A DNA stretch of 64,000 nucleotides from assembly GCA_913048435.1 (NCBI GenBank), contig CAJWWC010000005.1, positions 15,148 through 79,147 of the forward strand. The letters are read 5' to 3'. Origin of the DNA: an uncultured Flavobacteriales bacterium (lineage in GTDB: Bacteria > Bacteroidota > Bacteroidia > Flavobacteriales > UBA7312). The notes under the pieces were generated by a model. The model saw only the letters and a list, made by a program, of their open reading frames with translations. It searched no databases and had not been told where the DNA came from. The translations under genes were made by a program, and so were the position numbers. This document shows positions 1 through 64,000 of this stretch, piece by piece. The number at the start of each line of letters is the position of its first letter. Position 1 is the stretch's first letter.

Positions 1-1000
1 ATGCGTAGTTGACTTCTCCTTGAAACCCTAATTCTCCTAAAGGCTGAGTAGCAAAAGGGTAGAATGCTGCCAAGGTGTAAGCGTGTTGTTTACTTATGGC
101 TGGAATGTAATTTAAAGTGAGTTCTTTTCCTGTTCCACCTCTTTTGGAACGGTAGTCCATATTGTCAACTCTATGTGCTTCTAAAATTATACCCAAGCCT
201 CTTTGAGAATATGAAAGGTTAGTCATTAATGCACTTCCTGGAGCAAAATTATTATATGTTATACCACCTGTTGGATCATTATATTTGAAGGCGTACTCTG
301 TGTTAAAAGAAATTTTTCCTCTGTTAACGGTTGAACGAATACTATAAGCTGCTACGTTTTCCGGTAAATTAAATATGGGATTATTATCATCTTGAAAACG
401 ACTCACAAAACTACTACCTAATATAGCATTTGTTTTACTGCTTTCTAAAGAAGAGATAGCTTCATTTAGGCTTAAGTCAGCATCGAACCCTCTTACAATA
501 CCTGGTCCTTGCTCCCAAAATAAGCGTTGAGTAGCAACAAACCCCTTAAGTGATAATCCTTTTAGTGGACTATACTTTAAACGAATACCATCCATAACAT
601 TGTCGATGCCTAGTGTTTTTTCTTCGTAGCTTCTAAAGATTAGACCATTTCCAAATTGTTCGTAAAAGTTACCCACGGTTATATCTAAGCCACTAACATT
701 ATATTGAGCAAATCGATAGGGTATGCCATTGCCATTAAAGTTTGATTCAAAACCTTGCAAAACATTTAAATAACTTTCGAAACGTACACCAGCTGTAAAA
801 TTATCTTTGTTAAATCGAATGTTGGAATAAGCATTCATGAGCATAAACTCATCAACCTTTTCAGCATTTATAGCAGGGTCCTCGTAATAACTCTGAGTGC
901 TAAGATTAAAATCACCTTGAATATTACCGTTAGAATTATCTTGTGCCGAATTTATAAATGGGATAAAACTACAGGCAATAATAACACTTAGTCTTTTCAT
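1..1000 (-). CDS. Outer-membrane beta-barrel protein, DUF6029-like (N-terminal ~333 aa only; gene runs off the left edge)
   Basis: Manual reverse-strand translation from the ATG at 998-1000 gives MKRLSVIIACSFIPFINSAQDNSNGNIQGDFNLSTQSYYEDP... It has a signal peptide and a G/N/Y/F-rich pattern typical of beta-barrels. The frame stays open to position 1. It is absent from the ORF track because there is no stop in the window. The family name is from memory. Confidence 0.5.
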   Translation of the reverse strand, partial: MKRLSVIIACSFIPFINSAQDNSNGNIQGDFNLSTQSYYEDPAINAEKVDEFMLMNAYSNIRFNKDNFTAGVRFESYLNVLQGFESNFNGNGIPYRFAQYNVSGLDITVGNFYEQFGNGLIFRSYEEKTLGIDNVMDGIRLKYSPLKGLSLKGFVATQRLFWEQGPGIVRGFDADLSLNEAISSLESSKTNAILGSSFVSRFQDDNNPIFNLPENVAAYSIRSTVNRGKISFNTEYAFKYNDPTGGITYNNFAPGSALMTNLSYSQRGLGIILEAHRVDNMDYRSKRGGTGKELTLNYIPAISKQHAYTLAAFYPFATQPLGELGFQGEVNYA

Positions 1001-1003
1001 AAT

Positions 1004-1495
1004 TTATTTTGATAAGGCTTTTATTTTTTTGAACAAGTCATATTCGTCACCGTCTTTATAACCGGTGTGTTGGTAAACTATTTCCTTGTTTTTATTGAGT
1101 AAAAAAGTGTGTGGTACTGATCCAACACCCATTGCTCTTTTAAGATCGCCGTTGGGGTCACAATAGACTTCGTAATCCCATAACAAGGCATTAACTTTAG
1201 GTTTTACTTTGCTCATATTTCTGCTATCATCAATAGAAATTGCAATGACTTTTACACCTGTTTCGTCTTGCCAATCTTCATAAACTTCGGCAATATTGTT
1301 TAACTCTTTGATACAAGGTTTGCACCATGTTGCCCAAAAGCTAATAACAATAGGGTTACCATTATTATCGAAGTCTGAAGTGTTAAAGGTATTATTGTCA
1401 AGTGTTTTCAAGTCAACTTTTGGCAAACTTCTGTTTTGAGAAATAGACAGCAAACTGAAAGATAAAAAAGCAGTAAAAATCATTAATTTTTTCAT
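1004..1495 (-). CDS. TlpA/ResA-like periplasmic thiol:disulfide oxidoreductase (thioredoxin fold)
   Basis: N-terminal signal peptide, WATWCKPC CxxC motif, 163 aa. Confidence 0.85.
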   Translation of the reverse strand: MKKLMIFTAFLSFSLLSISQNRSLPKVDLKTLDNNTFNTSDFDNNGNPIVISFWATWCKPCIKELNNIAEVYEDWQDETGVKVIAISIDDSRNMSKVKPKVNALLWDYEVYCDPNGDLKRAMGVGSVPHTFLLNKNKEIVYQHTGYKDGDEYDLFKKIKALSK

Positions 1496-1519
1496 AGTAG
1501 TTTTTAAGTTTTAAGCATT

Positions 1520-1564
1520 AAAAAAGACCAATAAATTAGTGTAGCTAATCTACTGATCTTTTTA
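1520..1564 (-). terminator. Imperfect hairpin flanked by an A-run and a T-run, downstream of the 518-aa gene
   Basis: GACCAATAAATTAG ... CTAATCTACTGATC pairs at 11 of 14 positions. AAAAA lies on one side and TTTTT on the other. It sits between two co-oriented minus-strand genes. Confidence 0.4.
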
Positions 1565-1583
1565 GTTTGGATCAAATTGTCTT

Positions 1584-3140
1584 TTATTTTGAAATAGTAA
1601 ATTTCATTGTTTCTGTAACCCCATTAGCGGTGATGTGCGCAAAATAAATTCCATTTATTAAGTCACTAACATCTAAATCAACACTGTTACTTCCTGTATT
1701 CAAATCTAATGTTGTTGTAAGATTGATTTTCCCTAGTATATTAACTATGTCAATTCTAACGTTTGAAGTTTTTTCGATTAAGTTAATATTTAGTGTTGCG
1801 TTATTGCGAACTGGATTTGGAAAAATACTGAACTCAACATTATCAAAAGATTCTAATGAGGATGGGTTACCGGCGACAGTATTTAAAAAAGACGCATCTT
1901 CAGAGCCTTCAAAATCTGCTATGGTCATTTGAGCAATTGAAGCACCATTATTATCTTTGATAGTCCAATTACCATTAGTTCCACCCCATTGAGATGCATC
2001 TAAACCATCACCAAAATAATCGCCAATGAAAAAAGTATGGCAGTTTTCTGAAGGTAAGTTAACGGTCCACTCATAGGATTGATTATTTTCTAGAGGGTTA
2101 GTAGGATCAGCAGTTGGATTTTCTTGACCTGTATCATAATTACCAGAAACATTTTCGTTACCCTCACTCCAAACAACAGTTCCATTTTCGTCAGTTATTT
2201 CCATATATATTTCGCTTGCATAATTATCAGTTAACAATACCACAGTAACTTCCGCTTCAGTTTGGCCTGAACTGAAACTGAAATACTCTGTTGATGAATT
2301 GTCAGAGGAATTAGCGTCATTTGTAGTAATCTCTATTTCAATACTTTCAGTATCAATAGTAAGATTTCCAAAATTTATTGTAGTGGTTTCATAAACGTTA
2401 AGTGAGCCGTTAAACGTTTCAGATGCCAATGATTGACCATTTGCCGTTACTTCAATGTTAAATGAATTTAGTGTTGTTGTTCCCATGTTCTGGACAACAA
2501 CGGATAAATTTCCACTAGCACTAGATTCGCATCCTGTAGACTCTATAGATGATTGAATGTTAAGAATTGCTGCATTTGTTCCTTCGCTTGGCTGTAAACA
2601 ATCATCCAATCCAGCGTAGTGATTAGATGCACTTAGTTGTCCTGATTCAGAAAGAATTCTGTTAGGGCATATTGTGTAAATGATAGGCCAATACGGAAGG
2701 TCGTATAAATCCGCAATTTGATCATCATTAATAATAGGAAATTGGATTTCACCAGCATTATTTGGATTTAACCAATTTCCATAATTACTGTTTTCTAACT
2801 CACTTAAGGCTGTAGCGGGATCTCCTTCAAACCATAAAATCATTACGTCATCTGTTGTATTGGGGCCTACTCCAGGTTGTCCGGCAGGTCCATGTGCCTC
2901 CCATATTTCTTCAAAAGTTCCGCCTGTGTGGTAGTTCCAACAGGGACCACACCAAGTTGCACTTATATCCAAAATAACGGTATATCCATCATCTAAGTAG
3001 TCATAAAGTCTGTGAACATTTCCATTAACATCTGTTGTTGTAAAATCGGGAGCTACACTTCCATCAGGCAACTGAGCTGACGCAAAACTTGTGATTATTG
3101 CAAAAAAAGTTAAAGCTATATATTTAGTAAAGTTAGTCAT
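1584..3140 (-). CDS. Secreted thioredoxin-domain protein with a T9SS C-terminal sorting domain
   Basis: Signal peptide, canonical thioredoxin active site SATWCGPCW, and a Thr/Ser/Asn-rich middle region. The C-terminal ~80 aa (FSIFPNPVRNNATLNINL...GIYFAHITANGVTETMKFTISK) match the Por/T9SS CTD pattern. Confidence 0.8.
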   Translation of the reverse strand: MTNFTKYIALTFFAIITSFASAQLPDGSVAPDFTTTDVNGNVHRLYDYLDDGYTVILDISATWCGPCWNYHTGGTFEEIWEAHGPAGQPGVGPNTTDDVMILWFEGDPATALSELENSNYGNWLNPNNAGEIQFPIINDDQIADLYDLPYWPIIYTICPNRILSESGQLSASNHYAGLDDCLQPSEGTNAAILNIQSSIESTGCESSASGNLSVVVQNMGTTTLNSFNIEVTANGQSLASETFNGSLNVYETTTINFGNLTIDTESIEIEITTNDANSSDNSSTEYFSFSSGQTEAEVTVVLLTDNYASEIYMEITDENGTVVWSEGNENVSGNYDTGQENPTADPTNPLENNQSYEWTVNLPSENCHTFFIGDYFGDGLDASQWGGTNGNWTIKDNNGASIAQMTIADFEGSEDASFLNTVAGNPSSLESFDNVEFSIFPNPVRNNATLNINLIEKTSNVRIDIVNILGKINLTTTLDLNTGSNSVDLDVSDLINGIYFAHITANGVTETMKFTISK

Positions 3141-3335
3141 ATTTATTTTTTTTATTGTTTACAAATTTAATTAATTTTTGTTATTTCTATTTTTTTATTC
3201 TTGTTTTTTAAGAATATTATTATTGATTCAAAATTTTTTTTTAGTAATTTAAGTAATAAAATTTTGAATATAAAACGTATCACTCTAAAGAATAAGTTTT
3301 GTTATATTTGTTAAAATATTTGGAAATAAAAAAAT

Positions 3336-4046
3336 ATGAAAAATTTATTGCTATTTTTATTTATGGTGAACACTTTATTTGTTTTTTCTCAAAGCATAAG
3401 TGTTGAAGCACATCAAACTGAAGTAAATCCCACTTGCTGCATGACTTTATTAGATGATATAGGAACTGATATTACTGTTAGAAATTTGACTAATTCAACT
3501 ATTGATATTTTAGTTTCTAGACAAATAATTTCAGCAACCCCTGGTACTATAAATTATTTTTGTTGGACCGCTTGTTATGGATCTGAAACTAGTATATCTC
3601 CACAATCAAAAACTTTTGGACCTCAACATGTTGATGAAAGTAGTTTTCAGGTCCATTTTGATAATTTGGAAACCGATCCAGCTAGTGCAACAATCAAATA
3701 TTGCGCATTTGTTGAAAATAATCCTTCCGATTCTGCATGTACAGTTGTAAATTATTCTGTAGGCACACCCACGGTATTGGATAATTTAAGTACTACTTAT
3801 TTTTCAGATTTTCACCCAAATCCTACTTCTTCTATTGCTTTTTTAGATTACAATATAAACTATTCTGATATTGTTGAAATTGTAGTAACCAATATGCTTG
3901 GAAATGTAGTACTAATAGAAAATATTAGTAACCAAAGTGGCACTCTTAAATTTGATGTGAGTGACACTAGGGCAGGCTTGTACTTTGCCAATATATTTGT
4001 TAATGAAGAGCTAAAAAAAATAAAGCGTTTAGTTGTTAGTAACTAA
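3336..4046 (+). CDS. T9SS C-terminal-domain cargo protein, N-terminal domain unknown
   Basis: Signal peptide plus a C-terminal FHPNPTSSIAFLDYNI...GLYFANIFVNEELKKIKRLVVSN CTD-like tail. Confidence 0.7.
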   Translation: MKNLLLFLFMVNTLFVFSQSISVEAHQTEVNPTCCMTLLDDIGTDITVRNLTNSTIDILVSRQIISATPGTINYFCWTACYGSETSISPQSKTFGPQHVDESSFQVHFDNLETDPASATIKYCAFVENNPSDSACTVVNYSVGTPTVLDNLSTTYFSDFHPNPTSSIAFLDYNINYSDIVEIVVTNMLGNVVLIENISNQSGTLKFDVSDTRAGLYFANIFVNEELKKIKRLVVSN

Positions 4047-4065
4047 GCTATTTAACATAAAATTC

Positions 4066-4094
4066 AAAAACCGGTCATAGTGCCGGTTTTTTTT
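4066..4094 (+). terminator. Rho-independent terminator after the T9SS cargo gene
   Basis: CAAAAACCGG-tcatagtg-CCGGTTTTTTTT: stem, 8-nt loop and T-run, about 20 nt after the stop at 4046. Confidence 0.7.
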
Positions 4095-4127
4095 GTTTAA
4101 TTTTACGAGCATATTCTAAGAAAACGT

Positions 4128-6398
4128 ATGTCTAATAGAAGAAAAAAACAAGAGTCGCTTGATTATCATAGATTGGGTCGGCCAGGAAAGATAGAGGTTA
4201 TTCCTACAAAAAAGCACAGCTCTCAGCGTGATTTGTCCTTGGCCTATTCTCCGGGTGTTGCTGAACCTTGTATCAGAATCAGTGAAAATAAAGATGATGT
4301 TTACGAATATACTGCAAAAAGCAATTTAGTAGCAGTAATAACTAACGGAACTGCCGTTCTAGGATTAGGGGATATTGGCCCTGAGGCATCTAAGCCTGTT
4401 ATGGAAGGAAAAGGACTGTTATTTAAGATTTTTGCTGATATAGACGTTTTCGATATCGAAGTTGATGCTTCAGAAGTTGATAAATTTGTTGAGATTGTAA
4501 AGTCTATTGCGCCAACCTTTGGAGGCATCAATTTAGAGGATATTAAAGCCCCCGAATGTTTTGAAATAGAAAAGCGCCTTAAAGAGGAATTAGATATTCC
4601 TGTAATGCACGATGATCAGCACGGAACAGCAATTATTTCCGCTGCTGCACTTTTGAATGCCCTTGAACTTGCTGAAAAAAGAATAGATGCTATTAAAATT
4701 GTCATCAATGGTGCTGGTGCTGCTGCTATGTCGTGCGCCAAATTATACCTTTCTTTAGGGGCTAAGAAGTCGAATATTATTATGCTTGACAGTAAAGGCG
4801 TGATAAGGAAAGACAGAGATAATTTAACTAAAGAAAAAGCATTTTTTGCATCAGAGAGAAATTTAAATACACTCTATGAGGCAATGAATGGAGCAGATGT
4901 TTTTCTAGGTTTGTCATCTGGAAACATCGTATCCAAAGAGATGATTAAGTCTATGGCTGTAACACCAATTGTTTTTGCTTTAGCAAACCCTGACCCAGAA
5001 ATATCCTACAATGACGCTTTATCTGTTAGAGACGATATAATAATGGCTACCGGACGTTCTGACCATCCCAATCAAGTGAATAACGTATTGGGTTTTCCTT
5101 ACATATTTAGAGGCGCTCTAGACGTTAGGGCAACTAGCATTAATGAAGAGATGAAATTGGCAGCGGTTCGTAGTATCGCAGAATTGACTAAAGAAGTAGT
5201 ACCAGATACAGTAAATTTAGCCTATGGAGAAAAAGTTATCACCTTTGGCCCAGAATATATTATTCCAAAACCTCTTGATAATCGATTGATTTCTGTAGTA
5301 GCTCCAGCAGTTGCAAAAGCAGCCGTAGAGTCTGGAGTGGCTCAAAAGAAAATTTCGAATTTCGAAGTTTACACTCAAGAATTGAATAAGCGATTGGGTT
5401 TAGACAATAAACTAGTCAGAAGAATTACTACAAAGGCTAAAAGAAACCCCAAGCGAATTGTCTTCGCAGAAGCTGAGCATTATAAAATTCTGAAAGCTGC
5501 TCAAGAAGTAAAAGACGAAGGTATTGCTATTCCAATTTTACTAGGTAGGAAAGGAAGAATAAAACAGCTTATTGAGGAAAACGTTCTTGATTTAGATGAC
5601 GTTCAAATATTAGACCCCAAGAGTGACGAACAAACAGAAAGAAGAAATCAATTTGGACAGATTCTTTTTGAGAAACGTAAACGTAAAGGAATGACGCTTC
5701 CGGAAGCGCAAAAGCTGATGCGTGAGAGAAATTATTTTGGTTCAATGATGGTCGATCAAGGTAAAGCTGACGCTTTTATTTCAGGAATAAGTAGAAATTA
5801 CCCAAGTACATTACGCCCAGCCTTACAGATTATTGGAACTGAAGAAGGAGTGGACAAGGTCGCTGGTATGTTTATCCTCAATACCAAAAAAGGAACTCTT
5901 TTTTTAGCAGATACCACTATAAATATTAACCCTACATCAGAAGAGTTAGCTAATCTTGCGATACTTACAGCTAAAACAGTTCGCCGATTTAATGTAGTGC
6001 CAAGGATAGCATTGTTATCCTATTCCAATTTTGGTTCATCAATGAACTCAATAGTTGCTAAAATAACTGACGCTCTGAAGTTAATCAATGATATAGAGCC
6101 AAATTTATCTGTTGAGGGCGAAATACAGGCAGACTTTGCTTTAAATAAAGAAAAGAGGGATCAAATATTCCCCTTTTCAGATTTGAAAGAAAATGCTAAC
6201 ACTCTTATTTTTCCTAACCTTGAATCTGGAAATATATCCTATAAATTAATGCAAGAATTTGACGACGTGGAAGCCATAGGACCTATTTTGATTGGAATGA
6301 AAAAACCTGTCCATATTTTACAACTTGGTTGTTCGGTACGTGAAATTGTAAATATGGTAACTATTGCCGTTATTGATGCTCAAACAAAAAGAAAATGA
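4128..6398 (+). CDS. maeB: NADP-dependent malic enzyme (malic enzyme domain fused to a phosphotransacetylase-like domain)
   Basis: 756 aa. The N-terminal half has malic-enzyme motifs (YSPGVAEPC, VITNGTAVLGLGDIG, GINLEDI, DDQHGTA). The C-terminal half is PTA-like. Confidence 0.9.
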   Translation: MSNRRKKQESLDYHRLGRPGKIEVIPTKKHSSQRDLSLAYSPGVAEPCIRISENKDDVYEYTAKSNLVAVITNGTAVLGLGDIGPEASKPVMEGKGLLFKIFADIDVFDIEVDASEVDKFVEIVKSIAPTFGGINLEDIKAPECFEIEKRLKEELDIPVMHDDQHGTAIISAAALLNALELAEKRIDAIKIVINGAGAAAMSCAKLYLSLGAKKSNIIMLDSKGVIRKDRDNLTKEKAFFASERNLNTLYEAMNGADVFLGLSSGNIVSKEMIKSMAVTPIVFALANPDPEISYNDALSVRDDIIMATGRSDHPNQVNNVLGFPYIFRGALDVRATSINEEMKLAAVRSIAELTKEVVPDTVNLAYGEKVITFGPEYIIPKPLDNRLISVVAPAVAKAAVESGVAQKKISNFEVYTQELNKRLGLDNKLVRRITTKAKRNPKRIVFAEAEHYKILKAAQEVKDEGIAIPILLGRKGRIKQLIEENVLDLDDVQILDPKSDEQTERRNQFGQILFEKRKRKGMTLPEAQKLMRERNYFGSMMVDQGKADAFISGISRNYPSTLRPALQIIGTEEGVDKVAGMFILNTKKGTLFLADTTININPTSEELANLAILTAKTVRRFNVVPRIALLSYSNFGSSMNSIVAKITDALKLINDIEPNLSVEGEIQADFALNKEKRDQIFPFSDLKENANTLIFPNLESGNISYKLMQEFDDVEAIGPILIGMKKPVHILQLGCSVREIVNMVTIAVIDAQTKRK

Positions 6399-6976
6399 TT
6401 ACACACATTAAAGGAAAATTAATAGAGAAAAACCCTTCATTTGTTGTTATTGATTGTAATGGCATAGGATATTTCTTGAGGATATCATTACAAACTTTTT
6501 CCAAGTTAACCAATGATGAGCATTGTATGCTTTTTACACACCTCTCTATAAAAGAAGATGCTCATACACTTTATGGTTTTTTCGATAAAGATGAGCGTGA
6601 GTTGTTTCGTCTACTTATTTCTGTTTCTGGTGTAGGCCCAAATACTGCACAAATGATACTCTCTTCATTAACCCCATTAGAAATCCAACAAGCTATACTT
6701 ACAGAAAACGTCAGTGTTTTACAAGCAGTAAAGGGAATAGGCGGTAAAACAGCACAACGTATTATTCTAGACTTAAAAGATAAAATTGCTAAACTTGGAA
6801 TAAGCACAAACTCATCACAAAGTTCATACAATACTATTCGAGAAGAAGCGTTATCTGCATTAACTATGCTAGGATTTTCTAAAAACAGCGTTGAAAAATA
6901 CATTGATAAGGAATTGCAAGAAGATGGTAGTATAGAAGTCGAAGAACTGGTTAAACGTGTTCTAAAAAAAATGTAG
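6395..6976 (+). CDS. ruvA: Holliday junction branch migration protein RuvA
   Basis: MITHIKGKL...IDCNGIGY start, helix-hairpin-helix motifs (GVGPNTA, GIGGKTAQRI), 193 aa. Confidence 0.9.
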   Translation: MITHIKGKLIEKNPSFVVIDCNGIGYFLRISLQTFSKLTNDEHCMLFTHLSIKEDAHTLYGFFDKDERELFRLLISVSGVGPNTAQMILSSLTPLEIQQAILTENVSVLQAVKGIGGKTAQRIILDLKDKIAKLGISTNSSQSSYNTIREEALSALTMLGFSKNSVEKYIDKELQEDGSIEVEELVKRVLKKM

Positions 6977-7004
6977 AATCATTTTCTGATTTAATCTATT
7001 TATT

Positions 7005-10000
7005 GTGTTTCAAAATAAGGTTATACATAAACAAGCACTTTGGTACTTTTTCTTGTTTTTAATGCAGAGTAAACTTTTATTTTCTCAGTCTTTTAATGAT
7101 AGCCTAATTTTTAAAATTCCAGAAAATAATGCGTGGGAAAATCCTTTAGATGTACAAACAAGTGGATTCTTCTTAGAAACCCCTTCAAATTTAAAGCCCA
7201 AGTTAATTTACAGCCCTGAACTTAGGGTTTACAGTGTAGAGCATAAAATAAATAGATTTATGCTATCTAATACAACATCACTGAGTTTAGAGGAATACAA
7301 TAATTACTTTTCGAAATTATCAATAATTGATTATTGGAAAGAAAAAACTTCAAATCCTTCCTTGAATGTTGACAATAATCTCAAAGGTCCTTTGAGTATT
7401 GATATAGGAGGAGAAATTTTTGATAAAATATTTGGAAATAGTACAGTTGATATCAGACCTCAAGGTTCTGCAGAATTAATTTTTTCAGTTAAGCACAACA
7501 AAACCGAAAATAATGCTCTTCCTATTGATAAGCAAAGTAATACAAGTTTTGATTTCAAACAGAAAATTCAAATGAATGTTATAGGTAAAATTGGAGATAA
7601 ACTTCAACTTAATACTAATTATAATACTGAAGCTATTTTTGATTTTGACAATAAAATAAAGTTGGAATATGAGGGTGAGGAAGATGAAATAATTAAAAAA
7701 ATAGAAATCGGTAATGTGGGTTTACCATTAAACGGAACATTAATTTCTGGCAGTCAAAGTTTATTGGGGTTGAAAACACAATTGCAATTTGGTAAAGCCA
7801 CTGTAACTTCAATATTCTCACAACAAAAAAGTAATTCTAAGATTATAGATGTAGAAGGAGGTGCCCAAAAAACAGAGTTTGATATTTATGCTGACCAATA
7901 CGAAACAAATAAGCATTTTTTCTTATCCCATTATTTTAAGGCAAAATATAATGACGCAATGTCTCAATTACCATTTATTAATTCGCCAATTAACATAACA
8001 AAAATAGAAGTTTGGGTAACTAACAAGACAGGAACTGTTGAAGATACTAGAAATATTTTAGCTTTTTTAGATTTAGGTGAATCTCAATCAGATATGTATA
8101 ATACAACATTATTCTCTGATAACAATGATTTTTCATTTCCAGACAATAATAACAACACTCTTTATCAGCAAATGTTAGATGAAGGAGATGCTTTGAGAAA
8201 TATTAATCAAGTAAATAGCATATTTAATTCAGCTTCTTATCCCAATTTTTTAGGTTCACAAGATTATGAAAAGTTAGAGCGTGCAAGATTATTATCTCCA
8301 ACAGAATATACATTTCACCCGCAATTAGGATACATATCTTTAAACAGTGTTATTGGCCCTGATGAGGTTTTAGCAGTAGCCTTTCAATATACCATTGGAA
8401 ATGATTTATTTCAAGTAGGTGAGTTTAGTTCTAACGGTCCTTCAGCTCCTAATTCACTTTACATCAAGTTATTGAAAAACCTTAGTTTTTCCCCTCTATT
8501 ACCAAACTGGGATCTTATGATGAAAAATATATATTCATTGGGTGCATACAATATTAGTGACCAAGAATTTTTTTTAGATGTAGTTTTTGAAAATACTCGC
8601 GATAACGGTACAATAACAAATTATATCCCTGAAGATAATCTTACAGAAAAGCCCATAATTAATCTATTAAGATTAGATAATTTAAATGCTCAACAGGAAC
8701 GTAAACCTGATGGAATATTTGATTTTATCAATGGTGTAACAATCATAACTTCTAACGGTAAAATTATTTTTCCATTAAGAGAACCGTTTGGGGAAGACTT
8801 AAGACAAAAATTTAGCGACAATGATATAGCAAATAATTACGTCTATGATATACTTTACGATTCTACCTTAACTGTTGCTCAGCAATTTCCAGAATACAAT
8901 AAATTTAGAATTAAGGGTAGTTATCAATCTGAATCAGGTTCTGAGATTTATTTGGGAGTTTTTTCAATTGAACAAGGCTCAGTAATTGTAACCGCTGGAG
9001 GATTAAGGCTAGAAGAGGGTAAGGACTTCACAGTAAATTATTCTATGGGTAAAGTCAATATTATTAATGAAGGAATATTAATGTCAGGCACTCCTATTAG
9101 AATTTCTGTTGAAAGTAATACATTTGGTTTACAACAAAAAACTCTGGTAGGTACTCACATAGATTATCGTATTTCTGATGATTTTATGCTAGGAGGTACT
9201 ATTCTCAATCTAACTGAAAAACCTTACACAAAAAAAGTAAATTCTGGTGATGAACCCATCTCAAATACTATATGGGGTATAGATGGTACATACAGGAGAG
9301 AGTCTAATTTACTTACCAAAATTGTAGATTTTTTACCAATATTAGAAACTAAAGAAAAGTCAATTCTCACTGCCCAAGGAGAGTTTGCCCATTTGATTCC
9401 TGGTCATCAAAGAGCTATTGGTGATAATGGAACAGCTTACATTGACGATTTTGAAGCTAGTAGTACAGGCATAGATATAAAAAATCCTGGAGCTTGGTTC
9501 TTAGCAAGTTTACCAAATGATCCTAATTTATTTCCTGAGTCAACATTAGGTAATCAGAGTCCAAGACTGGGAAATTTAAATTCAGGCTCTAATAGAGCAT
9601 TACTGTCTTGGTACAATATTGATCCAGTTTTTTATAGAAATACTAGTAATACTCCCACACATATTTCTAATGATGACACACAGCTTTCAAACCATAATGT
9701 TAGAGAAGTCCTTGAAAAGGAAGTATTCCCTAACCGTGATCCTCAATATGCTACTCAAGTGTCTAATTTATCTGTTTTAAATCTTTCATATAATCCAAAC
9801 AAAAGAGGACCTTATAATTTCGATACTGAAAATATTACAACCTCAGGATTATTGTTGAATCCCGAAGACCGATGGGCTGGTATAATGCGTAAACTAGAAA
9901 CTACTGATTTCGAATTACAAAATATTGAGTTTGTGGAGTTTTGGATAATGGATCCATTTAACGAGGATTCTGAAAATCAAACTGGTGGTAAATTGATAGT

Positions 10001-13000
10001 TAATTTAGGTAATGTCTCAGAAGATGTTTTGAAAGATGGATTTAAGAGTTTTGAAAACGGATTGCCCTCTTCAGATATTGTAGAAAATGTAGATGATGAA
10101 AGTAGTGTTTGGGGTCGTATGCCAACTACTTTTGCTCTTACAAATTCTTTTGATGTCGACGCTGAGTCACGCCAATATCAAGATGTCGGACTTGATGGTC
10201 TTAGAGATGTTGATGAGCGTGTGTTTTTTGATACGGCTTACATTCAAAAAATTGAGTCAATATACGGTGTTAACAGTGATGCTTACAATATAGCATTGAC
10301 TGACCCTTCTTCCGACAATTACTCTTATTTTTTAGGTGATGACTTGGACGATGAAAGCGCCTCCATATTAAAGCGTTATGAATATTTTTCTGGAATAGAT
10401 GGTAACTCAGCAATTCCCAATCCAACTCCAACCATGTCTACTACAATTCCAAATACGGAGGATATAAATTTTGATAATACACTCAATGAATCAGAAAGTT
10501 ATTACCAATACAACATTCCTTTATTCCCTGGAATGCAAATTGGCGATAGCTATATCAGTGATATACAAGAAACCGAGGCAAATACACCTAATGGAAATAG
10601 GATTATAAAATGGTACCAGTTTAAAATACCAGTCCAACAGCCTGAAAAAACAGTGGGTTCTATTCGTGACTTTAAATCTATTAGATTTATTCGACTCTTA
10701 CTCAAAGATTTTGACCAGCCTGTAGTAATGCGCTTTGCAACATTAGAATTAGTTCGAGGCGAATGGAGACGTTATAATTTTAGTTTAAAAAGAGAAGGAG
10801 AATATGTTCCAAATGATAATGCTAGTAATACCTCTTTTGATGTATCTGTTGTAAATATAGAAGAGAATGCTGAAAAAATCCCTGTCCCATACGTTCTCCC
10901 ACCAGGCATAGAACAAGAGGTTGATAATACAACAACTTATGTAAGAAGGCAAAATGAACAATCTTTAGTTCTTAAAGTTTGTGATTTGGAGGATGGAGAT
11001 TCTAGAGCTGCGTATAAAACCTTCAACAATGACTTTAGAACTTATAATCGATTAAAAATGTACGTACACGCAGAAGCATCTGGAGAAATAGAGTCAGATC
11101 TTCAAGATGGTGATTTATCCCTTTTTGTAAGATTAGGTACTGATTTTAACGATAATTATTATGAATATGAAATTCCATTAAAGATCACCCCATGGGGAGT
11201 ATCAAGACTTGATGATCAAATTATATGGCCAACAGAGAATGAGTTAAATATTACTTTCCAGCAATTGCTCGATGCTAAGCAAGAACGAAATAAAGCAATA
11301 AGAGATGGAACACATATCAGTAGTAATTATCCTTTTTCTGGATCAGACAAACAAATTACCGTTGTTGGTAACCCTAATATTAGCATGGTGAAAACTATTA
11401 TGTTAGGAGTAAGAAACCCAAGAAAAGGTGGTTTTAACTCCACCATCAATGATGACGGCTCATCCAAATGTGGAGAGATTTGGTTAAATGAATTACGTTT
11501 AACAGACTTCGACGAACGAGGCGGTTACGCTGCTAATAGTCGTATTAACGCAAGGTTGGCTGATTTTGCTAACGTTAATATCACTGGAAGCATGAGTACC
11601 ATCGGTTTTGGTTCGATTGATCAAAGCCTAACTGCTAGACAAAAGTACGATGCATATCAGTACGATTTTTCATCAACATTTGCACTAGGAAATTTCTTTG
11701 GTAAAAAAGCTGCTATTAAGATACCTATGTATGTTGGTGTTTCGGAAGCTATTCAAAATCCGCAGTACAATCCACTTGATCCAGATATAACATTAAAGTC
11801 ATCACTAGAAGAATTACAATCCAATGATGAGAAAGAAGAATTGAAAGAGATAGCACAAGATTTAACTAAAAGGAAGTCTATTAACTTTACAAATGTAAGA
11901 AAAAACAAATCTAATTCTTCAAACAATAAATCTAAGATTTATGATATAGAAAATCTGTCAGTAACCTACTCAAGAAATGAAACATTTTCAAGAAATGTTA
12001 ATCTAAAAGAAAGAACAACAGTTAGCACGAAGGCTTCTTTAAACTATTCCTATTCTGCAAAGCCTAAAAATATAAAACCATTCAAAAAAGTTAAGCTATT
12101 TAGGAATAAGTATTTTACATTATTAAAAGATTTTAACTTTTATACTCTACCAAAATCAATATCTTTTCAGACTGATTTAGATAGGTATTTCAATAAAACA
12201 CAATTTAGAAATGTCAACAACCCAGATTTCACCTTACCACCATTTTACAACAAAGCATTTGTTTGGAATAGAAATTACAGTGTAAAGTACGACTTGACAC
12301 GTACATTAAAAACAGAATTTAAGGTTCGCAACTCTGCTAGTATTGATGAGCCAGACGGTGAGTTGATTAAAACAGATCCATATTTTCAAGAAAAGAAAGA
12401 CTCCATATGGAATAATATTCTAAATTTTGGAAGACCGACTTTGTATCATCATTCATTAAACGCGAGTTATAATGTTCCTTTAAATAAATTTCCTTTAACT
12501 TCTTGGATAAATTTAAACACAAAATATACTGCCAATTACGATTGGTTATCATCACCAATAAGCTTACAAAATTTAGGTAATACCATTCAAAATAGCAACA
12601 ATAAGCAAATAAACTCAACATTTAATTTTGGGCAGCTTTATAATAAAATCCCATTTTTAAAAAAATTAAATAACAATAATACATCTAGAAGATCAGGATT
12701 AAGAGCGAGAGGTTCAAGTAGAGAATCTATACGTTTACCCAACGAGGCTCAAGACACTATTAATGTCTCTTTAAAAGAAATAGCAAACACTATTTTAAAA
12801 ACAACTTTATTAGTTAAAAACCTTTCAATTTCATATCGACAAAATCAAGGTATTGTATTGCCAGGGTTTAATAAAAAGCCTCATTTTTTTGGTCAAGATT
12901 GGGATGCCATGGCCCCTGGGATACCTTTTGCTTTAGGTAGTCAAAATATTGACATAAGGGATTTAAGTTCACGAGGCGGATGGTTGACTTCCAATACAAA

Positions 13001-14156
13001 TTTGAATCAATTTTTTAAGTTAACTGATAGTGAGACTATCAACTTGAGAGGAACTTTAGAGCCTATTAAAGGATTTAGAATTGAGCTAACTGCTAACAGA
13101 ACCAAAACTAACAACATACAAGAAATTTTTAGATTTGATTCGGAATTAGGTAGTTATGATTCTTTTAACAACATAGAAAATGGCAGTCACAGCATTTCAT
13201 TTATTAGTTGGAATTCTGCCTTCATAAAAGATGATGATAATTATTCAAACGCTACCTTTCAGCAATTTAGGCGAAATAGAGAAATAATAGCCAATAGACT
13301 TGCAGAGTTAAATCCATATGATAATAGTATCGTTGATAGCACTGGATATCCATTAGGCTATCAAAGTACCTCTCAAGATGTGTTAATTCCTGCATTTATA
13401 GCAGCTTATTCAGGAAAAGAGGCATCTTCTGTTGGGATTAATAATTTCCCAAATATTCCATTGCCAAATTGGCGAATTAACTTTGATGGTTTACGAAATG
13501 TTAAGTGGATTAAAAAAAGAATGAACAACATTATACTAAGTCATTCATATCAATCCACTTACAGCGTTGGTAATTATACCACTAGTCTTGATTATGAGGC
13601 TGGTTTTGATCAGTGGCCGACTACAATAAATGAATCTACATTAAATTACTTTGATAAATTCGAAATAAATCAAGTAACTTTAAGAGAAAGTTTGAATCCT
13701 TTATTTAAAATAGATCTTACATTCAAAAATAGTATGACAGCTCGTGTTGAAATAAAGAAAGATAGAACTTTAAGCTTAGGTTTGAGTAATAATCAACTTA
13801 CAGATCGTTCTTCTGATGAGTGGATTGTTGGAGCTGGATACAGATTAAAAGATTTAGCTTTTAACTTAAGAGCAGCGGGTAGACAAAGAAAAATAAGCTC
13901 TGATTTAGATTTAAAGTTCGATTTTTCGCTTAGAAGTAATAAGGTTGTGATTAGAAAAATAGAAGAAAACCAAGAAGAAATAACAGGTGGTAACAGTGTA
14001 ATTACGTTGAAATTTACGGCGGACTATGTTGTTAGCAGCAGATTAAATCTGCGATTATTTTATGACAAAGTGATGACAAACCCATATGTTTCAAATACCT
14101 TTCCGTCAGCTATTACCAATGCAGGATTTAGCGTTAGATTCACTTTAGCACAATAA
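7005..14156 (+). CDS. sprA: T9SS translocon / gliding motility protein SprA
   Basis: 2383-aa single ORF with a GTG start and a signal-like N-terminus. The size and beta-rich composition are typical of the giant SprA outer-membrane barrel, and T9SS cargos occur in the same window. Confidence 0.85.
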   Translation: MFQNKVIHKQALWYFFLFLMQSKLLFSQSFNDSLIFKIPENNAWENPLDVQTSGFFLETPSNLKPKLIYSPELRVYSVEHKINRFMLSNTTSLSLEEYNNYFSKLSIIDYWKEKTSNPSLNVDNNLKGPLSIDIGGEIFDKIFGNSTVDIRPQGSAELIFSVKHNKTENNALPIDKQSNTSFDFKQKIQMNVIGKIGDKLQLNTNYNTEAIFDFDNKIKLEYEGEEDEIIKKIEIGNVGLPLNGTLISGSQSLLGLKTQLQFGKATVTSIFSQQKSNSKIIDVEGGAQKTEFDIYADQYETNKHFFLSHYFKAKYNDAMSQLPFINSPINITKIEVWVTNKTGTVEDTRNILAFLDLGESQSDMYNTTLFSDNNDFSFPDNNNNTLYQQMLDEGDALRNINQVNSIFNSASYPNFLGSQDYEKLERARLLSPTEYTFHPQLGYISLNSVIGPDEVLAVAFQYTIGNDLFQVGEFSSNGPSAPNSLYIKLLKNLSFSPLLPNWDLMMKNIYSLGAYNISDQEFFLDVVFENTRDNGTITNYIPEDNLTEKPIINLLRLDNLNAQQERKPDGIFDFINGVTIITSNGKIIFPLREPFGEDLRQKFSDNDIANNYVYDILYDSTLTVAQQFPEYNKFRIKGSYQSESGSEIYLGVFSIEQGSVIVTAGGLRLEEGKDFTVNYSMGKVNIINEGILMSGTPIRISVESNTFGLQQKTLVGTHIDYRISDDFMLGGTILNLTEKPYTKKVNSGDEPISNTIWGIDGTYRRESNLLTKIVDFLPILETKEKSILTAQGEFAHLIPGHQRAIGDNGTAYIDDFEASSTGIDIKNPGAWFLASLPNDPNLFPESTLGNQSPRLGNLNSGSNRALLSWYNIDPVFYRNTSNTPTHISNDDTQLSNHNVREVLEKEVFPNRDPQYATQVSNLSVLNLSYNPNKRGPYNFDTENITTSGLLLNPEDRWAGIMRKLETTDFELQNIEFVEFWIMDPFNEDSENQTGGKLIVNLGNVSEDVLKDGFKSFENGLPSSDIVENVDDESSVWGRMPTTFALTNSFDVDAESRQYQDVGLDGLRDVDERVFFDTAYIQKIESIYGVNSDAYNIALTDPSSDNYSYFLGDDLDDESASILKRYEYFSGIDGNSAIPNPTPTMSTTIPNTEDINFDNTLNESESYYQYNIPLFPGMQIGDSYISDIQETEANTPNGNRIIKWYQFKIPVQQPEKTVGSIRDFKSIRFIRLLLKDFDQPVVMRFATLELVRGEWRRYNFSLKREGEYVPNDNASNTSFDVSVVNIEENAEKIPVPYVLPPGIEQEVDNTTTYVRRQNEQSLVLKVCDLEDGDSRAAYKTFNNDFRTYNRLKMYVHAEASGEIESDLQDGDLSLFVRLGTDFNDNYYEYEIPLKITPWGVSRLDDQIIWPTENELNITFQQLLDAKQERNKAIRDGTHISSNYPFSGSDKQITVVGNPNISMVKTIMLGVRNPRKGGFNSTINDDGSSKCGEIWLNELRLTDFDERGGYAANSRINARLADFANVNITGSMSTIGFGSIDQSLTARQKYDAYQYDFSSTFALGNFFGKKAAIKIPMYVGVSEAIQNPQYNPLDPDITLKSSLEELQSNDEKEELKEIAQDLTKRKSINFTNVRKNKSNSSNNKSKIYDIENLSVTYSRNETFSRNVNLKERTTVSTKASLNYSYSAKPKNIKPFKKVKLFRNKYFTLLKDFNFYTLPKSISFQTDLDRYFNKTQFRNVNNPDFTLPPFYNKAFVWNRNYSVKYDLTRTLKTEFKVRNSASIDEPDGELIKTDPYFQEKKDSIWNNILNFGRPTLYHHSLNASYNVPLNKFPLTSWINLNTKYTANYDWLSSPISLQNLGNTIQNSNNKQINSTFNFGQLYNKIPFLKKLNNNNTSRRSGLRARGSSRESIRLPNEAQDTINVSLKEIANTILKTTLLVKNLSISYRQNQGIVLPGFNKKPHFFGQDWDAMAPGIPFALGSQNIDIRDLSSRGGWLTSNTNLNQFFKLTDSETINLRGTLEPIKGFRIELTANRTKTNNIQEIFRFDSELGSYDSFNNIENGSHSISFISWNSAFIKDDDNYSNATFQQFRRNREIIANRLAELNPYDNSIVDSTGYPLGYQSTSQDVLIPAFIAAYSGKEASSVGINNFPNIPLPNWRINFDGLRNVKWIKKRMNNIILSHSYQSTYSVGNYTTSLDYEAGFDQWPTTINESTLNYFDKFEINQVTLRESLNPLFKIDLTFKNSMTARVEIKKDRTLSLGLSNNQLTDRSSDEWIVGAGYRLKDLAFNLRAAGRQRKISSDLDLKFDFSLRSNKVVIRKIEENQEEITGGNSVITLKFTADYVVSSRLNLRLFYDKVMTNPYVSNTFPSAITNAGFSVRFTLAQ

Positions 14157-14206
14157 ACAAATTTTAAACTATTAATTGTATTTTTGTACCAACAAAATAA
14201 TTAAAT

Positions 14207-14584
14207 ATGAATATTCCAGCAGAATTAAAATATACAAAAGATCATGAATGGGTAAGAGTTGAAGGCGACGAAGCAGTTATTGGTATTACAGATTTTGCTC
14301 AAAACGAACTAGGCGACATTGTTTTTGTTGAGGTGGAAACAGAAGGAGAAAGTATAATGAGTGAAGAAATTTTTGGTTCTGTAGAAGCAGTCAAAACAGT
14401 TTCAGATCTTTTCATGCCCTTAAGTGGAGAGGTGCTATTATTTAATTCAGAATTAGATGATACTCCTGAAGTTGTTAACTCTGACCCATATGGATCAGGA
14501 TGGATGATTCGTATTAAAATTTCTGATTTTTCTGAGATAGATAATTTATTGTCGGCTGATCAATATAAAGATTTAATTAGCTAA
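14207..14584 (+). CDS. gcvH: Glycine cleavage system H protein
   Basis: 125 aa with YTKDHEWV and the lipoyl-lysine context VEAVKTVSD. Confidence 0.9.
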
Positions 14585-14962
14585 ATGCGCAATATAATAG
14601 CACATGTTTGGATTGTTATTATAGCAATCTTACATGCTATACCAGGCACAGATGTTCAAAAGTTTATCCTTTCCGAATTATTTTTAATAGACAAACTGGT
14701 ACATATCATTATTTTTATGATTGGGGTTTATTTGTTTGCTACAGTAGGCAAACGACAACAAAAAGGACAATTTTTACGAAATATAAGTTTACTTTTTGTT
14801 GTTTACGGATTATTGTTAGAGTTGCTTCAAGGTTTTATTTTTGTGGGTAGGAGTGCTGATTTTTTAGATTGGTTAGCTGATATAATCGGAGTATTTTTAG
14901 GTATTTGGATTTACAAGAAAATTCCTTTTAACGTATCAATAAATTCATATAAAAAAGATTAA
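14585..14962 (+). CDS. VanZ-like family membrane protein
   Basis: 125 aa, four hydrophobic helices, DKLVH and DFLDWLADIIGVFLG motifs resembling VanZ. Confidence 0.6.
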   Translation: MRNIIAHVWIVIIAILHAIPGTDVQKFILSELFLIDKLVHIIIFMIGVYLFATVGKRQQKGQFLRNISLLFVVYGLLLELLQGFIFVGRSADFLDWLADIIGVFLGIWIYKKIPFNVSINSYKKD

Positions 14963-14985
14963 ATTTGCTTTAGCAAACCAATTGT

Positions 14986-15657
14986 ATGGAACCAAAAAAG
15001 AACCCCAAAGTTGATTTAGAGAAAAGAAGAGGTTTATATTTACAAATCGGACTTGTAATATCCCTTTTGTTAGTTTTAGCTGCTTTTGAATATAGAACGT
15101 ACGAAAAAGTAGTAGCTTCTCTAGGCGATTTAATAATTGATGCTGAATTCGAAGAGGAGATTGAAAATACATTCAGAGAAGAAAAACCTCCACCTCCACC
15201 TCCACCTCCACCAGATGAAATAGTTATTGTTGAAGACGATGAAGAAATTGAAGAGGCAGAAATAGAAGATACTGAATCTGATGAAGATCTTGAAGTTTTC
15301 GAGGAAGAGGAAGAGACTACAGATGAAATATTTATGGTCGTTGAGGATATGCCTAGGTTTGAGGGCTGTAGTAATGAAAATTGTACGCAAACCAAGATTA
15401 TGCAATTTATAGCTAGAAAAACTAAGTACCCCCCTATTGCTAAAGAAAATAATATTACCGGCAGGGTCTTTGTGAGTTTTGTTGTCGACAAAACAGGAAT
15501 GGTTTCCAATGTTAAAATATTACGTGGTGTAGATAAATATTTGGATGCTGAGGCAGTTCGAGTAGTTTCTAGCTTGCCAAGATTTAGTCCTGGTAAACAA
15601 AGAGGCAAACCTGTTAAAGTACAATATAACGTGCCAATTAGCTTCAAACTGAATTAA
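14986..15657 (+). CDS. TonB-family energy transducer (N-terminal anchor, acidic/proline linker, TonB C-terminal domain)
   Basis: One TM helix, a P9 run followed by a D/E-rich linker, and a C-terminal domain with YPPIAKENNITGRVFVSFVVDKTG...V. Confidence 0.8.
   Translation: MEPKKNPKVDLEKRRGLYLQIGLVISLLLVLAAFEYRTYEKVVASLGDLIIDAEFEEEIENTFREEKPPPPPPPPPDEIVIVEDDEEIEEAEIEDTESDEDLEVFEEEEETTDEIFMVVEDMPRFEGCSNENCTQTKIMQFIARKTKYPPIAKENNITGRVFVSFVVDKTGMVSNVKILRGVDKYLDAEAVRVVSSLPRFSPGKQRGKPVKVQYNVPISFKLN
15187..15213 (+). repeat. Hexanucleotide tandem repeat (CCTCCA x4 plus CCA) encoding Pro9 in the TonB linker
   Basis: cctccacctccacctccacctccacca read directly from the sequence. Confidence 0.9.
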
Positions 15658-15758
15658 TATTATCATTTTATATAAAATTGAAAACTTCATAAATAGATTT
15701 TTATTGAGGATGTCTCCACAGGATTAATTTATTTTTTCTTAGCATTATTAGGTACATT

Positions 15759-16508
15759 ATGATTACTAAAATTGAAAATTTTATTGATTCTACTTATCTT
15801 AAAACAAAAAAACAATCGGGTCTAACTGAAAAACAAGAAAAGACATTTATAAAATCTTTTGTACTAGATGCTATTGAGCACCATTTTAAATTAGTTATGA
15901 TTCGTTCAAAGCATATTACTTTTGTAAAAAAAATAATAGAGGATAACAGCAGCAATGTTTTAGTTGGAACTGTTATTGATTTCCCTAGTGGAAATTCAAC
16001 GACAGAAAGTAAACTAAATGAGATTAGTAAAGCTATCAATTTAGGTGCTGACGATATTGATGTAGTTATTAACTATGAGCTTTTCAAAAAAGGGGACTAC
16101 TTTCATATTGTTAATCAAGTTAAAGAATGTACTGCTTTGTGTTTGTCCAATAATAAGACTATAAAGTGGATAATAGAATCAGCGGCATTAAGTAATAATA
16201 GTATAATTAATATATGTCAACTCATTAGAGATGTGGTGATAGAGAATTTTGGGCAAAATAATGCTCATAATGTTTTTGTAAAATCTTCGACAGGTTTTTA
16301 TGTAAGCCCTGACTCAGCACCAAACGGAGCGACTGTGTCAGATGTAAAACTAATGCTAGATAATTCTTCGCCTTTAGCTGTAAAAGCGTCTGGAGGAATA
16401 CGTAATATTAAAGACTTTATGACTATGGTTGACTTAGGTGTGAAGCGTATTGGAACATCTTCTGCCGTTTCTATTATACAAGGTAAATCATCCGATTCAA
16501 ACTATTAA
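15759..16508 (+). CDS. deoC: Deoxyribose-phosphate aldolase family protein
   Basis: IDSTYLK start region, VKSSTGF and VKASGGIR motifs. It is somewhat longer than the classic DeoC. Confidence 0.7.
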   Translation: MITKIENFIDSTYLKTKKQSGLTEKQEKTFIKSFVLDAIEHHFKLVMIRSKHITFVKKIIEDNSSNVLVGTVIDFPSGNSTTESKLNEISKAINLGADDIDVVINYELFKKGDYFHIVNQVKECTALCLSNNKTIKWIIESAALSNNSIINICQLIRDVVIENFGQNNAHNVFVKSSTGFYVSPDSAPNGATVSDVKLMLDNSSPLAVKASGGIRNIKDFMTMVDLGVKRIGTSSAVSIIQGKSSDSNY

Positions 16509-16513
16509 AATAT

Positions 16514-17851
16514 TTGAAAAAAATAATATCATATTTATCAAAGCGTTCAGGTGATGTTCATTTTACAGAACTTATAAAAGGTGCGTCCAGTACTTTTATA
16601 TTGAAAATATTAGGCTTGGTTGTGGGATACGGCCTTGCTATTTTTATTACTAATAAATTTGGAGCTTTTGTTTTTGGTCAGTACGTTACGGCCTTATTAA
16701 TAATTGAAATTTTAAGTATCATATCAAGGTTAGGCATAGACACCGCTTTAGTTAGATATATCTCTAGATATGTGCATAATGGAGCTTCCCAATTAATAAA
16801 TAAACTTTATTTTAAATCAATAGCTATTGTTACTTCAGCAGCTATTATTTTTACATTAGTATTATTGTTTTTCTCGTCCTATATCGCTGATTTTATGAAT
16901 CTTGATGAGGAGTATTTATTAATCGTATCCTTTTCTTTTATTCCATTAGTATTGTTTCATATGAATGTTCAGGCTATTCGAGGGTTGAAGAAAATGCTTT
17001 CTTTTTCTTTTTTGAATAATGTTGCGATAACCCTATTCACTTTTATTATTGTTGTGATATTGGTTTCTACAAATTCATCTGAAAAACTTCCTATTTACGC
17101 CTATGTGGGGAGTGTTTTTATAATGACATTTTCTTCTTACTTTTTATGGTTCTATCACAAAACAAAGCTTGAAAATTTTAAGGTTGTCAATAGTGAAACA
17201 GAACTCACTACAAAAGCATTGTTTAAAGTATCTATTCCATTATTGATGGGACAATCAATGATGCTGATAATGGGTAAGGTAGATTTGTTTATGTTAGCAA
17301 ATTTAACCTCTTCAGACCAAGTAGGAATTTATAATATAGCGTTAAAGTTATCTATGTTGGCGTATATGGGACTTATGGCGGTGAATAGCATTGCCGCACC
17401 CAAATTTTCAGAAATTCATTCTTCAGGAGATATTGAAGCTCTTAAAAAAATAGTTCAACAATCCACTAAAACTATATTTTGGGTTACTGTTCCAGTATTA
17501 ATATTATTTTTATGCTTCCCTAAATCTATTTTAAGTGTATTTGGAGAAGAATTTAAGTTAGCAGCTATGGCGTTAATAATTTTATCAATAAGTAAAATGT
17601 TCAGTGCAATTTCCGGCTCGGTAGGTACATTTTTACAAATGGTTGGCAAACAAAATGTATTTCAGAATATACTTATTCTTACAGCTGTAATTAATATTTG
17701 TTTAAATTACATTTTGATACCAAAATATGGTATTGATGGGGCAGCTTTTGCAAGCGCTATTAGTGGAGTAATATGGAATTCTCTAATGATAATTTATATC
17801 AAGAAATTTTTTGGATTTTTTTCAATTTATTTGCCAGGTATTAGACGATGA
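16514..17851 (+). CDS. wzx: Polysaccharide flippase (Wzx, MOP superfamily)
   Basis: 445 aa with about 12 TM helices and a TTG start. It is the first gene of a glycan locus. Confidence 0.75.
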   Translation: MKKIISYLSKRSGDVHFTELIKGASSTFILKILGLVVGYGLAIFITNKFGAFVFGQYVTALLIIEILSIISRLGIDTALVRYISRYVHNGASQLINKLYFKSIAIVTSAAIIFTLVLLFFSSYIADFMNLDEEYLLIVSFSFIPLVLFHMNVQAIRGLKKMLSFSFLNNVAITLFTFIIVVILVSTNSSEKLPIYAYVGSVFIMTFSSYFLWFYHKTKLENFKVVNSETELTTKALFKVSIPLLMGQSMMLIMGKVDLFMLANLTSSDQVGIYNIALKLSMLAYMGLMAVNSIAAPKFSEIHSSGDIEALKKIVQQSTKTIFWVTVPVLILFLCFPKSILSVFGEEFKLAAMALIILSISKMFSAISGSVGTFLQMVGKQNVFQNILILTAVINICLNYILIPKYGIDGAAFASAISGVIWNSLMIIYIKKFFGFFSIYLPGIRR

Positions 17852-18774
17852 ATTATCCTAACCTATATATCGTCGGCGCACCAAAGGCAGGCACAACTTC
17901 TTTGTATCATTATCTTAGTCAACACCCTGATATTGCGATTCCTGACAAAGAGCCGCGATTTTTTATCAAGGAAACTATCCAAAGTGTTAGTGACAAAGAC
18001 CCCATTAAACCCTATTTATTGAGAAGTTCAATACTTGATGAAATTGCTTACACTAATCTTTATGCAAAGAAAAATGAAAAAATAAAGTGTGACGCTAGCA
18101 CACAATATTTATACCATCACAATGAAGTAATTCCAAAAATCAAACAACTGAAAGATGGCAAGTCACCAAAAATTTTGATAATTCTAAGAAATCCTATTCA
18201 GAGAGCATTTTCAAATTATTCTCATAATTATTTAACCTTTGAAAAATTAGATTTTAAGCATGCACTTGAAAAAGAAAAATATCGTATTTCAAAAGGCTTT
18301 AATTCTTTTTGGTATTATAAAGGTTTAAGTACATATTCCGACTCAGTAAAAGCTTATATAGATGCTTTTCAGCAAGTGAAAGTTATTTTTTTTGAAGATT
18401 TTGTAAACGATATTGATAAATCATTAGTTGATATTTTCGATTTTTTAGAAGTTGATAACAGCTTTAAAGTGTCTCATTTTATGATAAATAAAAAAAGTAC
18501 GGGAGCACCAAAGAGTAAAAAAATAAACACATTTCTTCAATCATCTTCAAAGTTTAGTTTTTTTAAAAAAATTCTTCACAACACAATTGGAGAGCAAAAA
18601 ACTAAGTTGATTAGAGAGTTGATTATGCGTAAAAATTTATCTAAGTCAAAAATTTCTTTAGATGAATCTTTGAAATCCAATTTAGAATCATATTTTGTAG
18701 AGGATATTGCACAGCTAAAAAAAATCTTACCACAGCATAACATAGGTTGGTTAAACAATGGAACAAATTCATAA
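17848..18774 (+). CDS. Sulfotransferase (PAPS-dependent)
   Basis: 5-prime-PSB motif GAPKAGTTSL and 3-prime-PB-like ILRNPIQRAFS. Confidence 0.8.
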   Translation: MNYPNLYIVGAPKAGTTSLYHYLSQHPDIAIPDKEPRFFIKETIQSVSDKDPIKPYLLRSSILDEIAYTNLYAKKNEKIKCDASTQYLYHHNEVIPKIKQLKDGKSPKILIILRNPIQRAFSNYSHNYLTFEKLDFKHALEKEKYRISKGFNSFWYYKGLSTYSDSVKAYIDAFQQVKVIFFEDFVNDIDKSLVDIFDFLEVDNSFKVSHFMINKKSTGAPKSKKINTFLQSSSKFSFFKKILHNTIGEQKTKLIRELIMRKNLSKSKISLDESLKSNLESYFVEDIAQLKKILPQHNIGWLNNGTNS

Positions 18775-19357
18775 TACATATCGCAGAGTAAGGGATAAGA
18801 TTTTTACTTTTCTTTATCGATTTTCGTTTAAGGAGTTGGCATCTAAATCCACACTATCAATGCCATTTTCCGTTGAAGGTGCAAGATATATTGCTATCAA
18901 AAAAGAGGTTTTTATTAAACCCAACGCTTGGTTTTTGGCATTGAATCAATTCGATTCAAATTCTACAGACACTAAACTTTCTTTAGGTGAAGGTACTTAT
19001 ATTGGAAGAAATGCTCATATTGTATCTTTGAAAAGTATACGAATTGGCAAGAATGTATTGATAGGCGATAATGTATATATCGCTGATAATTTTCATCGTT
19101 TTGATAGGGTTGATTTGCCATATAAAGAACAAGGAGTGGGCTTTAAAGCCGAGGTTGAAATTGGTGATGGCACATGGCTTGGTGAAAATGTTTGTATAAT
19201 TTCATCCAAGATTGGTAAGCAATGTGTGGTTGGAGCCAATTCATTGGTAATTAACAATGTTCCCGATTATAGTATGGTAGCTGGAACACCAGCTAGAATT
19301 ATCAAAAAGTACAATCATAGTACCAAAAGCTGGGAAAAGACTAAACATAACACATGA
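18758..19357 (+). CDS. Left-handed beta-helix (hexapeptide) acyl/acetyltransferase
   Basis: Hexapeptide repeats IGKNVLIGDNVYIADN and IGDGTWLGENVCIIS. It ends with VAGTPARIIKKY. Confidence 0.8.
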   Translation: MEQIHNTYRRVRDKIFTFLYRFSFKELASKSTLSMPFSVEGARYIAIKKEVFIKPNAWFLALNQFDSNSTDTKLSLGEGTYIGRNAHIVSLKSIRIGKNVLIGDNVYIADNFHRFDRVDLPYKEQGVGFKAEVEIGDGTWLGENVCIISSKIGKQCVVGANSLVINNVPDYSMVAGTPARIIKKYNHSTKSWEKTKHNT

Positions 19358-20577
19358 AAATAATATTAAAAAATATTAAGTTTTCATGTTTTCCAATGCT
19401 TTTTTTAGTCCTGACATCAGGAAGTATGCTTTTTATATTTTTTAGAAAAGAGATGCTTTACTTTGCCTTTTTTCTTTTTACAACATTATTTTTAGCAAGG
19501 AATCTTTACAAAAGAGAATTTCTCATTTTAGTTCAACTTTTGACATTATTTATATTCTTATTAATCATTAATTTTATTTTTGCTTCCACTACACAATCTA
19601 CTCAAAAGTTGTTTGCAAATATTGTCATTTTTACAACTTCTATTTTCTCAGCCATGTATTATACTAGAGAAGAAAATAAAAGGTTATTTATTTCTCATCT
19701 CCAGCTGGTGCTAAAAATCATTTTGATTCATTCTTTAATTAATTTCTTTATATATCCTTTCACTAATTCTTTTATATATGAAATAAGTAACAATCGCTAC
19801 GATTGTTACACACTATTTAATTTTTTCTTTTATCTTAAAAATACACATTCATTTTCAATTTTGGGTATTGAATTTGTAAGAAATCAAGGAATTTTTTGGG
19901 AGCCTGGTGTTCTTCAAATTTTTCTTAATCTTCTTTTATTTATTAATTCGTTCATAAGAAAAAAAAGAGGAATTATATTTTGGATGACAATTATAGCATT
20001 ATTAACAACTTTTTCAACCACAGGTTTAGTTGTAATGTTTATTCAACTTATTATTTCTTTTGCCTATGATGTAAAAAAAAATATTTTGTTTCTTCCCATT
20101 GGAATTTTATTACTTTCATCAGTATATTATATAACATCTGTAAATATTTCAGAAAAAATACAAGGGGATAGTCAATATTCTTTTCAAGCTCGATATTTTG
20201 ATTTAATTCAACCTCTTTATATAGCAGTAAAAAATCCAATAACTGGTGTTGGATTAGATGATGAACAGTTTGTTGAAACTCGACAAAAGACTAATTTTTC
20301 TCTTAATTTAAAAGTTCTTGATTTTTCAAACGTTAATGACAGGGGATCAACTAATTCAATTATGTTTTTCTTGGCGGCAGCAGGTTTACCTTTTACATTA
20401 ATAATTTTATTTATGCTTTATCATCAAAAATTTGTGAATGAAAATCGTAAATGGTTTTTTATTTTTGTTATTATTTCATTAATGACGGAGCCAATTATGT
20501 TAAGACCTTTTTTCCTTACTTTTGTTATGTCAGGAGGTATACATATAATCAATAAATTTAGATGGAAAACATATTAA
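19354..20577 (+). CDS. wzy: O-antigen/EPS polymerase-like membrane protein (Wzy type)
   Basis: 407 aa, at least 10 TM helices, very Phe/Ile/Leu rich, located between the flippase and the glycosyltransferase genes. Confidence 0.6.
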   Translation: MKIILKNIKFSCFPMLFLVLTSGSMLFIFFRKEMLYFAFFLFTTLFLARNLYKREFLILVQLLTLFIFLLIINFIFASTTQSTQKLFANIVIFTTSIFSAMYYTREENKRLFISHLQLVLKIILIHSLINFFIYPFTNSFIYEISNNRYDCYTLFNFFFYLKNTHSFSILGIEFVRNQGIFWEPGVLQIFLNLLLFINSFIRKKRGIIFWMTIIALLTTFSTTGLVVMFIQLIISFAYDVKKNILFLPIGILLLSSVYYITSVNISEKIQGDSQYSFQARYFDLIQPLYIAVKNPITGVGLDDEQFVETRQKTNFSLNLKVLDFSNVNDRGSTNSIMFFLAAAGLPFTLIILFMLYHQKFVNENRKWFFIFVIISLMTEPIMLRPFFLTFVMSGGIHIINKFRWKTY

Positions 20578-21695
20578 TTTCTGGAGGATCGGGATTTATT
20601 GGTTCTAATTTAGCTTTGAAACTTGTTTCTTTAGGCTATAAGGTCAATGTGCTTGACAATCTTTCATCTCAAGTACATACTGATACAATAGAAAATTCGC
20701 ATACTTTTAAATCAATAAAAGATAAAGTCAATTTTATAAGAGGTGATGTTAGAAACAGAAATGATTGGCAAAAAGCTATTTCTAATTCAACTATTATTAT
20801 TCATTTGGCTTCAGAAACAGGAACAGGACAATCAATGTATCAAATTGAAAAGTATGTTCAAGTTAATTGTGGAGGAACTGCTTTGATGTTAGATATTTTG
20901 TCTAATGAAAAACACCGTGTCAAGAAAGTTGTAGTTGCTTCATCACGAGCTATTTATGGGGAGGGCAAATACCATTCTAAAAAGTTTGGATTTGTTTATC
21001 CTAATGCGCGAGACAATATTCAAATGACAAACGGACAATTTGAACTGTTATGTAGTATTACTAAAATCCCTCTATTAATGTTGTCAACAGATGAGGATTC
21101 GAAGATTCATCCATCCTCTATTTATGGAATTACTAAAAGTAATCAAGAACAAATGGTTCATGTTGTATGTAAAAGTTTAGGTATTTCATCAATTGCTTTG
21201 AGGTATCAAAATGTTTATGGTCCAGGACAATCCCTAAGTAATCCATACACGGGAATTTTATCTGTTTTCTCAACTCGAATTTTAAATAATAATTCGATAA
21301 ATATTTTTGAAGATGGTAAACAAACCCGTGATTTTGTATTTATTGACGATGTTGTTGACGCAACTGTTTTAGCTATACAAGATGACTCAATAAAATCTTG
21401 CTCATTAAATATAGGAACAGGAGAATCAACCACAGTTCTAAAAATTGGTAAACTTTTGAAAAAACTGTTTAATTCTGAAGTAAATATTGATATTTCAAAG
21501 CAATATAGGATAGGTGATATTCGACACAATAAAGCTGATATTACAAAAGCACGTGAACTTATTGGGTTTAGACCTAAAGTATCATTTGAGTTTGGTATAA
21601 AAAAGTTTGTAGAATGGGTTAAAAGTCAAGAAATTTATTCTGATATGTATGATCAATCAATAAATGAAATGAAAAATAAAGGCCTAATGAAATGA
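20562..21695 (+). CDS. NAD-dependent sugar epimerase/dehydratase (extended SDR)
   Basis: GGSGFIGSNL Rossmann motif and YGITK (YxxxK). Confidence 0.85.
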   Translation: MENILISGGSGFIGSNLALKLVSLGYKVNVLDNLSSQVHTDTIENSHTFKSIKDKVNFIRGDVRNRNDWQKAISNSTIIIHLASETGTGQSMYQIEKYVQVNCGGTALMLDILSNEKHRVKKVVVASSRAIYGEGKYHSKKFGFVYPNARDNIQMTNGQFELLCSITKIPLLMLSTDEDSKIHPSSIYGITKSNQEQMVHVVCKSLGISSIALRYQNVYGPGQSLSNPYTGILSVFSTRILNNNSINIFEDGKQTRDFVFIDDVVDATVLAIQDDSIKSCSLNIGTGESTTVLKIGKLLKKLFNSEVNIDISKQYRIGDIRHNKADITKARELIGFRPKVSFEFGIKKFVEWVKSQEIYSDMYDQSINEMKNKGLMK

Positions 21696-22594
21696 AAATT
21701 GGTGTTGTAACAGTTACTTTTAATAGTTCTTCTGTATTGGACGATTTTTTCACTTCTATCGAACAACAAGATTATCCAGACTTCAATTTATATATTATAG
21801 ACAATAAATCTGTTGACGATACGCTTTTAAAATTGGAAAACTGGAACTTTAAATCAAAAGTACTTTTAAAAAATAATAATAATCTAGGTGTAGCAGCAGG
21901 AAACAATCAAGGTATCAAGTTGGCAATTAAAGACAACTGTAAATTTGTCCTGTTAATAAATAACGATACAGTTTTTGAAGAAAAATTGATTTCAAAACTG
22001 GTTGAAACATCCAATATTTATGGTTCGTCAATAGTTGTACCAAAGATGAACTACTTCTCTCCACCAAACATGATTTGGTATGCTGGAGGTTTTTACAACA
22101 AAAAAAAAGCATTTTTGAATTTTCATCGAGGTCAGGGTGAGATAGATAATAACCAATATAATGTGGATGATAAAGTTGAATATGCTCCAACCTGTTGTAC
22201 ATTAATTCACAAATCAGTTTTTGAAGATATTGGTTTGATGGATGAAAAATATTTTGTATACTTTGATGATACTGACTTTTTCTATCGAATTTTAAAGAAT
22301 GGAAAACACGAAGTCAGGTACAGGCATGACATTTATTTTTTACATAAAATAGGAAGTCTCACGAATTCAAGAAATAAAGATAAAAATGTAAGGTATGGAG
22401 AATTTTTTATTAGTCAAAACAGTAAAAATCACGTCTATTTTTTAAGAAAACAAAAAACACTAGTTGCATACATCAATTTAATTTATTTGTGGTTTTATTT
22501 AACAATTCGTTTTTTTATTAGCCAAAGGTTTGAAAAAAAATGGAGTGTATTTTACCTTATTCAAACCTCCTACTTTCAAGGATTTAAAATATAA
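21692..22594 (+). CDS. Family 2 glycosyltransferase
   Basis: VVTVTFNS start, IIDNKSVDDT and FDDTDF (DxD-like) motifs. Confidence 0.8.
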   Translation: MKIGVVTVTFNSSSVLDDFFTSIEQQDYPDFNLYIIDNKSVDDTLLKLENWNFKSKVLLKNNNNLGVAAGNNQGIKLAIKDNCKFVLLINNDTVFEEKLISKLVETSNIYGSSIVVPKMNYFSPPNMIWYAGGFYNKKKAFLNFHRGQGEIDNNQYNVDDKVEYAPTCCTLIHKSVFEDIGLMDEKYFVYFDDTDFFYRILKNGKHEVRYRHDIYFLHKIGSLTNSRNKDKNVRYGEFFISQNSKNHVYFLRKQKTLVAYINLIYLWFYLTIRFFISQRFEKKWSVFYLIQTSYFQGFKI

Positions 22595-22596
22595 TA

Positions 22597-23445
22597 ATGA
22601 AAGTAAATACATTTATTGTAGGCGCACCAAAAGCAGGAACTACTTCCTTACATTATTATCTTAGTCAGCATACTAATGTGAGTATGAGTAGCGTAAAAGA
22701 ACCCAACTATTTTTCATCAAAAGAAGTAAAGTCATTATTCTACAATTCTAAATGTATTGAAGATAGTATTGAATATCATAAATTATTTTCAAGTGAGAAA
22801 AAACTTATTAGAGGAGAGGCCAGTGTTTCTTATTTATTTTACAAAGAAGTTCCTAAGCGCATACATGAATATAACCCAAATTCTAAAATTTTAATAATGC
22901 TTAGGAAACCTACAGAACGTGCCTTTTCTCATTATTTGATGGATTATAGATTAGGCTTTTGCTCAAAAAAATTTGATGATATATTAGCCAATCCAAACGT
23001 TCATCATCAATTCTTTCAACAATATATAGAGCTAGGTAATTATTATTCGCAGGTCAAAGAATATTTTAAAATATTTGGTAAAGAGCAAATAATGATAATA
23101 CTTTATGATGATTTTAAGACAAATACTTCTGAAGTTATGAGTAAAGTTTATAATTTTTTAAAAATTAGTAATAATCAAATCAATTTTAAAATTAAAAATC
23201 AATTTTTATCATCTTCAAATAAGTTGATTTCAAATCTGTATAAATCAAATTTACTTAGAAAAATATTAAAAATTATTTTACCAAAAGGTATATTGTCCTC
23301 AATAAAATCTACTTTTTTTTCAAACAATCGTAGACCTATATTTTCCAATGACTTGCAGAAAGAACTAAATAAATATTACGAAAATGATATTTTAAAATTA
23401 GAAAAGCTTTTAAATATAGACTTAGTCAAATGGAAAATAAAATAG
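22597..23445 (+). CDS. Sulfotransferase (second copy, paralogous N-terminus to 17848-18774)
   Basis: GAPKAGTTSLHYYLSQH and MLRKPTERAFSHY motifs. Confidence 0.8.
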   Translation: MKVNTFIVGAPKAGTTSLHYYLSQHTNVSMSSVKEPNYFSSKEVKSLFYNSKCIEDSIEYHKLFSSEKKLIRGEASVSYLFYKEVPKRIHEYNPNSKILIMLRKPTERAFSHYLMDYRLGFCSKKFDDILANPNVHHQFFQQYIELGNYYSQVKEYFKIFGKEQIMIILYDDFKTNTSEVMSKVYNFLKISNNQINFKIKNQFLSSSNKLISNLYKSNLLRKILKIILPKGILSSIKSTFFSNNRRPIFSNDLQKELNKYYENDILKLEKLLNIDLVKWKIK

Positions 23446-24551
23446 CTATAATAGATCCAGTAGGTATCAAAAGTGGAATGAATCATTATGATACATTTTT
23501 ATGTAACTCATTAACCAAATTGGGAGTTAAAACTTTCATTTTATCCAATTTCACATTAAAATCAGAATCAATTCATAGTAAAATATTTTTTGGGATTTTT
23601 TTTGAAAATAAGTTTTTTCAGGCATTTAATTTTTTGTTTGGAATGATTCAATCATGTATTCACTGTAAAAAAAATCAAGTAAAAGTAGTTTTTATTCATG
23701 TCTTTTCTACGCATACAATGTCAATAATGACTTATGCTATAAGTAAATTATTTGGACTGAGAACAATTACAATAGCCCATGATGTTTTTTCATTTACTCA
23801 TCAAGACAATAAATTTTATCATAATCTAATTTATAATTATTGGTCTAATAGAATAGTTGTACACAATATTTATTCATATAATCATTTACTTCCTCTAATA
23901 AAGTCTAAAATGCATAACAAAGTCAGTGTTTTAAAACATGGATCATTTGTTGGTTTGTCAGATGCATCAGTAACAAGAAGTTCGGCAAGAAATTTTTTGA
24001 AATTAGATCAAAACAGACAGTACATATTATTTTTTGGACGATTAAAGCCAGCCAAACGCTTAGATGTACTTCTAAAAGCTATGCCCAACATTGATTCTAA
24101 TATTCATCTTATAATTGCTGGTCACTCTGGAAAAGAAGATTTCAATCAATATGAATTAATTATTGATCAATTAAAACTTAAAAATAGATTGATACTTGAT
24201 ATAAATTACATAAGTGAAAATAAGCGAGAATTATATTTTAAAGCAGTAGATGTTTTGGCTTTGCCTTATGAACAAATATTTCAAAGCGGAGTGTTGTTGA
24301 TGTCAATGTCTTATGGTTTGCCTGTAGTTGCGTCTGCAATTTTACCTTTTGAAGAAGTTATAGATGATGGTGTTAATGGACTACTTTTCGAAAAAGGTAA
24401 CTCAGACGATTTGGCGAATAAGATTAATCAATTATTTAATGATAAAAATTTAATCAATAGTATTCCTGAAAAAGCTATTAGCCATATGAAAAATCATTAT
24501 AATTGGGACCCAATTGCCAAGGGTTACCTTGAAATATTAAAGCTAATTTAA
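23430..24551 (+). CDS. GT4 (GT-B fold) glycosyltransferase
   Basis: C-terminal GLPVVAS...EEVIDDGVNGLLFE, an EX7E-type motif. Confidence 0.8.
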   Translation: MENKIAIIDPVGIKSGMNHYDTFLCNSLTKLGVKTFILSNFTLKSESIHSKIFFGIFFENKFFQAFNFLFGMIQSCIHCKKNQVKVVFIHVFSTHTMSIMTYAISKLFGLRTITIAHDVFSFTHQDNKFYHNLIYNYWSNRIVVHNIYSYNHLLPLIKSKMHNKVSVLKHGSFVGLSDASVTRSSARNFLKLDQNRQYILFFGRLKPAKRLDVLLKAMPNIDSNIHLIIAGHSGKEDFNQYELIIDQLKLKNRLILDINYISENKRELYFKAVDVLALPYEQIFQSGVLLMSMSYGLPVVASAILPFEEVIDDGVNGLLFEKGNSDDLANKINQLFNDKNLINSIPEKAISHMKNHYNWDPIAKGYLEILKLI

Positions 24552-24575
24552 TTTTTGTTGCAACAAGATTTTAAA

Positions 24576-26165
24576 ATGTTATACAAGATGAAATATTTTT
24601 TAAAATATTTAATAGTATTGTTTCCTTTAATTTTGATAGGTCAAACAAACGTACCATTAAATCATTCTTACAATTCATTTGTAGAAAAGGATATGCATGA
24701 CATAGGTGTTTTAAAACACACCTCGATAAAGCCTTTTTCATATTCACATGACGACTCAATATATTTTTGCTCTTTTAAGCCAATTGTTTCAAAAAAGTCA
24801 TTCATTCATAATTTTCTTAACTCCAATTTACTAAATATTGACCATGTAGATTATAGTTTTGTTGTTAATCCTCTTTTTCATTTTGAGATAGCTGAAGACA
24901 ACGAAAAAAGATATGTCAACACAAGAGGAGTTGAGGTAAAGGGAAGGGTTGGTGAAAAATTAACTTTTTATTCATCTTTCTATGAAAATCAAATGGTACT
25001 TCCAAACTATCTAGAAGACTATGTGAGAAATAATGAGAATGTCGTGCCTGGTCAGGGCATTGTAAAGTATTACCCGTTTCTTAATGAGGGTATTATGGAT
25101 TTTTATTACGCTAATGGCTATATAGATTATAATGTCAATAAATTCTTTGACATACAGTTAGGTCATGGCAAACATTTTATTGGTGATGGTTATCGTTCTA
25201 TGATGCTTTCAGATAATTCATTTAATTATCCTTATTTAAAAATAACTACGGATGTATGGAAACTTAAGTACGTCAATATATTTTCACATTTTCAAAATAT
25301 TAATTTCAATATAGATGCACCAGACATTAGTAAGTCAAAATTTAGTGCAATTCATTATTTGAGCACTAACATTGGTGAACGTTTGAACATTGGTATTTTC
25401 GAATCCATAATGTTGGGGGAAGATAGTTTAGGTAATGTGTTTGATGTCAACTACATTAATCCTGTAATTTTCTACAGACCACTAGAGTATTCAATCGGAT
25501 ATTCAAGACAAGGTAACGCATTACTAGGTTTATCATTAAAGTATAAGATTACATCAACTTCTCATTTGTATGGTCAATTTGTTCTTGATGAGTTTGCAAT
25601 AAGTGATTTTAGAGCTCAAAATGGCGCTTGGCGTAATAAGTATGCAGGACAATTTGGAATAAAGTTTTTCGATGCATTTAGTTTTGAAAACCTAACTCTA
25701 CAATCTGAATTTAACTTTGCACGACCATTCACATATTCTCATTTCAAACCTACACAAAATTATGCCCATTACGCTCAGCCTTTAGCCCACCCTTTAGGAA
25801 CAAGTTTTTTAGAAAGTATAAGTTTTATTCGTTATAGAAAAGATAGATGGACGGCGAATATAAAATTGATACATGCGAAATATGGCGGAGAAATCGCAGG
25901 AGATACTACAAATTATGGCAGCAATATTTTTACACCTTATGACGAGAATTATAAAGAGCTTGGAAATGATATTGCTCAAGGAAACACATCTAATTTACAA
26001 ATCATAGACTTGAGAGTTGGCTATATTGTCAATCCAAATACAAATATGAAGATAGAGTTAGGTCTTATTAAAAGGTCGTTAAGTGATAGAAATATCTTCG
26101 ACGACAATCAGTACCTTTTCTTTTGCTTCAAAACCGATTTGCAGAATTTTTACTACGATTTTTAG
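24576..26165 (+). CDS. Outer-membrane beta-barrel protein, capsule-assembly Wzi-like
   Basis: Signal peptide MKYFLKYLIVLFPLILIGQ. The ATG at 24576 or 24588 is preferred over the TTG at 24555. It is aromatic/Gly-rich, barrel-like, ends in F, and sits at the end of the glycan locus. The family name is from memory. Confidence 0.5.
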   Translation: MLYKMKYFLKYLIVLFPLILIGQTNVPLNHSYNSFVEKDMHDIGVLKHTSIKPFSYSHDDSIYFCSFKPIVSKKSFIHNFLNSNLLNIDHVDYSFVVNPLFHFEIAEDNEKRYVNTRGVEVKGRVGEKLTFYSSFYENQMVLPNYLEDYVRNNENVVPGQGIVKYYPFLNEGIMDFYYANGYIDYNVNKFFDIQLGHGKHFIGDGYRSMMLSDNSFNYPYLKITTDVWKLKYVNIFSHFQNINFNIDAPDISKSKFSAIHYLSTNIGERLNIGIFESIMLGEDSLGNVFDVNYINPVIFYRPLEYSIGYSRQGNALLGLSLKYKITSTSHLYGQFVLDEFAISDFRAQNGAWRNKYAGQFGIKFFDAFSFENLTLQSEFNFARPFTYSHFKPTQNYAHYAQPLAHPLGTSFLESISFIRYRKDRWTANIKLIHAKYGGEIAGDTTNYGSNIFTPYDENYKELGNDIAQGNTSNLQIIDLRVGYIVNPNTNMKIELGLIKRSLSDRNIFDDNQYLFFCFKTDLQNFYYDF

Positions 26166-26185
26166 ATTAATCCCAAATTGAAAAT

Positions 26186-26205
26186 TTTACTAAATATTTA
26201 GTAAA
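26186..26205. promoter_or_regulatory. Perfect 20-bp palindrome TTTACTAAATATTTAGTAAA upstream of the oxidase operon
   Basis: All 10 base pairs of symmetry checked by hand. It lies 21 nt after the Wzi-like stop and 93 nt before the cyoE start. Confidence 0.5.
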
Positions 26206-26298
26206 TGAAGCCTCTGAAAATATAAAAAGTGGTAAATTTATACCTTAGATAAATTTAACGATTTTTTCTTAAAGTATTCAAAACCAAAGATTTAAAAA

Positions 26299-27153
26299 TT
26301 GTCCATAAACGACTTTTTACAACTTTCAAAAATTAGATTGACTACCAGCGTGGTGTTTTCTGCCATAGCTGGCTACTTTATTGCAGGAGGAATGCTAAAG
26401 TCGTTGGATTTGATAGCTCTTATTATAGGAGGATTTCTAGTTGTCGCAGCTTCGAATGGATTTAACCAAATAATTGAAAAAGATCTTGATAAATTAATGA
26501 AAAGGACGGAAGATAGACCTTTGCCTCAACAAAGAGTGACTACTTTCCAGGCTATGTCATTATCTTTAGCGATGGGCCTTGTTGGCGTTTATTTTTTGTT
26601 TTCAATCAATTTTTATTCTGGGTTTTTTGGTTCTTTGTCAGTTCTTTTGTATGTGTTAGCTTATACACCACTAAAAAGAATTTCATCCTTTTCAGTTTTT
26701 GTTGGTGCTTTTCCAGGAGCTATTCCGTTCATGCTAGGCTGGATTGCTGTAACTAATCATTTTGCAATTGAGGCAGGAATCCTATTTGCAATACAATTTA
26801 TATGGCAGTTTCCTCATTTTTGGGCTATTGCTTGGGTTTCAGATGATGACTACACAAAAGCAGGATTTAAAATGCTACCCGGTAACAAAGGAAAGTCGAC
26901 TGCATTTAAAGCATTGATGTATATAATGTTTTTAATTCCGTTGTCAGTATTACCATTTTTTAAATTCACTGGTAAACTAGAGCTTTCTTCGATTGCTTGT
27001 TTGTTAGCTTTGATTTTAGGCTTGTGGTTTATGACAAAATCTGTTTACTTGTTTAAGACACTTTCTAATGAAGATGCCAAAAAACTAATGTTTTCTTCAT
27101 TTATATATCTTCCTTTGTTACAATTAATTTACGTTATTGATAAACTATTATGA
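26299..27153 (+). CDS. cyoE: Protoheme IX farnesyltransferase (heme O synthase)
   Basis: UbiA-family membrane protein with NQIIEKDLDKLMKRTEDRPLP (NxxxDxxxD-like motif). TTG start. Confidence 0.85.
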   Translation: MSINDFLQLSKIRLTTSVVFSAIAGYFIAGGMLKSLDLIALIIGGFLVVAASNGFNQIIEKDLDKLMKRTEDRPLPQQRVTTFQAMSLSLAMGLVGVYFLFSINFYSGFFGSLSVLLYVLAYTPLKRISSFSVFVGAFPGAIPFMLGWIAVTNHFAIEAGILFAIQFIWQFPHFWAIAWVSDDDYTKAGFKMLPGNKGKSTAFKALMYIMFLIPLSVLPFFKFTGKLELSSIACLLALILGLWFMTKSVYLFKTLSNEDAKKLMFSSFIYLPLLQLIYVIDKLL

Positions 27154-27716
27154 AAACATTTCAAGAACAAAAAAACAATTCTGCTAAGCCACTATTATGG
27201 GTGTCAATGATTAGTATGTCAATGGTATTTGCAGGTTTAACGAGCGCACTTGTGGTCAGAAAAGCGGAAGGAAACTGGTTAGAATTTGATTATCCCATTT
27301 GGTTTTATTTGAGTACTTTACTAATAATTCTTTCTAGCTTTACTATTAATTGGGCGAAAAATAATATAAAAAAAAATCAATTAGATACAGCTTATAAAGC
27401 TTTTAAATGGACCTTTGGATTAGCCTTAGGATTTTCTTTAAGTCAATATTTGACATGGAACGCATTATATAATAACGGAGTTTATTTTACTGGACCTGGA
27501 AGTAATGCTTCTGGATCTTTTCTTTATGTTTTAACCTTACTGCATTTATTACATTTGGCTGGTGGAATAATTTCCTTAATCATAACAACAATTAAAGCAA
27601 AAAAAGAAATTTATTCTAGTTCAAATTTATTAGGAGTTGAACTATGCGTTACATTTTGGCATTTTCTAGATTTTTTATGGCTTTATTTGTTCCTATTTTT
27701 ACTATATATTCATTAA
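27150..27716 (+). CDS. Heme-copper oxidase subunit III family protein (short form)
   Basis: 5 TM helices and a C-terminal FWHFLDFLWLYLF motif. Confidence 0.75.
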   Translation: MKTFQEQKNNSAKPLLWVSMISMSMVFAGLTSALVVRKAEGNWLEFDYPIWFYLSTLLIILSSFTINWAKNNIKKNQLDTAYKAFKWTFGLALGFSLSQYLTWNALYNNGVYFTGPGSNASGSFLYVLTLLHLLHLAGGIISLIITTIKAKKEIYSSSNLLGVELCVTFWHFLDFLWLYLFLFLLYIH

Positions 27717-27743
27717 TATTGTAGAATTTTTAAATCTAGTAAA

Positions 27744-28640
27744 ATGTCAGATATTAAAACAAATGAAAATAAGGCGTGGACTGGCGGAGATATTCCATTC
27801 AAAGCAAGCTATGGAAAATTGATGATGTGGTTCTTTCTTGTTTCTGATGCATTAACTTTTTCTGGTTTTTTGTGTGCATATGGATTCGTTCGTTTTAAAT
27901 ATTCACACATTTGGCCTGTAGCTGATGAGGTATTTACACATTTTCCTTTTTTGAAAGGAGAATATCCAATGTTATTTGTTGCATTAATGACCTTTATACT
28001 TATAATGAGTTCAGTAACTATGGTTCTTGCAGTAAACGAAGGCCATAAAAATAATAAAAACAAAGTTATTTTGTGGCTAGGATTAACCATATTTGGTGGA
28101 TTTGTTTTCTTAGGTTCACAAGCTTGGGAATGGGGTCATTTCATTCATGGTGACAAAGGAGGTATTGAATTACCAAATCATGAAATTGTTCACGTTGTTA
28201 ACTCAGAAAATCATCCCTATTCTATTTACGATTTAGTTGGAGTTGACTCCTACGCAGAAAATATCACTATATCAGTTGATGATATTAAAAAAGCACTTAT
28301 TTCAAACACTAATTTTGGAATTAGACTTGCCAATAAGTCTGTCGTAAATGGAAAAGCAGCTATAAATTATTTAAATAATTCTGAGCTAGTACTTGGCGCT
28401 AACCTTGTTAAAAATGAATATGGACACCAGTTGTTTGCTAACTTCTTTTATTTTATAACTGGCTTTCACGGATTCCATGTTTTCAGTGGAGTTGTCTTAT
28501 TAATTGTCATTTTTATAAACGTAATTAAAGGCGTGTACGAAAAAAGAGGACATTATGAAATGGTAGAAAAAGTAGGACTTTATTGGCATTTTGTTGATTT
28601 AGTTTGGGTATTTGTTTTCACATTTTTCTACTTAGTATAA
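27744..28640 (+). CDS. Cytochrome c oxidase subunit III with a large inserted hydrophilic loop
   Basis: GSQAWEWGHF, TGFHGFHV and YWHFVDLVWVFVF motifs. About 95 hydrophilic residues lie between the EW..HF helix and the TGFHG helix. Confidence 0.8.
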   Translation: MSDIKTNENKAWTGGDIPFKASYGKLMMWFFLVSDALTFSGFLCAYGFVRFKYSHIWPVADEVFTHFPFLKGEYPMLFVALMTFILIMSSVTMVLAVNEGHKNNKNKVILWLGLTIFGGFVFLGSQAWEWGHFIHGDKGGIELPNHEIVHVVNSENHPYSIYDLVGVDSYAENITISVDDIKKALISNTNFGIRLANKSVVNGKAAINYLNNSELVLGANLVKNEYGHQLFANFFYFITGFHGFHVFSGVVLLIVIFINVIKGVYEKRGHYEMVEKVGLYWHFVDLVWVFVFTFFYLV

Positions 28641-28660
28641 ATAACAAAAAAAAGTAAATT

Positions 28661-28978
28661 ATGTCAGATAATACAGGAACATGGTGGATTTGGAGGGTAT
28701 TTTGGATTTTATTAATTGTTACAGCTATTGAAGTTATTCTTGGAATTATTAAGCCAGCTGTACTTATTGATAATGCATTATTGGGAACTTCTTTGCTAAA
28801 TCTTATATTTATAATACTTACTATCATAAAGGCAGCATATATTGTAATGGAGTTTATGCATTTGGGAGATGAAGTGAAAGGTTTAAAGCTTTCAATACTT
28901 TTGCCAGCAATTGTACTTATTCCTTATCTTATGTTCATACTGCTCACGGAAGGACATTATATTTTTGGTACATTATAG
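28661..28978 (+). CDS. Cytochrome c oxidase subunit IV-like small membrane protein
   Basis: 105 aa, three TM helices, positioned directly after the subunit III genes. Confidence 0.6.
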   Translation: MSDNTGTWWIWRVFWILLIVTAIEVILGIIKPAVLIDNALLGTSLLNLIFIILTIIKAAYIVMEFMHLGDEVKGLKLSILLPAIVLIPYLMFILLTEGHYIFGTL

Positions 28979-28981
28979 AAA

Positions 28982-29668
28982 ATGAAAAAGTATAAAGGTT
29001 TATTAGCCATTTTAATTCTTCTTTTGCCTACTGCTATCTATATTTTCTTGACCTATGGCAAACACAATTTTACTCATTTACCTTACGTGGGTCCTAAGAC
29101 CGACTCCACTTTCCATATCATTCCATATTTCACTTTTGTAAATCAGTTTAATGATACAATTAGTCAATCTGATTACGAAGGAAATATCTATCTATCGAAT
29201 TTTATTTTTACTTCTTGTCCTACTATATGTCCAGTAATGACATACAATATGCGTCGAGTACAGCAAAAGATGGCGCAATACCCAAATTTTAAAATACTTT
29301 CACATACTGTTTTTCCTGAATACGATACGCCTGAGGTGCTATTAGAATACGCTAAAAAGATGGAAGCAGATTTATCCAATTGGAATTTCGTAACAGGAAA
29401 CAGAGCAGATATTTATTCTATTGCCAATGATTATTTTGTTAATGTAATGGAAGATAGTTCAGCTCCAGGCGGTTTTCTTCATTCCGAATACTTTGTGTTG
29501 GTTGATAAAGAGGGGCGTATAAGAGCTAGAGATGACGATAATGGTAACAACATAGGTGTTTATGATGGCACTGATGATTACGAAGTCGGACTATTGATTG
29601 ATGACATTAAGGTTTTGATGGCAGAATATAATTTAGCGAAGAAAAACAGTGATGAATCAAAAAGATAA
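28982..29668 (+). CDS. SCO1/SenC copper chaperone
   Basis: N-terminal anchor, thioredoxin fold with FTSCPTICP (CxxxC), and the conserved downstream H (FLHSEYFVLVD). Confidence 0.85.
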   Translation: MKKYKGLLAILILLLPTAIYIFLTYGKHNFTHLPYVGPKTDSTFHIIPYFTFVNQFNDTISQSDYEGNIYLSNFIFTSCPTICPVMTYNMRRVQQKMAQYPNFKILSHTVFPEYDTPEVLLEYAKKMEADLSNWNFVTGNRADIYSIANDYFVNVMEDSSAPGGFLHSEYFVLVDKEGRIRARDDDNGNNIGVYDGTDDYEVGLLIDDIKVLMAEYNLAKKNSDESKR

Positions 29669-30188
29669 ATTTTATATCCCATTGATAATAGCATTATCAG
29701 TTATTATTCCTTTAGCGGTTGCGGGATTAATGTTATTACCTGATGATTTACGTCTTTCTTTTGGTGGTGCTGATTTACGTTCTTTACCATTTTTTCATGC
29801 TGTTTTGAATGGCTCAACTGCTGTTTTGTTATTCGTAGGTTTTGTTTGGATTAAGAATAAAAAAATTGCCTTACATCGAATTTCTATGCTTAGTGCATTT
29901 ATCTTATCAGCAATATTTTTAGTCTCTTATGTAATTTCAAAATTATCCAATGCACCAACATCTTATGGCGGTGAGGGTTGGTTAAGACCAACTTATTTTT
30001 TTATACTTGTATCTCACATTTTACTTTCTATTCCTGTACTTCCCTTAGCATTATTGGCAATTTATAGAGGGATAACTGGGGAATTCCAAAAGCACATAAA
30101 AATAGTTAAATGGACATTTCCTATATGGATGTATGTAGCTATTACTGGTGTACTAGTTTATATTTTTATGATTCCATATTATGCTTAA
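29649..30188 (+). CDS. DUF420 membrane protein (CtaM-like oxidase assembly factor)
   Basis: 179 aa, four to five TM helices, typical position after SCO1 in Bacteroidota oxidase operons. Confidence 0.65.
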   Translation: MMNQKDKFYIPLIIALSVIIPLAVAGLMLLPDDLRLSFGGADLRSLPFFHAVLNGSTAVLLFVGFVWIKNKKIALHRISMLSAFILSAIFLVSYVISKLSNAPTSYGGEGWLRPTYFFILVSHILLSIPVLPLALLAIYRGITGEFQKHIKIVKWTFPIWMYVAITGVLVYIFMIPYYA

Positions 30189-30198
30189 ATTTGTACTC

Positions 30199-30423
30199 AT
30201 GAAACAACTTGCGCTCATTATATTATTTTTAGTAAATCTTTTTAAGCAGGCTTCTGCCCAATGTGCCATGTGTAAATCGGTCGTAGAAAGCAATATTGAT
30301 GGAGGTAGTTCTATAGGTTCAGGCTTAAACGATGGTATATTGTATCTAATGGCTATGCCGTATTTGGCTTTGGCAATAGTCGCTTTTGCGTGGGTACGAT
30401 ATAATAAACGACTCAAAGCATAG
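30199..30423 (+). CDS. Small exported protein with a CxxC motif and a C-terminal TM anchor
   Basis: Starting at the internal ATG gives MKQLALIILFLVNLFKQASA / QCAMCKSVVESNIDGG...LMAMPYLALAIVAFAWVRYNKRLKA. It is co-oriented with DUF420 and follows it directly. Confidence 0.5.
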   Translation: MKQLALIILFLVNLFKQASAQCAMCKSVVESNIDGGSSIGSGLNDGILYLMAMPYLALAIVAFAWVRYNKRLKA

Positions 30424-30449
30424 TTGACCAATTAACTATCTTTGATGGT

Positions 30450-31805
30450 ATGAAAAAAAATCTAATTTTTATTTGTTTTGTTTTTGTTGCGTTTAGTATT
30501 TTCGCTCAAAGTCAATGGACCCTGGAGGATTGTTTGCTCTATGCCAAAGAAAATAATATTACAATTAAAAAGGCCTTTCTTAATTCTAAAATTTCTAAAC
30601 AAAATCACTTTCAATCTATAATGATTTTATTTCCTAGCTTGAATAGTAGTTTTTCTGATAACACTAATTTTGGACGTAACATAGATCCAGTAACCAATGA
30701 AATAACCATAGATAGAGTACGAAATAATAATTTTACTTTAAGTTCATCAGTAACACTTTTTAATGGTTTTCAGAATATCAATAACATAAAAAAAAATAAT
30801 TATGATTATTTATCATCGAAATACGATGCCGAAAAAATAGCTAACGAAATATCTGTTAATATTGTAACAGCCTATTTACAGTTGTTATATAATAAGGATT
30901 TGGTTGATGTGAGTCAGAAAAAAGTTGATGTCTCAGTATTGCAAGTAGAACGTATTTCCAAAATGGTACAAGTGGGAAATTTACCTAATGGTGATTTACT
31001 AAATGCCGAATCCCAAAAAGCCCAAGAAGAGCTGCAATTAATAAATGCTCAAAATCAAAGAAGCATCGCCAAATTGAATTTAATGCAGCTGTTAGATTTA
31101 TCAGTTTCCGAACCCTTTGAAATAATTCCCTTGGAAGTTGAGATTGATGAATATTTTAATATTATTGACAATCAAGATGTATACAATCTTGCTTTAGAAA
31201 ATTTACCTGATGTAAAAAGTGCAGAAACCAAGCTAAAAAGCTCAGAACGAAATTTAGCTATATCTAAAGGAACAAGAAGTCCACGTTTGAATCTATTTGC
31301 TAGTGTAGGAACCTTGTATTCTGATGCTAACAAAAACTTTATTTACGACTCACTAGCAGCTACACCAATTTCTCAAGACTATTCTTTTGAAGACCAATTT
31401 AATGATAACGTAAGTCAGACCATCAGTTTGAGTTTGAGTATTCCTATTTTTAATAGCTGGCAAGCCAATTCATCCATTAGTCTCGCAAGGATAGGTGTTT
31501 TACAAGCCCAATATAGTTTACAAGAAGCTAAAAATAATTTAAGAAAAATAATTGAACAGGCCCAGAATGATGTACGTTCTGCACAAAAAAAATTTATAGC
31601 TAGCAAAAAGTCTGTAGCATATCAAAAAGAGTCATTTCAATATATTCAGAACAAGTTCGACTTACAATTAGTCAATTCTTACGATTATAACAACGCGAAA
31701 AATACACTTTTCAAAGCTGAAGCCGACTTGTTACAGTCCAAATATGATTTCTTATTTAAAACTAAGATGTTGGACTTTTACATGGGTAAACCTCTAATAT
31801 TTTAA
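30450..31805 (+). CDS. TolC-family outer membrane efflux protein
   Basis: Signal peptide, two repeated coiled-coil/barrel halves, 451 aa. Confidence 0.85.
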   Translation: MKKNLIFICFVFVAFSIFAQSQWTLEDCLLYAKENNITIKKAFLNSKISKQNHFQSIMILFPSLNSSFSDNTNFGRNIDPVTNEITIDRVRNNNFTLSSSVTLFNGFQNINNIKKNNYDYLSSKYDAEKIANEISVNIVTAYLQLLYNKDLVDVSQKKVDVSVLQVERISKMVQVGNLPNGDLLNAESQKAQEELQLINAQNQRSIAKLNLMQLLDLSVSEPFEIIPLEVEIDEYFNIIDNQDVYNLALENLPDVKSAETKLKSSERNLAISKGTRSPRLNLFASVGTLYSDANKNFIYDSLAATPISQDYSFEDQFNDNVSQTISLSLSIPIFNSWQANSSISLARIGVLQAQYSLQEAKNNLRKIIEQAQNDVRSAQKKFIASKKSVAYQKESFQYIQNKFDLQLVNSYDYNNAKNTLFKAEADLLQSKYDFLFKTKMLDFYMGKPLIF

Positions 31806-31808
31806 TTT

Positions 31809-33095
31809 ATGATAGTATTTTTTATTTTCATTTTAGTTGGCATCGTTTTATTCTATTTAGCTAGAAAAAAAGAAAATCATTTGATGCGAATTTTTGGCTT
31901 ATTGTTATTTGCATTGGGATTAATACTTGTTATTGCTAAATGGGCAGGTTGGATATCATCTGATGACGGTATTAACGTACAGGTCACTAATGTTCAAAAG
32001 AGAAATATAGTTCAAACTGTTTCCGCTAGTGGTAAGATTCAGCCTGAAGTAGAAGTTAAGATTTCACCGGATGTTTCAGGTGAGATTGTGCAGCTTTTCA
32101 TTATAGAAGGTGACAAAGTATCAAAGGGCGATTTATTGTTAAAAATAAAGCCTGATACATATCAATCTATTTTGGAACGAAGTCAAGCTTCATTGAACAC
32201 TTCTAAATCAGCACTTGCCAAAGCCCAAGCTCAATTAGTAGAAAGTAAAGCTAACTTCAATAGAAACAAAACACTATTTAATAATGGTACAATTTCTAAA
32301 TCGGAATTTGAAAAAATAGAGGCTTCACATACAGTAGCTCAGTTAAATGTTGAAGATGGAGAATATGCAGTTATTAGCGCTCAAGCTTCATTAAGAGAAG
32401 CAAAAGAAAATTTGAATAAGACTAATATATATGCTCCTATTGATGGTACAATTTCACGCTTAAATGTAGAGTTAGGTGAGCGAGTAGTAGGAACAGCTCA
32501 AATGGCAGGAACAGAATTATTACGTATAGCAAATCTTAAACTTATGGAGGTAGCTGCAGAGGTAAATGAGAACGATATCAATAGTGTGAGTTTAGGAGAT
32601 ACAGCAATTATTGAAGTAGATGCTTTTTTGGGAGAAAAATTTAAAGGTTTAGTGTCTGAAATTGCAAATTCAGCTAATGTAATAGGCTCCAGCGCTGATC
32701 AAGTGACTAACTTTGAAGTTAAAGTAAGGATAATTGATTCTGTCAGTTTTAGACCGGGTATGACAGCTACTGTGGACATACAGTCTGAACGTAAAAAAGA
32801 TGTATTTTCTTTGCCCATACAAGCCGTAACAACTCGAAAAGATACAGCTGGAGGAGACGATAAGCTGGAATGTGTGTTTGAAGTACAAGGTGCTATTGTT
32901 AAGATGGTAGCAGTTAAAACGGGGATTCAAGATGATGAATACATTCAGATACTTTCGGGTGTTTACGATAGTATGCCTGTTGTCATGGGTCCGTACAGTG
33001 TAGTTTCACGATTACTCAATGACGGTTCATTTATCGTCAATGATGAGTCATCTTCCAAAGGCTTAGGCATTTTATTTTCAGTAAGAACCAACTAA
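31809..33095 (+). CDS. HlyD/MacA-type periplasmic adaptor subunit
   Basis: N-terminal TM helix, lipoyl-like hairpin (GEIVQLFIIEGDKVSKGDLL), a long coiled coil, and IYAPIDGTISRLNVELGERV. Confidence 0.85.
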   Translation: MIVFFIFILVGIVLFYLARKKENHLMRIFGLLLFALGLILVIAKWAGWISSDDGINVQVTNVQKRNIVQTVSASGKIQPEVEVKISPDVSGEIVQLFIIEGDKVSKGDLLLKIKPDTYQSILERSQASLNTSKSALAKAQAQLVESKANFNRNKTLFNNGTISKSEFEKIEASHTVAQLNVEDGEYAVISAQASLREAKENLNKTNIYAPIDGTISRLNVELGERVVGTAQMAGTELLRIANLKLMEVAAEVNENDINSVSLGDTAIIEVDAFLGEKFKGLVSEIANSANVIGSSADQVTNFEVKVRIIDSVSFRPGMTATVDIQSERKKDVFSLPIQAVTTRKDTAGGDDKLECVFEVQGAIVKMVAVKTGIQDDEYIQILSGVYDSMPVVMGPYSVVSRLLNDGSFIVNDESSSKGLGILFSVRTN

Positions 33096-33096
33096 T

Positions 33097-33765
33097 ATGG
33101 CTTGTATATTATGCATAGAAACATCTACTAAAAGCTGTTCGGTAGCTTTTACCACTGATGGTCACTTAGTGGCTGTCAAAGAAGAGATTTCAGAACACTA
33201 TTCTCATTCCGAACAACTCACTGTATTTATAGGTCAACTCTTACAACAAGAGGAGCTCAAGGTATCGGATTTGGATGCCATCGCTGTAAGTTCAGGACCG
33301 GGCTCATATACTGGACTACGTATAGGCGTATCAACTGCTAAGGGTTTATGTTATGCTGGTGATGTTCCTTTGATATCTGTATCCACTTTGGATGCTATGG
33401 CTCAAGCTATGAAAGACAAGTTTCCTGAGACACAATTGTGCCCCATGCTCGATGCTAGGCGTATGGAAGTTTATTGTAAGCTTTATTCTAAATCACAAGT
33501 AAGTCCAGTAGTGGCAAAAATTATAAATCAGGATTCTTTCAAGTTGGAACTAGAAAAAGGACCAGTATTATTTTTTGGTAATGGTGCAGACAAATGCCAA
33601 GGTGTGTTAACTCACACTAATGCTTATTTTGAATTAGGCGTTTTTCCTTCGGCAACAAATATGATTCCTTTAGCGTACAAAAAATTTCAAAACCAAGACT
33701 TTGAAGATGTAGCCTATTTTGAGCCTTTTTATCTTAAGGACTTTGTGTCTGGTTCGAAGAAGTAA
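33097..33765 (+). CDS. tsaB: tRNA t6A biosynthesis protein TsaB
   Basis: ILCIETSTKSCSVAF start and GPGSYTGLRIGVSTAKGL motif. Confidence 0.9.
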   Translation: MACILCIETSTKSCSVAFTTDGHLVAVKEEISEHYSHSEQLTVFIGQLLQQEELKVSDLDAIAVSSGPGSYTGLRIGVSTAKGLCYAGDVPLISVSTLDAMAQAMKDKFPETQLCPMLDARRMEVYCKLYSKSQVSPVVAKIINQDSFKLELEKGPVLFFGNGADKCQGVLTHTNAYFELGVFPSATNMIPLAYKKFQNQDFEDVAYFEPFYLKDFVSGSKK

Positions 33766-33841
33766 ACATCTTTGATGACAACTCATCTCCTTTCCTCTTT
33801 ATTAGCGTAAATTCTTTTAATATACTTTTTTTAATACCCAA

Positions 33842-33866
33842 TTGAAAGGAGAAGCTTTCCTTTCAA
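33842..33866 (+). terminator. 9-bp stem hairpin downstream of tsaB (no clear U-tract)
   Basis: TTGAAAGGA-gaagctt-TCCTTTCAA. Confidence 0.3.
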
Positions 33867-33911
33867 AAACAATGGTCTTTTTACATCACTTTTTATTTAA
33901 TTTTGTACTGA

Positions 33912-34277
33912 ATGAATTCATTCATTATCTATATCGATTCTTGGTGTCCGATGTGCATACGTTTTGGGGCTTGGCTCAAGTGTTTAGATATTTTTAATGG
34001 TATCCGTCAAGCCGATATACGCACCTATAAGGGCACAGTTATTTCCAAAGAAAAAGGTTTAACAGAACTTGCTTCAATTAATAGACAATCTCGTGTCTAC
34101 TATGGTTACGATAGTATCTTACAAATTGTAGTTAGATTACCTCTATTATGGGTGTTTGTTCCTTTCTTCTATATTTTAAAAGTGAGTAGGCTAGGGCATT
34201 GGGCTTATAAGGAATTGGCTGTTAAGCGTCAGATTATTCCTTTACATTGTAAAGAAAAAGACTGCCGCCCTAATTAG
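33912..34277 (+). CDS. DCC-family (DUF393) thiol-disulfide oxidoreductase
   Basis: N-terminal IYIDSWCPMC motif (DxxCxxC), 121 aa. Confidence 0.7.
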   Translation: MNSFIIYIDSWCPMCIRFGAWLKCLDIFNGIRQADIRTYKGTVISKEKGLTELASINRQSRVYYGYDSILQIVVRLPLLWVFVPFFYILKVSRLGHWAYKELAVKRQIIPLHCKEKDCRPN

Positions 34278-34767
34278 TGTTTTGTGCTTTTTTCATAGCC
34301 TTTGCTAGGGTTTGATGCTTTTGACTACCAAATAAGACCTTTCTTCCGTTGGTCAATTCAATTTGCAATCCTTTATTCCCACTAACGTTGTATGCCTTAC
34401 TGTCAAAACCAAATCGTATACCCCAACCTCCAAACTCCTTCATTGGAGAGTAAGTACGGGCTTTATAGTTTTTGATATCTTCAAAGGCAATCAATCGTTC
34501 TTTGATATGTATGGGAAAAAACTGATAGTGCAATCCTTCAGAGCTAACTCTTAGCTTAAGCTTCATAAACCAAAATAATACCGGCAACCCTAAACCAATA
34601 ATTAGGGAAAAGGTAATTATACCCTCATCACTAAGGGGTTTATCGCCAATAATATTACCCATTATAACTTGTTGGTAGATGCCGTACAATGAAAATGCTG
34701 GAAAAAAAAGGATAACTAACCAAAGTAGTTTTTGTCTAAAATATTGTTCCTCTTTGAAGTAATTCAT
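34270..34767 (-). CDS. Membrane protein: two N-terminal TM helices plus a C-terminal soluble domain of unknown function
   Basis: 165 aa. Its start overlaps the stop of the upstream DUF255 gene by 4 nt. Confidence 0.5.
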
Positions 34768-36785
34768 TGCACTAAATTTAATACTTTTTCAAGTTCTGTA
34801 GTTGGTAACTGACAACTTTTGTTTTTGCAAATGTAGAAAGTTGTTTGTCCTTCTATCATTTTATTTTGTAACAAAGGTAATGTGCTTTCGGTCGTGCTGC
34901 CTAATAGCAAGGTGTTTGGGGCATAGTATTGTTTAAAGTCTAAGGCTTTTTCTAGGGCTTGATTTCCAACAATAGCTACTTCATAAAAAGGGGCTGTATA
35001 GTTTAGCATCAAGATAGCCCAATTGGAATAGCCTGAACCATAAGAGGGTATATCACTTTTGATATTGTTTAATTGCAGTTGTGCCATATTCAAATAGTCG
35101 CTATTGTTTAAAAGTTGTCCTAAAGTAAATAGGTTATTGGCCATAACGGAAGACGAGGCCGGCATAACATTATCATTAATTTCTATTTTACGAGCAATTA
35201 GGGGCGGATCTAAGTCTGAGGTGAAGAAAAACATACTATTCTGACTATTGTAAAAATGATCGAGGCAATAGTCTGTTAAGTGCTTAGCCTTGTCTAGCCA
35301 TTGCTCATCAAAGGTCGCTTCATACAATCTTATGAACGCCGAAATGGTTAAGGCATAGTCTTCTAAAAAACCATTAATTGAAGACTGTCCGTTTTTGTAA
35401 CTGTGCCACATTCTATAGTCACTTTGACATTGTTTGTCGATAATAAAGCGGGCGTTTTTTATAGCGCAGTGTAAATAGTATTTATTTCCAAAAGCTAAGT
35501 AGGCATCGGAATAGGCTTGGCACATTAGGGCATTCCAAGAGGTTAATAATTTATCGTCTAAAGCTGGGCTTGTGCGTTGTTCTCTTTCTTCTAACAATTG
35601 GCTTTGCCATACTTTGACTTTTTTCTGCAGAACGCTTAGCTCTAGATTTTCTTTTTTACAAAAGTCGGTATCGCTTTGATCTTTGATTAAGATATAATTG
35701 CCTTTTTCCCAAAAGCCCTTATGGTTGATGTTGTAGTATTTAGAAAACAGAGGATAGTCTTGCCCCAAAAGCCTCTTTAGTTCTTCTTTTTTCCAGACGT
35801 AAAACTTACCTTCAACTCCTTCGCTATCGGCATCTAGAGCTGAATAGAAAGCGCCATTATCATGCCTCAACTCCCTTTCAATAAAGGTTAAAGTTTGTTT
35901 TACAATTTCCTTATACAATTCTTTACCGTAACATGTGTATGCTTCACTGTATAAACTTACCAATTGAGCGTTGTCGTACAGCATCTTTTCAAAATGAGGC
36001 ACTTTCCATAGTTTATCTGTAGAATAACGGGCAAAGCCACCGCCCACTTGGTCGTATATACCACCACAAGCCATTTTATCTAGTGTTAGCTGAACGTAAT
36101 CACTTAGTTTATTATCTTTTTTGAGATGCGCATAGCGCATCAAAAAAAGTAAGTTATTAGGAATAGGAAATTTAGGTGCTCGCTTAGGACCTCCATTTTT
36201 TTTGTCGAATTGTTTGCTCCAAGTTTCGAGAGTTTTTTCTAAATCCTGCCAACTGAATTTGGGCTTTTCTTTATTGTAGCTGACTAGCTCCGACTGTTGT
36301 ATACCTTTAGCTAACTTTTGGGCATAGTCCAGCATTTTTTGTGGACGTTGGTCGTAAAAATTGGCGACATGATTAATCTGTTCTATCCATTGTTTTTTAG
36401 TAAAGTAGGTGCCTCCCCAAACTGGTTTGCCATCGGGCAAGGCAATGCAATTGAGTGGCCAGCCTCCACGTTGTTGCATTAGTTGAACAGCATTCATATA
36501 AACTTGGTCAACGTCTGGGCGTTCTTCTCTGTCGACTTTGATATTAATGAAACGCTCGTTCATGACTAGTGCCACTTGTTCATTTTCAAAACTTTCGTAC
36601 TCCATAACGTGACACCAATGACAAGCCGAATAACCGATGCTTATGATAAGAAGTTTACCTTCTTCTTTAGCTTTGACTAGTGTTTGTTCATTCCAAGGAT
36701 ACCAATCTACAGGGTTATGGGCGTGTTGTAATAAATAGGGACTACTCTCATTGATGAGAGCGTTGGTATGTTTAGGTTCGTTCAT
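34764..36785 (-). CDS. Thioredoxin-domain protein of the DUF255/YyaL family (thioredoxin fold plus a six-hairpin glycosidase-like domain)
   Basis: [31 protein letters not shown], 673 aa. Confidence 0.85.
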
Positions 36786-36809
36786 TTCAGTCGTTAGTCA
36801 AATGCAAAA

Positions 36810-37253
36810 CTATTTGTAGATAGTTAAGGGCGATGATGTTATGAGATTACTGCTATTACCTGCTCTGTCAACGGCGTAAATATCAAAAGTGACTTCTTGC
36901 TCGTTGCTTCCGTCTGTTATGGAGATGGTATTCAAGACAATGTCTAAAGTGCCAATGATTGCAATATCTGCCCCTTGTGGTGCTAACTCTTTAATACGAT
37001 ATTCGTAGGTAATACCGTTTCGCAGGTCTTGTAAAAATAGATTTTTTACGTCGGAGTCATTTTCTCCCAAATCGCCATCTCCATCTTGATAAGAGATGCT
37101 AAAGGTAATGGGTCCTCCAAATTCTTGAACAGAGGAGGGGGATATGCTTTCAAAAGTTAGTTGAGGAACAATAGATAAACTATCCTCATCTTTTTTACAC
37201 GAGTAAAATACTAAAATGACTAAAAGTAATGCTACTGAACGACAAATGACCAT
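36810..37253 (-). CDS. Small lipoprotein, beta-sandwich-like, unknown function
   Basis: Lipobox LVFYSC followed by KKDEDS, 147 aa. It overlaps the upstream gene by 22 nt. Confidence 0.6.
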   Translation of the reverse strand: MVICRSVALLLVILVFYSCKKDEDSLSIVPQLTFESISPSSVQEFGGPITFSISYQDGDGDLGENDSDVKNLFLQDLRNGITYEYRIKELAPQGADIAIIGTLDIVLNTISITDGSNEQEVTFDIYAVDRAGNSSNLITSSPLTIYK

Positions 37254-38158
37254 AGGGATTTGATATAGATTTCACTTTCATTTTCGGGGTGCTTTGACAT
37301 TTGAGGGTTCTCGTCTTTTGTGTGGTATCTCATAAAATATTGCTGGTTGCTAGAGAAGACAGAAGAATTTATGCTGATAATAAAGGGATAACCGTATTGT
37401 TCGCTATCTATACATACAGCTTGAAATTCTTGAGCTTGTGAAAAATCATTGATGTCAGTAGACACAAAAAGTTTGTTGTAATGTAAGTTGAGGTTGTGTG
37501 TGGTATCGTCATCAACATCTATTATGATATTTAAGTCAGTACTATCTGGAATGATAAATGGATTATACCAAATGTCATCGACTTTATTGTCACTAAACAC
37601 CGTTTCGTAAGTGGTGTCGTATACGGCAAAATAATGAATATTTGGTAGGGCATTAGGTTCGTTGGCAACATTGGAAGATAAGTCTCTAGCCCCGTCCATT
37701 ATCCAACTTCCGATTTGGTCTATAGCTTCTTGAGGCATAGCTGTACCTATATTGTCTTGAGGCATTCTGTCGTTTTCATTAACAAAACAACAGTTAGTTA
37801 TGCGTTCCCATAATACTGAATTGGCTGTGTCGAAAGGAATTACTCTATATTCAAATTCTTGAGCTAAATTGTTTTTATTAATTCTGTGGTAAACTAGTGT
37901 AGAAAAGCTGCTTTGAGGTGTTCTGAAATCGGGCTCAAAAGAACCGTCGTGACAGCCAAGTACATTACAGTTTGGCTCAAAAACTTCTTCATGAGTTCTG
38001 GTTAAAGAATTTGGACTTGAACTGTTGTCGTTGATGTTGTTTACATCATAAATAATATCGGCATAGGGATTATAAGGTTGTACGTCTTTTTTACAACTTA
38101 TAAATATACAAAAGGTCAGTATGACTAAAGATAAAAGGTAATAATTAAATCGTATCAT
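37232..38158 (-). CDS. Lipoprotein with a Planctomycete-cytochrome-C-like (PSCyt-type) domain, motif CNVLGCH
   Basis: Lipobox IFISC followed by KKD. VFEPNCNVLGCHDG ... SVLWERIT ... RMPQDN ... AIDQIGSWIMDGA follows the PSCyt pattern (C..CH, S.L, MP, WI..GA) as I remember it. Confidence 0.55.
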   Translation of the reverse strand: MIRFNYYLLSLVILTFCIFISCKKDVQPYNPYADIIYDVNNINDNSSSPNSLTRTHEEVFEPNCNVLGCHDGSFEPDFRTPQSSFSTLVYHRINKNNLAQEFEYRVIPFDTANSVLWERITNCCFVNENDRMPQDNIGTAMPQEAIDQIGSWIMDGARDLSSNVANEPNALPNIHYFAVYDTTYETVFSDNKVDDIWYNPFIIPDSTDLNIIIDVDDDTTHNLNLHYNKLFVSTDINDFSQAQEFQAVCIDSEQYGYPFIISINSSVFSSNQQYFMRYHTKDENPQMSKHPENESEIYIKSLWSFVVQ

Positions 38159-39474
38159 CAGTTAAAAGCTTCGTTAAGTACATTACCATTTATTCTTCCA
38201 ATGGGAATATCGTTATCGAAACCTAGTATGTTAGCTACAGTAGGAACAATATCAATGGTTTCTTTTTCTGTATCAATGATAGAATTGGTATTGACAAAAC
38301 TATCGGTTTGATGCCCTAATACCATAGTAAATACATCTCTACTCATAGAATCACCTGTATGGTCAGTACCTTCTCGACCAAAAGCATCTACACGTCCATT
38401 AGTCTGTGAATTACGTCCATGTTCTGGTACAGCAATTAGGATGGTGTTTTCCATCCCCGCTGTAGTTTTTATAGTTTTCCATAAATGAGCAAGAGCATAG
38501 TCTGCACGCTTTAGATTTTTTAAATAATTTGTGGTATTTGAGTGAGCAGTATCAACGTTTTGCATGTTAACGACTAAAAGTTCTGGTTTAAATTCTTTGA
38601 TAATTTCTTCGGCAAAAAATATAGTTAACATATCGTTATTATAGACATTAATGCCTATGTTCCATGGGTCATTAAAAGCTCCTAAAGCGGTTTTTTCAAA
38701 GTTGTCTTGAATAAATGATTCTAGTAAAATTCTGTCTTCTATAGTATTGACAATACCTTCATTGTTGCTAAACACTCTACTAAAGTTTTCATCACAAAAA
38801 CCTCTTAATGCATTGATATTTTGATTGGTGTTTTGATTGTTGCCAAAAGCAAAATTTTCGGCAGAATAAATAGAGTCGTAACCAACATTCAAAAACCTTT
38901 GTGGCTGAATGTAGTTGGCACCATAAGCTGGGCCATAGCTAGGGTCAGTGCTGTAATTAAGTTGAGGATATGGACCTAATGAATTAGAAACCCACCAGGC
39001 GTTTAGTGCACTCATAGAAGGTGAGTTGTGTTTTCTATACAATTCGAACAAAGTCGGATATTGTGGATTAGAGTTTATGTTTAAATTGGTATCTGTATAA
39101 ACTCCAGTTAATAGAGTGGCGTGTCCGTTATAATGACCTGTTGGTCCATATTTCAGCTTAACATTGGAAAACAAAGTGCCCTGTTCTTGTAAAGTTTGTT
39201 CAGATGGTGTCCCAAGGATTTGCCCCACATCATCGCCAGCTAAATCTTCAGTGCTACCGTTAAAGGTGTAGGGCATTACATTGCCATAACTCCCATTGGC
39301 AAACAAATGAGATTCTAAACTTCTTACACCACCAGCGAATAAACAAACTACTACATGATTGGCTTTCCTAGCGCCAGTAGCAGCAAAAAGTCTACCTGAT
39401 GGTAAGATGTAAGGAGCGACTAATGTAGTTCCGGTGGTTAATCCCAATTTTTTTATGAATGTTCGCCTTTTCAT
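38158..39474 (-). CDS. Tat-exported DUF1501 family protein (alkaline phosphatase/sulfatase superfamily)
   Basis: Twin-arginine signal MKRRTFIKKLGLTTG, VVVCLFAGGVRSLES near the N-terminus, and GREGTDHTGDS near the C-terminus. Confidence 0.6.
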   Translation of the reverse strand: MKRRTFIKKLGLTTGTTLVAPYILPSGRLFAATGARKANHVVVCLFAGGVRSLESHLFANGSYGNVMPYTFNGSTEDLAGDDVGQILGTPSEQTLQEQGTLFSNVKLKYGPTGHYNGHATLLTGVYTDTNLNINSNPQYPTLFELYRKHNSPSMSALNAWWVSNSLGPYPQLNYSTDPSYGPAYGANYIQPQRFLNVGYDSIYSAENFAFGNNQNTNQNINALRGFCDENFSRVFSNNEGIVNTIEDRILLESFIQDNFEKTALGAFNDPWNIGINVYNNDMLTIFFAEEIIKEFKPELLVVNMQNVDTAHSNTTNYLKNLKRADYALAHLWKTIKTTAGMENTILIAVPEHGRNSQTNGRVDAFGREGTDHTGDSMSRDVFTMVLGHQTDSFVNTNSIIDTEKETIDIVPTVANILGFDNDIPIGRINGNVLNEAFN

Positions 39475-39476
39475 AA

Positions 39477-39965
39477 TTAATAGTATCGATATTCATTAGA
39501 TGTCATTAACGAATAATAGACCATTTCAGCATCTATTTCTTGATGGCTATAAATGTAATCTGTCAAATACCACTTTTCAAATGCATTGGGTGTTCTATTA
39601 AAAATAGTTTCGTAGGTCTCTTGAACAAATTGCTTTACCGTTTGCTCAGTTGATCGGTCGATATTAGGAATTTGACTATTCTCATCCGAAATGAACTTAC
39701 GAATAATCATTTCTATTACAATTGATTTATCGCCAAAGGATTTATACACTGTTATGATATCATCAAGTTCGCCTTGTGAAATGTTTTGAGCATACAAATC
39801 ATTGAAAGCAATGGATACAAATTCAATGTCTGTTTTTAGTCTGTTTTTATCGGCAGAGGCTTGGTTGATTTCAACATTTTCTAGTTCAAATAAATAATTG
39901 GGGTCTTTGGAGCAAGCAACTATTAAGCATGTACAAATAAGACTTATGTAAAAATGATTTTTCAT
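39477..39965 (-). CDS. Lipoprotein with two DUF4214-like repeats
   Basis: Lipobox LIVAC followed by SKD. Repeats are FVSIAFNDLYAQNISQGELDD... and FVQETYETIFNRTPNAFEKWYL...SNEYRYY. Confidence 0.55.
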   Translation of the reverse strand: MKNHFYISLICTCLIVACSKDPNYLFELENVEINQASADKNRLKTDIEFVSIAFNDLYAQNISQGELDDIITVYKSFGDKSIVIEMIIRKFISDENSQIPNIDRSTEQTVKQFVQETYETIFNRTPNAFEKWYLTDYIYSHQEIDAEMVYYSLMTSNEYRYY

Positions 39966-40825
39966 TCTATTCCTAGATATTCGTCTGTTATTAAAATACG
40001 TTTTTGTAATTCCTTATAATCGTTATCAGTCTTAAAAAGGGTAGTGAGTTCGTAACTTTCTGATGAGCTAGGGTCACGGAATAATATCCTATTATAAATA
40101 TTGATTACTTGACCTTCATAATAGCCGTCGTGGTTGAAAAATAAATCGTTAAAATCTGATTTGCTATTTCCATTACCTCCAAAACAAACTGCTTGTTCAT
40201 CGTCCAACATATTAACACCATGTTCTATTTCATATTCTGTTGGGTATCTATGTAAAAAATTTTGATATATAGAAACTACATAATTAAAACTACCCATATT
40301 AATTTCGTCATAAATGAAATTATCTACGCATCTAGCTTGAATCTCTTTAATATTAGCCGCATTAGCTTTCATGTCGTCAGTACTGTTGTAAAGTAGATAC
40401 AATTTTGCTAAACTTTCTTCAATCTCTTGTGTTTCAAAAGGGTCGTCGCTATTTTCTAATGCTTCTTCAAATCCATAAATGTAATCTTCTCTTATTTGAT
40501 TGGTATCTACTCCATTGATTAAATCTTGTCTAATAATATTAAACATATTGTCGTAGTATTCCTCTTTGGCTTGTACGCTTTTTACTAAATGTTCTCGACT
40601 TTCTATAGTTACCTCCTCATCTAATAGGTTTTTTGCTGAATTGAACTCATCAATATTAGGCTCTCTTCCTAACATGCTAATGTATAGTTTGTTGATGTAA
40701 TTTTCTTTGATTACTCGATCTATGGTGTTGTCCGGCGGAGCTACATTATTTGGGATAACCTCCGTAGATTCCTTACTACAGCTGAACACTAAAGCGAGGG
40801 CAATCAAGAAAAGGGTATTACGCAT
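39962..40825 (-). CDS. Lipoprotein with three DUF4214-like repeats
   Basis: Lipobox LVFSC followed by SKE. Repeats are INKLYISMLGREPNIDEF..., VSIYQNFLHRYPTEYEIEHG... and INIYNRILFRDPSSSESYEL... Confidence 0.55.
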   Translation of the reverse strand: MRNTLFLIALALVFSCSKESTEVIPNNVAPPDNTIDRVIKENYINKLYISMLGREPNIDEFNSAKNLLDEEVTIESREHLVKSVQAKEEYYDNMFNIIRQDLINGVDTNQIREDYIYGFEEALENSDDPFETQEIEESLAKLYLLYNSTDDMKANAANIKEIQARCVDNFIYDEINMGSFNYVVSIYQNFLHRYPTEYEIEHGVNMLDDEQAVCFGGNGNSKSDFNDLFFNHDGYYEGQVINIYNRILFRDPSSSESYELTTLFKTDNDYKELQKRILITDEYLGIE

Positions 40826-40833
40826 CTAAAGAA

Positions 40834-42222
40834 TTATTGATTTAACTCTCTAAATTTAGAAAAAAAGTGTGGAATAGTTTCTATGCCTTTAAAATAGTTG
40901 AATAAACCAAAGTGTTCATTTGGGGAATGGATAGCATCACTATCTAATCCAAAGCCCATAAGAATAGATTTTACACCAAGTTCTTTTTCAAATAGCGCTA
41001 CGATAGGAATACTTCCACCACTTTTTATTGGTACGGGCTTTTTACCGAAGGTAGACTCCATAGCAGCGCTTGCTGATAAGTAAGCTGGACTATCTGTAGG
41101 TGCTACATAAGGTTTTCCCCCATGATGTGGATGTACTTCTACTTTTACACTCTTTGGTGCAATGGCCTTGAAATGGTCTTCAAATAGCTTTGTAATTTCT
41201 TCATCTGTTTGATTAGGAACTAGACGCATAGAAATTTTAGCAAATGCTTTTGATGCAATGACTGTTTTTGCGCCTTCTCCGGTATATCCGCCCCATATTC
41301 CATTAACATCAAGAGTAGGGCGTATACCTGTTCTTTCCATAGTTGTATAGCCTTCTTCTCCATGAACATCGTTGATGTCTAATGCCATTTTATATTGTTC
41401 TAAAGAAAAGGGAGCCCTCGCCATATCAGCTCTTTCTTGTGAAGATAATTCGACCACCTTATCGTAAAAACCGGGAATAGTGATGTGGTTATTTTCATCT
41501 TTCATGGATGCTATCATCTCGCATAAAATATTGATGGGGTTGGCAACGGCACCTCCATATAAGCCAGAATGTAAATCTCGATTTGGACCTGTTAACTCTA
41601 CTTCTACATAGCTCAATCCTTTAAGACCTGTAGTGATAGATGGCGTGTCATTAGCAATGATTCCTGTATCAGAAATAAGAATAGCATCGCACTCCAAACG
41701 TGATTTGTTAGACTTAACAAAATCACCTAAATTATCAGAGCCGACCTCTTCTTCTCCTTCAATCATAAACTTGATATTACACGATAATGAGTTGGTTCGC
41801 ATCATCAATTCAAATGCTTTGACGTGCATAAACATTTGTCCTTTATCATCACAAGCCCCTCTAGCAAAAATAGCGCCATTTGGATGTATGTCTGTAGTCT
41901 TAATAACGGGGTCAAAAGGACCGCTTTCCCAAAGCTCTAAAGGGTCGGCAGGTTGAACATCGTAATGACCATAGACTAAAACAGTTGGTAGCTGAGGGTC
42001 AATGATTTTTTCACCGTAGACAATGGGGTATCCTTTAGTGGAGCAGATTTCTACCTTGTTGGCACCAGCTTTGATTAAATGCTCTTTAACGGATTCGGCA
42101 CAAGCGTAAACATCATGTTTGTAAGTGGGGTCTGCACTAATGGAGGGAATTTTAAGTAAATCTATTAATTCCTCTACAAATCGGTCTTTGTGTTCTTGAA
42201 TGTATTTCTTAATGTGTTCCAT
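40834..42222 (-). CDS. M20-family dipeptidase/acyl-amino-acid hydrolase
   Basis: 462 aa with GHYDVQP, ARGACDDKG and MIEGEEEVGS metal-site motifs. Confidence 0.85.
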   Translation of the reverse strand: MEHIKKYIQEHKDRFVEELIDLLKIPSISADPTYKHDVYACAESVKEHLIKAGANKVEICSTKGYPIVYGEKIIDPQLPTVLVYGHYDVQPADPLELWESGPFDPVIKTTDIHPNGAIFARGACDDKGQMFMHVKAFELMMRTNSLSCNIKFMIEGEEEVGSDNLGDFVKSNKSRLECDAILISDTGIIANDTPSITTGLKGLSYVEVELTGPNRDLHSGLYGGAVANPINILCEMIASMKDENNHITIPGFYDKVVELSSQERADMARAPFSLEQYKMALDINDVHGEEGYTTMERTGIRPTLDVNGIWGGYTGEGAKTVIASKAFAKISMRLVPNQTDEEITKLFEDHFKAIAPKSVKVEVHPHHGGKPYVAPTDSPAYLSASAAMESTFGKKPVPIKSGGSIPIVALFEKELGVKSILMGFGLDSDAIHSPNEHFGLFNYFKGIETIPHFFSKFRELNQ

Positions 42223-42224
42223 AA

Positions 42225-43739
42225 TTAAACGAGACTATTTCCTGTCATTTCCTTAGGGATGTCTATTCCCATAATTGTTAATATTGTTGGGGCAATATCG
42301 CCCAATTTTCCGTTACTTAAATGCGTGTAATCGCTGTTCAATAAAAAGCTTGGTACTAGATTAGTGGTATGTGTTGTGTTAGAACTACCGTCAGTATTAA
42401 TAGCAAATTCGGCATTGCCATGATCGGCAATAATGATAAAGATATAATCGCTTTTTAGACCCACTTCAACAACTTCTTTAGTGCATTGATCTACTGTTTC
42501 AACAGCTCTAATGATGGCTTCATAATTGCCAGTATGTCCAACCATATCAGCATTGGCAAAATTCAAACATACAAAGTCGGCTCTAGCATGTTTTAGCTCA
42601 GGCACAATTTTAGCTACAACTTCATGAGCGCTCATCTCGGGTTGTAAATCATAAGTAGAGACTTTTGGGGAATTTACCATCAGTCGCTTTTCTCCTTCGA
42701 ATTCAGTTTCTCTGCCACCAGAAAAAAAGAAAGTAACGTGCGGGTATTTTTCTGTTTCAGCAATACGTATTTGCTTCAATCCATTTTCGGCAATGACTTG
42801 TCCGAGTGTATTGTTGAGGTTATCTTTTTCAAATATAACGTTAACTTTTTTGAAACTTTTATCGTACATAGTCATAGTGGTATAGTGTAAGTCTAAAGTA
42901 TGCATATCAAACTCTGTCATATCTTCTTGAGTAAGTACATTAGTGATTTCTCTACATCTATCTGTTCTGAAATTAAAACATATCACAGCATCACCGTCTT
43001 TGATCCTTGCTACAGGGTCATTTTTATCATTTACACAAACTATGGGTTTTATAAATTCGTCTGTAACACCATCATCGTAAGAATTTTGAATACTCTGTAC
43101 TATATCTTTTGTGGACTTTCCTTTACCTTTAGTTAATAAATCGTAGGCTTGTTTTATACGTTCCCAGCGATTATCTCTGTCCATAGCGTAATATCTGCCA
43201 CAGACTGAGGCTATCTTTGCACCATAAAGATTTTTTTTTAATTTTTCTAAAAATCGTTTGGCACTCTTTGGGTCGGTGTCTCTGCCGTCTGTAAAGGCAT
43301 GTACATAGACTTCTTTTACTTTAAATTTTTGTGCTAAGCGACATAGTTCGAATAGGTGTTTATAATTGGAGTGGATGCCACCATCAGAAACAAGTCCTGT
43401 AAGATGTAAAGCTTTTTTGTTTTTATTAGCATAGTCAAATGAGGCTATTAGGTTTGACATTTTCTCAAGATTACCTTCAGCACATACTTTATTGATTTTG
43501 GCTAAATTTTGATAGACAACTCGTCCTGCTCCAATATTCATGTGTCCAACTTCAGAGTTACCCATTTGGCCTTCCGGTAGTCCCACTGCTAAACCATCAG
43601 TTTGTAATTCAGCATTGGGGTATTTTTTATAAAGTGAGTCTATAAAAGGAGTATTAGCATTGTGAATAGCATCCGATTTAGTTTTATCTCCATGTCCCCA
43701 ACCATCTAAAATCATTAAAATTAATTTTTTTCTTCTCAT
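42225..43739 (-). CDS. gpmI: 2,3-bisphosphoglycerate-independent phosphoglycerate mutase
   Basis: LMILDGWG, GNSEVGHMNIGAGR, ADHGNAE, 504 aa. Confidence 0.95.
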   Translation of the reverse strand: MRRKKLILMILDGWGHGDKTKSDAIHNANTPFIDSLYKKYPNAELQTDGLAVGLPEGQMGNSEVGHMNIGAGRVVYQNLAKINKVCAEGNLEKMSNLIASFDYANKNKKALHLTGLVSDGGIHSNYKHLFELCRLAQKFKVKEVYVHAFTDGRDTDPKSAKRFLEKLKKNLYGAKIASVCGRYYAMDRDNRWERIKQAYDLLTKGKGKSTKDIVQSIQNSYDDGVTDEFIKPIVCVNDKNDPVARIKDGDAVICFNFRTDRCREITNVLTQEDMTEFDMHTLDLHYTTMTMYDKSFKKVNVIFEKDNLNNTLGQVIAENGLKQIRIAETEKYPHVTFFFSGGRETEFEGEKRLMVNSPKVSTYDLQPEMSAHEVVAKIVPELKHARADFVCLNFANADMVGHTGNYEAIIRAVETVDQCTKEVVEVGLKSDYIFIIIADHGNAEFAINTDGSSNTTHTTNLVPSFLLNSDYTHLSNGKLGDIAPTILTIMGIDIPKEMTGNSLV

Positions 43740-43848
43740 TTAACGCAAAGATAGTTGCTTTATAGCCAATTCAATACTAAAATATGCTAAAGTTAGATGA
43801 TTAAACTATTTTACTTTGTACTTTATAAAAAAATAATTTTCTATAATT

Positions 43849-44226
43849 TTAGGGATATAATAGACGATCTAATTTTTTCAGATCATTAGGAACCAGAATG
43901 TATTTCTTTTTACGAATTTTGTAAGTTATTTTACAAACTGTATCTGAATTCCAAACTTTTTTGTTTTTGTAAGCGAATACTTTTAGAGAATCCCCTTTAT
44001 TAAATTTTAAAGGATTTAAATTAAAGTCTAAATATCTATTATGTGCTTTAATGGATTGAATTTTAAATAAAGAATCGTTTTCTGGGGCAATAAATTCGAA
44101 GTGATAATTTGTTCCACTACCTGTTTCTGGACGCCCACCAACCCAATCCTGGTATGAGGACGACACTAGAAATTCTGTCGTGTTACAAGAGAAAAAAATT
44201 GACAATATGAGTAATTTGTTTTTCAT
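43849..44226 (-). CDS. Small lipoprotein of unknown function, last gene of the carotenoid operon
   Basis: The ATG at 44226 gives MKNKLLILSIFFSC (lipobox). The ORF-track start at 44244 is a TTG. Confidence 0.5.
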   Translation of the reverse strand: MKNKLLILSIFFSCNTTEFLVSSSYQDWVGGRPETGSGTNYHFEFIAPENDSLFKIQSIKAHNRYLDFNLNPLKFNKGDSLKVFAYKNKKVWNSDTVCKITYKIRKKKYILVPNDLKKLDRLLYP

Positions 44227-44244
44227 TTTTGCAATCAAGATCAA

Positions 44245-44694
44245 TCATAGTTGAGCTTTAGCTTCTTTCCAAAATTTTAAGGGAACAATTAACATTCCAA
44301 AACACTTACCATTTTCTTTAACTCGACTTTTATGATGTACTCTATGTGCTTTTCTTATGGCCTTGAAATAAGTTAAAGTTGTTCGTTTAAATAATTTTAT
44401 GCGTTGATGAATAAATATTTCATGTATTATAAAATATGCAAAGCCGTAAAGAGTTATACCGATGCCAACAAATAGTAATGTAGAGCCTAATATCATAAAT
44501 ACAGCTCCAGGTATAGCGAATATTAGAAAAAAAGCATCATTATTTTCAATTATTTTATTTTTATTTACTTCATGATGGTCTTTGTGTAAATTCCACAAAA
44601 ATCCGTGCATTACATATTTATGTGTAGCCCAAGCTATAAATTCCATTAACAAAAATGTAAGAATAACAATTGAAATGTTTAGAACTATATTCAT
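44245..44694 (-). CDS. crtZ: Beta-carotene 3-hydroxylase (fatty acid hydroxylase family)
   Basis: 149 aa membrane protein with the His boxes HKYVMH, HKDHH, HEIFIHQR and HRVHHK. Confidence 0.85.
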   Translation of the reverse strand: MNIVLNISIVILTFLLMEFIAWATHKYVMHGFLWNLHKDHHEVNKNKIIENNDAFFLIFAIPGAVFMILGSTLLFVGIGITLYGFAYFIIHEIFIHQRIKLFKRTTLTYFKAIRKAHRVHHKSRVKENGKCFGMLIVPLKFWKEAKAQL

Positions 44695-44703
44695 ATTAGT
44701 AAA

Positions 44704-45246
44704 TTAAGCAATTAAAACTTTGTTGTGTAAATTTGATTTTGTCTTTAAAACTCTACTTAAACATATTTTAAACCAAGGTGTAAATAAATGTGGTCTTAAT
44801 TTTATTTCATTTAATAGATCATTAACAGCTATATATCGATATTCTATTACTTCGGAAGGATTAGGTTTTGGTGTTTTATCAGAAAAACCAATAAAAACAT
44901 GATCAAGTTCATTTTCAACTAGTCCATTATTAAACGATGCATTATAAATGAAATTAAAAGCATAGAATATATCGCATTTTATACCCATTTCCTCTCTTAG
45001 TCTTCTTTCTGCAGCAAACTTAACTAATTCGTTTAATCTAGGATGGCTACAAGCTGTGTTGCTCCATAGACCTGCTGTATGATATTTGTTTAATGCACGT
45101 TTTTGTAGTAGCATTTCACCTTTGTAATTAAAAATAAAAACCGATAGAGCTCGGTGTAAAAGACCTTTTTGGTGAGCTTCAAGTTTGCCTACTTTACCAA
45201 TGTAATTATCATTTTTATCTACTAGTATAACTTGTTCTTCCATCAT
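44704..45246 (-). CDS. idi: Isopentenyl-diphosphate delta-isomerase, type 1 (Nudix fold)
   Basis: LHRALSVFIFN, WSNTACSHP and ENELDHVF motifs. Confidence 0.85.
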   Translation of the reverse strand: MMEEQVILVDKNDNYIGKVGKLEAHQKGLLHRALSVFIFNYKGEMLLQKRALNKYHTAGLWSNTACSHPRLNELVKFAAERRLREEMGIKCDIFYAFNFIYNASFNNGLVENELDHVFIGFSDKTPKPNPSEVIEYRYIAVNDLLNEIKLRPHLFTPWFKICLSRVLKTKSNLHNKVLIA

Positions 45247-45706
45247 TTAAGTTTTTAAAAATTGGCATTATAAATTGTTGTAATTCATCTGAGTTTATTG
45301 TGATATTATTCAATATAAATTGACTGTCCTCCTCCATGTTAAGTTTGTAATCTAAAATGGCAGGAGTACCGTCTTGTACACAAAATCGTAAAAATCTTAG
45401 TTCGATATCATTAGGGTAGAGACTAATCACTTTTTCTAATTGTTCTTTACCTTCTATAAACCATTTAATTTTATGTATAGGGTTAAAAGTAAATTTGCTC
45501 TGAAGTAAAATGGCGATAGCGTGGTATGTAAAATTCTTATAATCGCTTTTAATTGAGCTATTTTTAGTCAATTTATATAATTTGTTAGCCTTATTTTCTT
45601 CAAATGAGGCTTCTATGTATAATTCTCTAACCTCGGAAAGATTTAGTTCTTGCGCTTGAGTGTTAATTACAGATAAAAATAAGGATATGATTACCCAAAA
45701 TCTCAT
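45215..45706 (-). CDS. Exported helical protein of unknown function embedded in the carotenoid operon
   Basis: Signal peptide MRFWVIISLFLSVINTQAQ. There is a 4-nt ATGA overlap with the crtB stop and a 32-nt overlap with the idi start. Confidence 0.5.
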   Translation of the reverse strand: MRFWVIISLFLSVINTQAQELNLSEVRELYIEASFEENKANKLYKLTKNSSIKSDYKNFTYHAIAILLQSKFTFNPIHKIKWFIEGKEQLEKVISLYPNDIELRFLRFCVQDGTPAILDYKLNMEEDSQFILNNITINSDELQQFIMPIFKNLNDGRTSYTSR

Positions 45707-46542
45707 ATCAAATTAAATTGATTCTTGACCATGGATTGTAGCATCAAACTTATCTTATTAGAATTAGGAATTCTGATACGCTCTTGTAAAATTCTCGAAG
45801 ATGGTAAGGATTTAATCTTGCGAAATAAATTGTAATAATATATATAAGCCAAATAGACTCCTCCTCTAGAACTAAATGGTAGTTTTTTAATCCCAACAAG
45901 AGCTTCAGCGAAATCAATTTCTATATCTTCTTCTATTTTTTGTTTATCTTCTTCAGAAAAGTTAACCATATTAACTCCAGGAAAATAGGTTCTTCCAAGG
46001 TATGAAAAGTCGCTGTTAGCATCTCTTAGAAAATTAACTTTTTGAAAAGCCGAACCTAAACTCATAGCACTTGGTTTGAGAGATTCATATTGTTCTTCAT
46101 TACCTTCAACAAAAACTTTTAAGCACATTAGACCAACAACTTCGGCTGACCCTAAAATGTATTTATTGTATTTATCGGTATCATAGGTTTGCAATTCATC
46201 CAAATCCATTTCCATGCTTTGTAAGAAAGTGTTGATAAGCTCCCATTCAATGTTATAAGTGTGTACTACTTTCTGGAAACTATTTAAGATAGGGTTTAAG
46301 CTAATCTTATCTTCAATAGCATCGATAGTATCTTGTTTGAATTTGTGAAATAAACGGTGTTTATCATAGTTATGAAAGGTGTCAACTATTTCATCAGCAA
46401 AACGGACAAAACCGTAGATTCCATAGATTGGAGCATGTAATCTGTTGTCCAAGGCTTTGATGCCAAAGCTAAAACTTGTACTGTAAGCTATTGTTGTCAG
46501 CTTACTACATTTGTCAGAGACATTATCAAAAATATACTTCAT
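45703..46542 (-). CDS. crtB: Phytoene synthase
   Basis: SYSTSFSFGI, FVRFADEIVD and NFLRDANSD (the two Asp-rich regions of squalene/phytoene synthases). Confidence 0.9.
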   Translation of the reverse strand: MKYIFDNVSDKCSKLTTIAYSTSFSFGIKALDNRLHAPIYGIYGFVRFADEIVDTFHNYDKHRLFHKFKQDTIDAIEDKISLNPILNSFQKVVHTYNIEWELINTFLQSMEMDLDELQTYDTDKYNKYILGSAEVVGLMCLKVFVEGNEEQYESLKPSAMSLGSAFQKVNFLRDANSDFSYLGRTYFPGVNMVNFSEEDKQKIEEDIEIDFAEALVGIKKLPFSSRGGVYLAYIYYYNLFRKIKSLPSSRILQERIRIPNSNKISLMLQSMVKNQFNLI

Positions 46543-46544
46543 GA

Positions 46545-48017
46545 TTAGATAAGGTTAGATTCTACAATATGTTTTGCAACGACTTGCCCTGAAATAATAG
46601 AGGGTGGCACGCCTGGTCCGGGTACTGTCAGTTGGCCTGTGTAGAATAGGTTATTTATTTTCTTGTTAATGATTTTAGGTTTTAAATTTGCTGTTTGAAG
46701 AAGAGTATTTGCTAAGCCGTAAGCATTGCCTTTATAAGCATTGTAATCGTTTTCAAAATCGTTAACACAATAACTTCTTTTGTACTCAATGTGCGCTTTA
46801 ATATTTTGTCCTGTAAACTTTTCAAGTCGATTTAGCATTGTGTCAAAATATTTTTCTCTAATACTTTCAATATCTTTAAGTCCTGGTGCAATAGGCATCA
46901 AAAAGAAGATATTTTCTTTACCATCAGGAGCTACACTTGGATCCGTTTTGGATGGACAACAAACGTAAAATAGCGGTTTGTTTGGCCACTTTGGATTAGT
47001 ATAAATTTCATTAGTGTGCTGCTCAATATCTTCATCAAAAAATAAATTGTGATGGATAATTTTATTGATTTTTTTATTTACGCCAATATAAAATAATAAG
47101 CTTGAAGGGGAAAAAGTTCTTCTTTGCCAGTAACTCTCATTGTAATTTCTAAATTTTTTTGGAATTAATTGGCTGTCAACGTGGTTATAATCTGCAGAAC
47201 CGACTAGCACATCCGTTTCAAATGTTCTTTTGTCTGTGACGATTGATTGGATAGTTTTATCTTTGATGTTGACAGAATGTACAGCCTCATTGGTATGAAA
47301 TTCAACACCTTGTTCTAAACAAATTTCTTTGAAAGCATCAATGACTTTTCCAAAACCACCCATGGGGTAGAAAGTACCCTTTTTTATGCCTGAGTAAGTC
47401 ATTAGACTGTATAGGGCTGGAGTTTGGCTAGGAGCAGTTCCTAAGAATAGTACTGGAAATTCTAACAACGATTTTAAATATTTATTATTAAAATACTTAG
47501 CTACATGCTTTCTGTAAGAAGTAAATACTTGTAGTTTAAAAATATTAGAAAATAACTCAGGTTTACATACCTCTGATAGAGATAGGCCAGGTTCGTAAAC
47601 TAGCTGGTTGATTCCGAAGTCATATTTAAACTCGGCTTCTTTCATAAATTCGTCTAACTTGTAAGATGAACCCTTTTCAAAATTTTCGAACATTTCACGA
47701 ACTTCAGACCATTCAGAAGACAGTTTCATTGTTTTTTGTTGTTCAAAGATAATTTGAAATCCGGGGTTTAATTGAACAAGCTCAAAGTAGTCACTTGCTC
47801 TTTTATCAAATTGAGTAAAAAATTTATCGAATACATCTGTCATCCAATACCAGCTTGGCCCCATATCAAATGTATAGCCTTCAGCTTCAAATTGTCTAGC
47901 ACGACCGCCGATATTCGAGTTTTTTTCAAAGACACTAACTTGGTGCCCTTCTTTTGCAAGAAAGGCAGCAGTGCTTAATCCTGAAAACCCACTACCTATG
48001 ACTGAAATTTTGCTCAT
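46545..48017 (-). CDS. crtI: Phytoene desaturase
   Basis: ISVIGSGFSGLSTAAFLAKEGHQVSVFEKN FAD fold, 490 aa, C-terminal FYTGQLTVPGPGVP. Confidence 0.9.
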   Translation of the reverse strand: MSKISVIGSGFSGLSTAAFLAKEGHQVSVFEKNSNIGGRARQFEAEGYTFDMGPSWYWMTDVFDKFFTQFDKRASDYFELVQLNPGFQIIFEQQKTMKLSSEWSEVREMFENFEKGSSYKLDEFMKEAEFKYDFGINQLVYEPGLSLSEVCKPELFSNIFKLQVFTSYRKHVAKYFNNKYLKSLLEFPVLFLGTAPSQTPALYSLMTYSGIKKGTFYPMGGFGKVIDAFKEICLEQGVEFHTNEAVHSVNIKDKTIQSIVTDKRTFETDVLVGSADYNHVDSQLIPKKFRNYNESYWQRRTFSPSSLLFYIGVNKKINKIIHHNLFFDEDIEQHTNEIYTNPKWPNKPLFYVCCPSKTDPSVAPDGKENIFFLMPIAPGLKDIESIREKYFDTMLNRLEKFTGQNIKAHIEYKRSYCVNDFENDYNAYKGNAYGLANTLLQTANLKPKIINKKINNLFYTGQLTVPGPGVPPSIISGQVVAKHIVESNLI

Positions 48018-48025
48018 TTTCAGTA

Positions 48026-48718
48026 CTATGATTTTACGAATTCATAAAATTCATTTCTTGTTTTATTCGATTTAATAAATTCCCCAGTTAATTTCGAGGT
48101 TTTCATAGATGTCCCGTGGTGTCCTACGCCTCTGCATTGTACGCAGTTGTGTGAGGCTTCAATCATTACTGCCACACCTTTGTTATTATCAACAATTTTA
48201 TTGATAGCATCGTGTATTCTAACGGTAAGATTTTCTTGAATAGCACCTCTTCGAGCGTAATGTTCAACAATTCTATTCAGCTTACTTAAGCCAATAATTT
48301 GTTGGTTGATTTGAGGGATATATGCTATGTGTGCTTTTCCAATAATAGTTTGGTGGTGGTGTGAACACATTGATATAATTGGAATATTACCCTCAAAAAT
48401 GATTCCATCATATTCGTAATTGGGGAAAGTTGTAATTTTTGGAAAAGCATTGTAACGCCCTGCCCATAAGTCATTTACATAAGCTTTAGCTACTCGTTTT
48501 GGAGTTTCCATAGAGTTAGGATCGTTTTTCCAATCGCAACCCAAAGCATCTAAAAACTCACCAAATTTAACGGCTGCTTTGTCAATCATTTCAAGCTTTT
48601 CCTCATCGTTTAATGCACCGTTAATATTTATGCCATCGGCAAAGCCTATATTTCTAAGTTCAGGATTTAACTCGATGATTTGAGTTGATGATCCATTAAT
48701 AATTTTGTTATTTTCCAT
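48026..48718 (-). CDS. folE: GTP cyclohydrolase I (FolE type 1)
   Basis: METPKRVAKAY, MCSHHHQTIIGKAHIAYIP and HNCVQCRGV motifs. Confidence 0.9.
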   Translation of the reverse strand: MENNKIINGSSTQIIELNPELRNIGFADGININGALNDEEKLEMIDKAAVKFGEFLDALGCDWKNDPNSMETPKRVAKAYVNDLWAGRYNAFPKITTFPNYEYDGIIFEGNIPIISMCSHHHQTIIGKAHIAYIPQINQQIIGLSKLNRIVEHYARRGAIQENLTVRIHDAINKIVDNNKGVAVMIEASHNCVQCRGVGHHGTSMKTSKLTGEFIKSNKTRNEFYEFVKS

Positions 48719-49127
48719 AGTATTCTACAAAGTTGTTTTCTGTTTCATACAATTTTACACTGTATAATTTGTTTCCTGTAGCTATAATTTCGCTTTCTAA
48801 TTCTTCATAAATTTTTATTGCGATATTTTCAGCTGTAGTTATAGTATCTCTCATAAAGTCGACTTCAAGGTTCAAGTTTTTATGATCCATTTTGTCAACA
48901 ATTCTTTTTTTGATAATACCACTTAATAATTTCAAATCTATAACATAACCTGTTTGATTGTCAACCGAACCTTCAACTGTCACAAACAATATATAATTGT
49001 GTCCATGCCAGTTTTTGTTGGAGCACTTTCCAAATGTTTGCTCATTTTTTTTGTCAGACCAGTTTGGATTGAACAAACGATGGGCAGCATTAAACCTTTC
49101 TCTACGTATAACTTTTACGGTTTTCAT
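48708..49127 (-). CDS. 6-pyruvoyl-tetrahydropterin synthase, eukaryote-like type
   Basis: FGKCSNKNWHGHNY, DHKNLNLEV, TTENIA and LYSVKLYETENNFVEYYGK closely parallel animal PTPS as I recall it (GKCNNPNGHGHNY ... VYETDNNIVVY). The ATG at 49127 is preferred over the TTG at 49160. Confidence 0.85.
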   Translation of the reverse strand: MKTVKVIRRERFNAAHRLFNPNWSDKKNEQTFGKCSNKNWHGHNYILFVTVEGSVDNQTGYVIDLKLLSGIIKKRIVDKMDHKNLNLEVDFMRDTITTAENIAIKIYEELESEIIATGNKLYSVKLYETENNFVEYYGK

Positions 49128-49162
49128 TTTGTATAAACTTTCGTTGTTAAAATTATACAAAA
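49127..49162. promoter_or_regulatory. Operator copy 1: TTTTGTATAA-N16-TTATACAAAA (perfect 10-bp arms)
   Basis: Read directly from the sequence. It lies in the 58-bp gap between the PTPS start (49127, minus) and the SDR start (49186, plus). Confidence 0.7.
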
Positions 49163-49167
49163 ATGCT

Positions 49168-49175
49168 TAGCTTTG
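49168..49175 (+). promoter_or_regulatory. Bacteroidota-type -7 box TAGCTTTG (TAnnTTTG) for the SDR/RND transcript
   Basis: It matches the TAnnTTTG consensus but lies only 10 nt upstream of the ATG at 49186. That would imply a leaderless or near-leaderless mRNA. Confidence 0.4.
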
Positions 49176-49185
49176 CAAAAAAAAG

Positions 49186-49851
49186 ATGAAAATAATGTTA
49201 ATTGGTTCTTCAAGCGATATCGCTCGTAACCTAGTAGAAAACACAAATTCAGAGTTTGAATTTATAGAGCTAACTTCAACTCCAAACTCAGTTAATCAAC
49301 ATCAAATTGATGTACAAAATGAGGAAAGCTATCCTCAAATTGATGGTGAAATCAATGGAATAGTTTATTTTCCCGGCTCAATAAATCTAAGACCTTTTTC
49401 AAGTTTGAAGATGTCAGATTTTCAGACGGATTATGAAATTAATGTATTAGGTTTGATAAAAACATTGAAATATTATCATAAACAATTAGCCTCGGATTCA
49501 TCGGTTGTTCTTATCAGTTCTGTTGCAGCTTCTGTTGGAATGCCTTATCACGCCTCTATTTCGATGTGTAAGTCGGCTATTGAAGGACTTTGTCGTTCTC
49601 TAGCTGCCGAGTGGTCGCCGAAGGTTAGAGTTAATTGCATTGCACCATCTGTAGTACAAACTAAGTTATCTTCTCGTTTGTTTAGAACAGATGCTCAAGT
49701 AGAGCAAATGAATGTCCGTCATCCTTTGCAAAAGGTAGGTCAGCCCAAAAATATATCGGACGCTATTACTTTTTTATTATCTGATAAATCTTCTTGGATT
49801 ACGGGGCAGACTTTACACGTCGATGGCGGACTTTCTAGCCTAAAAAAATAA
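49186..49851 (+). CDS. Short-chain dehydrogenase/reductase, candidate sepiapterin/pteridine reductase
   Basis: Rossmann LIGSSSDIARNL and SDR core ISSVAAS...PYHASISMCKSAIEGL...IAPSVVQT. It is divergent from folE/PTPS. Function is inferred from context only. Confidence 0.6.
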   Translation: MKIMLIGSSSDIARNLVENTNSEFEFIELTSTPNSVNQHQIDVQNEESYPQIDGEINGIVYFPGSINLRPFSSLKMSDFQTDYEINVLGLIKTLKYYHKQLASDSSVVLISSVAASVGMPYHASISMCKSAIEGLCRSLAAEWSPKVRVNCIAPSVVQTKLSSRLFRTDAQVEQMNVRHPLQKVGQPKNISDAITFLLSDKSSWITGQTLHVDGGLSSLKK

Positions 49852-49853
49852 AT

Positions 49854-51929
49854 ATGTTTTTATTCATTTGGCGGTTTAAATACCTGCTATGTATTGTCAG
49901 TCTAATATTATTTGCCTTTTGTCTTAAACAACTACTTAATGCAAATATTTATTTTGATTCAGAAAGGATTATCAATGAATTAGAAGCTGCCAATGTGGAT
50001 ATAAATGTATTAGACGATAATAATTTAGTCTTTTTTGGACTTTCCTTTAAGGATAGTTTAAGTTATCAAGATATATTAGATGTTACGACTTTTCACAAAT
50101 CCTTGAAAAAGTCAGACTATGTAAAACGTGTTTTTAGTCTTGTAAATGACCGTCAAATTATAAATACGGGCTTGTTTCCAATCTCCAAAAAAGTATTGAA
50201 CGTAAGTGATAAAGAATCCTATATAAAGTCCATAAAAAAAATATATGCTAATGGAAATAACTTCATATCGTCTGATGGAAAGAAGTTACTTTTTTTGGTG
50301 GAAAATGTTTCTGGTCTAAGTAAAGATGATAGTCGAATCTTTATTAACTCTTTGTATGCAACGGATTTAAACAAAAATATGATTGAAGTGTTTGTTAGTG
50401 GCCGCTCCCCAAGTGAACTGTATTTCGAGAAGAAAGTCATTCAAGAATTTATAATACTTACTTTAGTTAGTGGATTTTTATGTTTTTTATTTTTATTGTT
50501 AATAACAAAAAATCTTAAGTTAGTTGTGATGACTGTATTTAGTGTCATTGCAAGTATAGTGGTGTGTTTAGGACTTTCTCAAGTTTTATTTGGAGGTATA
50601 GAATTGGTAATGATAATTACACCAGCAATCTTATTTATTGTTTGTCTTTCTGACATAATGCATTTAACCAACAAGCAATCTAATGTTACCTCATCTAAGG
50701 ATACATTCTTTATTGTGAGAATGGACACGGTTGGCAAGGCTGTCGCTTTGACTTCTATAACTACTGCTATGAGCTTTTTGACATTTTTAGTTAATGATAT
50801 AGTGCCTATTCTTCGTTTTGGTCTAATTACATCTATAGGCGTTGTTTTCACGCTTTTTATTGCCGTGTTGGTTTATGCCATAAGTGTAGATAAGAACTTT
50901 AACGAATCAAATCCTGTGAAACTTGTTCAACAATTTACAGATAGGCTAATACACTTTTTGAAAAATGGACAAAAGAGTAAAACATTTCATGTTTTTATGT
51001 CCGTACTTATATTTATTGGATTATTTGGAGTAGCTAATGTTCAAATAGATAATTATCTAACTGATGAAATAAATAAAAAATCAAATATGTATAAGCAAAC
51101 AGCTTTTTTTGATAGCCATTTTGGAGGAATAAAGCCTATCACTATTTTTTTAGATAAAGAAAATGTGATTGATTTAGATATCTTGTCACAAGTTGAAAAA
51201 TCCATTAATTCACTAGGTTTTGTTGTTGATTTTTCTAATACTAATACTACTTCTGTGATGTTAGAGCAACTAGGTTTCGCCGATCAATATTTGGTCAATA
51301 AATACTTTTACATATGTCGGTCTGGTGATGAGGGGTCGCTTGCAACTTTAAAAAAATTAAAATTATTAAAAAATGAATTTACAGCAAACGGTCTAGAATT
51401 TAATTATTCTGGAGCTGGATATTTGTTTGATATTCTAGGTAATGACCTAACTAGACAGCTTATCTACGGATTAATTATTGCTATTCTTTCTATTGGCTTA
51501 GTTTTCTTTTTATTGAACAGATTTGATTTCAATTATTTCATTATTGCCATAGTTCCAAATTTGACTCCTATCCTTGTTTGTGTAGGTTTATTATATTTGA
51601 ATGGCTTTTACTTTAGTTTGTCAAATGCATTCATTTTTACTGTAGTTTTCGGACTAATAATTGATGACTCTATTCACCTTATAAGTGCCTATGCAAGTGC
51701 TAGAAAAAGAAAAATATCAAAGTCAGATTCTTTAGATTTAGTCGTTACAAAAACAGGTGACGCTATTATCAAAACCACTTTAATTGTTATAATCTGTCTT
51801 TTTCCTCTTTCCTTTTCTGAGTTCAAGTCTGTTTCTCAGTTATCGGTAATTACGATATTGAGTGCTTTTATTGCTATATTCTTCGATTTGGTTTATTTAC
51901 CCTTAATAATCAAAAGGCTAACTAAGTAG
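49854..51929 (+). CDS. RND-superfamily (MMPL/HpnN-like, SSD-type) exporter
   Basis: 691 aa in two homologous halves. Each half has one TM helix, a large loop and five clustered TM helices. It starts 3 nt after the SDR stop. Confidence 0.7.
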   Translation: MFLFIWRFKYLLCIVSLILFAFCLKQLLNANIYFDSERIINELEAANVDINVLDDNNLVFFGLSFKDSLSYQDILDVTTFHKSLKKSDYVKRVFSLVNDRQIINTGLFPISKKVLNVSDKESYIKSIKKIYANGNNFISSDGKKLLFLVENVSGLSKDDSRIFINSLYATDLNKNMIEVFVSGRSPSELYFEKKVIQEFIILTLVSGFLCFLFLLLITKNLKLVVMTVFSVIASIVVCLGLSQVLFGGIELVMIITPAILFIVCLSDIMHLTNKQSNVTSSKDTFFIVRMDTVGKAVALTSITTAMSFLTFLVNDIVPILRFGLITSIGVVFTLFIAVLVYAISVDKNFNESNPVKLVQQFTDRLIHFLKNGQKSKTFHVFMSVLIFIGLFGVANVQIDNYLTDEINKKSNMYKQTAFFDSHFGGIKPITIFLDKENVIDLDILSQVEKSINSLGFVVDFSNTNTTSVMLEQLGFADQYLVNKYFYICRSGDEGSLATLKKLKLLKNEFTANGLEFNYSGAGYLFDILGNDLTRQLIYGLIIAILSIGLVFFLLNRFDFNYFIIAIVPNLTPILVCVGLLYLNGFYFSLSNAFIFTVVFGLIIDDSIHLISAYASARKRKISKSDSLDLVVTKTGDAIIKTTLIVIICLFPLSFSEFKSVSQLSVITILSAFIAIFFDLVYLPLIIKRLTK

Positions 51930-52289
51930 CCACAGGTCGTTTAGTTCGGCTTTGAAAAATGACCATAAGTTGTCGGGTAGATTATATTTTTCAAAAAAAT
52001 CGAAGTGGTCATTCTCGTGATTGAGTGAAATCTCACTGTCTTTAGTTTTTGACTGATAAAACCAATATACATCATTATCAAAAGTGCAATATTTTACGAA
52101 TTGAGGGTTATCTGGCATGATACTAGTTTCTTCTTTGGTTTCTCTTATCACAGCTAAACTTGGTTCTTCGTTGGGCTTTATTTTGCCAACAACTGGTGTC
52201 CAAATTCCGGGATAAAAAGGATTTGTCAATTTTCTTTTTAATAAAAGTACTTTATTATCTTTGAATATAAAATGGACACAATATTTCAT
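51918..52289 (-). CDS. Nudix hydrolase
   Basis: Nudix box GKIKPNEEPSLAVIRETKEETSI. The ATG at 52289 forms an ATGA overlap with the fpg-like stop. Confidence 0.8.
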   Translation of the reverse strand: MKYCVHFIFKDNKVLLLKRKLTNPFYPGIWTPVVGKIKPNEEPSLAVIRETKEETSIMPDNPQFVKYCTFDNDVYWFYQSKTKDSEISLNHENDHFDFFEKYNLPDNLWSFFKAELNDLWLLS

Positions 52290-53080
52290 TTTTGAACTTT
52301 TGGGCAATACCAACTCTTTCTCTGGTCAGAGGTTGTGCTACTTATAACTTCATTGCCATATTCATCTTTTTTCTTGCCATACACTTTAAGTTCAAATTTA
52401 GAAACGTGAAAAGGGTTTTTGAAATCTTTGAGTTCGGCACCACCACTTACATAGCTGCTTTGCATGATGTCTTTAGTAACTAGTAGTAGTTCTTTTACTT
52501 TATTGAAAGACAGTTTGCCCCATTGTTTTTCAGGGTGTAATTTGGCGGCATACAAGGCTTCAGATTTGATGTAGTTACCAACACCGGGAAAGAAACGTTG
52601 GTCCATAAGTGTTGAACAAACAGACTTACTTTGACTGACTTTTTGTTTGAGGTATTTCATGTGCTCGTCGAAGTCATAATCTTTATTAAGAAAGTCATAA
52701 GTGTTGAAATGCTTTTGTTGAATTTGATCTTTATTGAGAATTCTCATTTTCCCAAACTTTCTGACATCTCTAAAGAACAATTCTCTATCTTCAGCACTAA
52801 CTTTAAAATGACAATGTTTAATGTTATCCTCGCTCCAACCACCAGTCATGCCAAGGTGGAAATTAAAATATAGTCCATTGGAAAGGGGTAAAAAAATATT
52901 CTTTCCTATCGTAAATGTGGTTTGAAAATCTTTTGGGTGGTATTGCTTTATACATTCAAATACGTCTGCATACTTTTTTTCATAATACTCACTAAGTAAT
53001 TCAAATGTGATATTTTTTGCTCCTTCAAAAAACGAATTATAATAGGAAGATGCTATTTTAACCTCAGGTCCTTCAGGCAT
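52286..53080 (-). CDS. Fpg/Nei-family DNA glycosylase with a degenerate (zinc-less) C-terminal finger
   Basis: MPEGPEV catalytic N-terminus and H2TH region PGVGNYIKSEALY. The C-terminus VYGKKKDEYGNEVISSTTSDQRKSWYCPKVQK retains only one of the four expected Cys. Confidence 0.8.
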   Translation of the reverse strand: MPEGPEVKIASSYYNSFFEGAKNITFELLSEYYEKKYADVFECIKQYHPKDFQTTFTIGKNIFLPLSNGLYFNFHLGMTGGWSEDNIKHCHFKVSAEDRELFFRDVRKFGKMRILNKDQIQQKHFNTYDFLNKDYDFDEHMKYLKQKVSQSKSVCSTLMDQRFFPGVGNYIKSEALYAAKLHPEKQWGKLSFNKVKELLLVTKDIMQSSYVSGGAELKDFKNPFHVSKFELKVYGKKKDEYGNEVISSTTSDQRKSWYCPKVQK

Positions 53081-53634
53081 TATTTTAATATAACAATAAC
53101 TTCGTTTCTTCTATTCAAAACTTTGTAAGGCGAGTCGTAAACCAACAATTCAAATTCATCAGTATATGCGATATCGTATTTTTCAAGTGTATTAATTAAT
53201 TCTTGTTTTTTACGCTTTACCTTAGTGCTGTTGGAGTATCCTGAAAAACGAATAGCAGCTACTTTTCTTGAATCCATTTTTATTATATCTATCTCTTTGG
53301 AGTTAGGTGTGGGCAAACTCTCCATTTCATAGCGTTTTGGCATAAGGAACATCATTTCTTTATTTTTTGATGATAAACGCATATTAACAGGTGAGGTCAT
53401 GCCAATTTGTTCGTTTCTATCATTTCCACCAAATATATAATTGGCAAGTACTCTAAATTGAGAGTTATTGCCTGATTGTGAAAAGTGACTGGCATATATA
53501 AGTGCTGGATACTGTCTAATTTCAACAGAATCTATTGTTCTAATGATATTATAGTTTTCAGTTTTATTCACGCTAAAAGAAAATAGGGCATATACAGTAA
53601 GTATAGCTGTAGTTAAAAAAAGTAATTTTTTCAT
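53080..53634 (-). CDS. SOUL/heme-binding-protein family protein, exported
   Basis: Signal peptide, IEIRQYPALIYA and PV.M motifs, 184 aa. Confidence 0.65.
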   Translation of the reverse strand: MKKLLFLTTAILTVYALFSFSVNKTENYNIIRTIDSVEIRQYPALIYASHFSQSGNNSQFRVLANYIFGGNDRNEQIGMTSPVNMRLSSKNKEMMFLMPKRYEMESLPTPNSKEIDIIKMDSRKVAAIRFSGYSNSTKVKRKKQELINTLEKYDIAYTDEFELLVYDSPYKVLNRRNEVIVILK

Positions 53635-54161
53635 TATTTCAGTTTTTCAATAATTTGCTTATCTAATGGATTTACGCCACTTTTGAAATAAGCAATTAAC
53701 TCTCCGTCATCGTTGATCAAAAATTTATTGAAGTTCCATGACACCTCAAAATTATCTAATCTGTTTTGCTCTTTGTTTGTCAGCCAAGTAAAAATAGGGT
53801 GCTGATTTTTTCCTTTGACATTTACTTTTTCTGTAATAGGAAATGTAATATCAAACTTACTTTCACAAAATGTTTTTATCTCTTTCTCGCTTCCTGGCTC
53901 TTGTGACCCAAACTGATTGCAAGGGACGCCTAGCACTACCAGTTGATCAGCGTATTTCTGACTTAGCTTTTGTAAATCAGCATATTGTGAGGTATAGCCA
54001 CAATATGAGGCGACGTTTACTATTAGAATGTATTTGCCTTTGAAATCTGACATCTTAATTTCTTTGTTTTCTATAGATGGTATAGATAATTCGTAGAAAG
54101 ATTGAGAATAAGTTGAGTTCATAATAAATAATGAAAATATAATTAGAATAAAGGATCTCAT
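53634..54161 (-). CDS. Glutathione peroxidase family protein (Cys type), exported
   Basis: NVASYCGYT, LGVPCNQFGSQEP and WNFNKFLI motifs, plus a signal peptide. Confidence 0.85.
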   Translation of the reverse strand: MRSFILIIFSLFIMNSTYSQSFYELSIPSIENKEIKMSDFKGKYILIVNVASYCGYTSQYADLQKLSQKYADQLVVLGVPCNQFGSQEPGSEKEIKTFCESKFDITFPITEKVNVKGKNQHPIFTWLTNKEQNRLDNFEVSWNFNKFLINDDGELIAYFKSGVNPLDKQIIEKLK

Positions 54162-54173
54162 ATTATTGTTGTG

Positions 54174-54209
54174 TTAAAAAAAGTGAGAGAGTTTTCACTC
54201 TCTCACTTA
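54174..54209 (-). terminator. Rho-independent terminator after the blue-copper/fasciclin gene
   Basis: AGTGAGAGAG-tttt-CACTCTCTCACT. On the minus strand the hairpin is followed by a T-run (the A-run at 54175-54182 on plus). Confidence 0.75.
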
Positions 54210-54236
54210 AAAATCAAATTTACCTTGATTTACAAA

Positions 54237-55571
54237 TTACTTGCGTAGATTGTATCTTTTTATACTTGTTCCGTTAGAATAGATGTCAATTAAAATCTTT
54301 TCTTTTGAATCTCTATCGACCAATTCACCTAGTAGGTTTATGGTGTGTAAATATTCTACATCTTTTTCATTTAAAAACGTATTTGTTGTTGTAGGCTCAT
54401 CATCTGCTATTAACACAGCATTGATAACATGTACTACTCCATTGTTAGCTACAATATCTGGCTGAATGACTGTTGACATATCAATCATTACGGTACCAGC
54501 ATCTATACTCACAAGTAATACATCATCGTTCAATGTTGGTACTTCCATACCATTAGATAAGTCTGTTGATAGCACATTACCGGAGTGAACATGATGTAAA
54601 AGTATTTCTGTCAAAAGATCAATATCAGCAAGTAAGTCGTCTAATGCTCCTGCGGGTAATGCACCAAAAGCATCGTCTGTTGGTGCAAATACTGTAAATG
54701 GACCATCGCCTGAAAGTGTTTCGCCTAATTCTGCGGCATCAATTGCTGTTTCCAAAGTAGTGTGAATTGGAGATGCCTTTATAATACTATAAACAGTAGT
54801 ATCCTCTTGCCCAAAATCGGGTAATAATACTTTATCAATAACGTGTACTACTCCATTACTAGCTATTAAATCAGCTTGTGTAACTGTTGCAAGATTAATC
54901 ATTACAGTCATACCATCTATCGTTACAGTGAGTTCAGTATTATTAAGAGTTGGTACTCCCATGCCGTTTTCTAAGTCTGTAGATAACACATTTCCAGAGT
55001 GAACATGATTAAGTAAAACGTCGGATAGCTGATCGGCATTAGCTAAAATTAAATCTAGGGCTCCCTCAGCAAGGCCATCAAATGCATCATCAGATGGCGC
55101 AAAAACCGTGAATGGTCCATCACCATTTAAGGTTTCTGCCAAATTTGCAGCAATTACAGCTGTTTCTAGAGTTTGATGGCTGTCAGAATTTACAATTATA
55201 TCAACAACTGTTCCATTATTAACAACATTTATTGTACCGACCATTCCATTTTGGGCATGTAATCCAACTGAACAATCATAATTGTATGTTCCTTCGATAG
55301 TGAACACGTGCGTGTGAATTATTGCTCCAATGGAGCCTGTTGTTGGTGATTGAAAACTTTCTGGGTTGTTAAAACTTTGACCCGATAGTGAGCTAATGTT
55401 AGCATTAACGTCATGAATACCGCCATCATTAATCCATACGACAGTGTCACCAAGGTGGATTGTCAAAGATTCAGGTGAATAATAAAAACTACCTGCATTT
55501 ATTTGGTGCGTTGTTGAAAATGAATTCAGTGATATCATCGTCACAAGCAAAATTAGTATGTGTTTTTTCAT
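54237..55571 (-). CDS. Secreted type-1 (blue) copper domain + two FAS1 (fasciclin) domains + T9SS C-terminal domain
   Basis: Cupredoxin ligand pattern GGIHDV ... YDCSVGLHAQNGM (C-x4-H-x4-M). Two near-identical FAS1 repeats (GDGPFTVFAP.DDAF...NGVVHVI). CTD-like tail ...ILIDIYSNGTSIKRYNLRK. Confidence 0.75.
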   Translation of the reverse strand: MKKHILILLVTMISLNSFSTTHQINAGSFYYSPESLTIHLGDTVVWINDGGIHDVNANISSLSGQSFNNPESFQSPTTGSIGAIIHTHVFTIEGTYNYDCSVGLHAQNGMVGTINVVNNGTVVDIIVNSDSHQTLETAVIAANLAETLNGDGPFTVFAPSDDAFDGLAEGALDLILANADQLSDVLLNHVHSGNVLSTDLENGMGVPTLNNTELTVTIDGMTVMINLATVTQADLIASNGVVHVIDKVLLPDFGQEDTTVYSIIKASPIHTTLETAIDAAELGETLSGDGPFTVFAPTDDAFGALPAGALDDLLADIDLLTEILLHHVHSGNVLSTDLSNGMEVPTLNDDVLLVSIDAGTVMIDMSTVIQPDIVANNGVVHVINAVLIADDEPTTTNTFLNEKDVEYLHTINLLGELVDRDSKEKILIDIYSNGTSIKRYNLRK

Positions 55572-55596
55572 TTTAATAACAGTTTTAAATTATGCA

Positions 55597-55604
55597 CAAA
55601 TATA
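55597..55604 (-). promoter_or_regulatory. -7 box TATATTTG (minus strand) for the blue-copper/fasciclin gene
   Basis: The plus strand reads CAAATATA, about 26 nt upstream of the ATG at 55571. Confidence 0.45.
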
Positions 55605-55616
55605 CATATTTTTTAA

Positions 55617-55652
55617 TTTTGTATAGATTTTTTTGAATATTGTTATACAAAA
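55617..55652. promoter_or_regulatory. Operator copy 2: TTTTGTATAG-N16-TTATACAAAA, flanked by extra TATACA (55601-55606) and TGTATA (55653-55658) half-sites
   Basis: Read directly from the sequence. It lies between two divergent -7 boxes. Confidence 0.7.
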
Positions 55653-55656
55653 TGTA

Positions 55657-55664
55657 TATATTTG
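55657..55664 (+). promoter_or_regulatory. -7 box TATATTTG for the small-ORF/carH-like transcript
   Basis: It matches TAnnTTTG and abuts the right operator arm. Confidence 0.45.
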
Positions 55665-55711
55665 CACAATAAATAAGACTATAATGTCAAACAAACTTTA
55701 ATATTATTAAA

Positions 55712-55876
55712 ATGCCAAGAAAGAAAAAGCAGAAAATATCTATTGAAGAAATTAAGAAAAGAACTCCAAAAATCATTTTTTATACCGATAAAATGAAAAT
55801 TAATTTAAAATCGTTGAGTAGTCTTGATTTTTGGTTTGATAAGTATCCTAATGGAAAATACATAGTTAATGACTAA
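55712..55876 (+). CDS. Small basic protein (54 aa), unknown function, translationally coupled to the regulator
   Basis: Manual translation gives MPRKKKQKISIEEIKKRTPKIIFYTDKMKINLKSLSSLDFWFDKYPNGKYIVND. It is below the ORF-track size cut-off. Its stop overlaps the regulator ATG by 8 nt (AATGACTAA). A 55-codon open frame is notable in AT-rich DNA. Confidence 0.45.
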   Translation: MPRKKKQKISIEEIKKRTPKIIFYTDKMKINLKSLSSLDFWFDKYPNGKYIVND

Positions 55877-56750
55877 GTACAGTATAGATCAGTTTTCACA
55901 AATCACTGGGATAACTAAGTTTGTGTTACGAACTTGGGAAAATCGTTATGGCTTTCTCAAGGCTGAACGTACTGATACCAAAATACGTTATTATACTGAT
56001 GAATTACTTGTTCGGGCATTAAATTCTAACTATTTACTTGAAAATGGATACAAAATATCTGCAATTTCTAAGCTTGATGACCTACAAATCAAAATTAAGG
56101 TTGATGAAATCAAAAATAGTGATGATGACAACTCTGTAGAATCATACTACATAGCTAGACTAATTAGCTCTGCACTTGATTTTGATTCTAATCTTTTTAA
56201 CACAATCTATGACAATGGTGTAAAAGAACTAGGTGTGCTTGAGTTTTATAAATCAGTTTTATTAGTAACCTTTTCAAAGATTGGTATATTTTGGTTAACT
56301 AACAGGATAGCTCCTTCGCAAGAACATTTTTTATCCGAATTAGTTAAACAAAAAATAGGAGCAGCAGCTGATTTTTATTCATCTAATAACTCAACGAAAG
56401 GGGCTTGGCTTTTATTTTTGCCTGAGAATGAATTTCATGAAATTGGATTACTATTTGCTAAATTTTTGTTAATTAAAAATGGTTTTGAAGTTATTTATTT
56501 GGGATCAAACGTACCTTATGGTTCATTATTAGAATTGGCTGAAAAAAAACAAATAGATAATGTTTTATTCTTTTCTGTTTCTAATACATCAAAAAGTAAC
56601 TTAGACTTTACTATCAATTATCTAAACAAGTCGTTTCCGACTGCCAAACATTTTTTGGTTGCAAATAGCCTTGATATCAATTTTCTTACCAAAGAACATG
56701 ATATTACAATTCTTGAAAATCTTGACAGTTTTATTGATATTATTTCATAG
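55869..56750 (+). CDS. CarH/LitR-type MerR-family regulator with an adenosylcobalamin-binding photoreceptor domain
   Basis: MerR HTH (YSIDQFSQITGITKFVLRTWENRYG). W-x9-EH motif (FWLTNRIAPSQEH). B12 motif ExHxxG (ENEFHEIG) followed by VIYLGSNVP. Confidence 0.8.
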   Translation: MTKYSIDQFSQITGITKFVLRTWENRYGFLKAERTDTKIRYYTDELLVRALNSNYLLENGYKISAISKLDDLQIKIKVDEIKNSDDDNSVESYYIARLISSALDFDSNLFNTIYDNGVKELGVLEFYKSVLLVTFSKIGIFWLTNRIAPSQEHFLSELVKQKIGAAADFYSSNNSTKGAWLLFLPENEFHEIGLLFAKFLLIKNGFEVIYLGSNVPYGSLLELAEKKQIDNVLFFSVSNTSKSNLDFTINYLNKSFPTAKHFLVANSLDINFLTKEHDITILENLDSFIDIIS

Positions 56751-57150
56751 ATAATTTTCTACTTTCAATAAATTTTCGTAAAAACTTTTTGTGGCCTTTT
56801 TTATCTACAATCTTTAATTTTATAGTGTGATTATTTTGTTGAACTTCTAATATTCCATCATTATTTAGAAAGCTGACTTGGTTGTAACGAGACATTATCA
56901 CATACTCTTCATTTTTATGTCTGAAATATATTGCTACACCTTTGATACGTAACTCAAATGTACAGTACACTAAATCTGTATATTCTTCAAAATCTATCTC
57001 AAAACTTTTTGGACTTATTTTTAACAGAAGGTATTTAGGAGAACCATAAAAACCATTTTTGATTTTTTGTAACAAGCTGTAAGGATTACCACAAATGGTG
57101 AATAAATTTTCTCTGATTTTTTTTTGATTTTGACTTGTTTTAAATAGCAT
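56740..57150 (-). CDS. Hypothetical protein (136 aa from the internal ATG)
   Basis: MLFKTSQNQKKIREN... There are no recognisable motifs. It converges on the regulator gene with an 11-nt 3-prime overlap. A TAATTTTG -7 box (plus-strand CAAAATTA, 57169-57176) lies inside the spacer of operator copy 3. Confidence 0.45.
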   Translation of the reverse strand: MLFKTSQNQKKIRENLFTICGNPYSLLQKIKNGFYGSPKYLLLKISPKSFEIDFEEYTDLVYCTFELRIKGVAIYFRHKNEEYVIMSRYNQVSFLNNDGILEVQQNNHTIKLKIVDKKGHKKFLRKFIESRKLSMK

Positions 57151-57158
57151 AATTGTAT

Positions 57159-57194
57159 ATTTGTATAACAAAATTAGCAAAAAGTTATACAATA
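57159..57194. promoter_or_regulatory. Operator copy 3: ATTTGTATAA-N16-TTATACAATA, with extra half-sites TTGTATA (57153-57159) and TTATACAA (57219-57226)
   Basis: Read directly from the sequence. It lies in the divergent region between the hypothetical gene (minus) and the SRPBCC gene (plus). Confidence 0.65.
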
Positions 57195-57232
57195 ATATCA
57201 TTTTTTTATAAATTGAGTTTATACAATAGATT

Positions 57233-57694
57233 ATGGCGCATTATCAACTTCTAAAAGAACAGTTCCTAAAAACTGATATTGACATTATTTGGGATTTTGC
57301 ATCATCTCCAGCAAATCTTAAGGAAATCACTCCCGATTATATGTTATTTGATATTACATCAAAAGATTTGCCTGAAAAAATGTACCCAGGAATGATTATA
57401 ACTTATAAAGTTTCCCCTTTGTTTAATATTAAGATGAATTGGGTAACCGAAATAACACAGGTTAAAGACAAACATTTTTTTATTGATGAGCAGCGTTTAG
57501 GTCCTTACAAAATGTGGCATCATCAGCATTTTTTCGAAGAAAAAGATGGTGGTGTTTTAATGACTGATATTGTCACTTATATTCCTCCATTTGGTATACT
57601 TGGTGACATTGCTAATGTTGTGCTTATCAAAAAACAGTTGAAAGGTATTTTTGACTATAGATTTAAAGTAATGGATGAAAAATTTAATCAATAG
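57233..57694 (+). CDS. SRPBCC-superfamily ligand-binding protein
   Basis: 153 aa. The pattern ...PGMIITYKVSP...LGPYKMWHHQHFFEE... is typical of the cyclase/dehydrase-like SRPBCC proteins found next to photolyase genes. The assignment is from memory. Confidence 0.55.
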   Translation: MAHYQLLKEQFLKTDIDIIWDFASSPANLKEITPDYMLFDITSKDLPEKMYPGMIITYKVSPLFNIKMNWVTEITQVKDKHFFIDEQRLGPYKMWHHQHFFEEKDGGVLMTDIVTYIPPFGILGDIANVVLIKKQLKGIFDYRFKVMDEKFNQ

Positions 57695-57696
57695 TC

Positions 57697-58176
57697 ATGA
57701 AGAGACCTTGGAATATTATTAGCCCTCCTGTTTATAGTTTAGTAACTTATGACGAACAGGGAAAAGTCAATATGAATATTTGCACTTATGTTTCGGCAGT
57801 TAGTATGAAGCCTAAAATGTATTCTGTTGCCATAGATTATACTTCCAAAACCTATAAGAATTTAGAAAAATCATCGAAAGTTGTTCTTCAGTTGTTAAGT
57901 GCTTCTAATCTCAAGGTTATAAGGAAATTAGGTAAAATTAGTGGTAAGCTATTTGACAAAGATCGTTATCTAAACTCATACAATTTACTTCATTCTTGGA
58001 AAGATTACAATGTGTTAAAAGAAACTTGTGCATTAATTGAGTTAGAAAAAAAATCGGTAGTCAATAATCATGGTGACCATGCTATTTTTTTCTTTGACGT
58101 TACTGCCTTTAAGACCATTTCTGAAAAAAATGTCCTTTCATTTCAAGACTTAGTAGATAACAGAATAATACTATAA
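57697..58176 (+). CDS. Flavin reductase-like (FMN-binding split barrel) protein
   Basis: 159 aa. VYSLVTYDEQGKVNMNICTYVSAVSMKP resembles the PF01613-type N-terminus. Confidence 0.6.
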   Translation: MKRPWNIISPPVYSLVTYDEQGKVNMNICTYVSAVSMKPKMYSVAIDYTSKTYKNLEKSSKVVLQLLSASNLKVIRKLGKISGKLFDKDRYLNSYNLLHSWKDYNVLKETCALIELEKKSVVNNHGDHAIFFFDVTAFKTISEKNVLSFQDLVDNRIIL

Positions 58177-58178
58177 TT

Positions 58179-58811
58179 ATGCATCTAACAAAAGAGCTAA
58201 TACAGCAAACCTCACGAATCAAGCGCCTCAATATAATTAATTCTATTACCGGGGTTAAGCCTGCAAATTTAATTGCTAGTATTTCTGAGATTGGGCATAG
58301 TAACTTAGCTATCTTTAGCTCTGTAGTCCATTTGGGAAGCAATCCTGCTCTTTTGGGTTTTATTTTACGACCTCAGCACGAAATTAGGAGGGATACTTAT
58401 GATAATATCATGCAAACGAAATATTATACTATTAATCATATTCCATCTGAATATGTTAAAAATGCTCATTATACATCGGCTAAATTTGAAAAGGGTGATT
58501 CAGAATTTGAAAGGTGCAAGTTTACCGAAGAATATTTATTTGATTTTAATGCACCTTTTGTTAAAGAAAGCCGAGCCAAGATTGGCTTAAAGTTAGAAGA
58601 AATGTTACCCATAGAGCTGAATAAATGTGTGATGGTTATTGGTTCCATACAGCATTTATGGGTTGATGATATCGCAGTCGAAGACGATGGTCAAATCAAT
58701 TTAGAGTTGTTAGATGATATTGGAATTGGAGGTTTGAATAGTTACTATAAATTAAAGCGTATTGCTCAGTTTCCCTATGCAAGAGTCAATGAATTACCTG
58801 ATTTTAAGTAG
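58179..58811 (+). CDS. Flavin reductase-like domain protein (second, longer paralogue type)
   Basis: 210 aa, with INSITGVKPANLIASISEIGHSNLAIFSSVVHLGSNP. Confidence 0.55.
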   Translation: MHLTKELIQQTSRIKRLNIINSITGVKPANLIASISEIGHSNLAIFSSVVHLGSNPALLGFILRPQHEIRRDTYDNIMQTKYYTINHIPSEYVKNAHYTSAKFEKGDSEFERCKFTEEYLFDFNAPFVKESRAKIGLKLEEMLPIELNKCVMVIGSIQHLWVDDIAVEDDGQINLELLDDIGIGGLNSYYKLKRIAQFPYARVNELPDFK

Positions 58812-58955
58812 ATGATGAGAAAGCCTCTGCCAAATAAAAACTGTTTGGTTTGTCTAAAACCTTTTTCTTGGCGTAAGAAGTGGGAACGGGTTTGGGATGA
58901 TGTAAAATATTGCAGTGAACGTTGCAGAAGAAATAAAAATAACAAGAATGAATAG
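58812..58955 (+). CDS. DUF2256 small Cys4 protein
   Basis: Manual translation gives [47 protein letters not shown] (47 aa, C-x2-C-x19-C-x3-C). The WRKKW...VKYCS..C signature matches my memory of DUF2256. It is below the ORF-track cut-off. Confidence 0.7.
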
Positions 58956-60435
58956 TGTTAATATAATTTTTCCTAATCAGCTTTTTAAGCACAGTGATTT
59001 ATTGAATAATACTTACCCTGTATTTCTAGTTGAGGAATATTTATTTTTTAATCACTATCAATTTCACAAGCAAAAATTAGCCTTTCACAGAGCAAGTATG
59101 CAGTTTTATAAATCTTATCTACAAGATTTAGGCAAGACGGTTAATTATATTTCGGCCATAGATTCTAATTCGGATATTCGCAGACTTTTGAAAAAGTTAA
59201 TTTCTGAGGGTGTTAAAGAAATTTATTTGATTAATCCTGTTGACTATTGGTTAGAAAAACGAATTTCGAATGCTACTAAAGATATCCAATGTGTCTTTTA
59301 TGAAAGCCCTTATTTCATTAATCAGTCTGACGAGTATTCTGAATTTTTCAAAACAACAAAAAAGAAGTTTTTTCAAACCTCATTTTATATAGAACAACGT
59401 AAAAAATTAGGTATTTTACTAGAAAAAAATTCTTCTCCAATAGGGGGCAAGTGGAGTTATGATACAGAAAACAGAAAGAAATATCCAAAAGGTAAAACAC
59501 CACCTAAAATTACTGAAATTGAGTCCAATGATTTTTACATTGAGGCAGTAAGTTATGTCAAAAGCAATTTTTCTGATAATCCTGGAGAGTTATCTCAGAC
59601 TCCAATTTATCCCAATGATCATCAGCAATCTATTGAATGGCTTAATGATTTTTTAGACCAACGATTTCATGACTTTGGTATTTATGAAGATGCTATCGTA
59701 GATTCAGAACATTTCCTTAATCACAGTGTTCTTACGCCAATGTTAAACGTCGGTTTGCTAACACCTTTACAAATTATTGATAGTGTCTTAGAATACACCA
59801 AACAAAATGATATACCTTTAAATTCTTTGGAGGGCTTCATACGACAAATCATTGGATGGAGAGAGTTCATTAGAGGTATCTATGTGGCCAAAGGAACAGA
59901 AGAAAGGAATCGTAATTTTTTTCAGCACAAACGAAAAATACCCCCATCTTTTTATGATGGCACAACTGGTATTGTTCCTATTGATACGACTATACATAAA
60001 TTATTAAAAACAGGTTATGCCCATCACATTGAGCGACTAATGATATTAGGTAATTTTATGTTGTTATGTGAGTTTGATCCTGATGAAATATACCGTTGGT
60101 TCATGGAGCTATTCATAGACTCTTATGATTGGGTAATGGTACCAAATGTATATGGCATGAGTCAATTTGCTGATGGTGGTTTAATGTCCACTAAGCCTTA
60201 TATTAGTAGTAGTAATTACTTAAAAAAAATGAGTAATTACAAAAAGGCTCAATGGCAAGAAATATGGGATGCTTTATATTGGCGTTTCATAAATAAGCAT
60301 AGAGAATTATTTAATAAAAACATTAGAATGAAATTTATGGTTTCTATGTATGATAAAATGTTGACTCAAAAAAAAGAAAAATTCGTCATTATTGCAGACA
60401 ATTATTTTAAGTCTTTAGACGTTGACCCCAATTAA
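58948..60435 (+). CDS. Cryptochrome/photolyase-related protein of the COG3046 / FeS-BCP ((6-4) photolyase PhrB/CryB-like) family, without the cluster cysteines
   Basis: IFPNQLF start, [30 protein letters not shown] and [12 protein letters not shown] motifs. The ATG at 58948 ([13 protein letters not shown]) overlaps the DUF2256 stop by 8 nt and is preferred over 58915. Confidence 0.8.
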
Positions 60436-60450
60436 AAATAATTACAATAT

Positions 60451-61698
60451 ATGGCTAGAATTATATTCACAACAGTACTAATTGGTTTCATTTTAAGTCT
60501 TGACCTTTACGTTTGGTCAGCTTTCAAAACACAACTTATTGAAAGACCTTTCTTGAAATATACGTTTTGGTTAATTTCTTTGATGACTATAATTTTTATG
60601 TATTATCCTGCCATCAACACCAATATGACACTATATCCCAATTACATCGTAATTATTTTTGGCTTTATATTTACTATAATTTGTTCAAAGTTAGCTATGG
60701 TACTTCCATTACTAATTGACGATTTATTACGTCTCTTCAAATACGTATATAGAGTTATTTTTACACAAAATAGTCTTTCAGTGTTAGGTCAGCCCATAAG
60801 CAGATTAGACTTTTTAAAAAATACAGCTTTGGGTGTTGGAGTATTGACCTTTTCAACCTTTACATACGGTATTCTTGTTGGTCGTTTCAATTTTAAAAAA
60901 CACTTTGTAGACATAGCATTGAAGAATTTTCCAAAGGGAGCAAAAACTTTAAAAATTGTTCAAATATCCGATCTACATTTAGGAAGTTTTAATAGAAAAG
61001 ATAAGCTAATGGATGCCGTTGAATTGATAAATGAAGAAAATCCTGATTTGATTTTTTTTACAGGTGATTTAGTTAATAACCACGCTTCAGAGGCCGCCCC
61101 TTTTGTAGAAGTTCTTAAAAAGCTCAAAGCTAAATACGGTAAATATGCAGTTTTAGGTAATCACGATTATGCCGACTACATTAGTTTAGATTTGAAGTCT
61201 GATGAAGGAAGGTCAAAGTGGCAAAGTAATTTTGATGAAATACAACAGCATTTCACCAATTCAGATTTTAACCTTTTATTGAATGAAACCCGATTAATAA
61301 ATATTGATGGATTAGAGATAAATGTTGTTGGAGTAGAAAATTGGGGCGATGGTAGATTTTCAAAATATGGTGATTTAGAGAAAGCCATGATCTCCGTAAA
61401 AGAAGGAATACCAACTTTTTTACTTTCTCATGACCCAACCCATTGGACAAACAAAGTTCTACCATTTTCAAAGCATGTGGACTTACAACTAGCCGGTCAT
61501 ACTCACGGTATGCAATTTGGGATAGAAATAAGAGGTGTCAAATGGAGCCCTTCTCAATGGAAATATAAATTTTGGGCTGGTCTTTATCAAATCAAGGATC
61601 AATATCTTTATGTTAATAGAGGTATAGGTCATTTGGGTTATCCCGGAAGAGTAGGTATTATGCCTGAAATTACAGTTTTAAACGTTCAGTCAACCTAA
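60451..61698 (+). CDS. Membrane-anchored metallophosphoesterase (YkuE/YaeI-like)
   Basis: Four N-terminal TM helices, then SDLHLG, GDLVN, GNHD and GHTHG calcineurin-like motifs. Confidence 0.8.
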   Translation: MARIIFTTVLIGFILSLDLYVWSAFKTQLIERPFLKYTFWLISLMTIIFMYYPAINTNMTLYPNYIVIIFGFIFTIICSKLAMVLPLLIDDLLRLFKYVYRVIFTQNSLSVLGQPISRLDFLKNTALGVGVLTFSTFTYGILVGRFNFKKHFVDIALKNFPKGAKTLKIVQISDLHLGSFNRKDKLMDAVELINEENPDLIFFTGDLVNNHASEAAPFVEVLKKLKAKYGKYAVLGNHDYADYISLDLKSDEGRSKWQSNFDEIQQHFTNSDFNLLLNETRLINIDGLEINVVGVENWGDGRFSKYGDLEKAMISVKEGIPTFLLSHDPTHWTNKVLPFSKHVDLQLAGHTHGMQFGIEIRGVKWSPSQWKYKFWAGLYQIKDQYLYVNRGIGHLGYPGRVGIMPEITVLNVQST

Positions 61699-61708
61699 CA
61701 AACTATAT

Positions 61709-64000
61709 ATGAAGTATTACTTTTCATTAATATTATTTCTTTTATCTCTGAGTTTACATTCTCAAACGGTTAGAGTTTATGGTAGCGTTAAGAACGCACT
61801 AAATAACGAGCCTATACCTTTTGCTAATGTAATAATAGACGGTACTTCTAAAGGAGCCACTACGGATATTGATGGTAATTTTGAGTTGTTTGAAATTGAA
61901 CCAGGTCTGTATAATTTTAAATGTAGTTACATAGGTTTCAATACTGACTTAAAAGTTGAAATAAAATTAACGCCTAACAAGAATTTAAGATTAGATTTTG
62001 CATTAACAGAAAATGCTCAAATCATTGATGAGGTACAAGTGACTGCCAATACCTTCAACAAAACAGAAGAAAGTCCAACAAGTTTGCGAACAATTAACGC
62101 ATCAGAAATCCTGAGAAGCCCGGGAGGAAATCGAGACATTTCAAAGGTAATAGCCAATTTACCAGGTGTTTCAAGCTCGCCTTCTTTTAGGAATGATATT
62201 GTTATTCGTGGTGGTGCTCCCAATGAAAATCGTTTTTTTCTAGATGGTGTAGAAATTCCAAATATCAATCACTTTGCAACACAAGGTTCTTCGGGAGGAC
62301 CTGTTGGGATTTTAAACGTGAATTTTATTAGAGAGGTGGACTTTTATTCAGGTACTTTTCCTGCCAATAGGGGCAATGCCTTGAGTTCGGTAATGGAGCT
62401 TAAACAAATTGAAGGAAGTGATGAAGACTTTAGTGCCTCATTTATGGTAGGTTCTAGTGATGCCGGCCTTACAATTAATACGCCTTTGTCCGAAAAGTCA
62501 AGTCTATTGTTATCTGCTAGACGCTCGTATTTACAATTTTTATTTAAGGCCTTACAATTACCTTTTTTACCGACTTATAACGATATACAATTGAAATTTA
62601 CATTTAAGTCTAATCCTAAAAATCAATTCAATGTGATAGGTTTAGCAGCTATTGATAACTTTTCCTTAAACCCAGAGGCCAATGAAGGAATTGATGACCC
62701 GCAAAAGTTAGCTCAAAACGAATATACGCTCAATAATTTACCTGTCAATGAGCAGTGGAATTATACTCTAGGTGGAACTTGGAAACGTTTTTTTGATAAT
62801 TCTAATTTATTTGTGGTAATTAGTCGTAGTCATTTAAATAACACTGCAGTTAAACATAAAGATTATACTGATTTGACTTCTACAAAAATTATTGACTATC
62901 AATCACAAGAAATAGAAAATAAATCTAGAATAGAATATAATTTTAGAGAAAATAATATTAAGTTTAATCTTGGTTTAAACTTAGAAGACGCTACTTATTT
63001 AAATTCTACACAGCGTATTTTAACCTCAGGCGATTCTATTTATACTAAGTTAGTAGAAACTGACTTACACTTTATGAAATATGGTGCTTTTGCTCAATTG
63101 AGTAAGACCTATTTAGTGGATAGATTAGTCACTTCTTTGGGTTTAAGAATTGATGGTAATAGCTTTACCGATAATACGACTACTCCTAATTTTTCACCAC
63201 GTCTTTCCTTATCCTTCAACTTTTCAGGTAAATCTAGCTTGAATGCTAATTTAGGACGATATTATCAGTTGCCAGCCTATACTATTTTGGGCTATGGTAT
63301 AAACAATAACTTTTTTAATCAAGACGCCGAATATATAAGATGTGACCATGCTGTTTTAGGTTTAGAATATAATCCTTCCAATTACAGTAAAATAACACTA
63401 GAGACATTTTACAAGCAATACTTCAATTATCCTTTTTCAATAATTGACAGTATTTCTCTAGCCAATTTAGGTGGCGACTTTGGTGTAATCGGCAACGAAG
63501 ATATTTCTTCCACTTCTCAAGGTCGAAGTTATGGATTGGAGTTTCTTGCACAACAAAAATTAAGCTCATCAATTTATGGTATAATGTCTGTGACGTATTA
63601 TAGAAGTGAGTTCGAAGATAAAAATGGTGAGCTTATTCCTTCGGCTTGGGACAACCGTTTTATTTTTAATATGACAGCAGGTAAAAAATTTAAAAGAAAT
63701 ATAGAGTTAGGATTGAAATTTCGCTACTCTGGAGGTGCTCCTTACACGCCTATTGATTTGGCAACATCAAGTAATATGACCATTTGGAATATCAATCAAA
63801 GAGGAGTGTTGAATTATGATGCATTAAACACAGAGCGACTCAAAAATATTCACGGCGTAGATTTGCGATTAGATAAGAAATGGTATTTTAACAAATGGAG
63901 TTTGAACGCCTATATTGATGTGGAGAATCTATATAACTTTAAAATACAATTACCATCCGAAGTCGGAATTGATTCGGAGATAGGAGATGAAATATACACT
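61709..64000 (+). CDS. TonB-dependent receptor with an N-terminal carboxypeptidase-regulatory-like domain (partial; runs off the right edge)
   Basis: Manual translation from the ATG at 61709 gives MKYYFSLILFLLSLSLHSQTVRVYGSVKNALNNEPIPFANVIIDGTSKGATTDIDGNFE... The plug region reads LRSPGGNRDISKVIANLPGV...IRGGAPNENRFFLDGVEI. The frame stays open to position 64000. Confidence 0.8.
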   Translation, partial: MKYYFSLILFLLSLSLHSQTVRVYGSVKNALNNEPIPFANVIIDGTSKGATTDIDGNFELFEIEPGLYNFKCSYIGFNTDLKVEIKLTPNKNLRLDFALTENAQIIDEVQVTANTFNKTEESPTSLRTINASEILRSPGGNRDISKVIANLPGVSSSPSFRNDIVIRGGAPNENRFFLDGVEIPNINHFATQGSSGGPVGILNVNFIREVDFYSGTFPANRGNALSSVMELKQIEGSDEDFSASFMVGSSDAGLTINTPLSEKSSLLLSARRSYLQFLFKALQLPFLPTYNDIQLKFTFKSNPKNQFNVIGLAAIDNFSLNPEANEGIDDPQKLAQNEYTLNNLPVNEQWNYTLGGTWKRFFDNSNLFVVISRSHLNNTAVKHKDYTDLTSTKIIDYQSQEIENKSRIEYNFRENNIKFNLGLNLEDATYLNSTQRILTSGDSIYTKLVETDLHFMKYGAFAQLSKTYLVDRLVTSLGLRIDGNSFTDNTTTPNFSPRLSLSFNFSGKSSLNANLGRYYQLPAYTILGYGINNNFFNQDAEYIRCDHAVLGLEYNPSNYSKITLETFYKQYFNYPFSIIDSISLANLGGDFGVIGNEDISSTSQGRSYGLEFLAQQKLSSSIYGIMSVTYYRSEFEDKNGELIPSAWDNRFIFNMTAGKKFKRNIELGLKFRYSGGAPYTPIDLATSSNMTIWNINQRGVLNYDALNTERLKNIHGVDLRLDKKWYFNKWSLNAYIDVENLYNFKIQLPSEVGIDSEIGDEIYT

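What the first reader, a model, noticed from the sequence alone, without database searches (positions are those of the whole stretch)
36810..40825. Five-gene operon of exported unknowns: four acidic-lipobox lipoproteins (DUF4214-like repeats, PSCyt-like domain) plus a Tat-exported DUF1501 protein
The genes are packed tightly, with a 4-nt overlap, 2-nt gap, 1-nt overlap and 22-nt overlap.

All four lipoproteins have Cys followed by (S/K)K(D/E): CSKE, CSKD, CKKD and CKKDED. That resembles the Bacteroidota lipoprotein surface-export signal.

The 287-aa and 162-aa proteins together carry five copies of a DUF4214-like repeat (LY..mLGR.P...E...). The 438-aa protein has a twin-arginine signal and DUF1501 (phosphatase/sulfatase-superfamily) hallmarks. 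The 308-aa protein looks like a Planctomycete cytochrome C (PSCyt) domain.

In Planctomycetes, DUF1501 genes are paired many times per genome with PSCyt/DUF1549/DUF1553 proteins, and no function is known. Here the same partnership seems to be rebuilt from separate surface lipoproteins in a Bacteroidota host. That offers a simpler handle on an uncharacterised system.
Basis: partly seen in the sequence, partly recalled or inferred. Interest (0 to 1): 0.7.

Follow-up and report, generated by a model that had tools for sequence, protein, structure and literature searches.

The report
Conserved Bacteroidota envelope enzyme–cytochrome gene cassette
Five neighbouring genes of an uncultured marine flavobacterium encode an exported phosphatase-type metalloenzyme, a haem-type lipoprotein and three helper lipoproteins; the set is kept together in many Bacteroidota and looks like a split-up relative of an abundant enzyme–cytochrome gene pair of Planctomycetes whose function is unknown.

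Summary

Tight spacing is not evidence of an operon here. It is typical of the whole window, and the co-directional gene string runs past both ends of the five genes.

The real evidence is synteny. A relative of the 438-aa enzyme was found in 290 GTDB species genomes. The 80 loci retrieved were all metagenome-assembled genomes, nearly all labelled Bacteroidota, and the order A-B-C-D-E is kept wherever the contig has room.

Domain calls:
- 287-aa protein: DUF4214 / phycobilisome-linker-like, three units.
- 162-aa protein: the same unit, one clear copy and one degenerate.
- 438-aa protein: Tat-exported alkaline-phosphatase-superfamily enzyme. It passes Pfam Phosphodiest but falls below the DUF1501 cut-off, although its motifs line up with verified DUF1501 proteins.
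- 308-aa protein: a c-type cytochrome domain with an invariant CX4CH motif, homologous to PSCyt1 (hhalign 97%, E 9e-11), followed by an Ig-like domain.
- 147-aa protein: probably a beta-sandwich (weak hits only) with an acidic loop.

Only the 147-aa protein meets the experimentally defined surface-export signal.

Verdict: a real, unnamed module, most likely a split, lipoprotein-anchored variant of the DUF1501–PSCyt/PSD modules. Its substrate and chemistry remain inferred.

The parts
39962..40825 (-). A287: lipoprotein (…VFSC-SKE) with three DUF4214 / phycobilisome-linker-like helical units (strict motifs start at residues 47, 186, 243). Proposed scaffold or adaptor.
   Evidence: ORF. Pfam DUF4214 30.2 bits, above the 23.2 cut-off; 33/34 family members hit DUF4214, 12/34 PSD1, 5/34 PSCyt2. 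PDB profile hits to phycobilisome linker proteins at E 1.7e-7. Motif count. hhalign against the DUF1549 region of verified PSCyt2-PSD1 proteins gives E 9.6e-4.
39477..39965 (-). B162: small lipoprotein (…VAC-SKD) with one clear and one degenerate DUF4214-like unit; shares that helical unit with A287.
   Evidence: ORF. DUF4214 14.8 bits, below the cut-off, but 24/36 orthologues hit it weakly. hhalign of the A287 family against the B162 family: 88.6% probability, E 2.7e-6. Motif count.
38158..39474 (-). C438: Tat-exported alkaline-phosphatase-superfamily metalloenzyme, the presumed catalytic component. It is similar to DUF1501 but is not a member by Pfam's threshold.
   Evidence: Pfam Phosphodiest 29.2 bits (cut-off 23), DUF1501 21.0 (cut-off 27), Sulfatase 17 (cut-off 25). 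AlphaFold model pLDDT 77. Foldseek: 338 PDB matches at E ≤ 0.001 in the alkaline-phosphatase superfamily, including 3lxq, sulfatases, LtaS, MCR-1 and PafA. hhalign against verified DUF1501: E 2.5e-4; the global alignment is collinear. Invariant residues T112, D308, H311, H352, D371, H372.
39448..39471 (-). Twin-arginine motif KRRTFIKK of C438.
   Evidence: Translation. An RRxF-type motif is present in 75 of 81 orthologues; five of the other six shown have KRK or NRK and one is an N-terminally cut ORF call.
39133..39147 (-). GPTGH motif of C438, carrying the proposed Thr112 nucleophile.
   Evidence: Translation. GPTGH is present in 76/81 orthologues, and no sulfatase C/S-x-P-x-R motif is found in 0/81. 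Thr112 is invariant. Its role as nucleophile is inferred from its position relative to Thr-nucleophile members of the superfamily.
37232..38158 (-). D308: lipoprotein (…ISC-KKD) with an N-terminal PSCyt1-like c-type cytochrome domain and a C-terminal Ig-like beta-sandwich.
   Evidence: ORF. AlphaFold model pLDDT 92, with a helical domain at about residues 50-165 and a beta-sandwich at 173-307. Foldseek finds only Ig-like/RhoGDI-type matches, attributable to the C-terminal domain.
37664..38011 (-). Cytochrome-c-like domain of D308 (residues 50-165).
   Evidence: Translation. hhalign against eight PSCyt1 domains: 97% probability, E 9.4e-11; reversed control E 0.41. PDB profile hits: FoxE E 1.3e-4, then cytochromes c6. 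hhalign against the N-terminal domain of verified PSCyt2-PSD1 proteins: E 4.2e-4.
37949..37969 (-). CNVLGCH: CX4CH putative haem-attachment motif (Cys64, Cys69, His70). The proposed distal ligand is Met132 in the RMP motif.
   Evidence: Translation. C64, C69, H70, M132, P133, W152 and I153 are invariant across 62 diverse family members. CX4CH spacing in 75/76 orthologues and [RQK]MP in 71/76. The same CNxxGCHG string occurs in verified PSCyt2-PSD1 proteins.
36810..37253 (-). E147: small lipoprotein (…YSC-KKDED), probably a beta-sandwich, with an invariant Y-x-D-G-D-G-D-L-G acidic loop. It is the only component with a full surface-export motif.
   Evidence: ORF. Invariant residues. Only weak Pfam hits to C2, fn3 and DUF5126. 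No PDB sequence hit. The surface-export consensus is from PMC5080379.

Best explanation
What it is. This is a conserved five-gene cell-envelope module of Bacteroidota. It is a split, lipoprotein-anchored relative of the DUF1501–PSCyt/PSD gene modules known from Planctomycetes and Verrucomicrobia.

Components. The catalytic part is C438. It is folded, and presumably loaded with metal, in the cytoplasm and then exported by the Tat pathway. It has an alkaline-phosphatase-superfamily fold, a probable threonine nucleophile (Thr112) and conserved Asp/His/Glu metal ligands. No sulfatase formylglycine motif is present, so it should cleave or transfer a phosphoryl-type (less likely sulfuryl-type) ester. 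D308 is an outer-membrane lipoprotein whose N-terminal domain is a PSCyt1-type monohaem cytochrome c. It has an unusual CX4CH attachment site and His/Met ligation, followed by an Ig-like domain. A287 and B162 are lipoproteins built from phycobilisome-linker-like (DUF4214) helical units. E147 is a small lipoprotein with an acidic loop, probably a beta-sandwich.

How it probably works (inferred). The linker-like lipoproteins and the Ig-like domains tether and organise the soluble Tat enzyme and the cytochrome at the outer membrane, most simply on its periplasmic face. The cytochrome either sets the redox state of the enzyme's metal centre or carries out a redox step on the same substrate.

Shown versus inferred. 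Shown: gene order and its conservation, the folds and domain homologies, the signal types and the invariant residues. Inferred: complex formation, haem binding, the substrate, the location relative to the outer membrane, and the role of the cytochrome.
For: - Synteny. A C438 relative is present in 290 species genomes, and the A-B-C-D-E order is kept in the 82 loci examined (72-82 loci per gene, the shortfall mostly at contig ends). Flanking genes vary.
- C438. Pfam Phosphodiest is above its cut-off. The alkaline-phosphatase-superfamily fold is confirmed. T112, D308, H311, H352, D371 and H372 are invariant. GPTGH is present in 76/81 orthologues, [ED]HGRN in 81/81 and a formylglycine motif in 0/81. 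A Tat motif is present in 75/81.
- D308. C64, C69, H70, M132 and P133 are invariant. hhalign against PSCyt1 domains gives 97% probability, E 9.4e-11. The best PDB hit is the cytochrome FoxE at E 1.3e-4. The model is confident, pLDDT 92.
- A287 and B162. Pfam DUF4214, phycobilisome-linker hits in the PDB, and a shared unit between the two families.
- Link to DUF1501–PSCyt/PSD modules. Comparison sets were fetched from metagenomes and verified by Pfam. Three component-to-component matches gave E 2.5e-4 to 9.6e-4, whereas 11 controls gave E 0.03 or worse. C438 and DUF1501 align collinearly from the Tat signal to the C-terminus. D308 and the verified PSCyt2-PSD1 proteins share the CNxxGCHG string. 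Both systems contain the same set of domain types: an Ig-like domain, a cytochrome, LGR-P-E helical units and a Tat-exported alkaline-phosphatase-type enzyme.
- Literature. DUF1501 paired with PSCyt1/PSCyt2/PSD1 proteins is documented, with function unknown (PMC3542564, PMC5615132).
Against: - C438 scores below the DUF1501 gathering threshold (21.0 against 27). Its similarity to DUF1501 could be no more than superfamily-level; Phosphodiest scores higher, and hhalign gives only 43% probability.
- The A287–DUF1549 match is short, covering one helical unit, with 22% probability. B162 shows no significant match.
- The usual first-strand aspartate metal ligand is replaced by AGG-x4-Glu.
- No transcript, protein, haem or activity data exist, and no RNA runs were found.
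- Complex formation was not modelled.
- A CX4CH site may need a dedicated haem lyase, or may not bind haem at all.
- A soluble Tat-exported periplasmic enzyme and surface-exposed lipoproteins would lie on opposite sides of the outer membrane, so at least part of the 'surface' picture conflicts with the proposed complex.
Confidence: 0.55

Rival explanations
1. A stand-alone organophosphate-scavenging system. C438 would be a Tat-exported phosphodiesterase or phosphatase, comparable in role to PhoD/PhoX/PafA. The lipoproteins would only bind substrate or anchor the enzyme. The resemblance to DUF1501–PSCyt modules would be superfamily-level only and carry no functional meaning.
For: Phosphodiest is the only Pfam family above its cut-off for C438, and 10 of 18 family members hit it. 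The motif around the proposed Thr nucleophile resembles that of NPP-type enzymes (inference from the alignment). Tat export is known for the phosphatases PhoD and PhoX (general knowledge). The window organism comes from surface-ocean metagenomes.
Against: The invariant cytochrome-type domain is left unexplained. The cassette also occurs in genomes whose record names point to non-marine sources, such as pond and membrane-bioreactor samples, so it is not specific to phosphate-poor ocean water. No Pho-type regulation could be examined. Three independent components point to the same PVC-type module.
Confidence: 0.2
2. A sulfated-glycan or other sulfate-ester processing module, with C438 acting as an unconventional sulfatase.
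For: Many of the top Foldseek matches are carbohydrate sulfatases. PSCyt genes often lie next to sulfatase genes in Verrucomicrobia (PMC5615132). Four of 18 family members weakly hit Pfam Sulfatase.
Against: No C/S-x-P-x-R formylglycine motif is found in any of 81 orthologues. The Sulfatase score is below its cut-off (17 against 25). No SusC/SusD, glycoside hydrolase or other polysaccharide-utilisation gene family recurs among the conserved neighbours (only M20 and DUF255 were annotated, the rest were judged by recurrence).
Confidence: 0.07
3. Primarily a structural envelope assembly. The linker-like and Ig-like lipoproteins would build an outer-membrane-associated scaffold, and the enzyme-like and cytochrome-like proteins would be non-catalytic structural subunits.
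For: A287 and B162 are homologous to phycobilisome linker domains, which are pure scaffolds. The first-strand aspartate ligand of the alkaline-phosphatase superfamily is missing in C438. The haem motif is non-canonical.
Against: The remaining metal ligands, the proposed Thr nucleophile, CX4CH-His and Met-Pro are invariant across distant orthologues. That pattern is expected for working active and cofactor sites. The Tat signal is retained.
Confidence: 0.08
4. No functional unit: the five genes are merely inherited together, and the tight spacing reflects a streamlined genome.
For: Spacing is equally tight throughout the window. A cytoplasmic M20 dipeptidase also travels with the block in 33-35 of the 82 loci, which shows that passive linkage does occur here.
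Against: Order and orientation are kept across genomes labelled Flavobacteriales, Chitinophagales and Sphingobacteriales, at 30-55% protein identity, while everything else around the block changes. All five products are exported, and four have the same lipoprotein signal type.
Confidence: 0.05

Closest known systems
DUF1501 – PSCyt1/PSCyt2(DUF1549)/PSD1(DUF1553) gene modules of Planctomycetes, Verrucomicrobia and Lentisphaerae (Kamneva et al. 2012, PMC3542564; He et al. 2017, PMC5615132)
   Same: Both have a Tat-signal alkaline-phosphatase-type enzyme encoded next to a cytochrome-c-motif protein. The same set of domain types is present: an Ig-like domain, a cytochrome domain, helical LGR-P-E units and the enzyme. 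D308 is homologous to PSCyt1 domains and shares the CNxxGCHG string with verified PSCyt2-PSD1 proteins. C438 aligns collinearly with verified DUF1501. Members of the A287 family hit PSD1 and PSCyt2. Function is unknown in both cases.
   Different: Here the large multidomain PSCyt/PSD protein is replaced by four separate small lipoproteins. The enzyme does not reach the DUF1501 threshold. Every retrieved locus carries a single cassette (copy number per genome was not examined), whereas PVC genomes carry dozens of paralogues. The host phylum is Bacteroidota. The DUF1549/DUF1553 cores themselves are absent; only the short DUF4214-like unit is shared.
Nucleotide pyrophosphatase/phosphodiesterase family (Pfam PF01663) and other Thr-nucleophile members of the alkaline-phosphatase superfamily (PafA, LtaS, MCR-1/EptA)
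   Same: The fold matches. The Pfam score is above the cut-off. The conserved Thr-Gly-His motif, D-x-x-H, (D/E)-H and D-H ligand motifs are present.
   Different: Identity to any solved structure is only 10-17%, with TM-scores of about 0.36-0.47. A profile search of PDB sequences found nothing. The first aspartate ligand is replaced by a GG-x4-Glu motif that resembles DUF1501. The enzyme has a Tat signal and a dedicated set of partner genes.
FoxE, the di-haem c-type cytochrome of Rhodobacter ferrooxidans (PDB 5mab), and class I cytochromes c6
   Same: FoxE is the best PDB sequence match of the D308 family (E 1.3e-4). Both of its haem domains align over the 'PGd..S…MP…WI..GA' region. The order is the same: haem motif, then the Met ligand, then the C-terminal helix.
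   Different: D308 has one domain, a CX4CH motif instead of CXXCH, a lipid anchor and an appended Ig-like domain. No link to iron oxidation is shown.
Phycobilisome linker polypeptides (Pfam PF00427) / DUF4214 (PF13946)
   Same: The helical units of A287 match linker proteins in solved phycobilisome structures (E 1.7e-7 and 8e-7) and pass the DUF4214 cut-off. This suggests a scaffold or adaptor role.
   Different: A287 and B162 are lipoproteins in a non-photosynthetic phylum with no phycobiliproteins. The partners of these units here are unknown.
Bacteroidota surface lipoproteins carrying the lipoprotein export signal (Lauber et al. 2016, PMC5080379)
   Same: All four are lipoproteins with Lys at +3 and an acidic residue at +4, and this is conserved across orthologues. 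E147 (CKKDED) fits C-X-K-(D/E)2-X.
   Different: A287 (CSKEST), B162 (CSKDPN) and D308 (CKKDVQ) have only one acidic residue within the defined signal positions, so they fall short of the experimentally defined minimum. Surface exposure is untested.

Membership tests
DUF4214 (Pfam PF13946) | Whole-protein score at or above the gathering cut-off of 23.2 bits | tested here: met
   A287 scores 30.2 bits with two stretches, and 33/34 family members hit. B162 scores only 14.8 bits, so it is not met for that protein, although 24/36 orthologues give weak hits and its unit aligns with that of A287 (E 2.7e-6).
DUF1501 (Pfam PF07394) | Whole-protein score at or above the gathering cut-off of 27 bits | tested here: not met
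   C438 scores 21.0 bits, E 2.2e-4, over residues 308-378 only. Only 3/18 family members hit. Verified DUF1501 proteins score about 290 bits.
DUF1501 (Pfam PF07394) | Twin-arginine signal and a motif layout collinear with family members | tested here: inconclusive
   A Tat motif is present in 75/81 orthologues. hhalign against verified DUF1501 gives E 2.5e-4 at 43% probability over the C-terminal half; the reversed control gives E 0.14. The global alignment keeps the order RR signal, GG-x4-acid, TG, D..H, E[HF]GR, GR..DH, LG[FI]D. This could still reflect superfamily-level similarity only.
DUF1501 (Pfam PF07394) | Encoded next to a PSCyt/PSD-type partner protein | tested here: met
   D308, with its PSCyt1-like domain, is the next gene downstream (1-nt overlap). 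This neighbourhood is kept in 79-80 of the 82 loci.
Alkaline-phosphatase superfamily (Pfam Phosphodiest PF01663 as its representative) | Pfam score above the cut-off and the superfamily fold | tested here: met
   PF01663 scores 29.2 bits against a cut-off of 23. Foldseek finds 338 PDB matches at E ≤ 0.001, the best at 7e-9, all listed ones from the superfamily.
Alkaline-phosphatase superfamily | Conserved nucleophile and metal-ligand residues | tested here: inconclusive
   T112, D308, H311, H352, D371 and H372 are invariant and E351 nearly so. The canonical aspartate after the first strand is absent, replaced by AGG-x4-E54. Residue roles are assigned by motif position, not by structural superposition.
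Type I (formylglycine) sulfatases | C/S-x-P/A-x-R formylglycine motif | tested here: not met
   The motif is found in 0 of 81 orthologues in the relevant region. Pfam Sulfatase scores 17 bits, below its cut-off of 25.
PSCyt1, Planctomycete cytochrome C (Pfam PF07635) | Whole-protein score at or above the gathering cut-off of 22 bits | tested here: not met
   D308 gives no hit even at E ≤ 10. Only 3 of 62 diverse family members hit weakly, the best at E 0.027.
PSCyt1, Planctomycete cytochrome C (Pfam PF07635) | Homology to the domain by profile-profile comparison | tested here: met
   hhalign of the D308 family against eight PSCyt1 domains (two Pfam-verified, six their tblastn relatives) gives 97.0% probability, E 9.4e-11. 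The reversed control gives E 0.41, and the other four cassette families and DUF1501 give E 0.096-0.54.
PSCyt1 / class I c-type cytochromes | CXXCH haem-attachment motif and a distal Met ligand | tested here: inconclusive
   The motif is CX4CH, not CXXCH (75/76 orthologues). It aligns with the CXXCH of PSCyt1 via the verified PSCyt2-PSD1 N-terminal domain, which has the same CX4CH. Met132-Pro133 are invariant. Actual haem binding cannot be tested with these tools.
Bacterial lipoproteins (signal peptidase II substrates) | Hydrophobic signal followed by a lipobox ending in an invariant Cys | tested here: met
   A lipobox-type Cys after a hydrophobic stretch is found in 65-71 orthologues of each of the four families; the Cys is invariant in the alignments. 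A pattern search was used, not a dedicated predictor.
Bacteroidota surface-exposed lipoproteins (lipoprotein export signal) | C-X-K-(D/E)2-X immediately after the lipidated Cys (PMC5080379) | tested here: inconclusive
   E147 (CKKDED) meets it. A287 (CSKEST), B162 (CSKDPN) and D308 (CKKDVQ) have K plus one acidic residue. Surface exposure itself cannot be tested here.
Operon (single transcription unit of exactly these five genes) | Co-transcription with its own promoter and terminator | not testable with these tools
   No RNA runs hold the sequence. No minus-strand terminator-like site lies in 34000-45000, and promoter-like hits are at the chance level. The scan does not model Bacteroidota promoters. 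Spacing is uninformative.

The most novel reading that the evidence does not exclude
The cassette is the minimal form of the DUF1501–PSCyt machinery, found as one copy per retrieved locus. It would be an outer-membrane-tethered complex in which a CX4CH monohaem cytochrome is the obligatory redox partner of an unusual alkaline-phosphatase-fold enzyme. The cytochrome would either keep a redox-active metal centre in its working state or couple ester cleavage to an electron-transfer step. Phycobilisome-linker-like lipoproteins would act as the assembly scaffold. If so, it would define the chemistry of one of the largest uncharacterised paralogous gene families in Planctomycetes and Verrucomicrobia.
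Probability: 0.15. Interest if true: 0.8.

Novelty: new variant of a known kind. Interest (0 to 1): 0.6.

Why it matters
DUF1501 and PSCyt/PSD proteins form very large paralogous families in Planctomycetes and Verrucomicrobia. They have been flagged since 2004-2012 as an important system of unknown function (PMC3542564, PMC5615132). Redundancy and large multidomain proteins make them hard to study.

The cassette described here spreads the same kinds of domains over five small, separately encoded proteins. Each retrieved locus carries a single cassette, and the cassette is strongly conserved in Bacteroidota. Each part can therefore be expressed, mutated and assayed on its own.

It also extends two families. 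PSCyt-type cytochromes now include a CX4CH variant, and phycobilisome-linker-like domains now appear in lipoproteins of a non-photosynthetic phylum.

The practical value is limited for now. Every carrier seen in the 80 retrieved loci is a metagenome-assembled genome, so a cultured host has still to be found. The function itself remains unknown.

Tried and rejected
- Pfam and NCBIfam scans of D308 and E147 gave nothing usable.
- A profile search of PDB sequences with the C438 family found no relative. The same search with the E147 family also found none.
- The full-length Foldseek search of the D308 model returned only Ig-like matches for its C-terminal domain.
- The exhaustive representative search with the D308 profile listed only family members in its top 150, so the distant tail (505 hits at E ≤ 0.001) was not visible.
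- tblastn of C438 against plasmids found only weak hits to sulfatase-like and alkaline-phosphatase-family genes, with no DUF1501.
- No DUF1501-type (EFGR) or CXXCH partner genes were found in the window or in the 82 Bacteroidota loci.
- No RNA-seq runs contain the gene.
- The sigma-70 promoter scan is at chance level and does not suit Bacteroidota promoters. An imperfect TAnnTTTG-like string (TAAATTTA) lies about 30 nt upstream of A287, but it is not evidence.
- Rfam found nothing in the window.
- E147 and the C-terminal domain of D308 are not detectably related; only their signal peptides align.
- The type I sulfatase reading was rejected, because the formylglycine motif is absent in 0/81 orthologues.
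- Spacing as evidence for an operon was rejected.
- A literature search for DUF4214 and for DUF1501 with DUF1800 found no description of this cassette.

Method note. The DUF1501 comparison loci were fetched with a bait sequence that I wrote from memory as a family consensus. The bait itself is not evidence. Only the retrieved metagenome proteins were used: the DUF1501 and PSCyt2-PSD1 sets and two PSCyt1 proteins after Pfam verification, and six further PSCyt1 domains taken as tblastn relatives of those two.

Full report
**1. What is in the sequence**

The minus strand of 36810-40825 holds five ORFs, exactly as described:
- A287: 39962-40825
- B162: 39477-39965
- C438: 38158-39474
- D308: 37232-38158
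- E147: 36810-37253

The junctions are a 4-nt overlap, a 2-nt gap, a 1-nt overlap and a 22-nt overlap. Four products begin with a hydrophobic signal ending in a lipobox cysteine: VFSC-SKE, VAC-SKD, ISC-KKD and YSC-KKDED. C438 begins MKRRTFIKK.

Two qualifications apply. First, the spacing is not distinctive. In this 64-kb window, 33 of 47 same-strand neighbour pairs are 25 nt or less apart, with a median gap of 2 nt. Second, the co-directional string does not stop at the five genes. A phosphoglycerate-mutase-like ORF and an M20 dipeptidase (8-nt gap) lie upstream. A DUF255/Thioredox_DsbH gene (24-nt gap) and a 165-aa ORF lie downstream. No minus-strand terminator-like site is found between 34000 and 45000, and promoter-like hits are at chance level. 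No RNA run holds the sequence. The transcription unit therefore cannot be defined from this window.

**2. Conservation**

A scan of one genome per GTDB species found relatives of C438 in 290 genomes. The 80 best loci are all metagenome-assembled genomes. They are labelled Flavobacteriales, Chitinophagales, Sphingobacteriales or unclassified Bacteroidia/Bacteroidota, apart from a few bins with doubtful labels. The closest is an uncultured marine Flavobacteriales bin at 92% identity.

I ran tblastn with all window proteins against these loci and two further ones. The order A-B-C-D-E on one strand appears in essentially every locus with enough room: C in 82, D in 80, B in 79, E in 77 and A in 76. 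Nearly all absences are at contig ends.

Independent clustering of all ORFs in the 82 loci gives the same five families as the only universal ones. The M20 dipeptidase lies upstream in 33 loci, DUF255 downstream in 15, an extra 156-aa ORF follows E in 9, and everything else varies. Orthologues are only 30-55% identical, so this is maintained linkage rather than recent common ancestry. The five-gene unit is real, but it is defined by synteny and not by spacing.

**3. The enzyme, C438**

Pfam places C438 in the alkaline-phosphatase clan:
- Phosphodiest (PF01663): 29.2 bits, cut-off 23.
- DUF1501: 21.0 bits, cut-off 27.
- Sulfatase: 17 bits, cut-off 25.

Across 18 relatives the hits are Phosphodiest 10, Sulfatase 4, DUF1501 3 and Metalloenzyme 2. 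A profile search of PDB sequences finds nothing.

An AlphaFold model (pLDDT 77, pTM 0.82) matches 338 PDB chains at E ≤ 0.001. The listed matches are all from the alkaline-phosphatase superfamily (3lxq, carbohydrate sulfatases, LtaS, MCR-1, PafA). TM-scores are only about 0.36-0.47 and identity is 10-17%. C438 is thus a distant, unnamed branch of that superfamily.

Invariant residues across 41 relatives include T112 (in GPTGH), D308 and H311 (VD-x-x-H), H352 (in EHGRN) and D371-H372. GPTGH occurs in 76/81 orthologues and [ED]HGRN in 81/81. A formylglycine motif occurs in none, so C438 is not a type I sulfatase. The usual aspartate after the first strand is replaced by AGG-x4-Glu54. A twin-arginine motif is present in 75/81 orthologues.

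Assigning Thr112 as the nucleophile, and the Asp/His/Glu residues as metal ligands, is an inference from motif position.

**4. The cytochrome-type lipoprotein, D308**

Pfam and NCBIfam find nothing in D308. Its family is large: 505 representatives at E ≤ 0.001 among clusters at 50% identity.

Across 62 diverse members the invariant residues are the lipobox Cys, C64, C69, H70, P76, P108, S114, R119, M132, P133, W152, I153 and P291. This is the pattern of a class I cytochrome c: a haem-attachment site, a distal Met-Pro and a C-terminal 'WI..GA' helix. The attachment site, however, is CX4CH; 75/76 orthologues have that spacing.

The AlphaFold model is confident (pLDDT 92). It shows a helical domain at about residues 50-165 and a beta-sandwich at 173-307. 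Foldseek on the whole model reports only Ig-like/RhoGDI-type folds for the C-terminal domain.

By sequence profile, the best PDB match is the di-haem cytochrome FoxE (E 1.3e-4, with both of its haem domains aligning). Cytochromes c6 follow at E about 1, and HMMER places their CXXCH opposite the CX4CH with a two-residue gap. Scanning the 62 members one by one gives PSCyt1 as the most frequent weak Pfam hit (3 members, best E 0.027), alongside Cytochrom_C, Cytochrome_CBB3 and CTI.

**5. The three other lipoproteins**

A287 passes DUF4214 (30.2 bits), and 33/34 relatives hit it. The same relatives also hit PSD1/DUF1553 (12/34, best 1.5e-5), PBS_linker_poly (10/34) and PSCyt2/DUF1549 (5/34). Its profile matches phycobilisome linker proteins in solved structures (E 1.7e-7 and 8e-7). 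It has three strict copies of the Y..(L/F).R.P...E unit.

B162 is below the DUF4214 cut-off (14.8 bits), but 24/36 orthologues hit it weakly. Its C-terminal unit aligns with the first unit of A287 (hhalign 88.6% probability, E 2.7e-6). It has one strict and one degenerate unit.

E147 has no family assignment. It has an invariant Y-x-D-G-D-G-D-L-G loop and weak hits to C2, fn3 and DUF5126 beta-sandwich families. It has no PDB sequence hit, and no detectable relation to the C-terminal domain of D308.

**6. Direct test of the planctomycete-module idea**

The literature documents DUF1501 genes paired with PSCyt1/PSCyt2/PSD1 proteins in Planctomycetes, Verrucomicrobia and Lentisphaerae. Many of these carry Tat signals, and their function is unknown. 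The module is also noted in 'a few species of Bacteroidetes' (PMC3542564; PMC5615132).

To compare profiles I needed real members of these families. I used a consensus-like DUF1501 bait, written from memory, to fetch 79 metagenome loci. I then checked the retrieved proteins by Pfam and used the bait for nothing else:
- 16 of 16 enzyme ORFs are DUF1501 (about 290 bits).
- 11 of 11 adjacent large ORFs are PSCyt2 + PSD1, and 8 of them also carry Big_2.
- Two further proteins are PSCyt1-PSCyt2-PSD1.

The hhalign results are:

| Comparison | E-value | Note |
|---|---|---|
| D308 family vs N-terminal domain of the PSCyt2-PSD1 proteins | 4.2e-4 | 34% probability; CX4CH aligned on an identical CN-x-x-G-C-H-G string |
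| C438 family vs DUF1501 | 2.5e-4 | 43% probability; 124 columns of the C-terminal half |
| A287 family vs DUF1549 region | 9.6e-4 | 22% probability; one helical unit |
| B162 family vs PSCyt2-PSD1 proteins | 0.1 | not significant |
| Eleven reversed-sequence or cross-family controls | 0.03-0.86 | scores 12-23.5, against 36.5-39.9 for the three matching pairs |
| D308 family vs eight PSCyt1 domains | 9.4e-11 | 97.0% probability, score 70 |
| D308 family vs the same eight domains reversed | 0.41 | control |
| The other cassette families and DUF1501 vs the eight PSCyt1 domains | 0.096-0.54 | control |
| CX4CH N-terminal domain of the PSCyt2-PSD1 proteins vs PSCyt1 | 1.5e-7 | 94% probability |

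A global hhalign of C438 with DUF1501 is collinear. It runs from the RR signal through GG-x4-acid, TG, D..H, E[HF]GR and GR..DH to LG[FI]D.

I conclude the following. The cytochrome call is right at the level of homology, although D308 fails PSCyt1's own Pfam threshold and has a variant haem motif. The enzyme resembles DUF1501 but is not a member by Pfam's rule, and its similarity may be superfamily-level only. The helical lipoproteins share only a short unit with DUF1549/DUF1553. The set of domain types in the two systems is the same: an Ig-like domain, a CX4CH cytochrome, LGR-P-E helical units and a Tat-exported alkaline-phosphatase-type enzyme. Here they are distributed over five small proteins.

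**7. Location**

The experimentally defined lipoprotein export signal of Bacteroidota is C-X-K-(D/E)2-X (PMC5080379). Only E147 (CKKDED) meets it. A287 (CSKEST), B162 (CSKDPN) and D308 (CKKDVQ) have Lys at +3 and one acidic residue. Across orthologues, K at +3 and D/E at +4 dominate in all four families. A second acidic residue at +5 is frequent in the A287 and E147 families and in a minority of D308 orthologues, and is rare in B162.

C438 has no lipobox, and no C-terminal sorting domain was identified in it. After Tat export it should be periplasmic. Haem attachment also takes place in the periplasm. A complex on the periplasmic face of the outer membrane is therefore the simplest reading. 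Surface exposure of some components is possible but untested.

**8. Best explanation and rivals**

Best explanation (confidence 0.55). This is a conserved envelope module, a split and lipoprotein-anchored variant of the DUF1501–PSCyt/PSD modules. A Tat-exported metallo-esterase or transferase with a probable Thr nucleophile works together with a monohaem cytochrome. Linker-like and Ig-like lipoproteins organise the two at the outer membrane. The cytochrome's role, either redox control of the metal centre or a redox step on the substrate, is inference.

Rivals:
- A plain phosphate-scavenging phosphodiesterase whose likeness to DUF1501 is only superfamily-level (0.2).
- A mainly structural assembly (0.08).
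- An unconventional sulfatase system (0.07).
- Passive linkage with no shared function (0.05).

**9. Novelty and value**

All members of the five protein clusters that carry a name are called 'hypothetical protein', and the samples named are Tara Oceans metagenomes. More distant C438 relatives carry at most the name 'alkaline phosphatase family protein'. The literature searches found no description of the cassette.

It is best classed as a new variant of a known but uncharacterised kind. It offers a simpler handle on the DUF1501/PSCyt problem. The value is reduced because every carrier seen in the retrieved loci is an uncultured genome, and because nothing here reveals the substrate.

Noticed in passing
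window 1-64000: The genome is highly compact. About 89% of the window is covered by the listed ORFs. The median same-strand intergenic distance is 2 nt, and 18 of 47 same-strand neighbour pairs overlap. Rfam found no RNA family anywhere in the 64 kb.
   Followed up: partly
window 40834-42222 (-): An M20 dipeptidase (NCBIfam PRK08201-type, 541 bits) with no signal peptide lies 8 nt upstream of the cassette. It lies upstream on the same strand (immediately so in most) in 33-35 of the 82 loci from several Bacteroidota orders. That is unusually persistent linkage for a cytoplasmic housekeeping-type enzyme.
   Followed up: partly
window 34764-36785 (-) and 34270-34767 (-): A DUF255/Thioredox_DsbH protein (CHWCH motif, no signal peptide) and a 165-aa ORF that overlaps it by 4 nt follow the cassette. 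The DUF255 gene is downstream of the cassette in 15-17 of the 82 loci, including a Bacteroidetes genome whose enzyme is only 52% identical (L001).
   Followed up: partly
window 39373-39414 (-), C438 residues 21-34: The stretch PYILPSGRLFAATG, directly after the Tat motif, is almost invariant across the family (P21, L24, P25, G27, L29, F30, A31, G34, then R36). This is far more conserved than a signal-peptide h/c-region normally is. It has low confidence in the model. It may be a docking or processing motif.
   Followed up: no
window 37070-37096 (-), E147 residues 53-61: An acidic loop, Y-x-D-G-D-G-D-L-G, is invariant in 35 orthologues. It looks like a calcium-binding loop on a small beta-sandwich.
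   Followed up: no
L085:8693-11239 and ten similar metagenome loci (alignment A9): Pfam-verified PSCyt2-PSD1 proteins next to DUF1501 genes carry an N-terminal cytochrome-like domain. Pfam does not call it at E ≤ 0.001, and it has CX4CH (CN-x-G-G-C-H-G-K) instead of CXXCH. A His-Gly-Gly-Gly motif stands where PSCyt1 has Met-Pro. By hhalign the domain is homologous to PSCyt1 (94% probability, E 1.5e-7).
   Followed up: partly
L001:10739-11215, L043:9692-10162 and seven other loci: In 9 of the 82 loci a sixth ORF of about 156 aa directly follows the E147 orthologue on the same strand. It is absent from the window and was not characterised.
   Followed up: no
window 7005-14156 (+): A very long ORF of 2383 aa with a GTG start lies upstream in the window. 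It was not examined.
   Followed up: no
window 37787-37792 (-), D308 residues 123-124: A Cys-Cys pair (NCCFVN) is invariant among close relatives of D308 (24 sequences) but is not conserved in the wider family of 62. It may be a lineage-specific disulfide or an extra ligand near the haem pocket.
   Followed up: no

Follow-up and report, generated by a model that had tools for sequence, protein, structure and literature searches.

A putative pterin branch of a light regulon at the carotenoid operon of an uncultured Flavobacteriales bacterium

Gene organization and predicted operators

The window analyzed here is a 64,000-nucleotide stretch of contig CAJWWC010000005.1 from an uncultured marine Flavobacteriales bacterium. 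Two pterin genes lie on the minus strand at the head of a carotenoid operon, one coding for a 6-pyruvoyl-tetrahydropterin synthase apparently of the PTPS-II type (the predicted light-regulon copy; coordinates 49127..48708, 139 aa, PF01242 at 117 bits) and the other for a second GTP cyclohydrolase I, FolE2 (48718..48026, 230 aa, PF01227 at 161 bits). An atypical SDR (49186..49851, 221 aa, PF13561 at 139 bits) is encoded on the plus strand, and all three genes are where the preliminary description had placed them. That description had folE and PTPS as the first two genes of the crt operon, which they are, but the order is the reverse: PTPS comes first and FolE follows. The likely PTPS start is the ATG at 49127, which its orthologues also use; with an alternative TTG at 49160, the operator described below would fall within the gene.

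The PTPS and FolE genes overlap by 11 nt, FolE is followed by crtI after 8 nt, and crtI by crtB after 2 nt, with the crtI-crtB-idi-crtZ string downstream of FolE having overlaps or gaps of 2 to 11 nt. These tight junctions strongly imply that PTPS, FolE, and the crt genes are co-transcribed. All of the crt genes are on the minus strand. They include the phytoene desaturase crtI (46545..48017), assigned by its Amino_oxidase and NAD_binding_8 domains and by synteny in relatives, and the phytoene synthase crtB (45703..46542; PF00494, 118 bits). A conserved 163-aa protein within the operon (45215..45706) is syntenic in relatives and has no Pfam or NCBIfam match; it precedes idi, coding for a NUDIX-type isopentenyl-diphosphate isomerase (44704..45246; PF00293), and the beta-carotene hydroxylase gene crtZ (44245..44694; PF04116).

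A predicted operator, TGTATAA-N16-TTATACA (49130..49159), occupies the 58-bp spacer between the divergent PTPS and SDR genes, confirming that the SDR diverges from the same operator as the pterin genes; the letters TAGCTTTG (49168-49175) are a fit to the -7 box of Bacteroidetes and would belong to the SDR promoter. There are three copies of this palindrome in the window, and a search for the exact pattern with spacers of N10-20 gives two matches where 0.00 are expected (100 shuffles). The second copy (55620..55649, one mismatch) lies between a fasciclin/GPx/SOUL/Fpg/Nudix gene string and the gene for a CarH/LitR-type regulator (55869..56750, plus strand) with MerR HTH and B12-binding domains, which scores 76 bits with the CarH model NF052513, under its cut-off of 400. 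The third copy (57162..57191, no mismatch) is upstream of a unit on the plus strand (57233..60435) in which a gene for a 153-aa protein of unknown function is grouped with two flavin-reductase-like genes and one for a DPRP-type photolyase. A MerR and B12-binding regulator together with a repeated putative operator at the target promoters is the arrangement of a CarH/LitR regulon.

The operator is well conserved among relatives. More than 12 orthologous loci have it ahead of PTPS, with arms that are unchanged or one base off and spacers that vary, and this conservation together with synteny upholds the earlier placing of PTPS and a FolE, which proves to be a second one, at the head of the crt genes and next to an operator. 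Where the genes are unlinked, each retains an operator, as shown by SDR-MMPL (L050-L052), FolE2 alone (L012 and L016), a PTPS-FolE-...-PAH string (L018), and SDR divergent from crtI (L060).

An atypical SDR family and its neighbors

The SDR was first described as a sepiapterin-reductase-type enzyme, a claim that does not hold. Both hallmarks of classical SDRs, the Ser-Tyr-Lys set with YxxxK and the TGxxxGxG cofactor motif, are missing from the window protein. In alignments with 5t5q, 4bms, and a canonical SDR encoded elsewhere in this genome, Ile125 falls opposite their catalytic Tyr, and this position is I, V, or T in all 41 of the family members examined. The core reads His122-x6-Lys129, and His-x6-Lys is invariant in the family and the same across all of its lineages. 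The cofactor motif is degenerate (I-G-S-S-S-D-I-A), with the second Gly lost in the window's lineage, whereas GxxxGIG is retained in other lineages of the same family; the degenerate form is seen in MMPL-linked lineages and a few close relatives. The best 60 PDB matches are generic SDRs only and include none of SR, PTR1, and DHPR; the pteridine-reductase model NF006598, which has a cut-off of 288, gives 79 bits and ranks 25th. Homologue and protein-atlas searches for a function yield generic names only, and the top Pfam match is an enoyl-reductase-type model. On these sequence features, the SDR is a member of an uncharacterised family and not of the sepiapterin reductase type.

Immediately downstream, 2 nt past the SDR stop codon, is a gene for an MMPL/HAE3-type RND transporter (49854..51929, plus strand; PF03176 and TIGR00921). 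The SDR-MMPL pair is conserved in families f1 and f3 and in one f15 genome, and within f1 the SDR follows MMPL or crt where PTPS and FolE relocate (e.g., in genus g4 and in G026). Other Flavobacteriales differ in arrangement. The SDR family is present in 107 of the 201 Flavobacteriales genomes surveyed, and within 7 kb of 40 sampled SDR loci we find class-I photolyase at 26, CarH at 18, crtI at 14, and PTPS and FolE at 9 each, with MMPL at only 6. In families f16 and f12, PTPS, FolE, and SDR are translationally coupled in a single photolyase-terminated operon in which idi adjoins PTPS; the complete genome G195, for example, reads crtI-crtB-idi-PTPS-FolE-SDR-FlR-photolyase with overlaps or gaps of 1 to 7 nt. 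Relatives of the last flavin-reductase gene in the window's photolyase unit also adjoin SDR in other Flavobacteriales. An interim reading based on family-level synteny with MMPL, in which the SDR was unrelated to the pterin genes, was revised after this order-wide survey.

The survey bears directly on two explanations of the locus. It is possible that PTPS and FolE alone constitute the pterin unit, with SDR-MMPL in this lineage serving the envelope as a light-induced module of its own that has a lipid or a carotenoid as substrate, although this would not be our first choice. The 2-nt spacing, the retention of the pair in f3 and, behind an operator of its own, in genus g4 (L050-L052), the coincidence of the degenerate Gly motif with MMPL linkage, and the enoyl-reductase-type Pfam match are all consistent with such a module. 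However, MMPL is much rarer near SDR loci than photolyase and also less frequent than PTPS, and every lineage, MMPL linked or not, has the same His-x6-Lys core. We think it unlikely that FolE, PTPS, and the divergent SDR make up the classical three-step tetrahydrobiopterin (BH4) pathway with the SDR as sepiapterin reductase. The grouping of three enzyme classes around one putative operator and their translational coupling in f16 and f12 genomes are what such a pathway would predict, but the replaced Tyr, the degenerate Gly motif, the failure to match SR, PTR1, DHPR, or the pteridine-reductase model, and the unlinking of SDR from the two pterin genes in genus g4 and G026 all argue against it. 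The complete BH4 route proposed initially is thus only partly supported, for its first two enzymes and not for the third; since this SDR lacks both the catalytic Tyr and the second Gly, there is no credible enzyme here for the step after PTPS.

PTPS and FolE2 as additional pterin enzymes

The preliminary description recognized the PTPS as animal-like rather than QueD-like, and we agree; the motifs that it quoted, GKCSNKNWHGHNY and LYSVKLYETENNFVEYYGK, are both found in the translation. The catalytic set is complete (Cys35-x5-His41-Gly-His43, His16, Asp81-His82, Glu100, and Glu128), and the Cx5HGH motif reads C35-SNKNW-H41-G-H43, corresponding to the CxxxxxHGH signature that defines PTPS-II among the subfamilies (PMC5041015). 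Full-length HMMER alignment matches human PTPS (3i2b; E 7e-34) and rat PTPS (1b66; E 2e-33), with the caution that similarity to rat PTPS was misleading once before, for a Synechococcus PTPS-I (PMC5041015). The catalytic Cys, Asp-His, and Glu and the three Zn-binding His residues are identical to those of the human and rat enzymes. These features support assignment of the window PTPS to the animal PTPS-II type and not to QueD or PTPS-III. The protein is short and its tree poorly resolved, leaving one duplication behind all of the light copies and several duplications unseparated.

FolE2 is a divergent family member; it falls under every NCBIfam FolE cut-off (171 versus 202), matches E. coli FolE at E 1e-33, and shares only 38% identity with the housekeeping FolE, from which the tree splits it deeply. 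Its Cys118, His120/121, and Cys192 align with the residues that bind Zn in the E. coli enzyme, and the family match and these Cys/His/Cys ligands together place it among the GTP cyclohydrolases I. The housekeeping PTPS-FolE pair is on another contig (C16) between mqnB and fabD, its PTPS having the same animal-like motif, and the window PTPS and FolE are therefore extra copies. Of 15 genomes in the organism's family, 13 have two PTPS copies.

Elsewhere in the genome is a gene for a 578-aa aromatic amino acid hydroxylase (long PAH; NF010657 at 784 bits, PDB 7vgm at E 1.9e-160), the stop codon of which overlaps the start of a canonical SDR gene with the motifs TGASRGIG and YSSSK. We note that the housekeeping PTPS-FolE pair, this phenylalanine hydroxylase homologue, and the homologue's own canonical SDR were all overlooked in the preliminary description. 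The extra PTPS and FolE could in principle supply a BH4-type cofactor to the long PAH, with the canonical SDR of the PAH operon reducing or recycling it; the overlap of the two genes, the purL-PAH-SDR order kept in all seven further f1 genomes checked (7/7), and an operator-headed PTPS-FolE-x-SOUL-PAH string in G026 point in this direction. We nonetheless consider this improbable, as there is no operator near the organism's own PAH, pterin-4a-carbinolamine dehydratase is not found in family f1, and the housekeeping PTPS-FolE pair is already present. Moreover, the Biopterin_H gene is absent from four f16 genomes bearing the light operon, and PAH cofactor supply was rejected as a general explanation on this last ground.

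Two further roles for the pair concern folate and queuosine. Boosting of folate, as the MTHF antenna of a photolyase or as replacement of photodegraded folate with PTPS acting as a dihydroneopterin aldolase bypass, would fit with the 434-aa class-I-type photolyase encoded approximately 1 kb beyond the window end, with FolE2 standing alone behind an operator in relatives L012 and L016, and with the light induction of folE in Pseudomonas (PMC9758184). It is quite unlikely, however, in that the PTPS-III signature ExxHGH is absent, Lys being at the Glu position (K-N-W-HGH), a PTPS-II reaction would divert dihydroneopterin triphosphate away from folate, and FolB is present in 22 of 26 relatives; a search of the organism's own genome (66% complete) gave no FolB. 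A QueD role in queuosine or 7-deazaguanine synthesis is very improbable in spite of the Pfam and TIGR00039 membership and of a FolE2-type gene on a phage-like contig (L020), as five rather than three residues separate Cys from HGH (Cx5HGH, not the CxxxHGH of QueD/PTPS-I), E. coli QueD matches only at E 2e-4, and the QueD model TIGR03367 gives 65 bits, under its cut-off of 89. No true QueC, which along with QueE would be expected to accompany QueD, was found in the 26 relatives (the top score, 29 bits, is to other ATPases), and with QueC not found and FolB present among relatives, both the QueD and the FolB-bypass roles are unlikely. Both were rejected on motif and pathway context. The window PTPS thus shares the fold and the Zn-binding His triad of QueD/PTPS-I and PTPS-III but differs from them in its motif, and their partner genes do not fit.

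A predicted light-regulon pterin module and its relation to known systems

Our preferred interpretation, to which we give a probability of roughly 55%, is of a light-regulon pterin module that is found repeatedly in Flavobacteriales, the window showing the form that it takes in one lineage. In the dark, the CarH/LitR-type regulator would act as a B12-using repressor seated on the TGTATAA-N16-TTATACA operators, and it would leave them in the light. Its release would turn on three units, PTPS-FolE-crtI-crtB-idi-crtZ, SDR-MMPL, and the flavin-reductase and photolyase genes. The extra FolE is predicted to convert GTP to dihydroneopterin triphosphate, and the extra PTPS-II-type enzyme, with its fully conserved catalytic residues, would convert this to 6-pyruvoyl-tetrahydropterin; these first two steps of the pterin branch are well supported by sequence comparison. 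With an extra FolE and PTPS-II-type chemistry, light would be expected to raise the flux to a biopterin-class pterin, neither folate nor queuosine, during carotenoid synthesis. Given that other families have it in one operon with PTPS and FolE, the His-x6-Lys SDR is the best genomic candidate for the next step; a mechanism like that of sepiapterin reductase is closed to it, and in this lineage its partner is an exporter.

The likeliest use of such a pterin is in sunlight defense or photorepair, where it might, for instance, associate with a photolyase, act as a reductant or antioxidant, or serve as a screening pigment, and ordinary hydroxylase cofactor supply seems less likely. A more specific proposal, which we advance only tentatively, is a sunlight pathway in which the PTPS-II product passes to a new SDR class with catalytic His-x6-Lys in place of Tyr-x3-Lys. 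The resulting pterin could then serve as a photolyase chromophore or reductant, or as a radical-trapping or UV-screening pterin beside the carotenoids, and the coupled MMPL transporter may export it in marine lineages with small genomes.

Marine Flavobacteriales are major heterotrophs of the sunlit ocean, and their known light responses include proteorhodopsin, carotenoids, and photolyases. If the module operates as proposed, a light-switched pterin branch would bring in a class of metabolites new to bacterial photoprotection or photorepair, provide a function for an SDR family that roughly half of the sampled Flavobacteriales genomes encode, and explain why many Flavobacteriales have two animal-type PTPS genes. 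The same module is present as a single tight operon in complete genomes, possibly from cultured strains, making the question directly testable. A full-text literature search found no paper describing a PTPS/FolE-carotenoid-light arrangement.

B12-dependent photoregulation of carotenogenesis by CarH/LitR is established in Myxococcus, Thermus, and Bacillus, and the window resembles these systems in having a gene for a MerR and B12-binding repressor beside crt and repeated operators at divergent promoters. It differs from them in that its predicted operator sequence is lineage specific and its predicted regulon extends to pterin enzymes, an RND exporter, GPx, SOUL, and Fpg. The de novo BH4 pathway (GTP cyclohydrolase I, PTPS-II, and sepiapterin reductase) is present in animals, Chlorobium, and some cyanobacteria. 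Its first two enzymes are the same as those here, and the Cx5HGH-containing PTPS aligns end to end with the human and rat enzymes, but the window has no linked sepiapterin-reductase-type enzyme, its SDR being without the catalytic Tyr, and its pterin genes are second copies that are joined to a carotenoid operon behind a predicted light operator. A further parallel is the Pseudomonas folM-folE-folX operon, which is light induced under a class II LitR (PMC9758184). Both systems have a CarH/LitR-family regulator, a second GTP cyclohydrolase I, a pterin side-chain enzyme, an SDR, and photolyase genes, although light switching in the window is predicted. Pseudomonas uses a FolX epimerase and a canonical FolM in a tetrahydromonapterin route, whereas the window codes for a PTPS-II-type enzyme and a Tyr-less SDR, its regulator has B12-binding domains, and its pterin genes are allied with crt.

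Pterin genes and operators at the carotenoid locus

The source is an uncultured marine Flavobacteriales bacterium, known from a 1.24-Mb metagenome-assembled genome that is 66% complete. A string of minus-strand genes begins with those for 6-pyruvoyl-tetrahydropterin synthase (PTPS; 49127..48708) and FolE (48718..48026) and continues with crtI, crtB, a gene for a 163-aa unknown protein, idi, crtZ, and a gene for a 131-aa unknown protein, with neighbors overlapping or sitting 2 to 11 nt apart. The preliminary description of a carotenoid operon headed by pterin genes thus holds for the locus, but the order needs correction, as PTPS precedes FolE. The SDR gene (49186-49851, plus strand) does diverge from PTPS across a shared operator as described, the palindrome TGTATAA-N16-TTATACA (49130-49159) lying inside the 58-bp spacer, and an MMPL/HAE3 RND transporter gene (49854-51929, plus strand) begins 2 nt past the SDR stop. 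TAGCTTTG at 49168-49175 matches the Bacteroidetes -7 box. There is a second palindrome at 57162-57191 and one with a single mismatch at 55620-55649, and 55869-56750 encodes a regulator that combines MerR and B12-binding domains. Shuffled sequences give an expectation of 0.00 matches, and these three are the sole copies in the assembled genome (spacer of 16, at most one mismatch); three further sites, each with one mismatch and a spacer of 15 or 17, are on other contigs. About 1 kb beyond the 3' end of the window (80159-81361 of contig C5) is a gene for a photolyase or cryptochrome of class-I type, 434 aa long with DNA_photolyase and FAD_binding_7 domains; relatives have it in a syntenic position, with the PTPS operon about 16 kb away.

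The arms of the palindrome that precedes PTPS are identical or have one base changed at more than 12 orthologous loci, and the spacer is variable. Where loci are rearranged, every unit retains an operator. In genus g4, a Fas-GPx-PTPS-crtI-crtB string lies behind an operator adjoining carH (L035 and L037), SDR-MMPL has its own operator (L050 to L052), and the carotenoid-linked type of FolE (FolE2) is located elsewhere in two of three genomes. In related assemblies FolE2 stands alone behind an operator (L012, 4936-6745; L016, 6846-8663), and in G026 an N17 palindrome heads a string of PTPS-FolE, a small-protein gene, SOUL, and the gene for a long aromatic amino acid hydroxylase (PAH), with the SDR facing crtI across a second operator. 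PTPS and FolE are therefore coupled to carotenoid genes by regulation, not metabolism, and are stable members of the operator regulon, which we infer to be light dependent. The lone FolE2 genes of L012 and L016, both close relatives, are divergent from a 339- to 348-aa extended SDR of the epimerase/3-beta-HSD type.

Extra copies of PTPS and FolE

The PTPS was described as resembling the animal enzymes rather than QueD, and this is upheld. Its full-length alignments to human and rat PTPS have E values of 7e-34 and 2e-33, versus only 2e-4 for E. coli QueD, and His16, Cys35, His41, His43, Asp81-His82, Glu100, and Glu128 align with the human and rat catalytic and zinc-binding residues. The C-x5-HGH spacing of this PTPS is the one published as the signature of PTPS-II, as distinct from C-x3-HGH in PTPS-I/QueD and E-x-x-HGH in PTPS-III (PMC5041015). 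Given this motif, a QueD role is unlikely, as no genuine QueC was found among the 26 close relatives searched (top score of 29 bits, on other ATPases); a FolB-bypass role is likewise unlikely, with FolB found in 22 of the 26.

A housekeeping pair, PTPS-II type and FolE, is flanked by mqnB and fabD on contig C16 (L002, 1495-2502). Because this PTPS shares the Cx5HGH motif and the animal-like C-terminus, the animal-like appearance is a lineage trait and not peculiar to the carotenoid-linked copy. The carotenoid-linked PTPS and FolE are extra copies, and 13 of 15 genomes of the source's family have two PTPS genes. In a PTPS tree, whose further resolution is limited by the short protein, the housekeeping copies of several families group together with support and the light-linked copies lie outside. 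Orthologues of the housekeeping pair form one clade across Flavobacteriales, PAH-less genomes included. The carotenoid-linked FolE is divergent: its Pfam score is 161 bits, yet it falls under every NCBIfam FolE cutoff, and it shares only 38% identity with the other FolE of the genome. A tree splits the two deeply, and the clade of the carotenoid-linked FolE also includes Pseudomonadota-labelled contigs and one phage-like contig. Residues aligned to the E. coli FolE zinc site are kept.

Several related arrangements were seen elsewhere. L023 (4823-6154), L025, and L028 (the last labelled Gammaproteobacteria) encode a Cys-less COG0720 protein of 156 to 166 aa, with IHGY replacing HGH, immediately before a FolE2-type gene, and the same palindrome lies upstream of the pair in L023. 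A 150-aa COG0720 type with QueD-like Cx3HGH occurs in several Flavobacteriales genomes (L039, L042, L044, L048, and L114), and QueC was not found in the four carriers searched (G017 to G020). L020 (1-16663) is a phage-like contig with many small codirectional ORFs and a GIY-YIG/NUMOD3 endonuclease; its FolE2-type gene (63% identical) and 191-aa COG0720 protein, in that setting, probably constitute a 7-deazaguanine module. L008 (NZVG01000013.1), labelled "Methanobacteriota archaeon," has the entire flavobacterial locus with pterin, crt, and SDR proteins 82 to 93% identical, and is almost certainly a misbinned contig.

The SDR and its neighborhood

Contrary to the preliminary description, the SDR is not of the sepiapterin reductase type. 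Ile125 occupies the catalytic Tyr position (HMMER against two solved SDRs and BLAST against a canonical SDR of the same genome), which is I, V, or T in 41 of 41 family members, and the best 60 PDB matches of the SDR include no sepiapterin, pteridine, or dihydropteridine reductase; on the pteridine reductase model it scores 79 bits against a cutoff of 288. Lys129 and, seven residues before it, His122 are invariant in the 41 members, and of 201 Flavobacteriales genomes sampled, 107 have a member of the family. The Gly-rich motif is G-S-S-S-D-I-A in the window, and this degenerate form (G-x3-D-I-A/C) occurs in lineages with SDR followed by MMPL, plus a few close relatives, with others keeping GxxxGIG, which suggests a lineage-specific change of role.

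Within the source's family the SDR is not tied to the pterin genes, remaining beside MMPL or crt where PTPS and FolE relocate. Across the order, genes within 7 kb of 40 sampled SDR loci include class-I photolyase (26 loci), CarH (18), crtI (14), DPRP photolyase (13), flavin-reductase-like (11), GPx (10), PTPS and FolE (9 each), and MMPL (6). Complete genomes of two other families have CarH and crtI-crtB-idi-PTPS-FolE-SDR-flavin reductase-photolyase on one strand (L093), with overlaps or 1- to 7-nt gaps from crtI on, and in L094, a variant, the string is PTPS-SDR-photolyase and FolE is missing. All five checked genomes with this operon type have a second PTPS elsewhere, and four a second FolE; in the fifth (G135) FolE is only outside the operon. 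The four of these five that belong to family f16 have no Biopterin_H gene. This survey and these checks show that the PTPS-FolE-SDR-photolyase module is real, recurrent, and independent of PAH.

Pterin use and precedent

A possible biopterin user in the source genome is the 578-aa long PAH on contig C7 (L049, 6096-8500; NF010657, 784 bits; PDB 7vgm, E value of 1.9e-160). The stop of the PAH gene and the start of a canonical 223-aa SDR gene (TGASRGIG and YSSSK) overlap, both genes lying downstream of purL, an order kept in seven of seven further family genomes checked; pterin-4a-carbinolamine dehydratase was not found in the family. The persistent photolyase neighborhood points to pterin use in photorepair or photoprotection rather than in hydroxylase cofactor supply. 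In the mechanism that we consider most likely, light would free a CarH-type repressor from the operators, the extra FolE and PTPS-II would drive GTP towards 6-pyruvoyl-tetrahydropterin, and carotenoid, peroxidase, DNA-glycosylase, and photolyase genes would come on together with the pterin genes. The His-x6-Lys SDR is the best genomic candidate for the step after PTPS. Our literature search found no description of a PTPS-FolE-carotenoid/photolyase arrangement, and the closest precedent for a light-linked pterin module is the folM-folE-folX operon of Pseudomonas, which is LitR controlled and light induced (PMC9758184).

What the first reader, a model, noticed from the sequence alone, without database searches (positions are those of the whole stretch)
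49127..57194. One 36-bp inverted-repeat operator occurs three times with identical spacing, defining a candidate B12-dependent light regulon
Three intergenic sites share the same architecture:
- 49127-49162: TTTTGTATAA-N16-TTATACAAAA
- 55617-55652: TTTTGTATAG-N16-TTATACAAAA
- 57159-57194: ATTTGTATAA-N16-TTATACAATA

The 8-bp core TTGTATA(A/G) / TTATACAA and the 16-bp spacer are conserved in all three. Copies 2 and 3 also carry extra TGTATA/TATACA half-sites. Copies 1 and 3 sit between divergently transcribed genes. At copy 2 the plus side is the small ORF plus the regulator gene, and the minus side is the blue-copper gene.

The only regulator in the neighbourhood is a CarH-type MerR/B12 photoreceptor. 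The flanking genes (carotenoid, pterin, photolyase-like, flavin reductases) fit photoprotection. At copy 3 a TAATTTTG -7 box lies inside the spacer. At copy 2 both -7 boxes abut the arms. That placement suits a repressor that occludes the promoter.

CarH operators described in Thermus and Myxococcus are, as I recall, tandem direct repeats. A widely spaced inverted repeat would therefore be a different operator design.
Basis: partly seen in the sequence, partly recalled or inferred. Interest (0 to 1): 0.85.

Follow-up and report, generated by a model that had tools for sequence, protein, structure and literature searches.

The report
Inverted-repeat operator of flavobacterial CarH
Three identical promoter sites in this marine flavobacterial DNA are very probably the docking sites of a vitamin-B12-dependent light-sensing repressor that switches on pigment and DNA-repair genes in light, and their mirror-image layout, kept in 66 of 78 sampled Bacteroidota loci that retain DNA upstream of the regulator, differs from the tandem layout known for this repressor family.

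Summary
TTGTATA-N18-TATACAA occurs exactly three times in the window (49129, 55619, 57161), where about 0.08 matches are expected by chance. All three copies are intergenic and overlap Bacteroidota promoter elements.

In 79 related loci the same motif lies upstream of every regulator ortholog with at least 47% identity, apart from one locus without upstream DNA and one with a one-mismatch site. That gives 41 exact sites in 19 loci, and no other spacer length from 11 to 25 bp gives a hit. Arms are invariant and spacers vary freely.

Distant Bacteroidota orthologs (31-41% identity) carry TGTTTA-N18-TAAACA directly before carH and again before crtI. The regulator's recognition helix differs between the two clades in step with the hexamer.

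The regulator is CarH-like: a MerR DNA-binding domain, Wx9EH, and an invariant ENEFHEIG with the axial histidine. The hexamer fits the family's TnnACA unit. The arrangement is two inverted units 24 bp apart, with none in the 11-bp tandem register described for Thermus, Bacillus and myxobacterial CarH.

I found no prior description. This is a new variant of a known kind. Binding, B12 dependence and the light response remain inferred.

The parts
49127..49162 (.). Operator copy 1: TTTTGTATAA-N16-TTATACAAAA (core TGTATA 49130-49135, TATACA 49154-49159)
   Evidence: It is syntenic and exact in L001-L004, L006-L008 and L015, with a variable spacer. The left arm is 2 nt from the PTPS ATG (49127, minus strand). 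The right arm is 8 nt upstream of the -7 box TAGCTTTG (49168-49175) of the SDR promoter.
55617..55652 (.). Operator copy 2: TTTTGTATAG-N16-TTATACAAAA, the autoregulatory site upstream of sORF-carH
   Evidence: It is conserved upstream of the regulator in all near-clade loci that have upstream DNA. The plus-strand -7 box TATATTTG is at 55657-55664. The minus-strand -7 box is at 55597-55604 (CAAATATA on the + strand). A TTTG inside the spacer fits the -33 element of the plus promoter.
57159..57194 (.). Operator copy 3: ATTTGTATAA-N16-TTATACAATA
   Evidence: It is conserved in L001-L008, L015 and L193. The plus-strand -7 box TATATTTG at 57156-57163 fuses with the left arm. The minus-strand -7 box TAATTTTG lies in the spacer (57169-57176).
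55869..56750 (+). carH-type regulator, 293 aa: MerR wHTH plus a B12-binding four-helix bundle and Rossmann module
   Evidence: Pfam gives MerR_1 at 3e-14. B12-binding_2 and B12-binding hits fall just below their gathering scores. It aligns to Thermus CarH 5c8d over residues 4-232 at E 2e-12, with Wx9EH and ExH aligned. The best NCBIfam hit is TransRegCarH, far below its equivalog cut-off. Wx9EH and ENEFHEIG are invariant in 68 orthologs.
55712..55876 (+). 54-aa conserved orphan ORF, overlapping the carH start by 8 nt (probably co-transcribed and translationally coupled)
   Evidence: It has 31 homologs, all unnamed or 'hypothetical', from marine Flavobacteriales. It is present in 13 near-clade loci only. 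In L013 and L014 it is unlinked from carH but still preceded by an operator.
43849..49127 (-). Putative operator-controlled operon: PTPS, GTP cyclohydrolase I, phytoene desaturase (crtI), phytoene synthase (crtB), a 163-aa unknown, a NUDIX (idi-like) protein, a fatty-acid-hydroxylase-family protein (crtZ-like), and a 131-aa unknown
   Evidence: Pfam results. The genes are tightly packed and co-oriented. The operon extent is inferred, not shown. In L012-L014, L017-L020 and the distant clade, crtI is the gene directly next to the operator.
49186..51929 (+). SDR oxidoreductase plus an MMPL/RND-type transporter, to the right of copy 1
   Evidence: Pfam and NCBIfam results. The SDR gene follows the operator in 10 near-clade loci, including L010.
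54237..55571 (-). Cupredoxin plus two-fasciclin-domain protein, to the left of copy 2
   Evidence: Pfam Copper-bind plus Fasciclin. Homologs, or a bare cupredoxin, lie next to an operator in L001-L004, L006-L010, L013, L015 and L016.
54181..54208 (-). Intrinsic-terminator-like hairpin (12-bp stem, T-run) after the fasciclin/cupredoxin gene
   Evidence: It suggests that GPx-SOUL-Fpg-NUDIX (51918-54161) form a separate transcript.
56740..57150 (-). 136-aa unknown protein, to the left of copy 3. Its true start is the conserved ATG at 57150, not 57201.
   Evidence: No family was found.
57233..61698 (+). Putative operator-controlled operon: SRPBCC ligand-binding protein, two flavin-reductase-like proteins, a photolyase-related protein (PF04244 DPRP plus FAD_binding_7), and a metallophosphoesterase
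   Evidence: Pfam. The SRPBCC name comes from source annotations. The SRPBCC gene follows the operator in all syntenic loci. The operon extent is inferred from spacing.

Best explanation
The three sites are operators of the CarH/LitR-family repressor encoded at 55869-56750.

Proposed mechanism:
- In the dark the adenosylcobalamin-loaded protein oligomerises.
- Two of its MerR-type winged-helix domains sit on the two inverted TnnACA units (TGTATA and TATACA), whose centres are 24 bp apart.
- Each operator overlaps the -33/-7 elements or the start sites of two divergent Bacteroidota promoters, so RNA polymerase is excluded.
- Light photolyses the cofactor, the oligomer falls apart, and transcription is released.

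Genes released:
- carotenoid genes (crtI, crtB, crtZ-like, idi-like)
- pterin genes (folE, PTPS)
- a photolyase-related flavoprotein with flavin-reductase-like, SRPBCC and phosphoesterase partners
- SDR-MMPL
- a secreted cupredoxin-fasciclin protein
- the regulator itself, together with a 54-aa partner ORF

Shown here: the sites, their conservation, their fixed spacing, their promoter overlap, their linkage to carH and crtI across the phylum, protein-DNA covariation, and the CarH signature residues.

Inferred: binding, repression, B12 and light dependence, operon extents, and geometry. My geometric guess is that the two arms take the place of the DR1 and DR3 units, 22 bp apart, which one head-to-tail dimer contacts in Thermus CarH. 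Here one unit is flipped, so the contact is two-fold symmetric, and nothing replaces the central DR2 contact.
For: Statistics:
- 3 exact sites against 0.08 expected.
- In 20 near-clade loci plus the window there are 44 exact TGTATA-N18-TATACA sites, and none with any other spacer from 11 to 25 bp.
- In the 350 nt upstream of distant carH genes, TGTnnA-Nk-TnnACA gives 54 hits at k=18 and 0-7 at every other k.

Phylogenetic footprint: arms invariant, spacers unconstrained, -7 boxes conserved.

Location:
- 38 of 44 and 59 of 63 sites lie outside ATG-started ORFs, against about 15% of random 30-mers.
- -7 boxes cluster at fixed offsets: -5, 36-39, 5 and 16 in the near clade; 9, -5 and 5 in the far clade.

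Linkage to the regulator:
- A site precedes carH in every near-clade locus that has upstream DNA, and in 47 of 59 far-clade loci.
- A second site lies 5-9 nt before crtI in 10 far-clade loci.

Covariation: the TGTATA clade has recognition helix T-K-F-V-L-R-T-W-E-N, and the TGTTTA clade has K-A-H-T-I-R-I-W-E-Q.

Family signature:
- Alignment to TtCarH at E 2e-12.
- Wx9EH in 68 of 68 orthologs and ENEFHEIG invariant.
- The hexamer fits the CarH unit nnnnTnnACAn (PMC9304148) and resembles the class II LitR site T(G/A)TACA-N12-TGTA(C/T)A (PMC9758184).

Physiology in relatives:
- Dokdonia MED134 up-regulates crtBI, the adjacent MerR regulator and a photolyase-related protein in light (bioRxiv 10.1101/2023.12.25.573297).
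- The Pseudomonas LitR regulon contains folE, phrB and cryB.
Against: - No binding, expression or cofactor data exist for this protein or any close ortholog.
- The Pfam B12-domain hits are below their gathering scores. The distal SxL...GG part of the canonical B12 motif is replaced by LVH or SVS and by GN or AN, so cofactor binding could be altered.
- The NCBIfam CarH equivalog score is 76 bits against a cut-off of 400.
- Only about 64 kb of this genome and about 20 kb per relative were examined, so genome-wide specificity is untested. Across all metagenomes the 14-base pattern is mostly a chance match.
- I did not verify that the Dokdonia regulator is an ortholog.
- The oligomeric state and the DR1/DR3 analogy are conjecture.
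Confidence: 0.78

Rival explanations
1. The sites are operators of this regulator, but the protein acts like Myxococcus CarA. It would be a B12-independent, light-insensitive repressor relieved by another factor, for example an antirepressor such as the co-transcribed 54-aa ORF, or it would use a different corrinoid chemistry.
For: - The distal SxL...GG portion of the B12 motif is not conserved, and the Pfam B12 hits are sub-threshold.
- A conserved small ORF is translationally coupled to carH, and in L013 and L014 it carries its own operator.
- CarA/CarS is a precedent within the family (PMC9304148, PMC8156234).
Against: - Wx9EH, the motif whose absence accounts for CarA's B12 independence and whose presence defines CarH homologs (PMC8156234), is invariant in 68 of 68 orthologs. 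So is the axial-His segment ENEFHEIG.
- The small ORF is basic at its N-terminus, unlike acidic CarS. It is also missing from most operator-bearing loci.
Confidence: 0.1
2. A different transcription factor, encoded elsewhere in the genome, recognises the inverted repeat, and its proximity to carH is incidental co-regulation.
For: - No binding data exist.
- An inverted repeat with a 24-bp centre distance is atypical for the CarH operators described so far.
Against: - The site is found upstream of carH across three orders of Bacteroidota while the surrounding genes change.
- The hexamer matches the family's TnnACA unit.
- The hexamer's central dinucleotide switches together with the CarH recognition helix.
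- No other DNA-binding protein was found in 43.8-61.7 kb.
Confidence: 0.06
3. The repeat acts at the RNA level as a hairpin, such as a terminator, attenuator or processing site, rather than as a protein-binding DNA site.
For: Each 36-mer can fold into an 8-10 bp A/U-rich hairpin of -3.7 to -7.5 kcal/mol, better than shuffles. This is unavoidable for any inverted repeat.
Against: - The stems are weak, the loops are 14-18 nt, and no T-run follows.
- The arms are invariant, with no compensatory changes, although a hairpin would tolerate them.
- The sites lie at or upstream of the predicted start sites of divergent genes, so most of each site is not in either transcript.
- No Rfam family matches.
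Confidence: 0.02
4. The repeat is a chance or compositional by-product of A+T-rich divergent promoters, because TTTG of the -7 box resembles the arm TTTGTATA.
For: - In 18 of 88 oriented views a -7 box TAnnTTTG ends in the first two bases of an arm.
- The extra hexamers at copies 2 and 3 are indeed explained this way.
- Across all metagenomes the pattern is mostly chance.
Against: - 0 of 100 shuffles reach 3 matches.
- The spacing is exclusive to N18.
- The GTATA/TATAC bases beyond the -7 box are invariant.
- 70 of 88 oriented arms have no fused -7 box.
- Sites also occur upstream of single, non-divergent genes in the far clade.
Confidence: 0.02

Closest known systems
CarH / class I LitR (AdoCbl-dependent photoreceptor-repressors of Thermus thermophilus, Bacillus megaterium, Myxococcus and other myxobacteria)
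   Same: - Domain order is the same: a MerR-type wHTH, then a four-helix bundle, then a Rossmann B12 module.
- The Wx9EH cap and the axial His are present.
- The regulator is linked to, and sits upstream of, carotenoid genes, and is probably autoregulated.
- The operator overlaps core promoter elements, as expected for a repressor.
- The recognition unit fits TnnACA.
   Different: - Known operators have three to five 11-bp units in tandem direct orientation, sometimes degenerate and plastic.
- Here there are exactly two units, inverted, with centres 24 bp apart. The arms are near-invariant, the intervening 18 bp are unconstrained, and no unit lies at an 11-bp direct register.
- The distal SxL...GG of the B12 motif is not kept.
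- The promoters are of the Bacteroidota -33/-7 type.
- The regulon in the window's clade is broader: pterin genes, a photolyase-related protein, SRPBCC, and a cupredoxin-fasciclin protein.
Class II LitR of Pseudomonas (PplR1 / PmlR2) and its operator T(G/A)TACA-N12-TGTA(C/T)A
   Same: - The operator has two hexamers of the TGTAYA type at a fixed distance, overlapping the promoter.
- The regulator is a repressor.
- The light regulon contains folE, a photolyase and a cryptochrome-like protein (PMC9758184).
   Different: - The spacer is 12 bp there and 18 bp here.
- TGTACA is self-complementary, so orientation is undefined there. Here the hexamer is asymmetric and clearly inverted.
- Class II LitR lacks the Rossmann B12 domain and depends on a LOV partner. 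The protein here keeps the full B12 module and the axial His.
Canonical MerR-family operators (MerR, CueR, SoxR and similar)
   Same: - The DNA-binding fold is the MerR-type winged helix.
- The site is dyad-symmetric and lies within the promoter (PMC8156234).
   Different: - From general knowledge: canonical MerR dimers are held by a coiled coil. They bind a compact palindrome inside an over-long -35/-10 spacer and activate by distorting DNA.
- Here the half-sites are 24 bp apart, the promoters are of the -33/-7 type, and the family precedent is repression through oligomerisation of the B12 domain.

Membership tests
CarH / class I LitR photoreceptor-repressors | N-terminal MerR-type winged-helix DNA-binding domain | tested here: met
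   Pfam MerR_1 at E 3.2e-14, 53 bits against a cut-off of 21.6, over residues 4-69. Residues 4-70 align to the TtCarH DNA-binding domain.
CarH / class I LitR photoreceptor-repressors | C-terminal B12-binding module (four-helix bundle plus Rossmann fold) | tested here: met
   - phmmer to TtCarH full-length structures 3whp and 5c8d at E about 2e-12, over residues 4-232.
- phmmer to CarH B12-domain-only chains 8c35 and 5c8a at E about 5e-6, over residues 114-232.
- Pfam PF02607 (22.5 bits vs 23) and PF02310 (21.6 bits vs 32.1) are just below their gathering scores.
CarH / class I LitR photoreceptor-repressors | Wx9EH motif capping the adenosyl group (it distinguishes CarH from B12-independent CarA) | tested here: met
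   W142-x9-E152-H153 aligns with the TtCarH motif. It is invariant in 68 of 68 Bacteroidota orthologs. The defining role of the motif is stated in PMC8156234.
CarH / class I LitR photoreceptor-repressors | B12-binding motif E/DxHxxG with the lower axial His | tested here: met
   E188-F-H190-E-I-G193 is present. ENEFHEI is invariant in 68 of 68 orthologs, and the final G is present in 62 of 68.
CarH / class I LitR photoreceptor-repressors | Distal part of the canonical B12 motif (SxL/V, then GG 26-28 residues later) | tested here: not met
   No ortholog matches the full pattern (0 of 68). The aligned positions read SVS or LVH, and AN or GN. The consequence for cofactor binding is unknown.
CarH / class I LitR photoreceptor-repressors | AdoCbl binding, dark-state oligomerisation and light-induced dissociation | not testable with these tools
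   This needs purified protein, with spectroscopy and SEC-MALS in dark and light.
CarH / class I LitR photoreceptor-repressors | Operator built from tandem 11-bp direct repeats nnnnTnnACAn | tested here: not met
   The TnnACA unit is present (TATACA or TAAACA). Only two units occur, and they are inverted. Direct-register offsets of ±11, ±22 and ±33 carry TnnACA in 0-3.3% of 214 oriented sites, within the per-offset background range (mean 0.6%, maximum 3.7%). The reference design is from PMC9304148.
CarH / class I LitR photoreceptor-repressors | Genomic linkage to, and operator upstream of, carotenoid biosynthesis genes | tested here: met
   - crtI is divergent from carH, with the operator between them, in L012-L014 and L017-L020.
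- An operator lies 5-9 nt before crtI in 10 far-clade loci.
- crtI and crtB are present in 55 and 52 of 59 far-clade loci.
- In the window, crtI and crtB lie in the operon headed by copy 1.
Class II LitR (Pseudomonas) | Retains only the four-helix bundle and lacks a functional B12 Rossmann domain; acts with a short LOV partner | tested here: not met
   The Rossmann segment with the axial His is present and conserved. No LOV or PAS gene lies in 43.8-61.7 kb of the window.
Class II LitR (Pseudomonas) | Operator T(G/A)TACA-N12-TGTA(C/T)A | tested here: not met
   The N12 spacer gives 0 exact hits in the window and in the near-clade loci. Only N18 is populated.
Canonical MerR activators | Compact dyad inside a 19-20 bp -35/-10 spacer; dimerisation through a C-terminal coiled coil and an effector pocket | tested here: not met
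   The half-site centres are 24 bp apart. The promoters are of the -33/-7 type, and the arms flank or overlap those elements. The C-terminal region is a B12 module, not a coiled coil.

The most novel reading that the evidence does not exclude
Bacteroidota CarH proteins recognise DNA in a way not yet seen in the family. The operator is strictly two-fold symmetric, TGTnnA-N18-TnnACA, with two half-sites and no central contact. This implies a different placement of the DNA-binding domains on the B12-dependent oligomer, possibly a single head-to-tail dimer, or a tetramer that can bridge two operators as suggested by the 42-44 bp tandem pairs in L014 and L071. In abundant marine Flavobacteriales this one switch would make a whole photoprotection regulon (carotenoids, pterins, a photolyase-related protein, SRPBCC, a cupredoxin-fasciclin protein) dependent on an external vitamin as well as on light.
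Probability: 0.55. Interest if true: 0.65.

Novelty: new variant of a known kind. Interest (0 to 1): 0.6.

Why it matters
CarH is the model B12-based photoreceptor and a widely used optogenetic and biomaterials module. How its oligomer reads DNA is known from one crystal structure and a few footprints, and all of these show tandem direct repeats with notable plasticity.

A phylum-wide operator that is rigid and symmetric, with exact spacing and near-invariant arms, would be a second and simpler DNA-recognition mode. A two-half-site operator with a spacer that carries no conserved contact could be easier to engineer.

Ecologically, it gives a concrete, testable regulon for light sensing in uncultured marine Flavobacteriales. 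It also links photoprotection to vitamin B12 supply. From general knowledge, many marine Bacteroidota cannot make B12, and I did not check this genome.

The motif also allows regulon prediction across Bacteroidota genomes and offers a candidate explanation for light-induced crtBI and photolyase expression in strains such as Dokdonia MED134 (whether its regulator carries this motif was not checked).

Tried and rejected
1. Degenerate copies in the window. At 2-3 mismatches the counts equal chance, so there are none.

2. An apparent excess at spacer N20 with 2 mismatches. It is the true sites read 2 nt out of register.

3. Extra half-sites as part of a four-site operator. Rejected, because relatives keep the -7 box TATATTTG but vary the base that would complete TGTATA (CGTATA, GTATAT, CATATA). 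The 57220 TATACAA is not conserved.

4. Metagenome-wide scan with the 14-base pattern to enlarge the regulon. The 120 loci were mostly chance matches in unrelated organisms, many of them inside ORFs. Only L189, L193, probably L156, and L102/L103 belong to the system. It was not informative for the regulon.

5. A stop-to-stop open-frame test of coding status. It was too crude, because open frames run upstream of true starts. I replaced it with ATG-started ORFs.

6. The sigma-70 promoter scan. It gave 97 hits against 98 expected and is not applicable to Bacteroidota. Only its terminator list was used.

7. Rfam search of the whole window. Nothing was found.

8. Pfam and NCBIfam searches at lax thresholds for the 54-aa, 136-aa, 163-aa and 131-aa unknowns. 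Nothing credible was found.

9. Literature.
- Nine full-text searches found no description of a Bacteroidota CarH operator.
- The P. putida and B. multivorans LitR papers (PMC7515241, PMC6256028) are not held.
- Subscription-journal literature was not searchable, so prior description cannot be excluded.

Full report
**1. The observation**

The three 36-bp sites are present exactly as written, at 49127-49162, 55617-55652 and 57159-57194.
- The pattern TTGTATA-N18-TATACAA at up to one mismatch finds these three sites and nothing else in 64 kb, and all three are exact. Dinucleotide-preserving shuffles give a mean of 0.08, and none of 100 reaches three.
- Allowing three mismatches brings the count to chance level (16 vs 14.9), so the window holds no further degenerate copies.
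- The 7-mer alone is not enriched (23 vs 22.5). The signal is the pairing at a fixed distance.

**2. Surroundings in the window**

Pfam and NCBIfam assignments and one homology search give the following map.
- Left of copy 1, minus strand: 6-pyruvoyl-tetrahydropterin synthase (PTPS), GTP cyclohydrolase I, phytoene desaturase, phytoene synthase, a 163-aa unknown, a NUDIX protein (idi-like), a fatty-acid-hydroxylase-family protein (crtZ-like) and a 131-aa unknown.
- Right of copy 1: an SDR oxidoreductase and an MMPL-type transporter.
- Left of copy 2: a cupredoxin plus fasciclin protein.
- Right of copy 2: a 54-aa ORF that overlaps by 8 nt the start of a 293-aa MerR/B12-binding regulator.
- Left of copy 3: a 136-aa unknown.
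- Right of copy 3: an SRPBCC ligand-binding protein, two flavin-reductase-like proteins, a photolyase-related protein (PF04244 plus FAD_binding_7) and a metallophosphoesterase.

Two start codons need correcting relative to the mechanical ORF list.
- PTPS starts at the ATG at 49127, 2 nt from the TGTATA core.
- The 136-aa gene starts at the conserved ATG at 57150.

SprA and T9SS sorting domains elsewhere in the window place the organism in Bacteroidota. The closest relatives are uncultured marine Flavobacteriales MAGs.

**3. The regulator**

- It aligns with Thermus thermophilus CarH (PDB 5c8d, 3whp) over residues 4-232 at E about 2e-12.
- The Trp and Glu-His of the Wx9EH cap and the axial His of ExH are aligned.
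- Across 68 Bacteroidota orthologs Wx9EH is invariant, and so is the segment ENEFHEIG.
- According to PMC8156234 these signatures define CarH homologs and separate them from B12-independent CarA.

Two caveats apply.
- The Pfam B12 hits are just under their gathering scores.
- The distal SxL...GG part of the classical B12 motif is replaced by SVS or LVH and by AN or GN.

**4. Comparative test**

A scan of one genome per species returned 79 loci encoding relatives of the regulator.

Near clade:
- In the 20 loci with 47-88% identity, TGTATA-N18-TATACA occurs 41 times in 19 loci.
- No spacer length from 11 to 25 bp other than 18 gives a single hit. The few N26 hits are copy 3 read from an upstream hexamer.
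- L011 has no upstream DNA. L010 has a one-mismatch site in front of the regulator.
- The sites are nearly always perfect: 44 exact and 7 with one mismatch, where other spacers give 0-7.
- The arms are invariant and the 18-bp spacer varies freely.

Distant clade (31-41% identity; Chitinophagales, Sphingobacteriales, Salinimicrobium and others):
- The same architecture appears with a different hexamer, TGTTTA-N18-TAAACA.
- In the 350 nt upstream of carH, TGTnnA-Nk-TnnACA gives 54 hits at k=18 and 0-7 at any other k.
- Forty-seven sites lie directly before carH, often with the ATG 0-2 nt after the arm. Ten lie 5-9 nt before crtI. Only about six lie elsewhere.

**5. Who binds?**

Three lines of evidence point to the CarH ortholog.
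- It is the only gene that accompanies the operator in all clades. The 54-aa ORF, the one other conserved unknown at the locus, is absent from L012, L016-L020 and all distant loci.
- The hexamer fits the family's recognition unit. CarH operators are built from nnnnTnnACAn (PMC9304148), and class II LitR binds T(G/A)TACA-N12-TGTA(C/T)A (PMC9758184).
- The two central bases of the hexamer change together with the recognition helix. The TGTATA clade has T-K-F-V-L-R-T-W-E-N and the TGTTTA clade has K-A-H-T-I-R-I-W-E-Q, with several other fixed switches in the DNA-binding domain.

This is correlation, not proof, but it is what a protein-DNA pair is expected to show.

**6. Position relative to promoters**

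Sites avoid coding DNA. Six of 44 and four of 63 sites lie in ATG-started ORFs, against 85-86% of random 30-mers. Four of the six near-clade cases are the copy 3 family with its mis-extended ORF; the other two are in L013 and L014.

The Bacteroidota -7 box TAnnTTTG clusters at fixed offsets.
- It can be fused to an arm, as in TAnnTT-TGTATA.
- It can lie 6-9 bp beyond the far arm, which puts that arm between -33 and -7.
- It can lie inside the spacer, which is the dominant arrangement in the distant clade.

In the window:
- Copy 1: TAGCTTTG at 49168-49175 serves the SDR gene.
- Copy 2: TATATTTG at 55657-55664 serves sORF-carH, with a TTTG in the spacer at the -33 distance. A minus-strand box at 55597-55604 serves the cupredoxin-fasciclin gene.
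- Copy 3: TATATTTG at 57156-57163 serves the SRPBCC operon. TAATTTTG on the minus strand inside the spacer serves the 136-aa gene.

Every operator therefore overlaps the core of two facing promoters, which suits a repressor that excludes RNA polymerase.

**7. How it differs from known CarH operators**

Characterised CarH proteins bind three to five tandem 11-bp direct repeats. In Thermus, one head-to-tail dimer contacts DR1 and DR3, which are 22 bp apart, and the other dimer contacts DR2 (PMC9304148).

Around 107 Bacteroidota operators, TnnACA at direct-register offsets of ±11, ±22 and ±33 occurs in 0-3.3% of oriented views, within the per-offset background range (mean 0.6%, maximum 3.7%). The operator is therefore two inverted units with centres 24 bp apart, and nothing else.

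My mechanistic proposal is inference. Two DNA-binding domains related by the two-fold axis of the B12-domain oligomer contact the arms symmetrically, at about the DR1-DR3 distance, and no domain contacts the centre. Tandem operator pairs 42 and 44 bp apart in L014 and L071 hint that a tetramer might use both dimers where two operators are adjacent.

**8.

- The extra TGTATA/TATACA hexamers at copies 2 and 3 are not conserved as half-sites. Relatives keep TATATTTG there and vary the flanking base, and the hexamer at 57220 is not conserved at all.
- A 12-bp-stem terminator with a T-run at 54181-54208 follows the cupredoxin-fasciclin gene. GPx-SOUL-Fpg-NUDIX may therefore not belong to the regulon, although they fit its theme and stay syntenic in L193.
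- At copy 2 the -7 boxes are 4 and 12 nt from the arms, not abutting them.

**9. Rivals**

- An RNA hairpin is unlikely. The stems are weak (-3.7 to -7.5 kcal/mol), the loops are long, no T-run follows, no compensatory changes are seen, and no Rfam family matches.
- Chance or composition is excluded by the shuffles and by the exclusive spacing.
- A different binder is disfavoured by the evidence in section 5.
- The most serious rival is that the protein binds these sites but is not a B12/light switch in the CarH sense, given the degenerate distal B12 motif. The invariant Wx9EH and axial His argue against this.

**10. Physiological plausibility**

- In Dokdonia sp. MED134, a cultured marine flavobacterium, light up-regulates crtB, crtI, the associated MerR-family regulator, a photolyase-related protein and other photolyases (bioRxiv 10.1101/2023.12.25.573297). 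I did not verify orthology or the motif in that genome.
- The Pseudomonas LitR regulon likewise holds folE, phrB and cryB.

**11. Novelty and limits**

Nine full-text searches found no description of a CarH or LitR operator in Bacteroidota, or of this motif. Subscription-only papers were not searchable.

I file this as a new variant of a known kind: a CarH-family switch with a distinct operator architecture that is conserved across the phylum.

Limits:
- There are no experimental data for this clade.
- Only about 64 kb of this genome and about 20 kb per relative were examined.
- Across all metagenomes the 14-base pattern is mostly a chance match. The motif is therefore diagnostic only within the right genomes and next to the right genes.

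Noticed in passing
window 55712-55876 (+): A 54-aa ORF (MPRKKKQK...) overlaps the carH start by 8 nt. It is a conserved orphan with 31 homologs, all unnamed, all from marine Flavobacteriales. In L013 and L014 a 61-aa homolog is unlinked from carH but still has its own operator or operators in front of it. Its function is unknown; it may be a partner or modulator of the switch.
   Followed up: partly
window 54237-55571 (-); L016 near 1805; L010 near 1826; L013 near 14972: A secreted cupredoxin (blue-copper) protein, usually fused to fasciclin domains, is one of the most consistent operator neighbours. In L016 it is a bare cupredoxin. Why a periplasmic or surface copper protein would be light-regulated is unexplained.
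   Followed up: partly
window 54181-54208 (-): A strong intrinsic-terminator-like hairpin (12-bp stem, 4-nt loop, T-run) lies between the cupredoxin-fasciclin gene and GPx. It splits what looks like one photo-oxidative-stress cluster (GPx, SOUL, Fpg/Nei, NUDIX) from the operator.
   Followed up: no
L021-L079 (e.g. L028 4304, L043 384, L058 9971): In many distant loci the carH ATG follows the right arm by 0-2 nt (TAAACAATG), and the -7 box lies in the spacer. This predicts leaderless or nearly leaderless carH and crtI mRNAs.
   Followed up: no
L014 14976 and 15018; L071 9691 and 9735: Two full operators lie in tandem, 42 and 44 bp apart start to start, which is about four helical turns. A tetramer could use both of its dimers on such a pair.
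   Followed up: no
L054 10888; L062 3604; L079 6170: These are hybrid operators, with one TGTATA arm and one TAAACA arm.
   Followed up: no
L144 6727: A metagenome hit has an exact TTGTATA-N18-TATACAA 40 nt upstream of a proteorhodopsin-like gene (RYVDWTLTVPL motif). Its spacer contains a sigma-70-like TTGACA, so it may come from a non-Bacteroidota organism or be a chance match. This is a single case.
   Followed up: no
L016 1805 (right flank); L102 4561 and L103 2062 (left flank): A YceI-like (polyisoprenoid-binding type) lipoprotein gene lies directly next to an operator in a Cryomorphaceae MAG and in two metagenome contigs. It is a possible further regulon member. The assignment is by eye from the sequence, not by HMM.
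   Followed up: no
window 57233-57694 (+): The 153-aa protein heading the copy 3 operon has no hit in the Pfam scan run here, yet it belongs to a large and very conserved SRPBCC family. It has 5,417 homologs, is about 70% identical to Echinicola proteins, and has homologs in 33 of the distant carH loci.
   Followed up: partly
window 55869-56750, residues about 232-270: The distal B12-motif positions (SxL and GG) are consistently replaced in Bacteroidota CarH orthologs by LVH or SVS and by GN or AN, while the proximal motif ENEFHEIG is invariant. This may reflect a different way of holding the nucleotide tail of the cofactor.
   Followed up: partly
window 7005-14156 (+), 1584-3140 (-), 3336-4046 (+), 15759-33765 (+): The window also carries a 2,383-aa SprA (type IX secretion) gene, two proteins with T9SS C-terminal sorting domains, and a long plus-strand polysaccharide-biosynthesis and efflux cluster. 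None has the motif.
   Followed up: no
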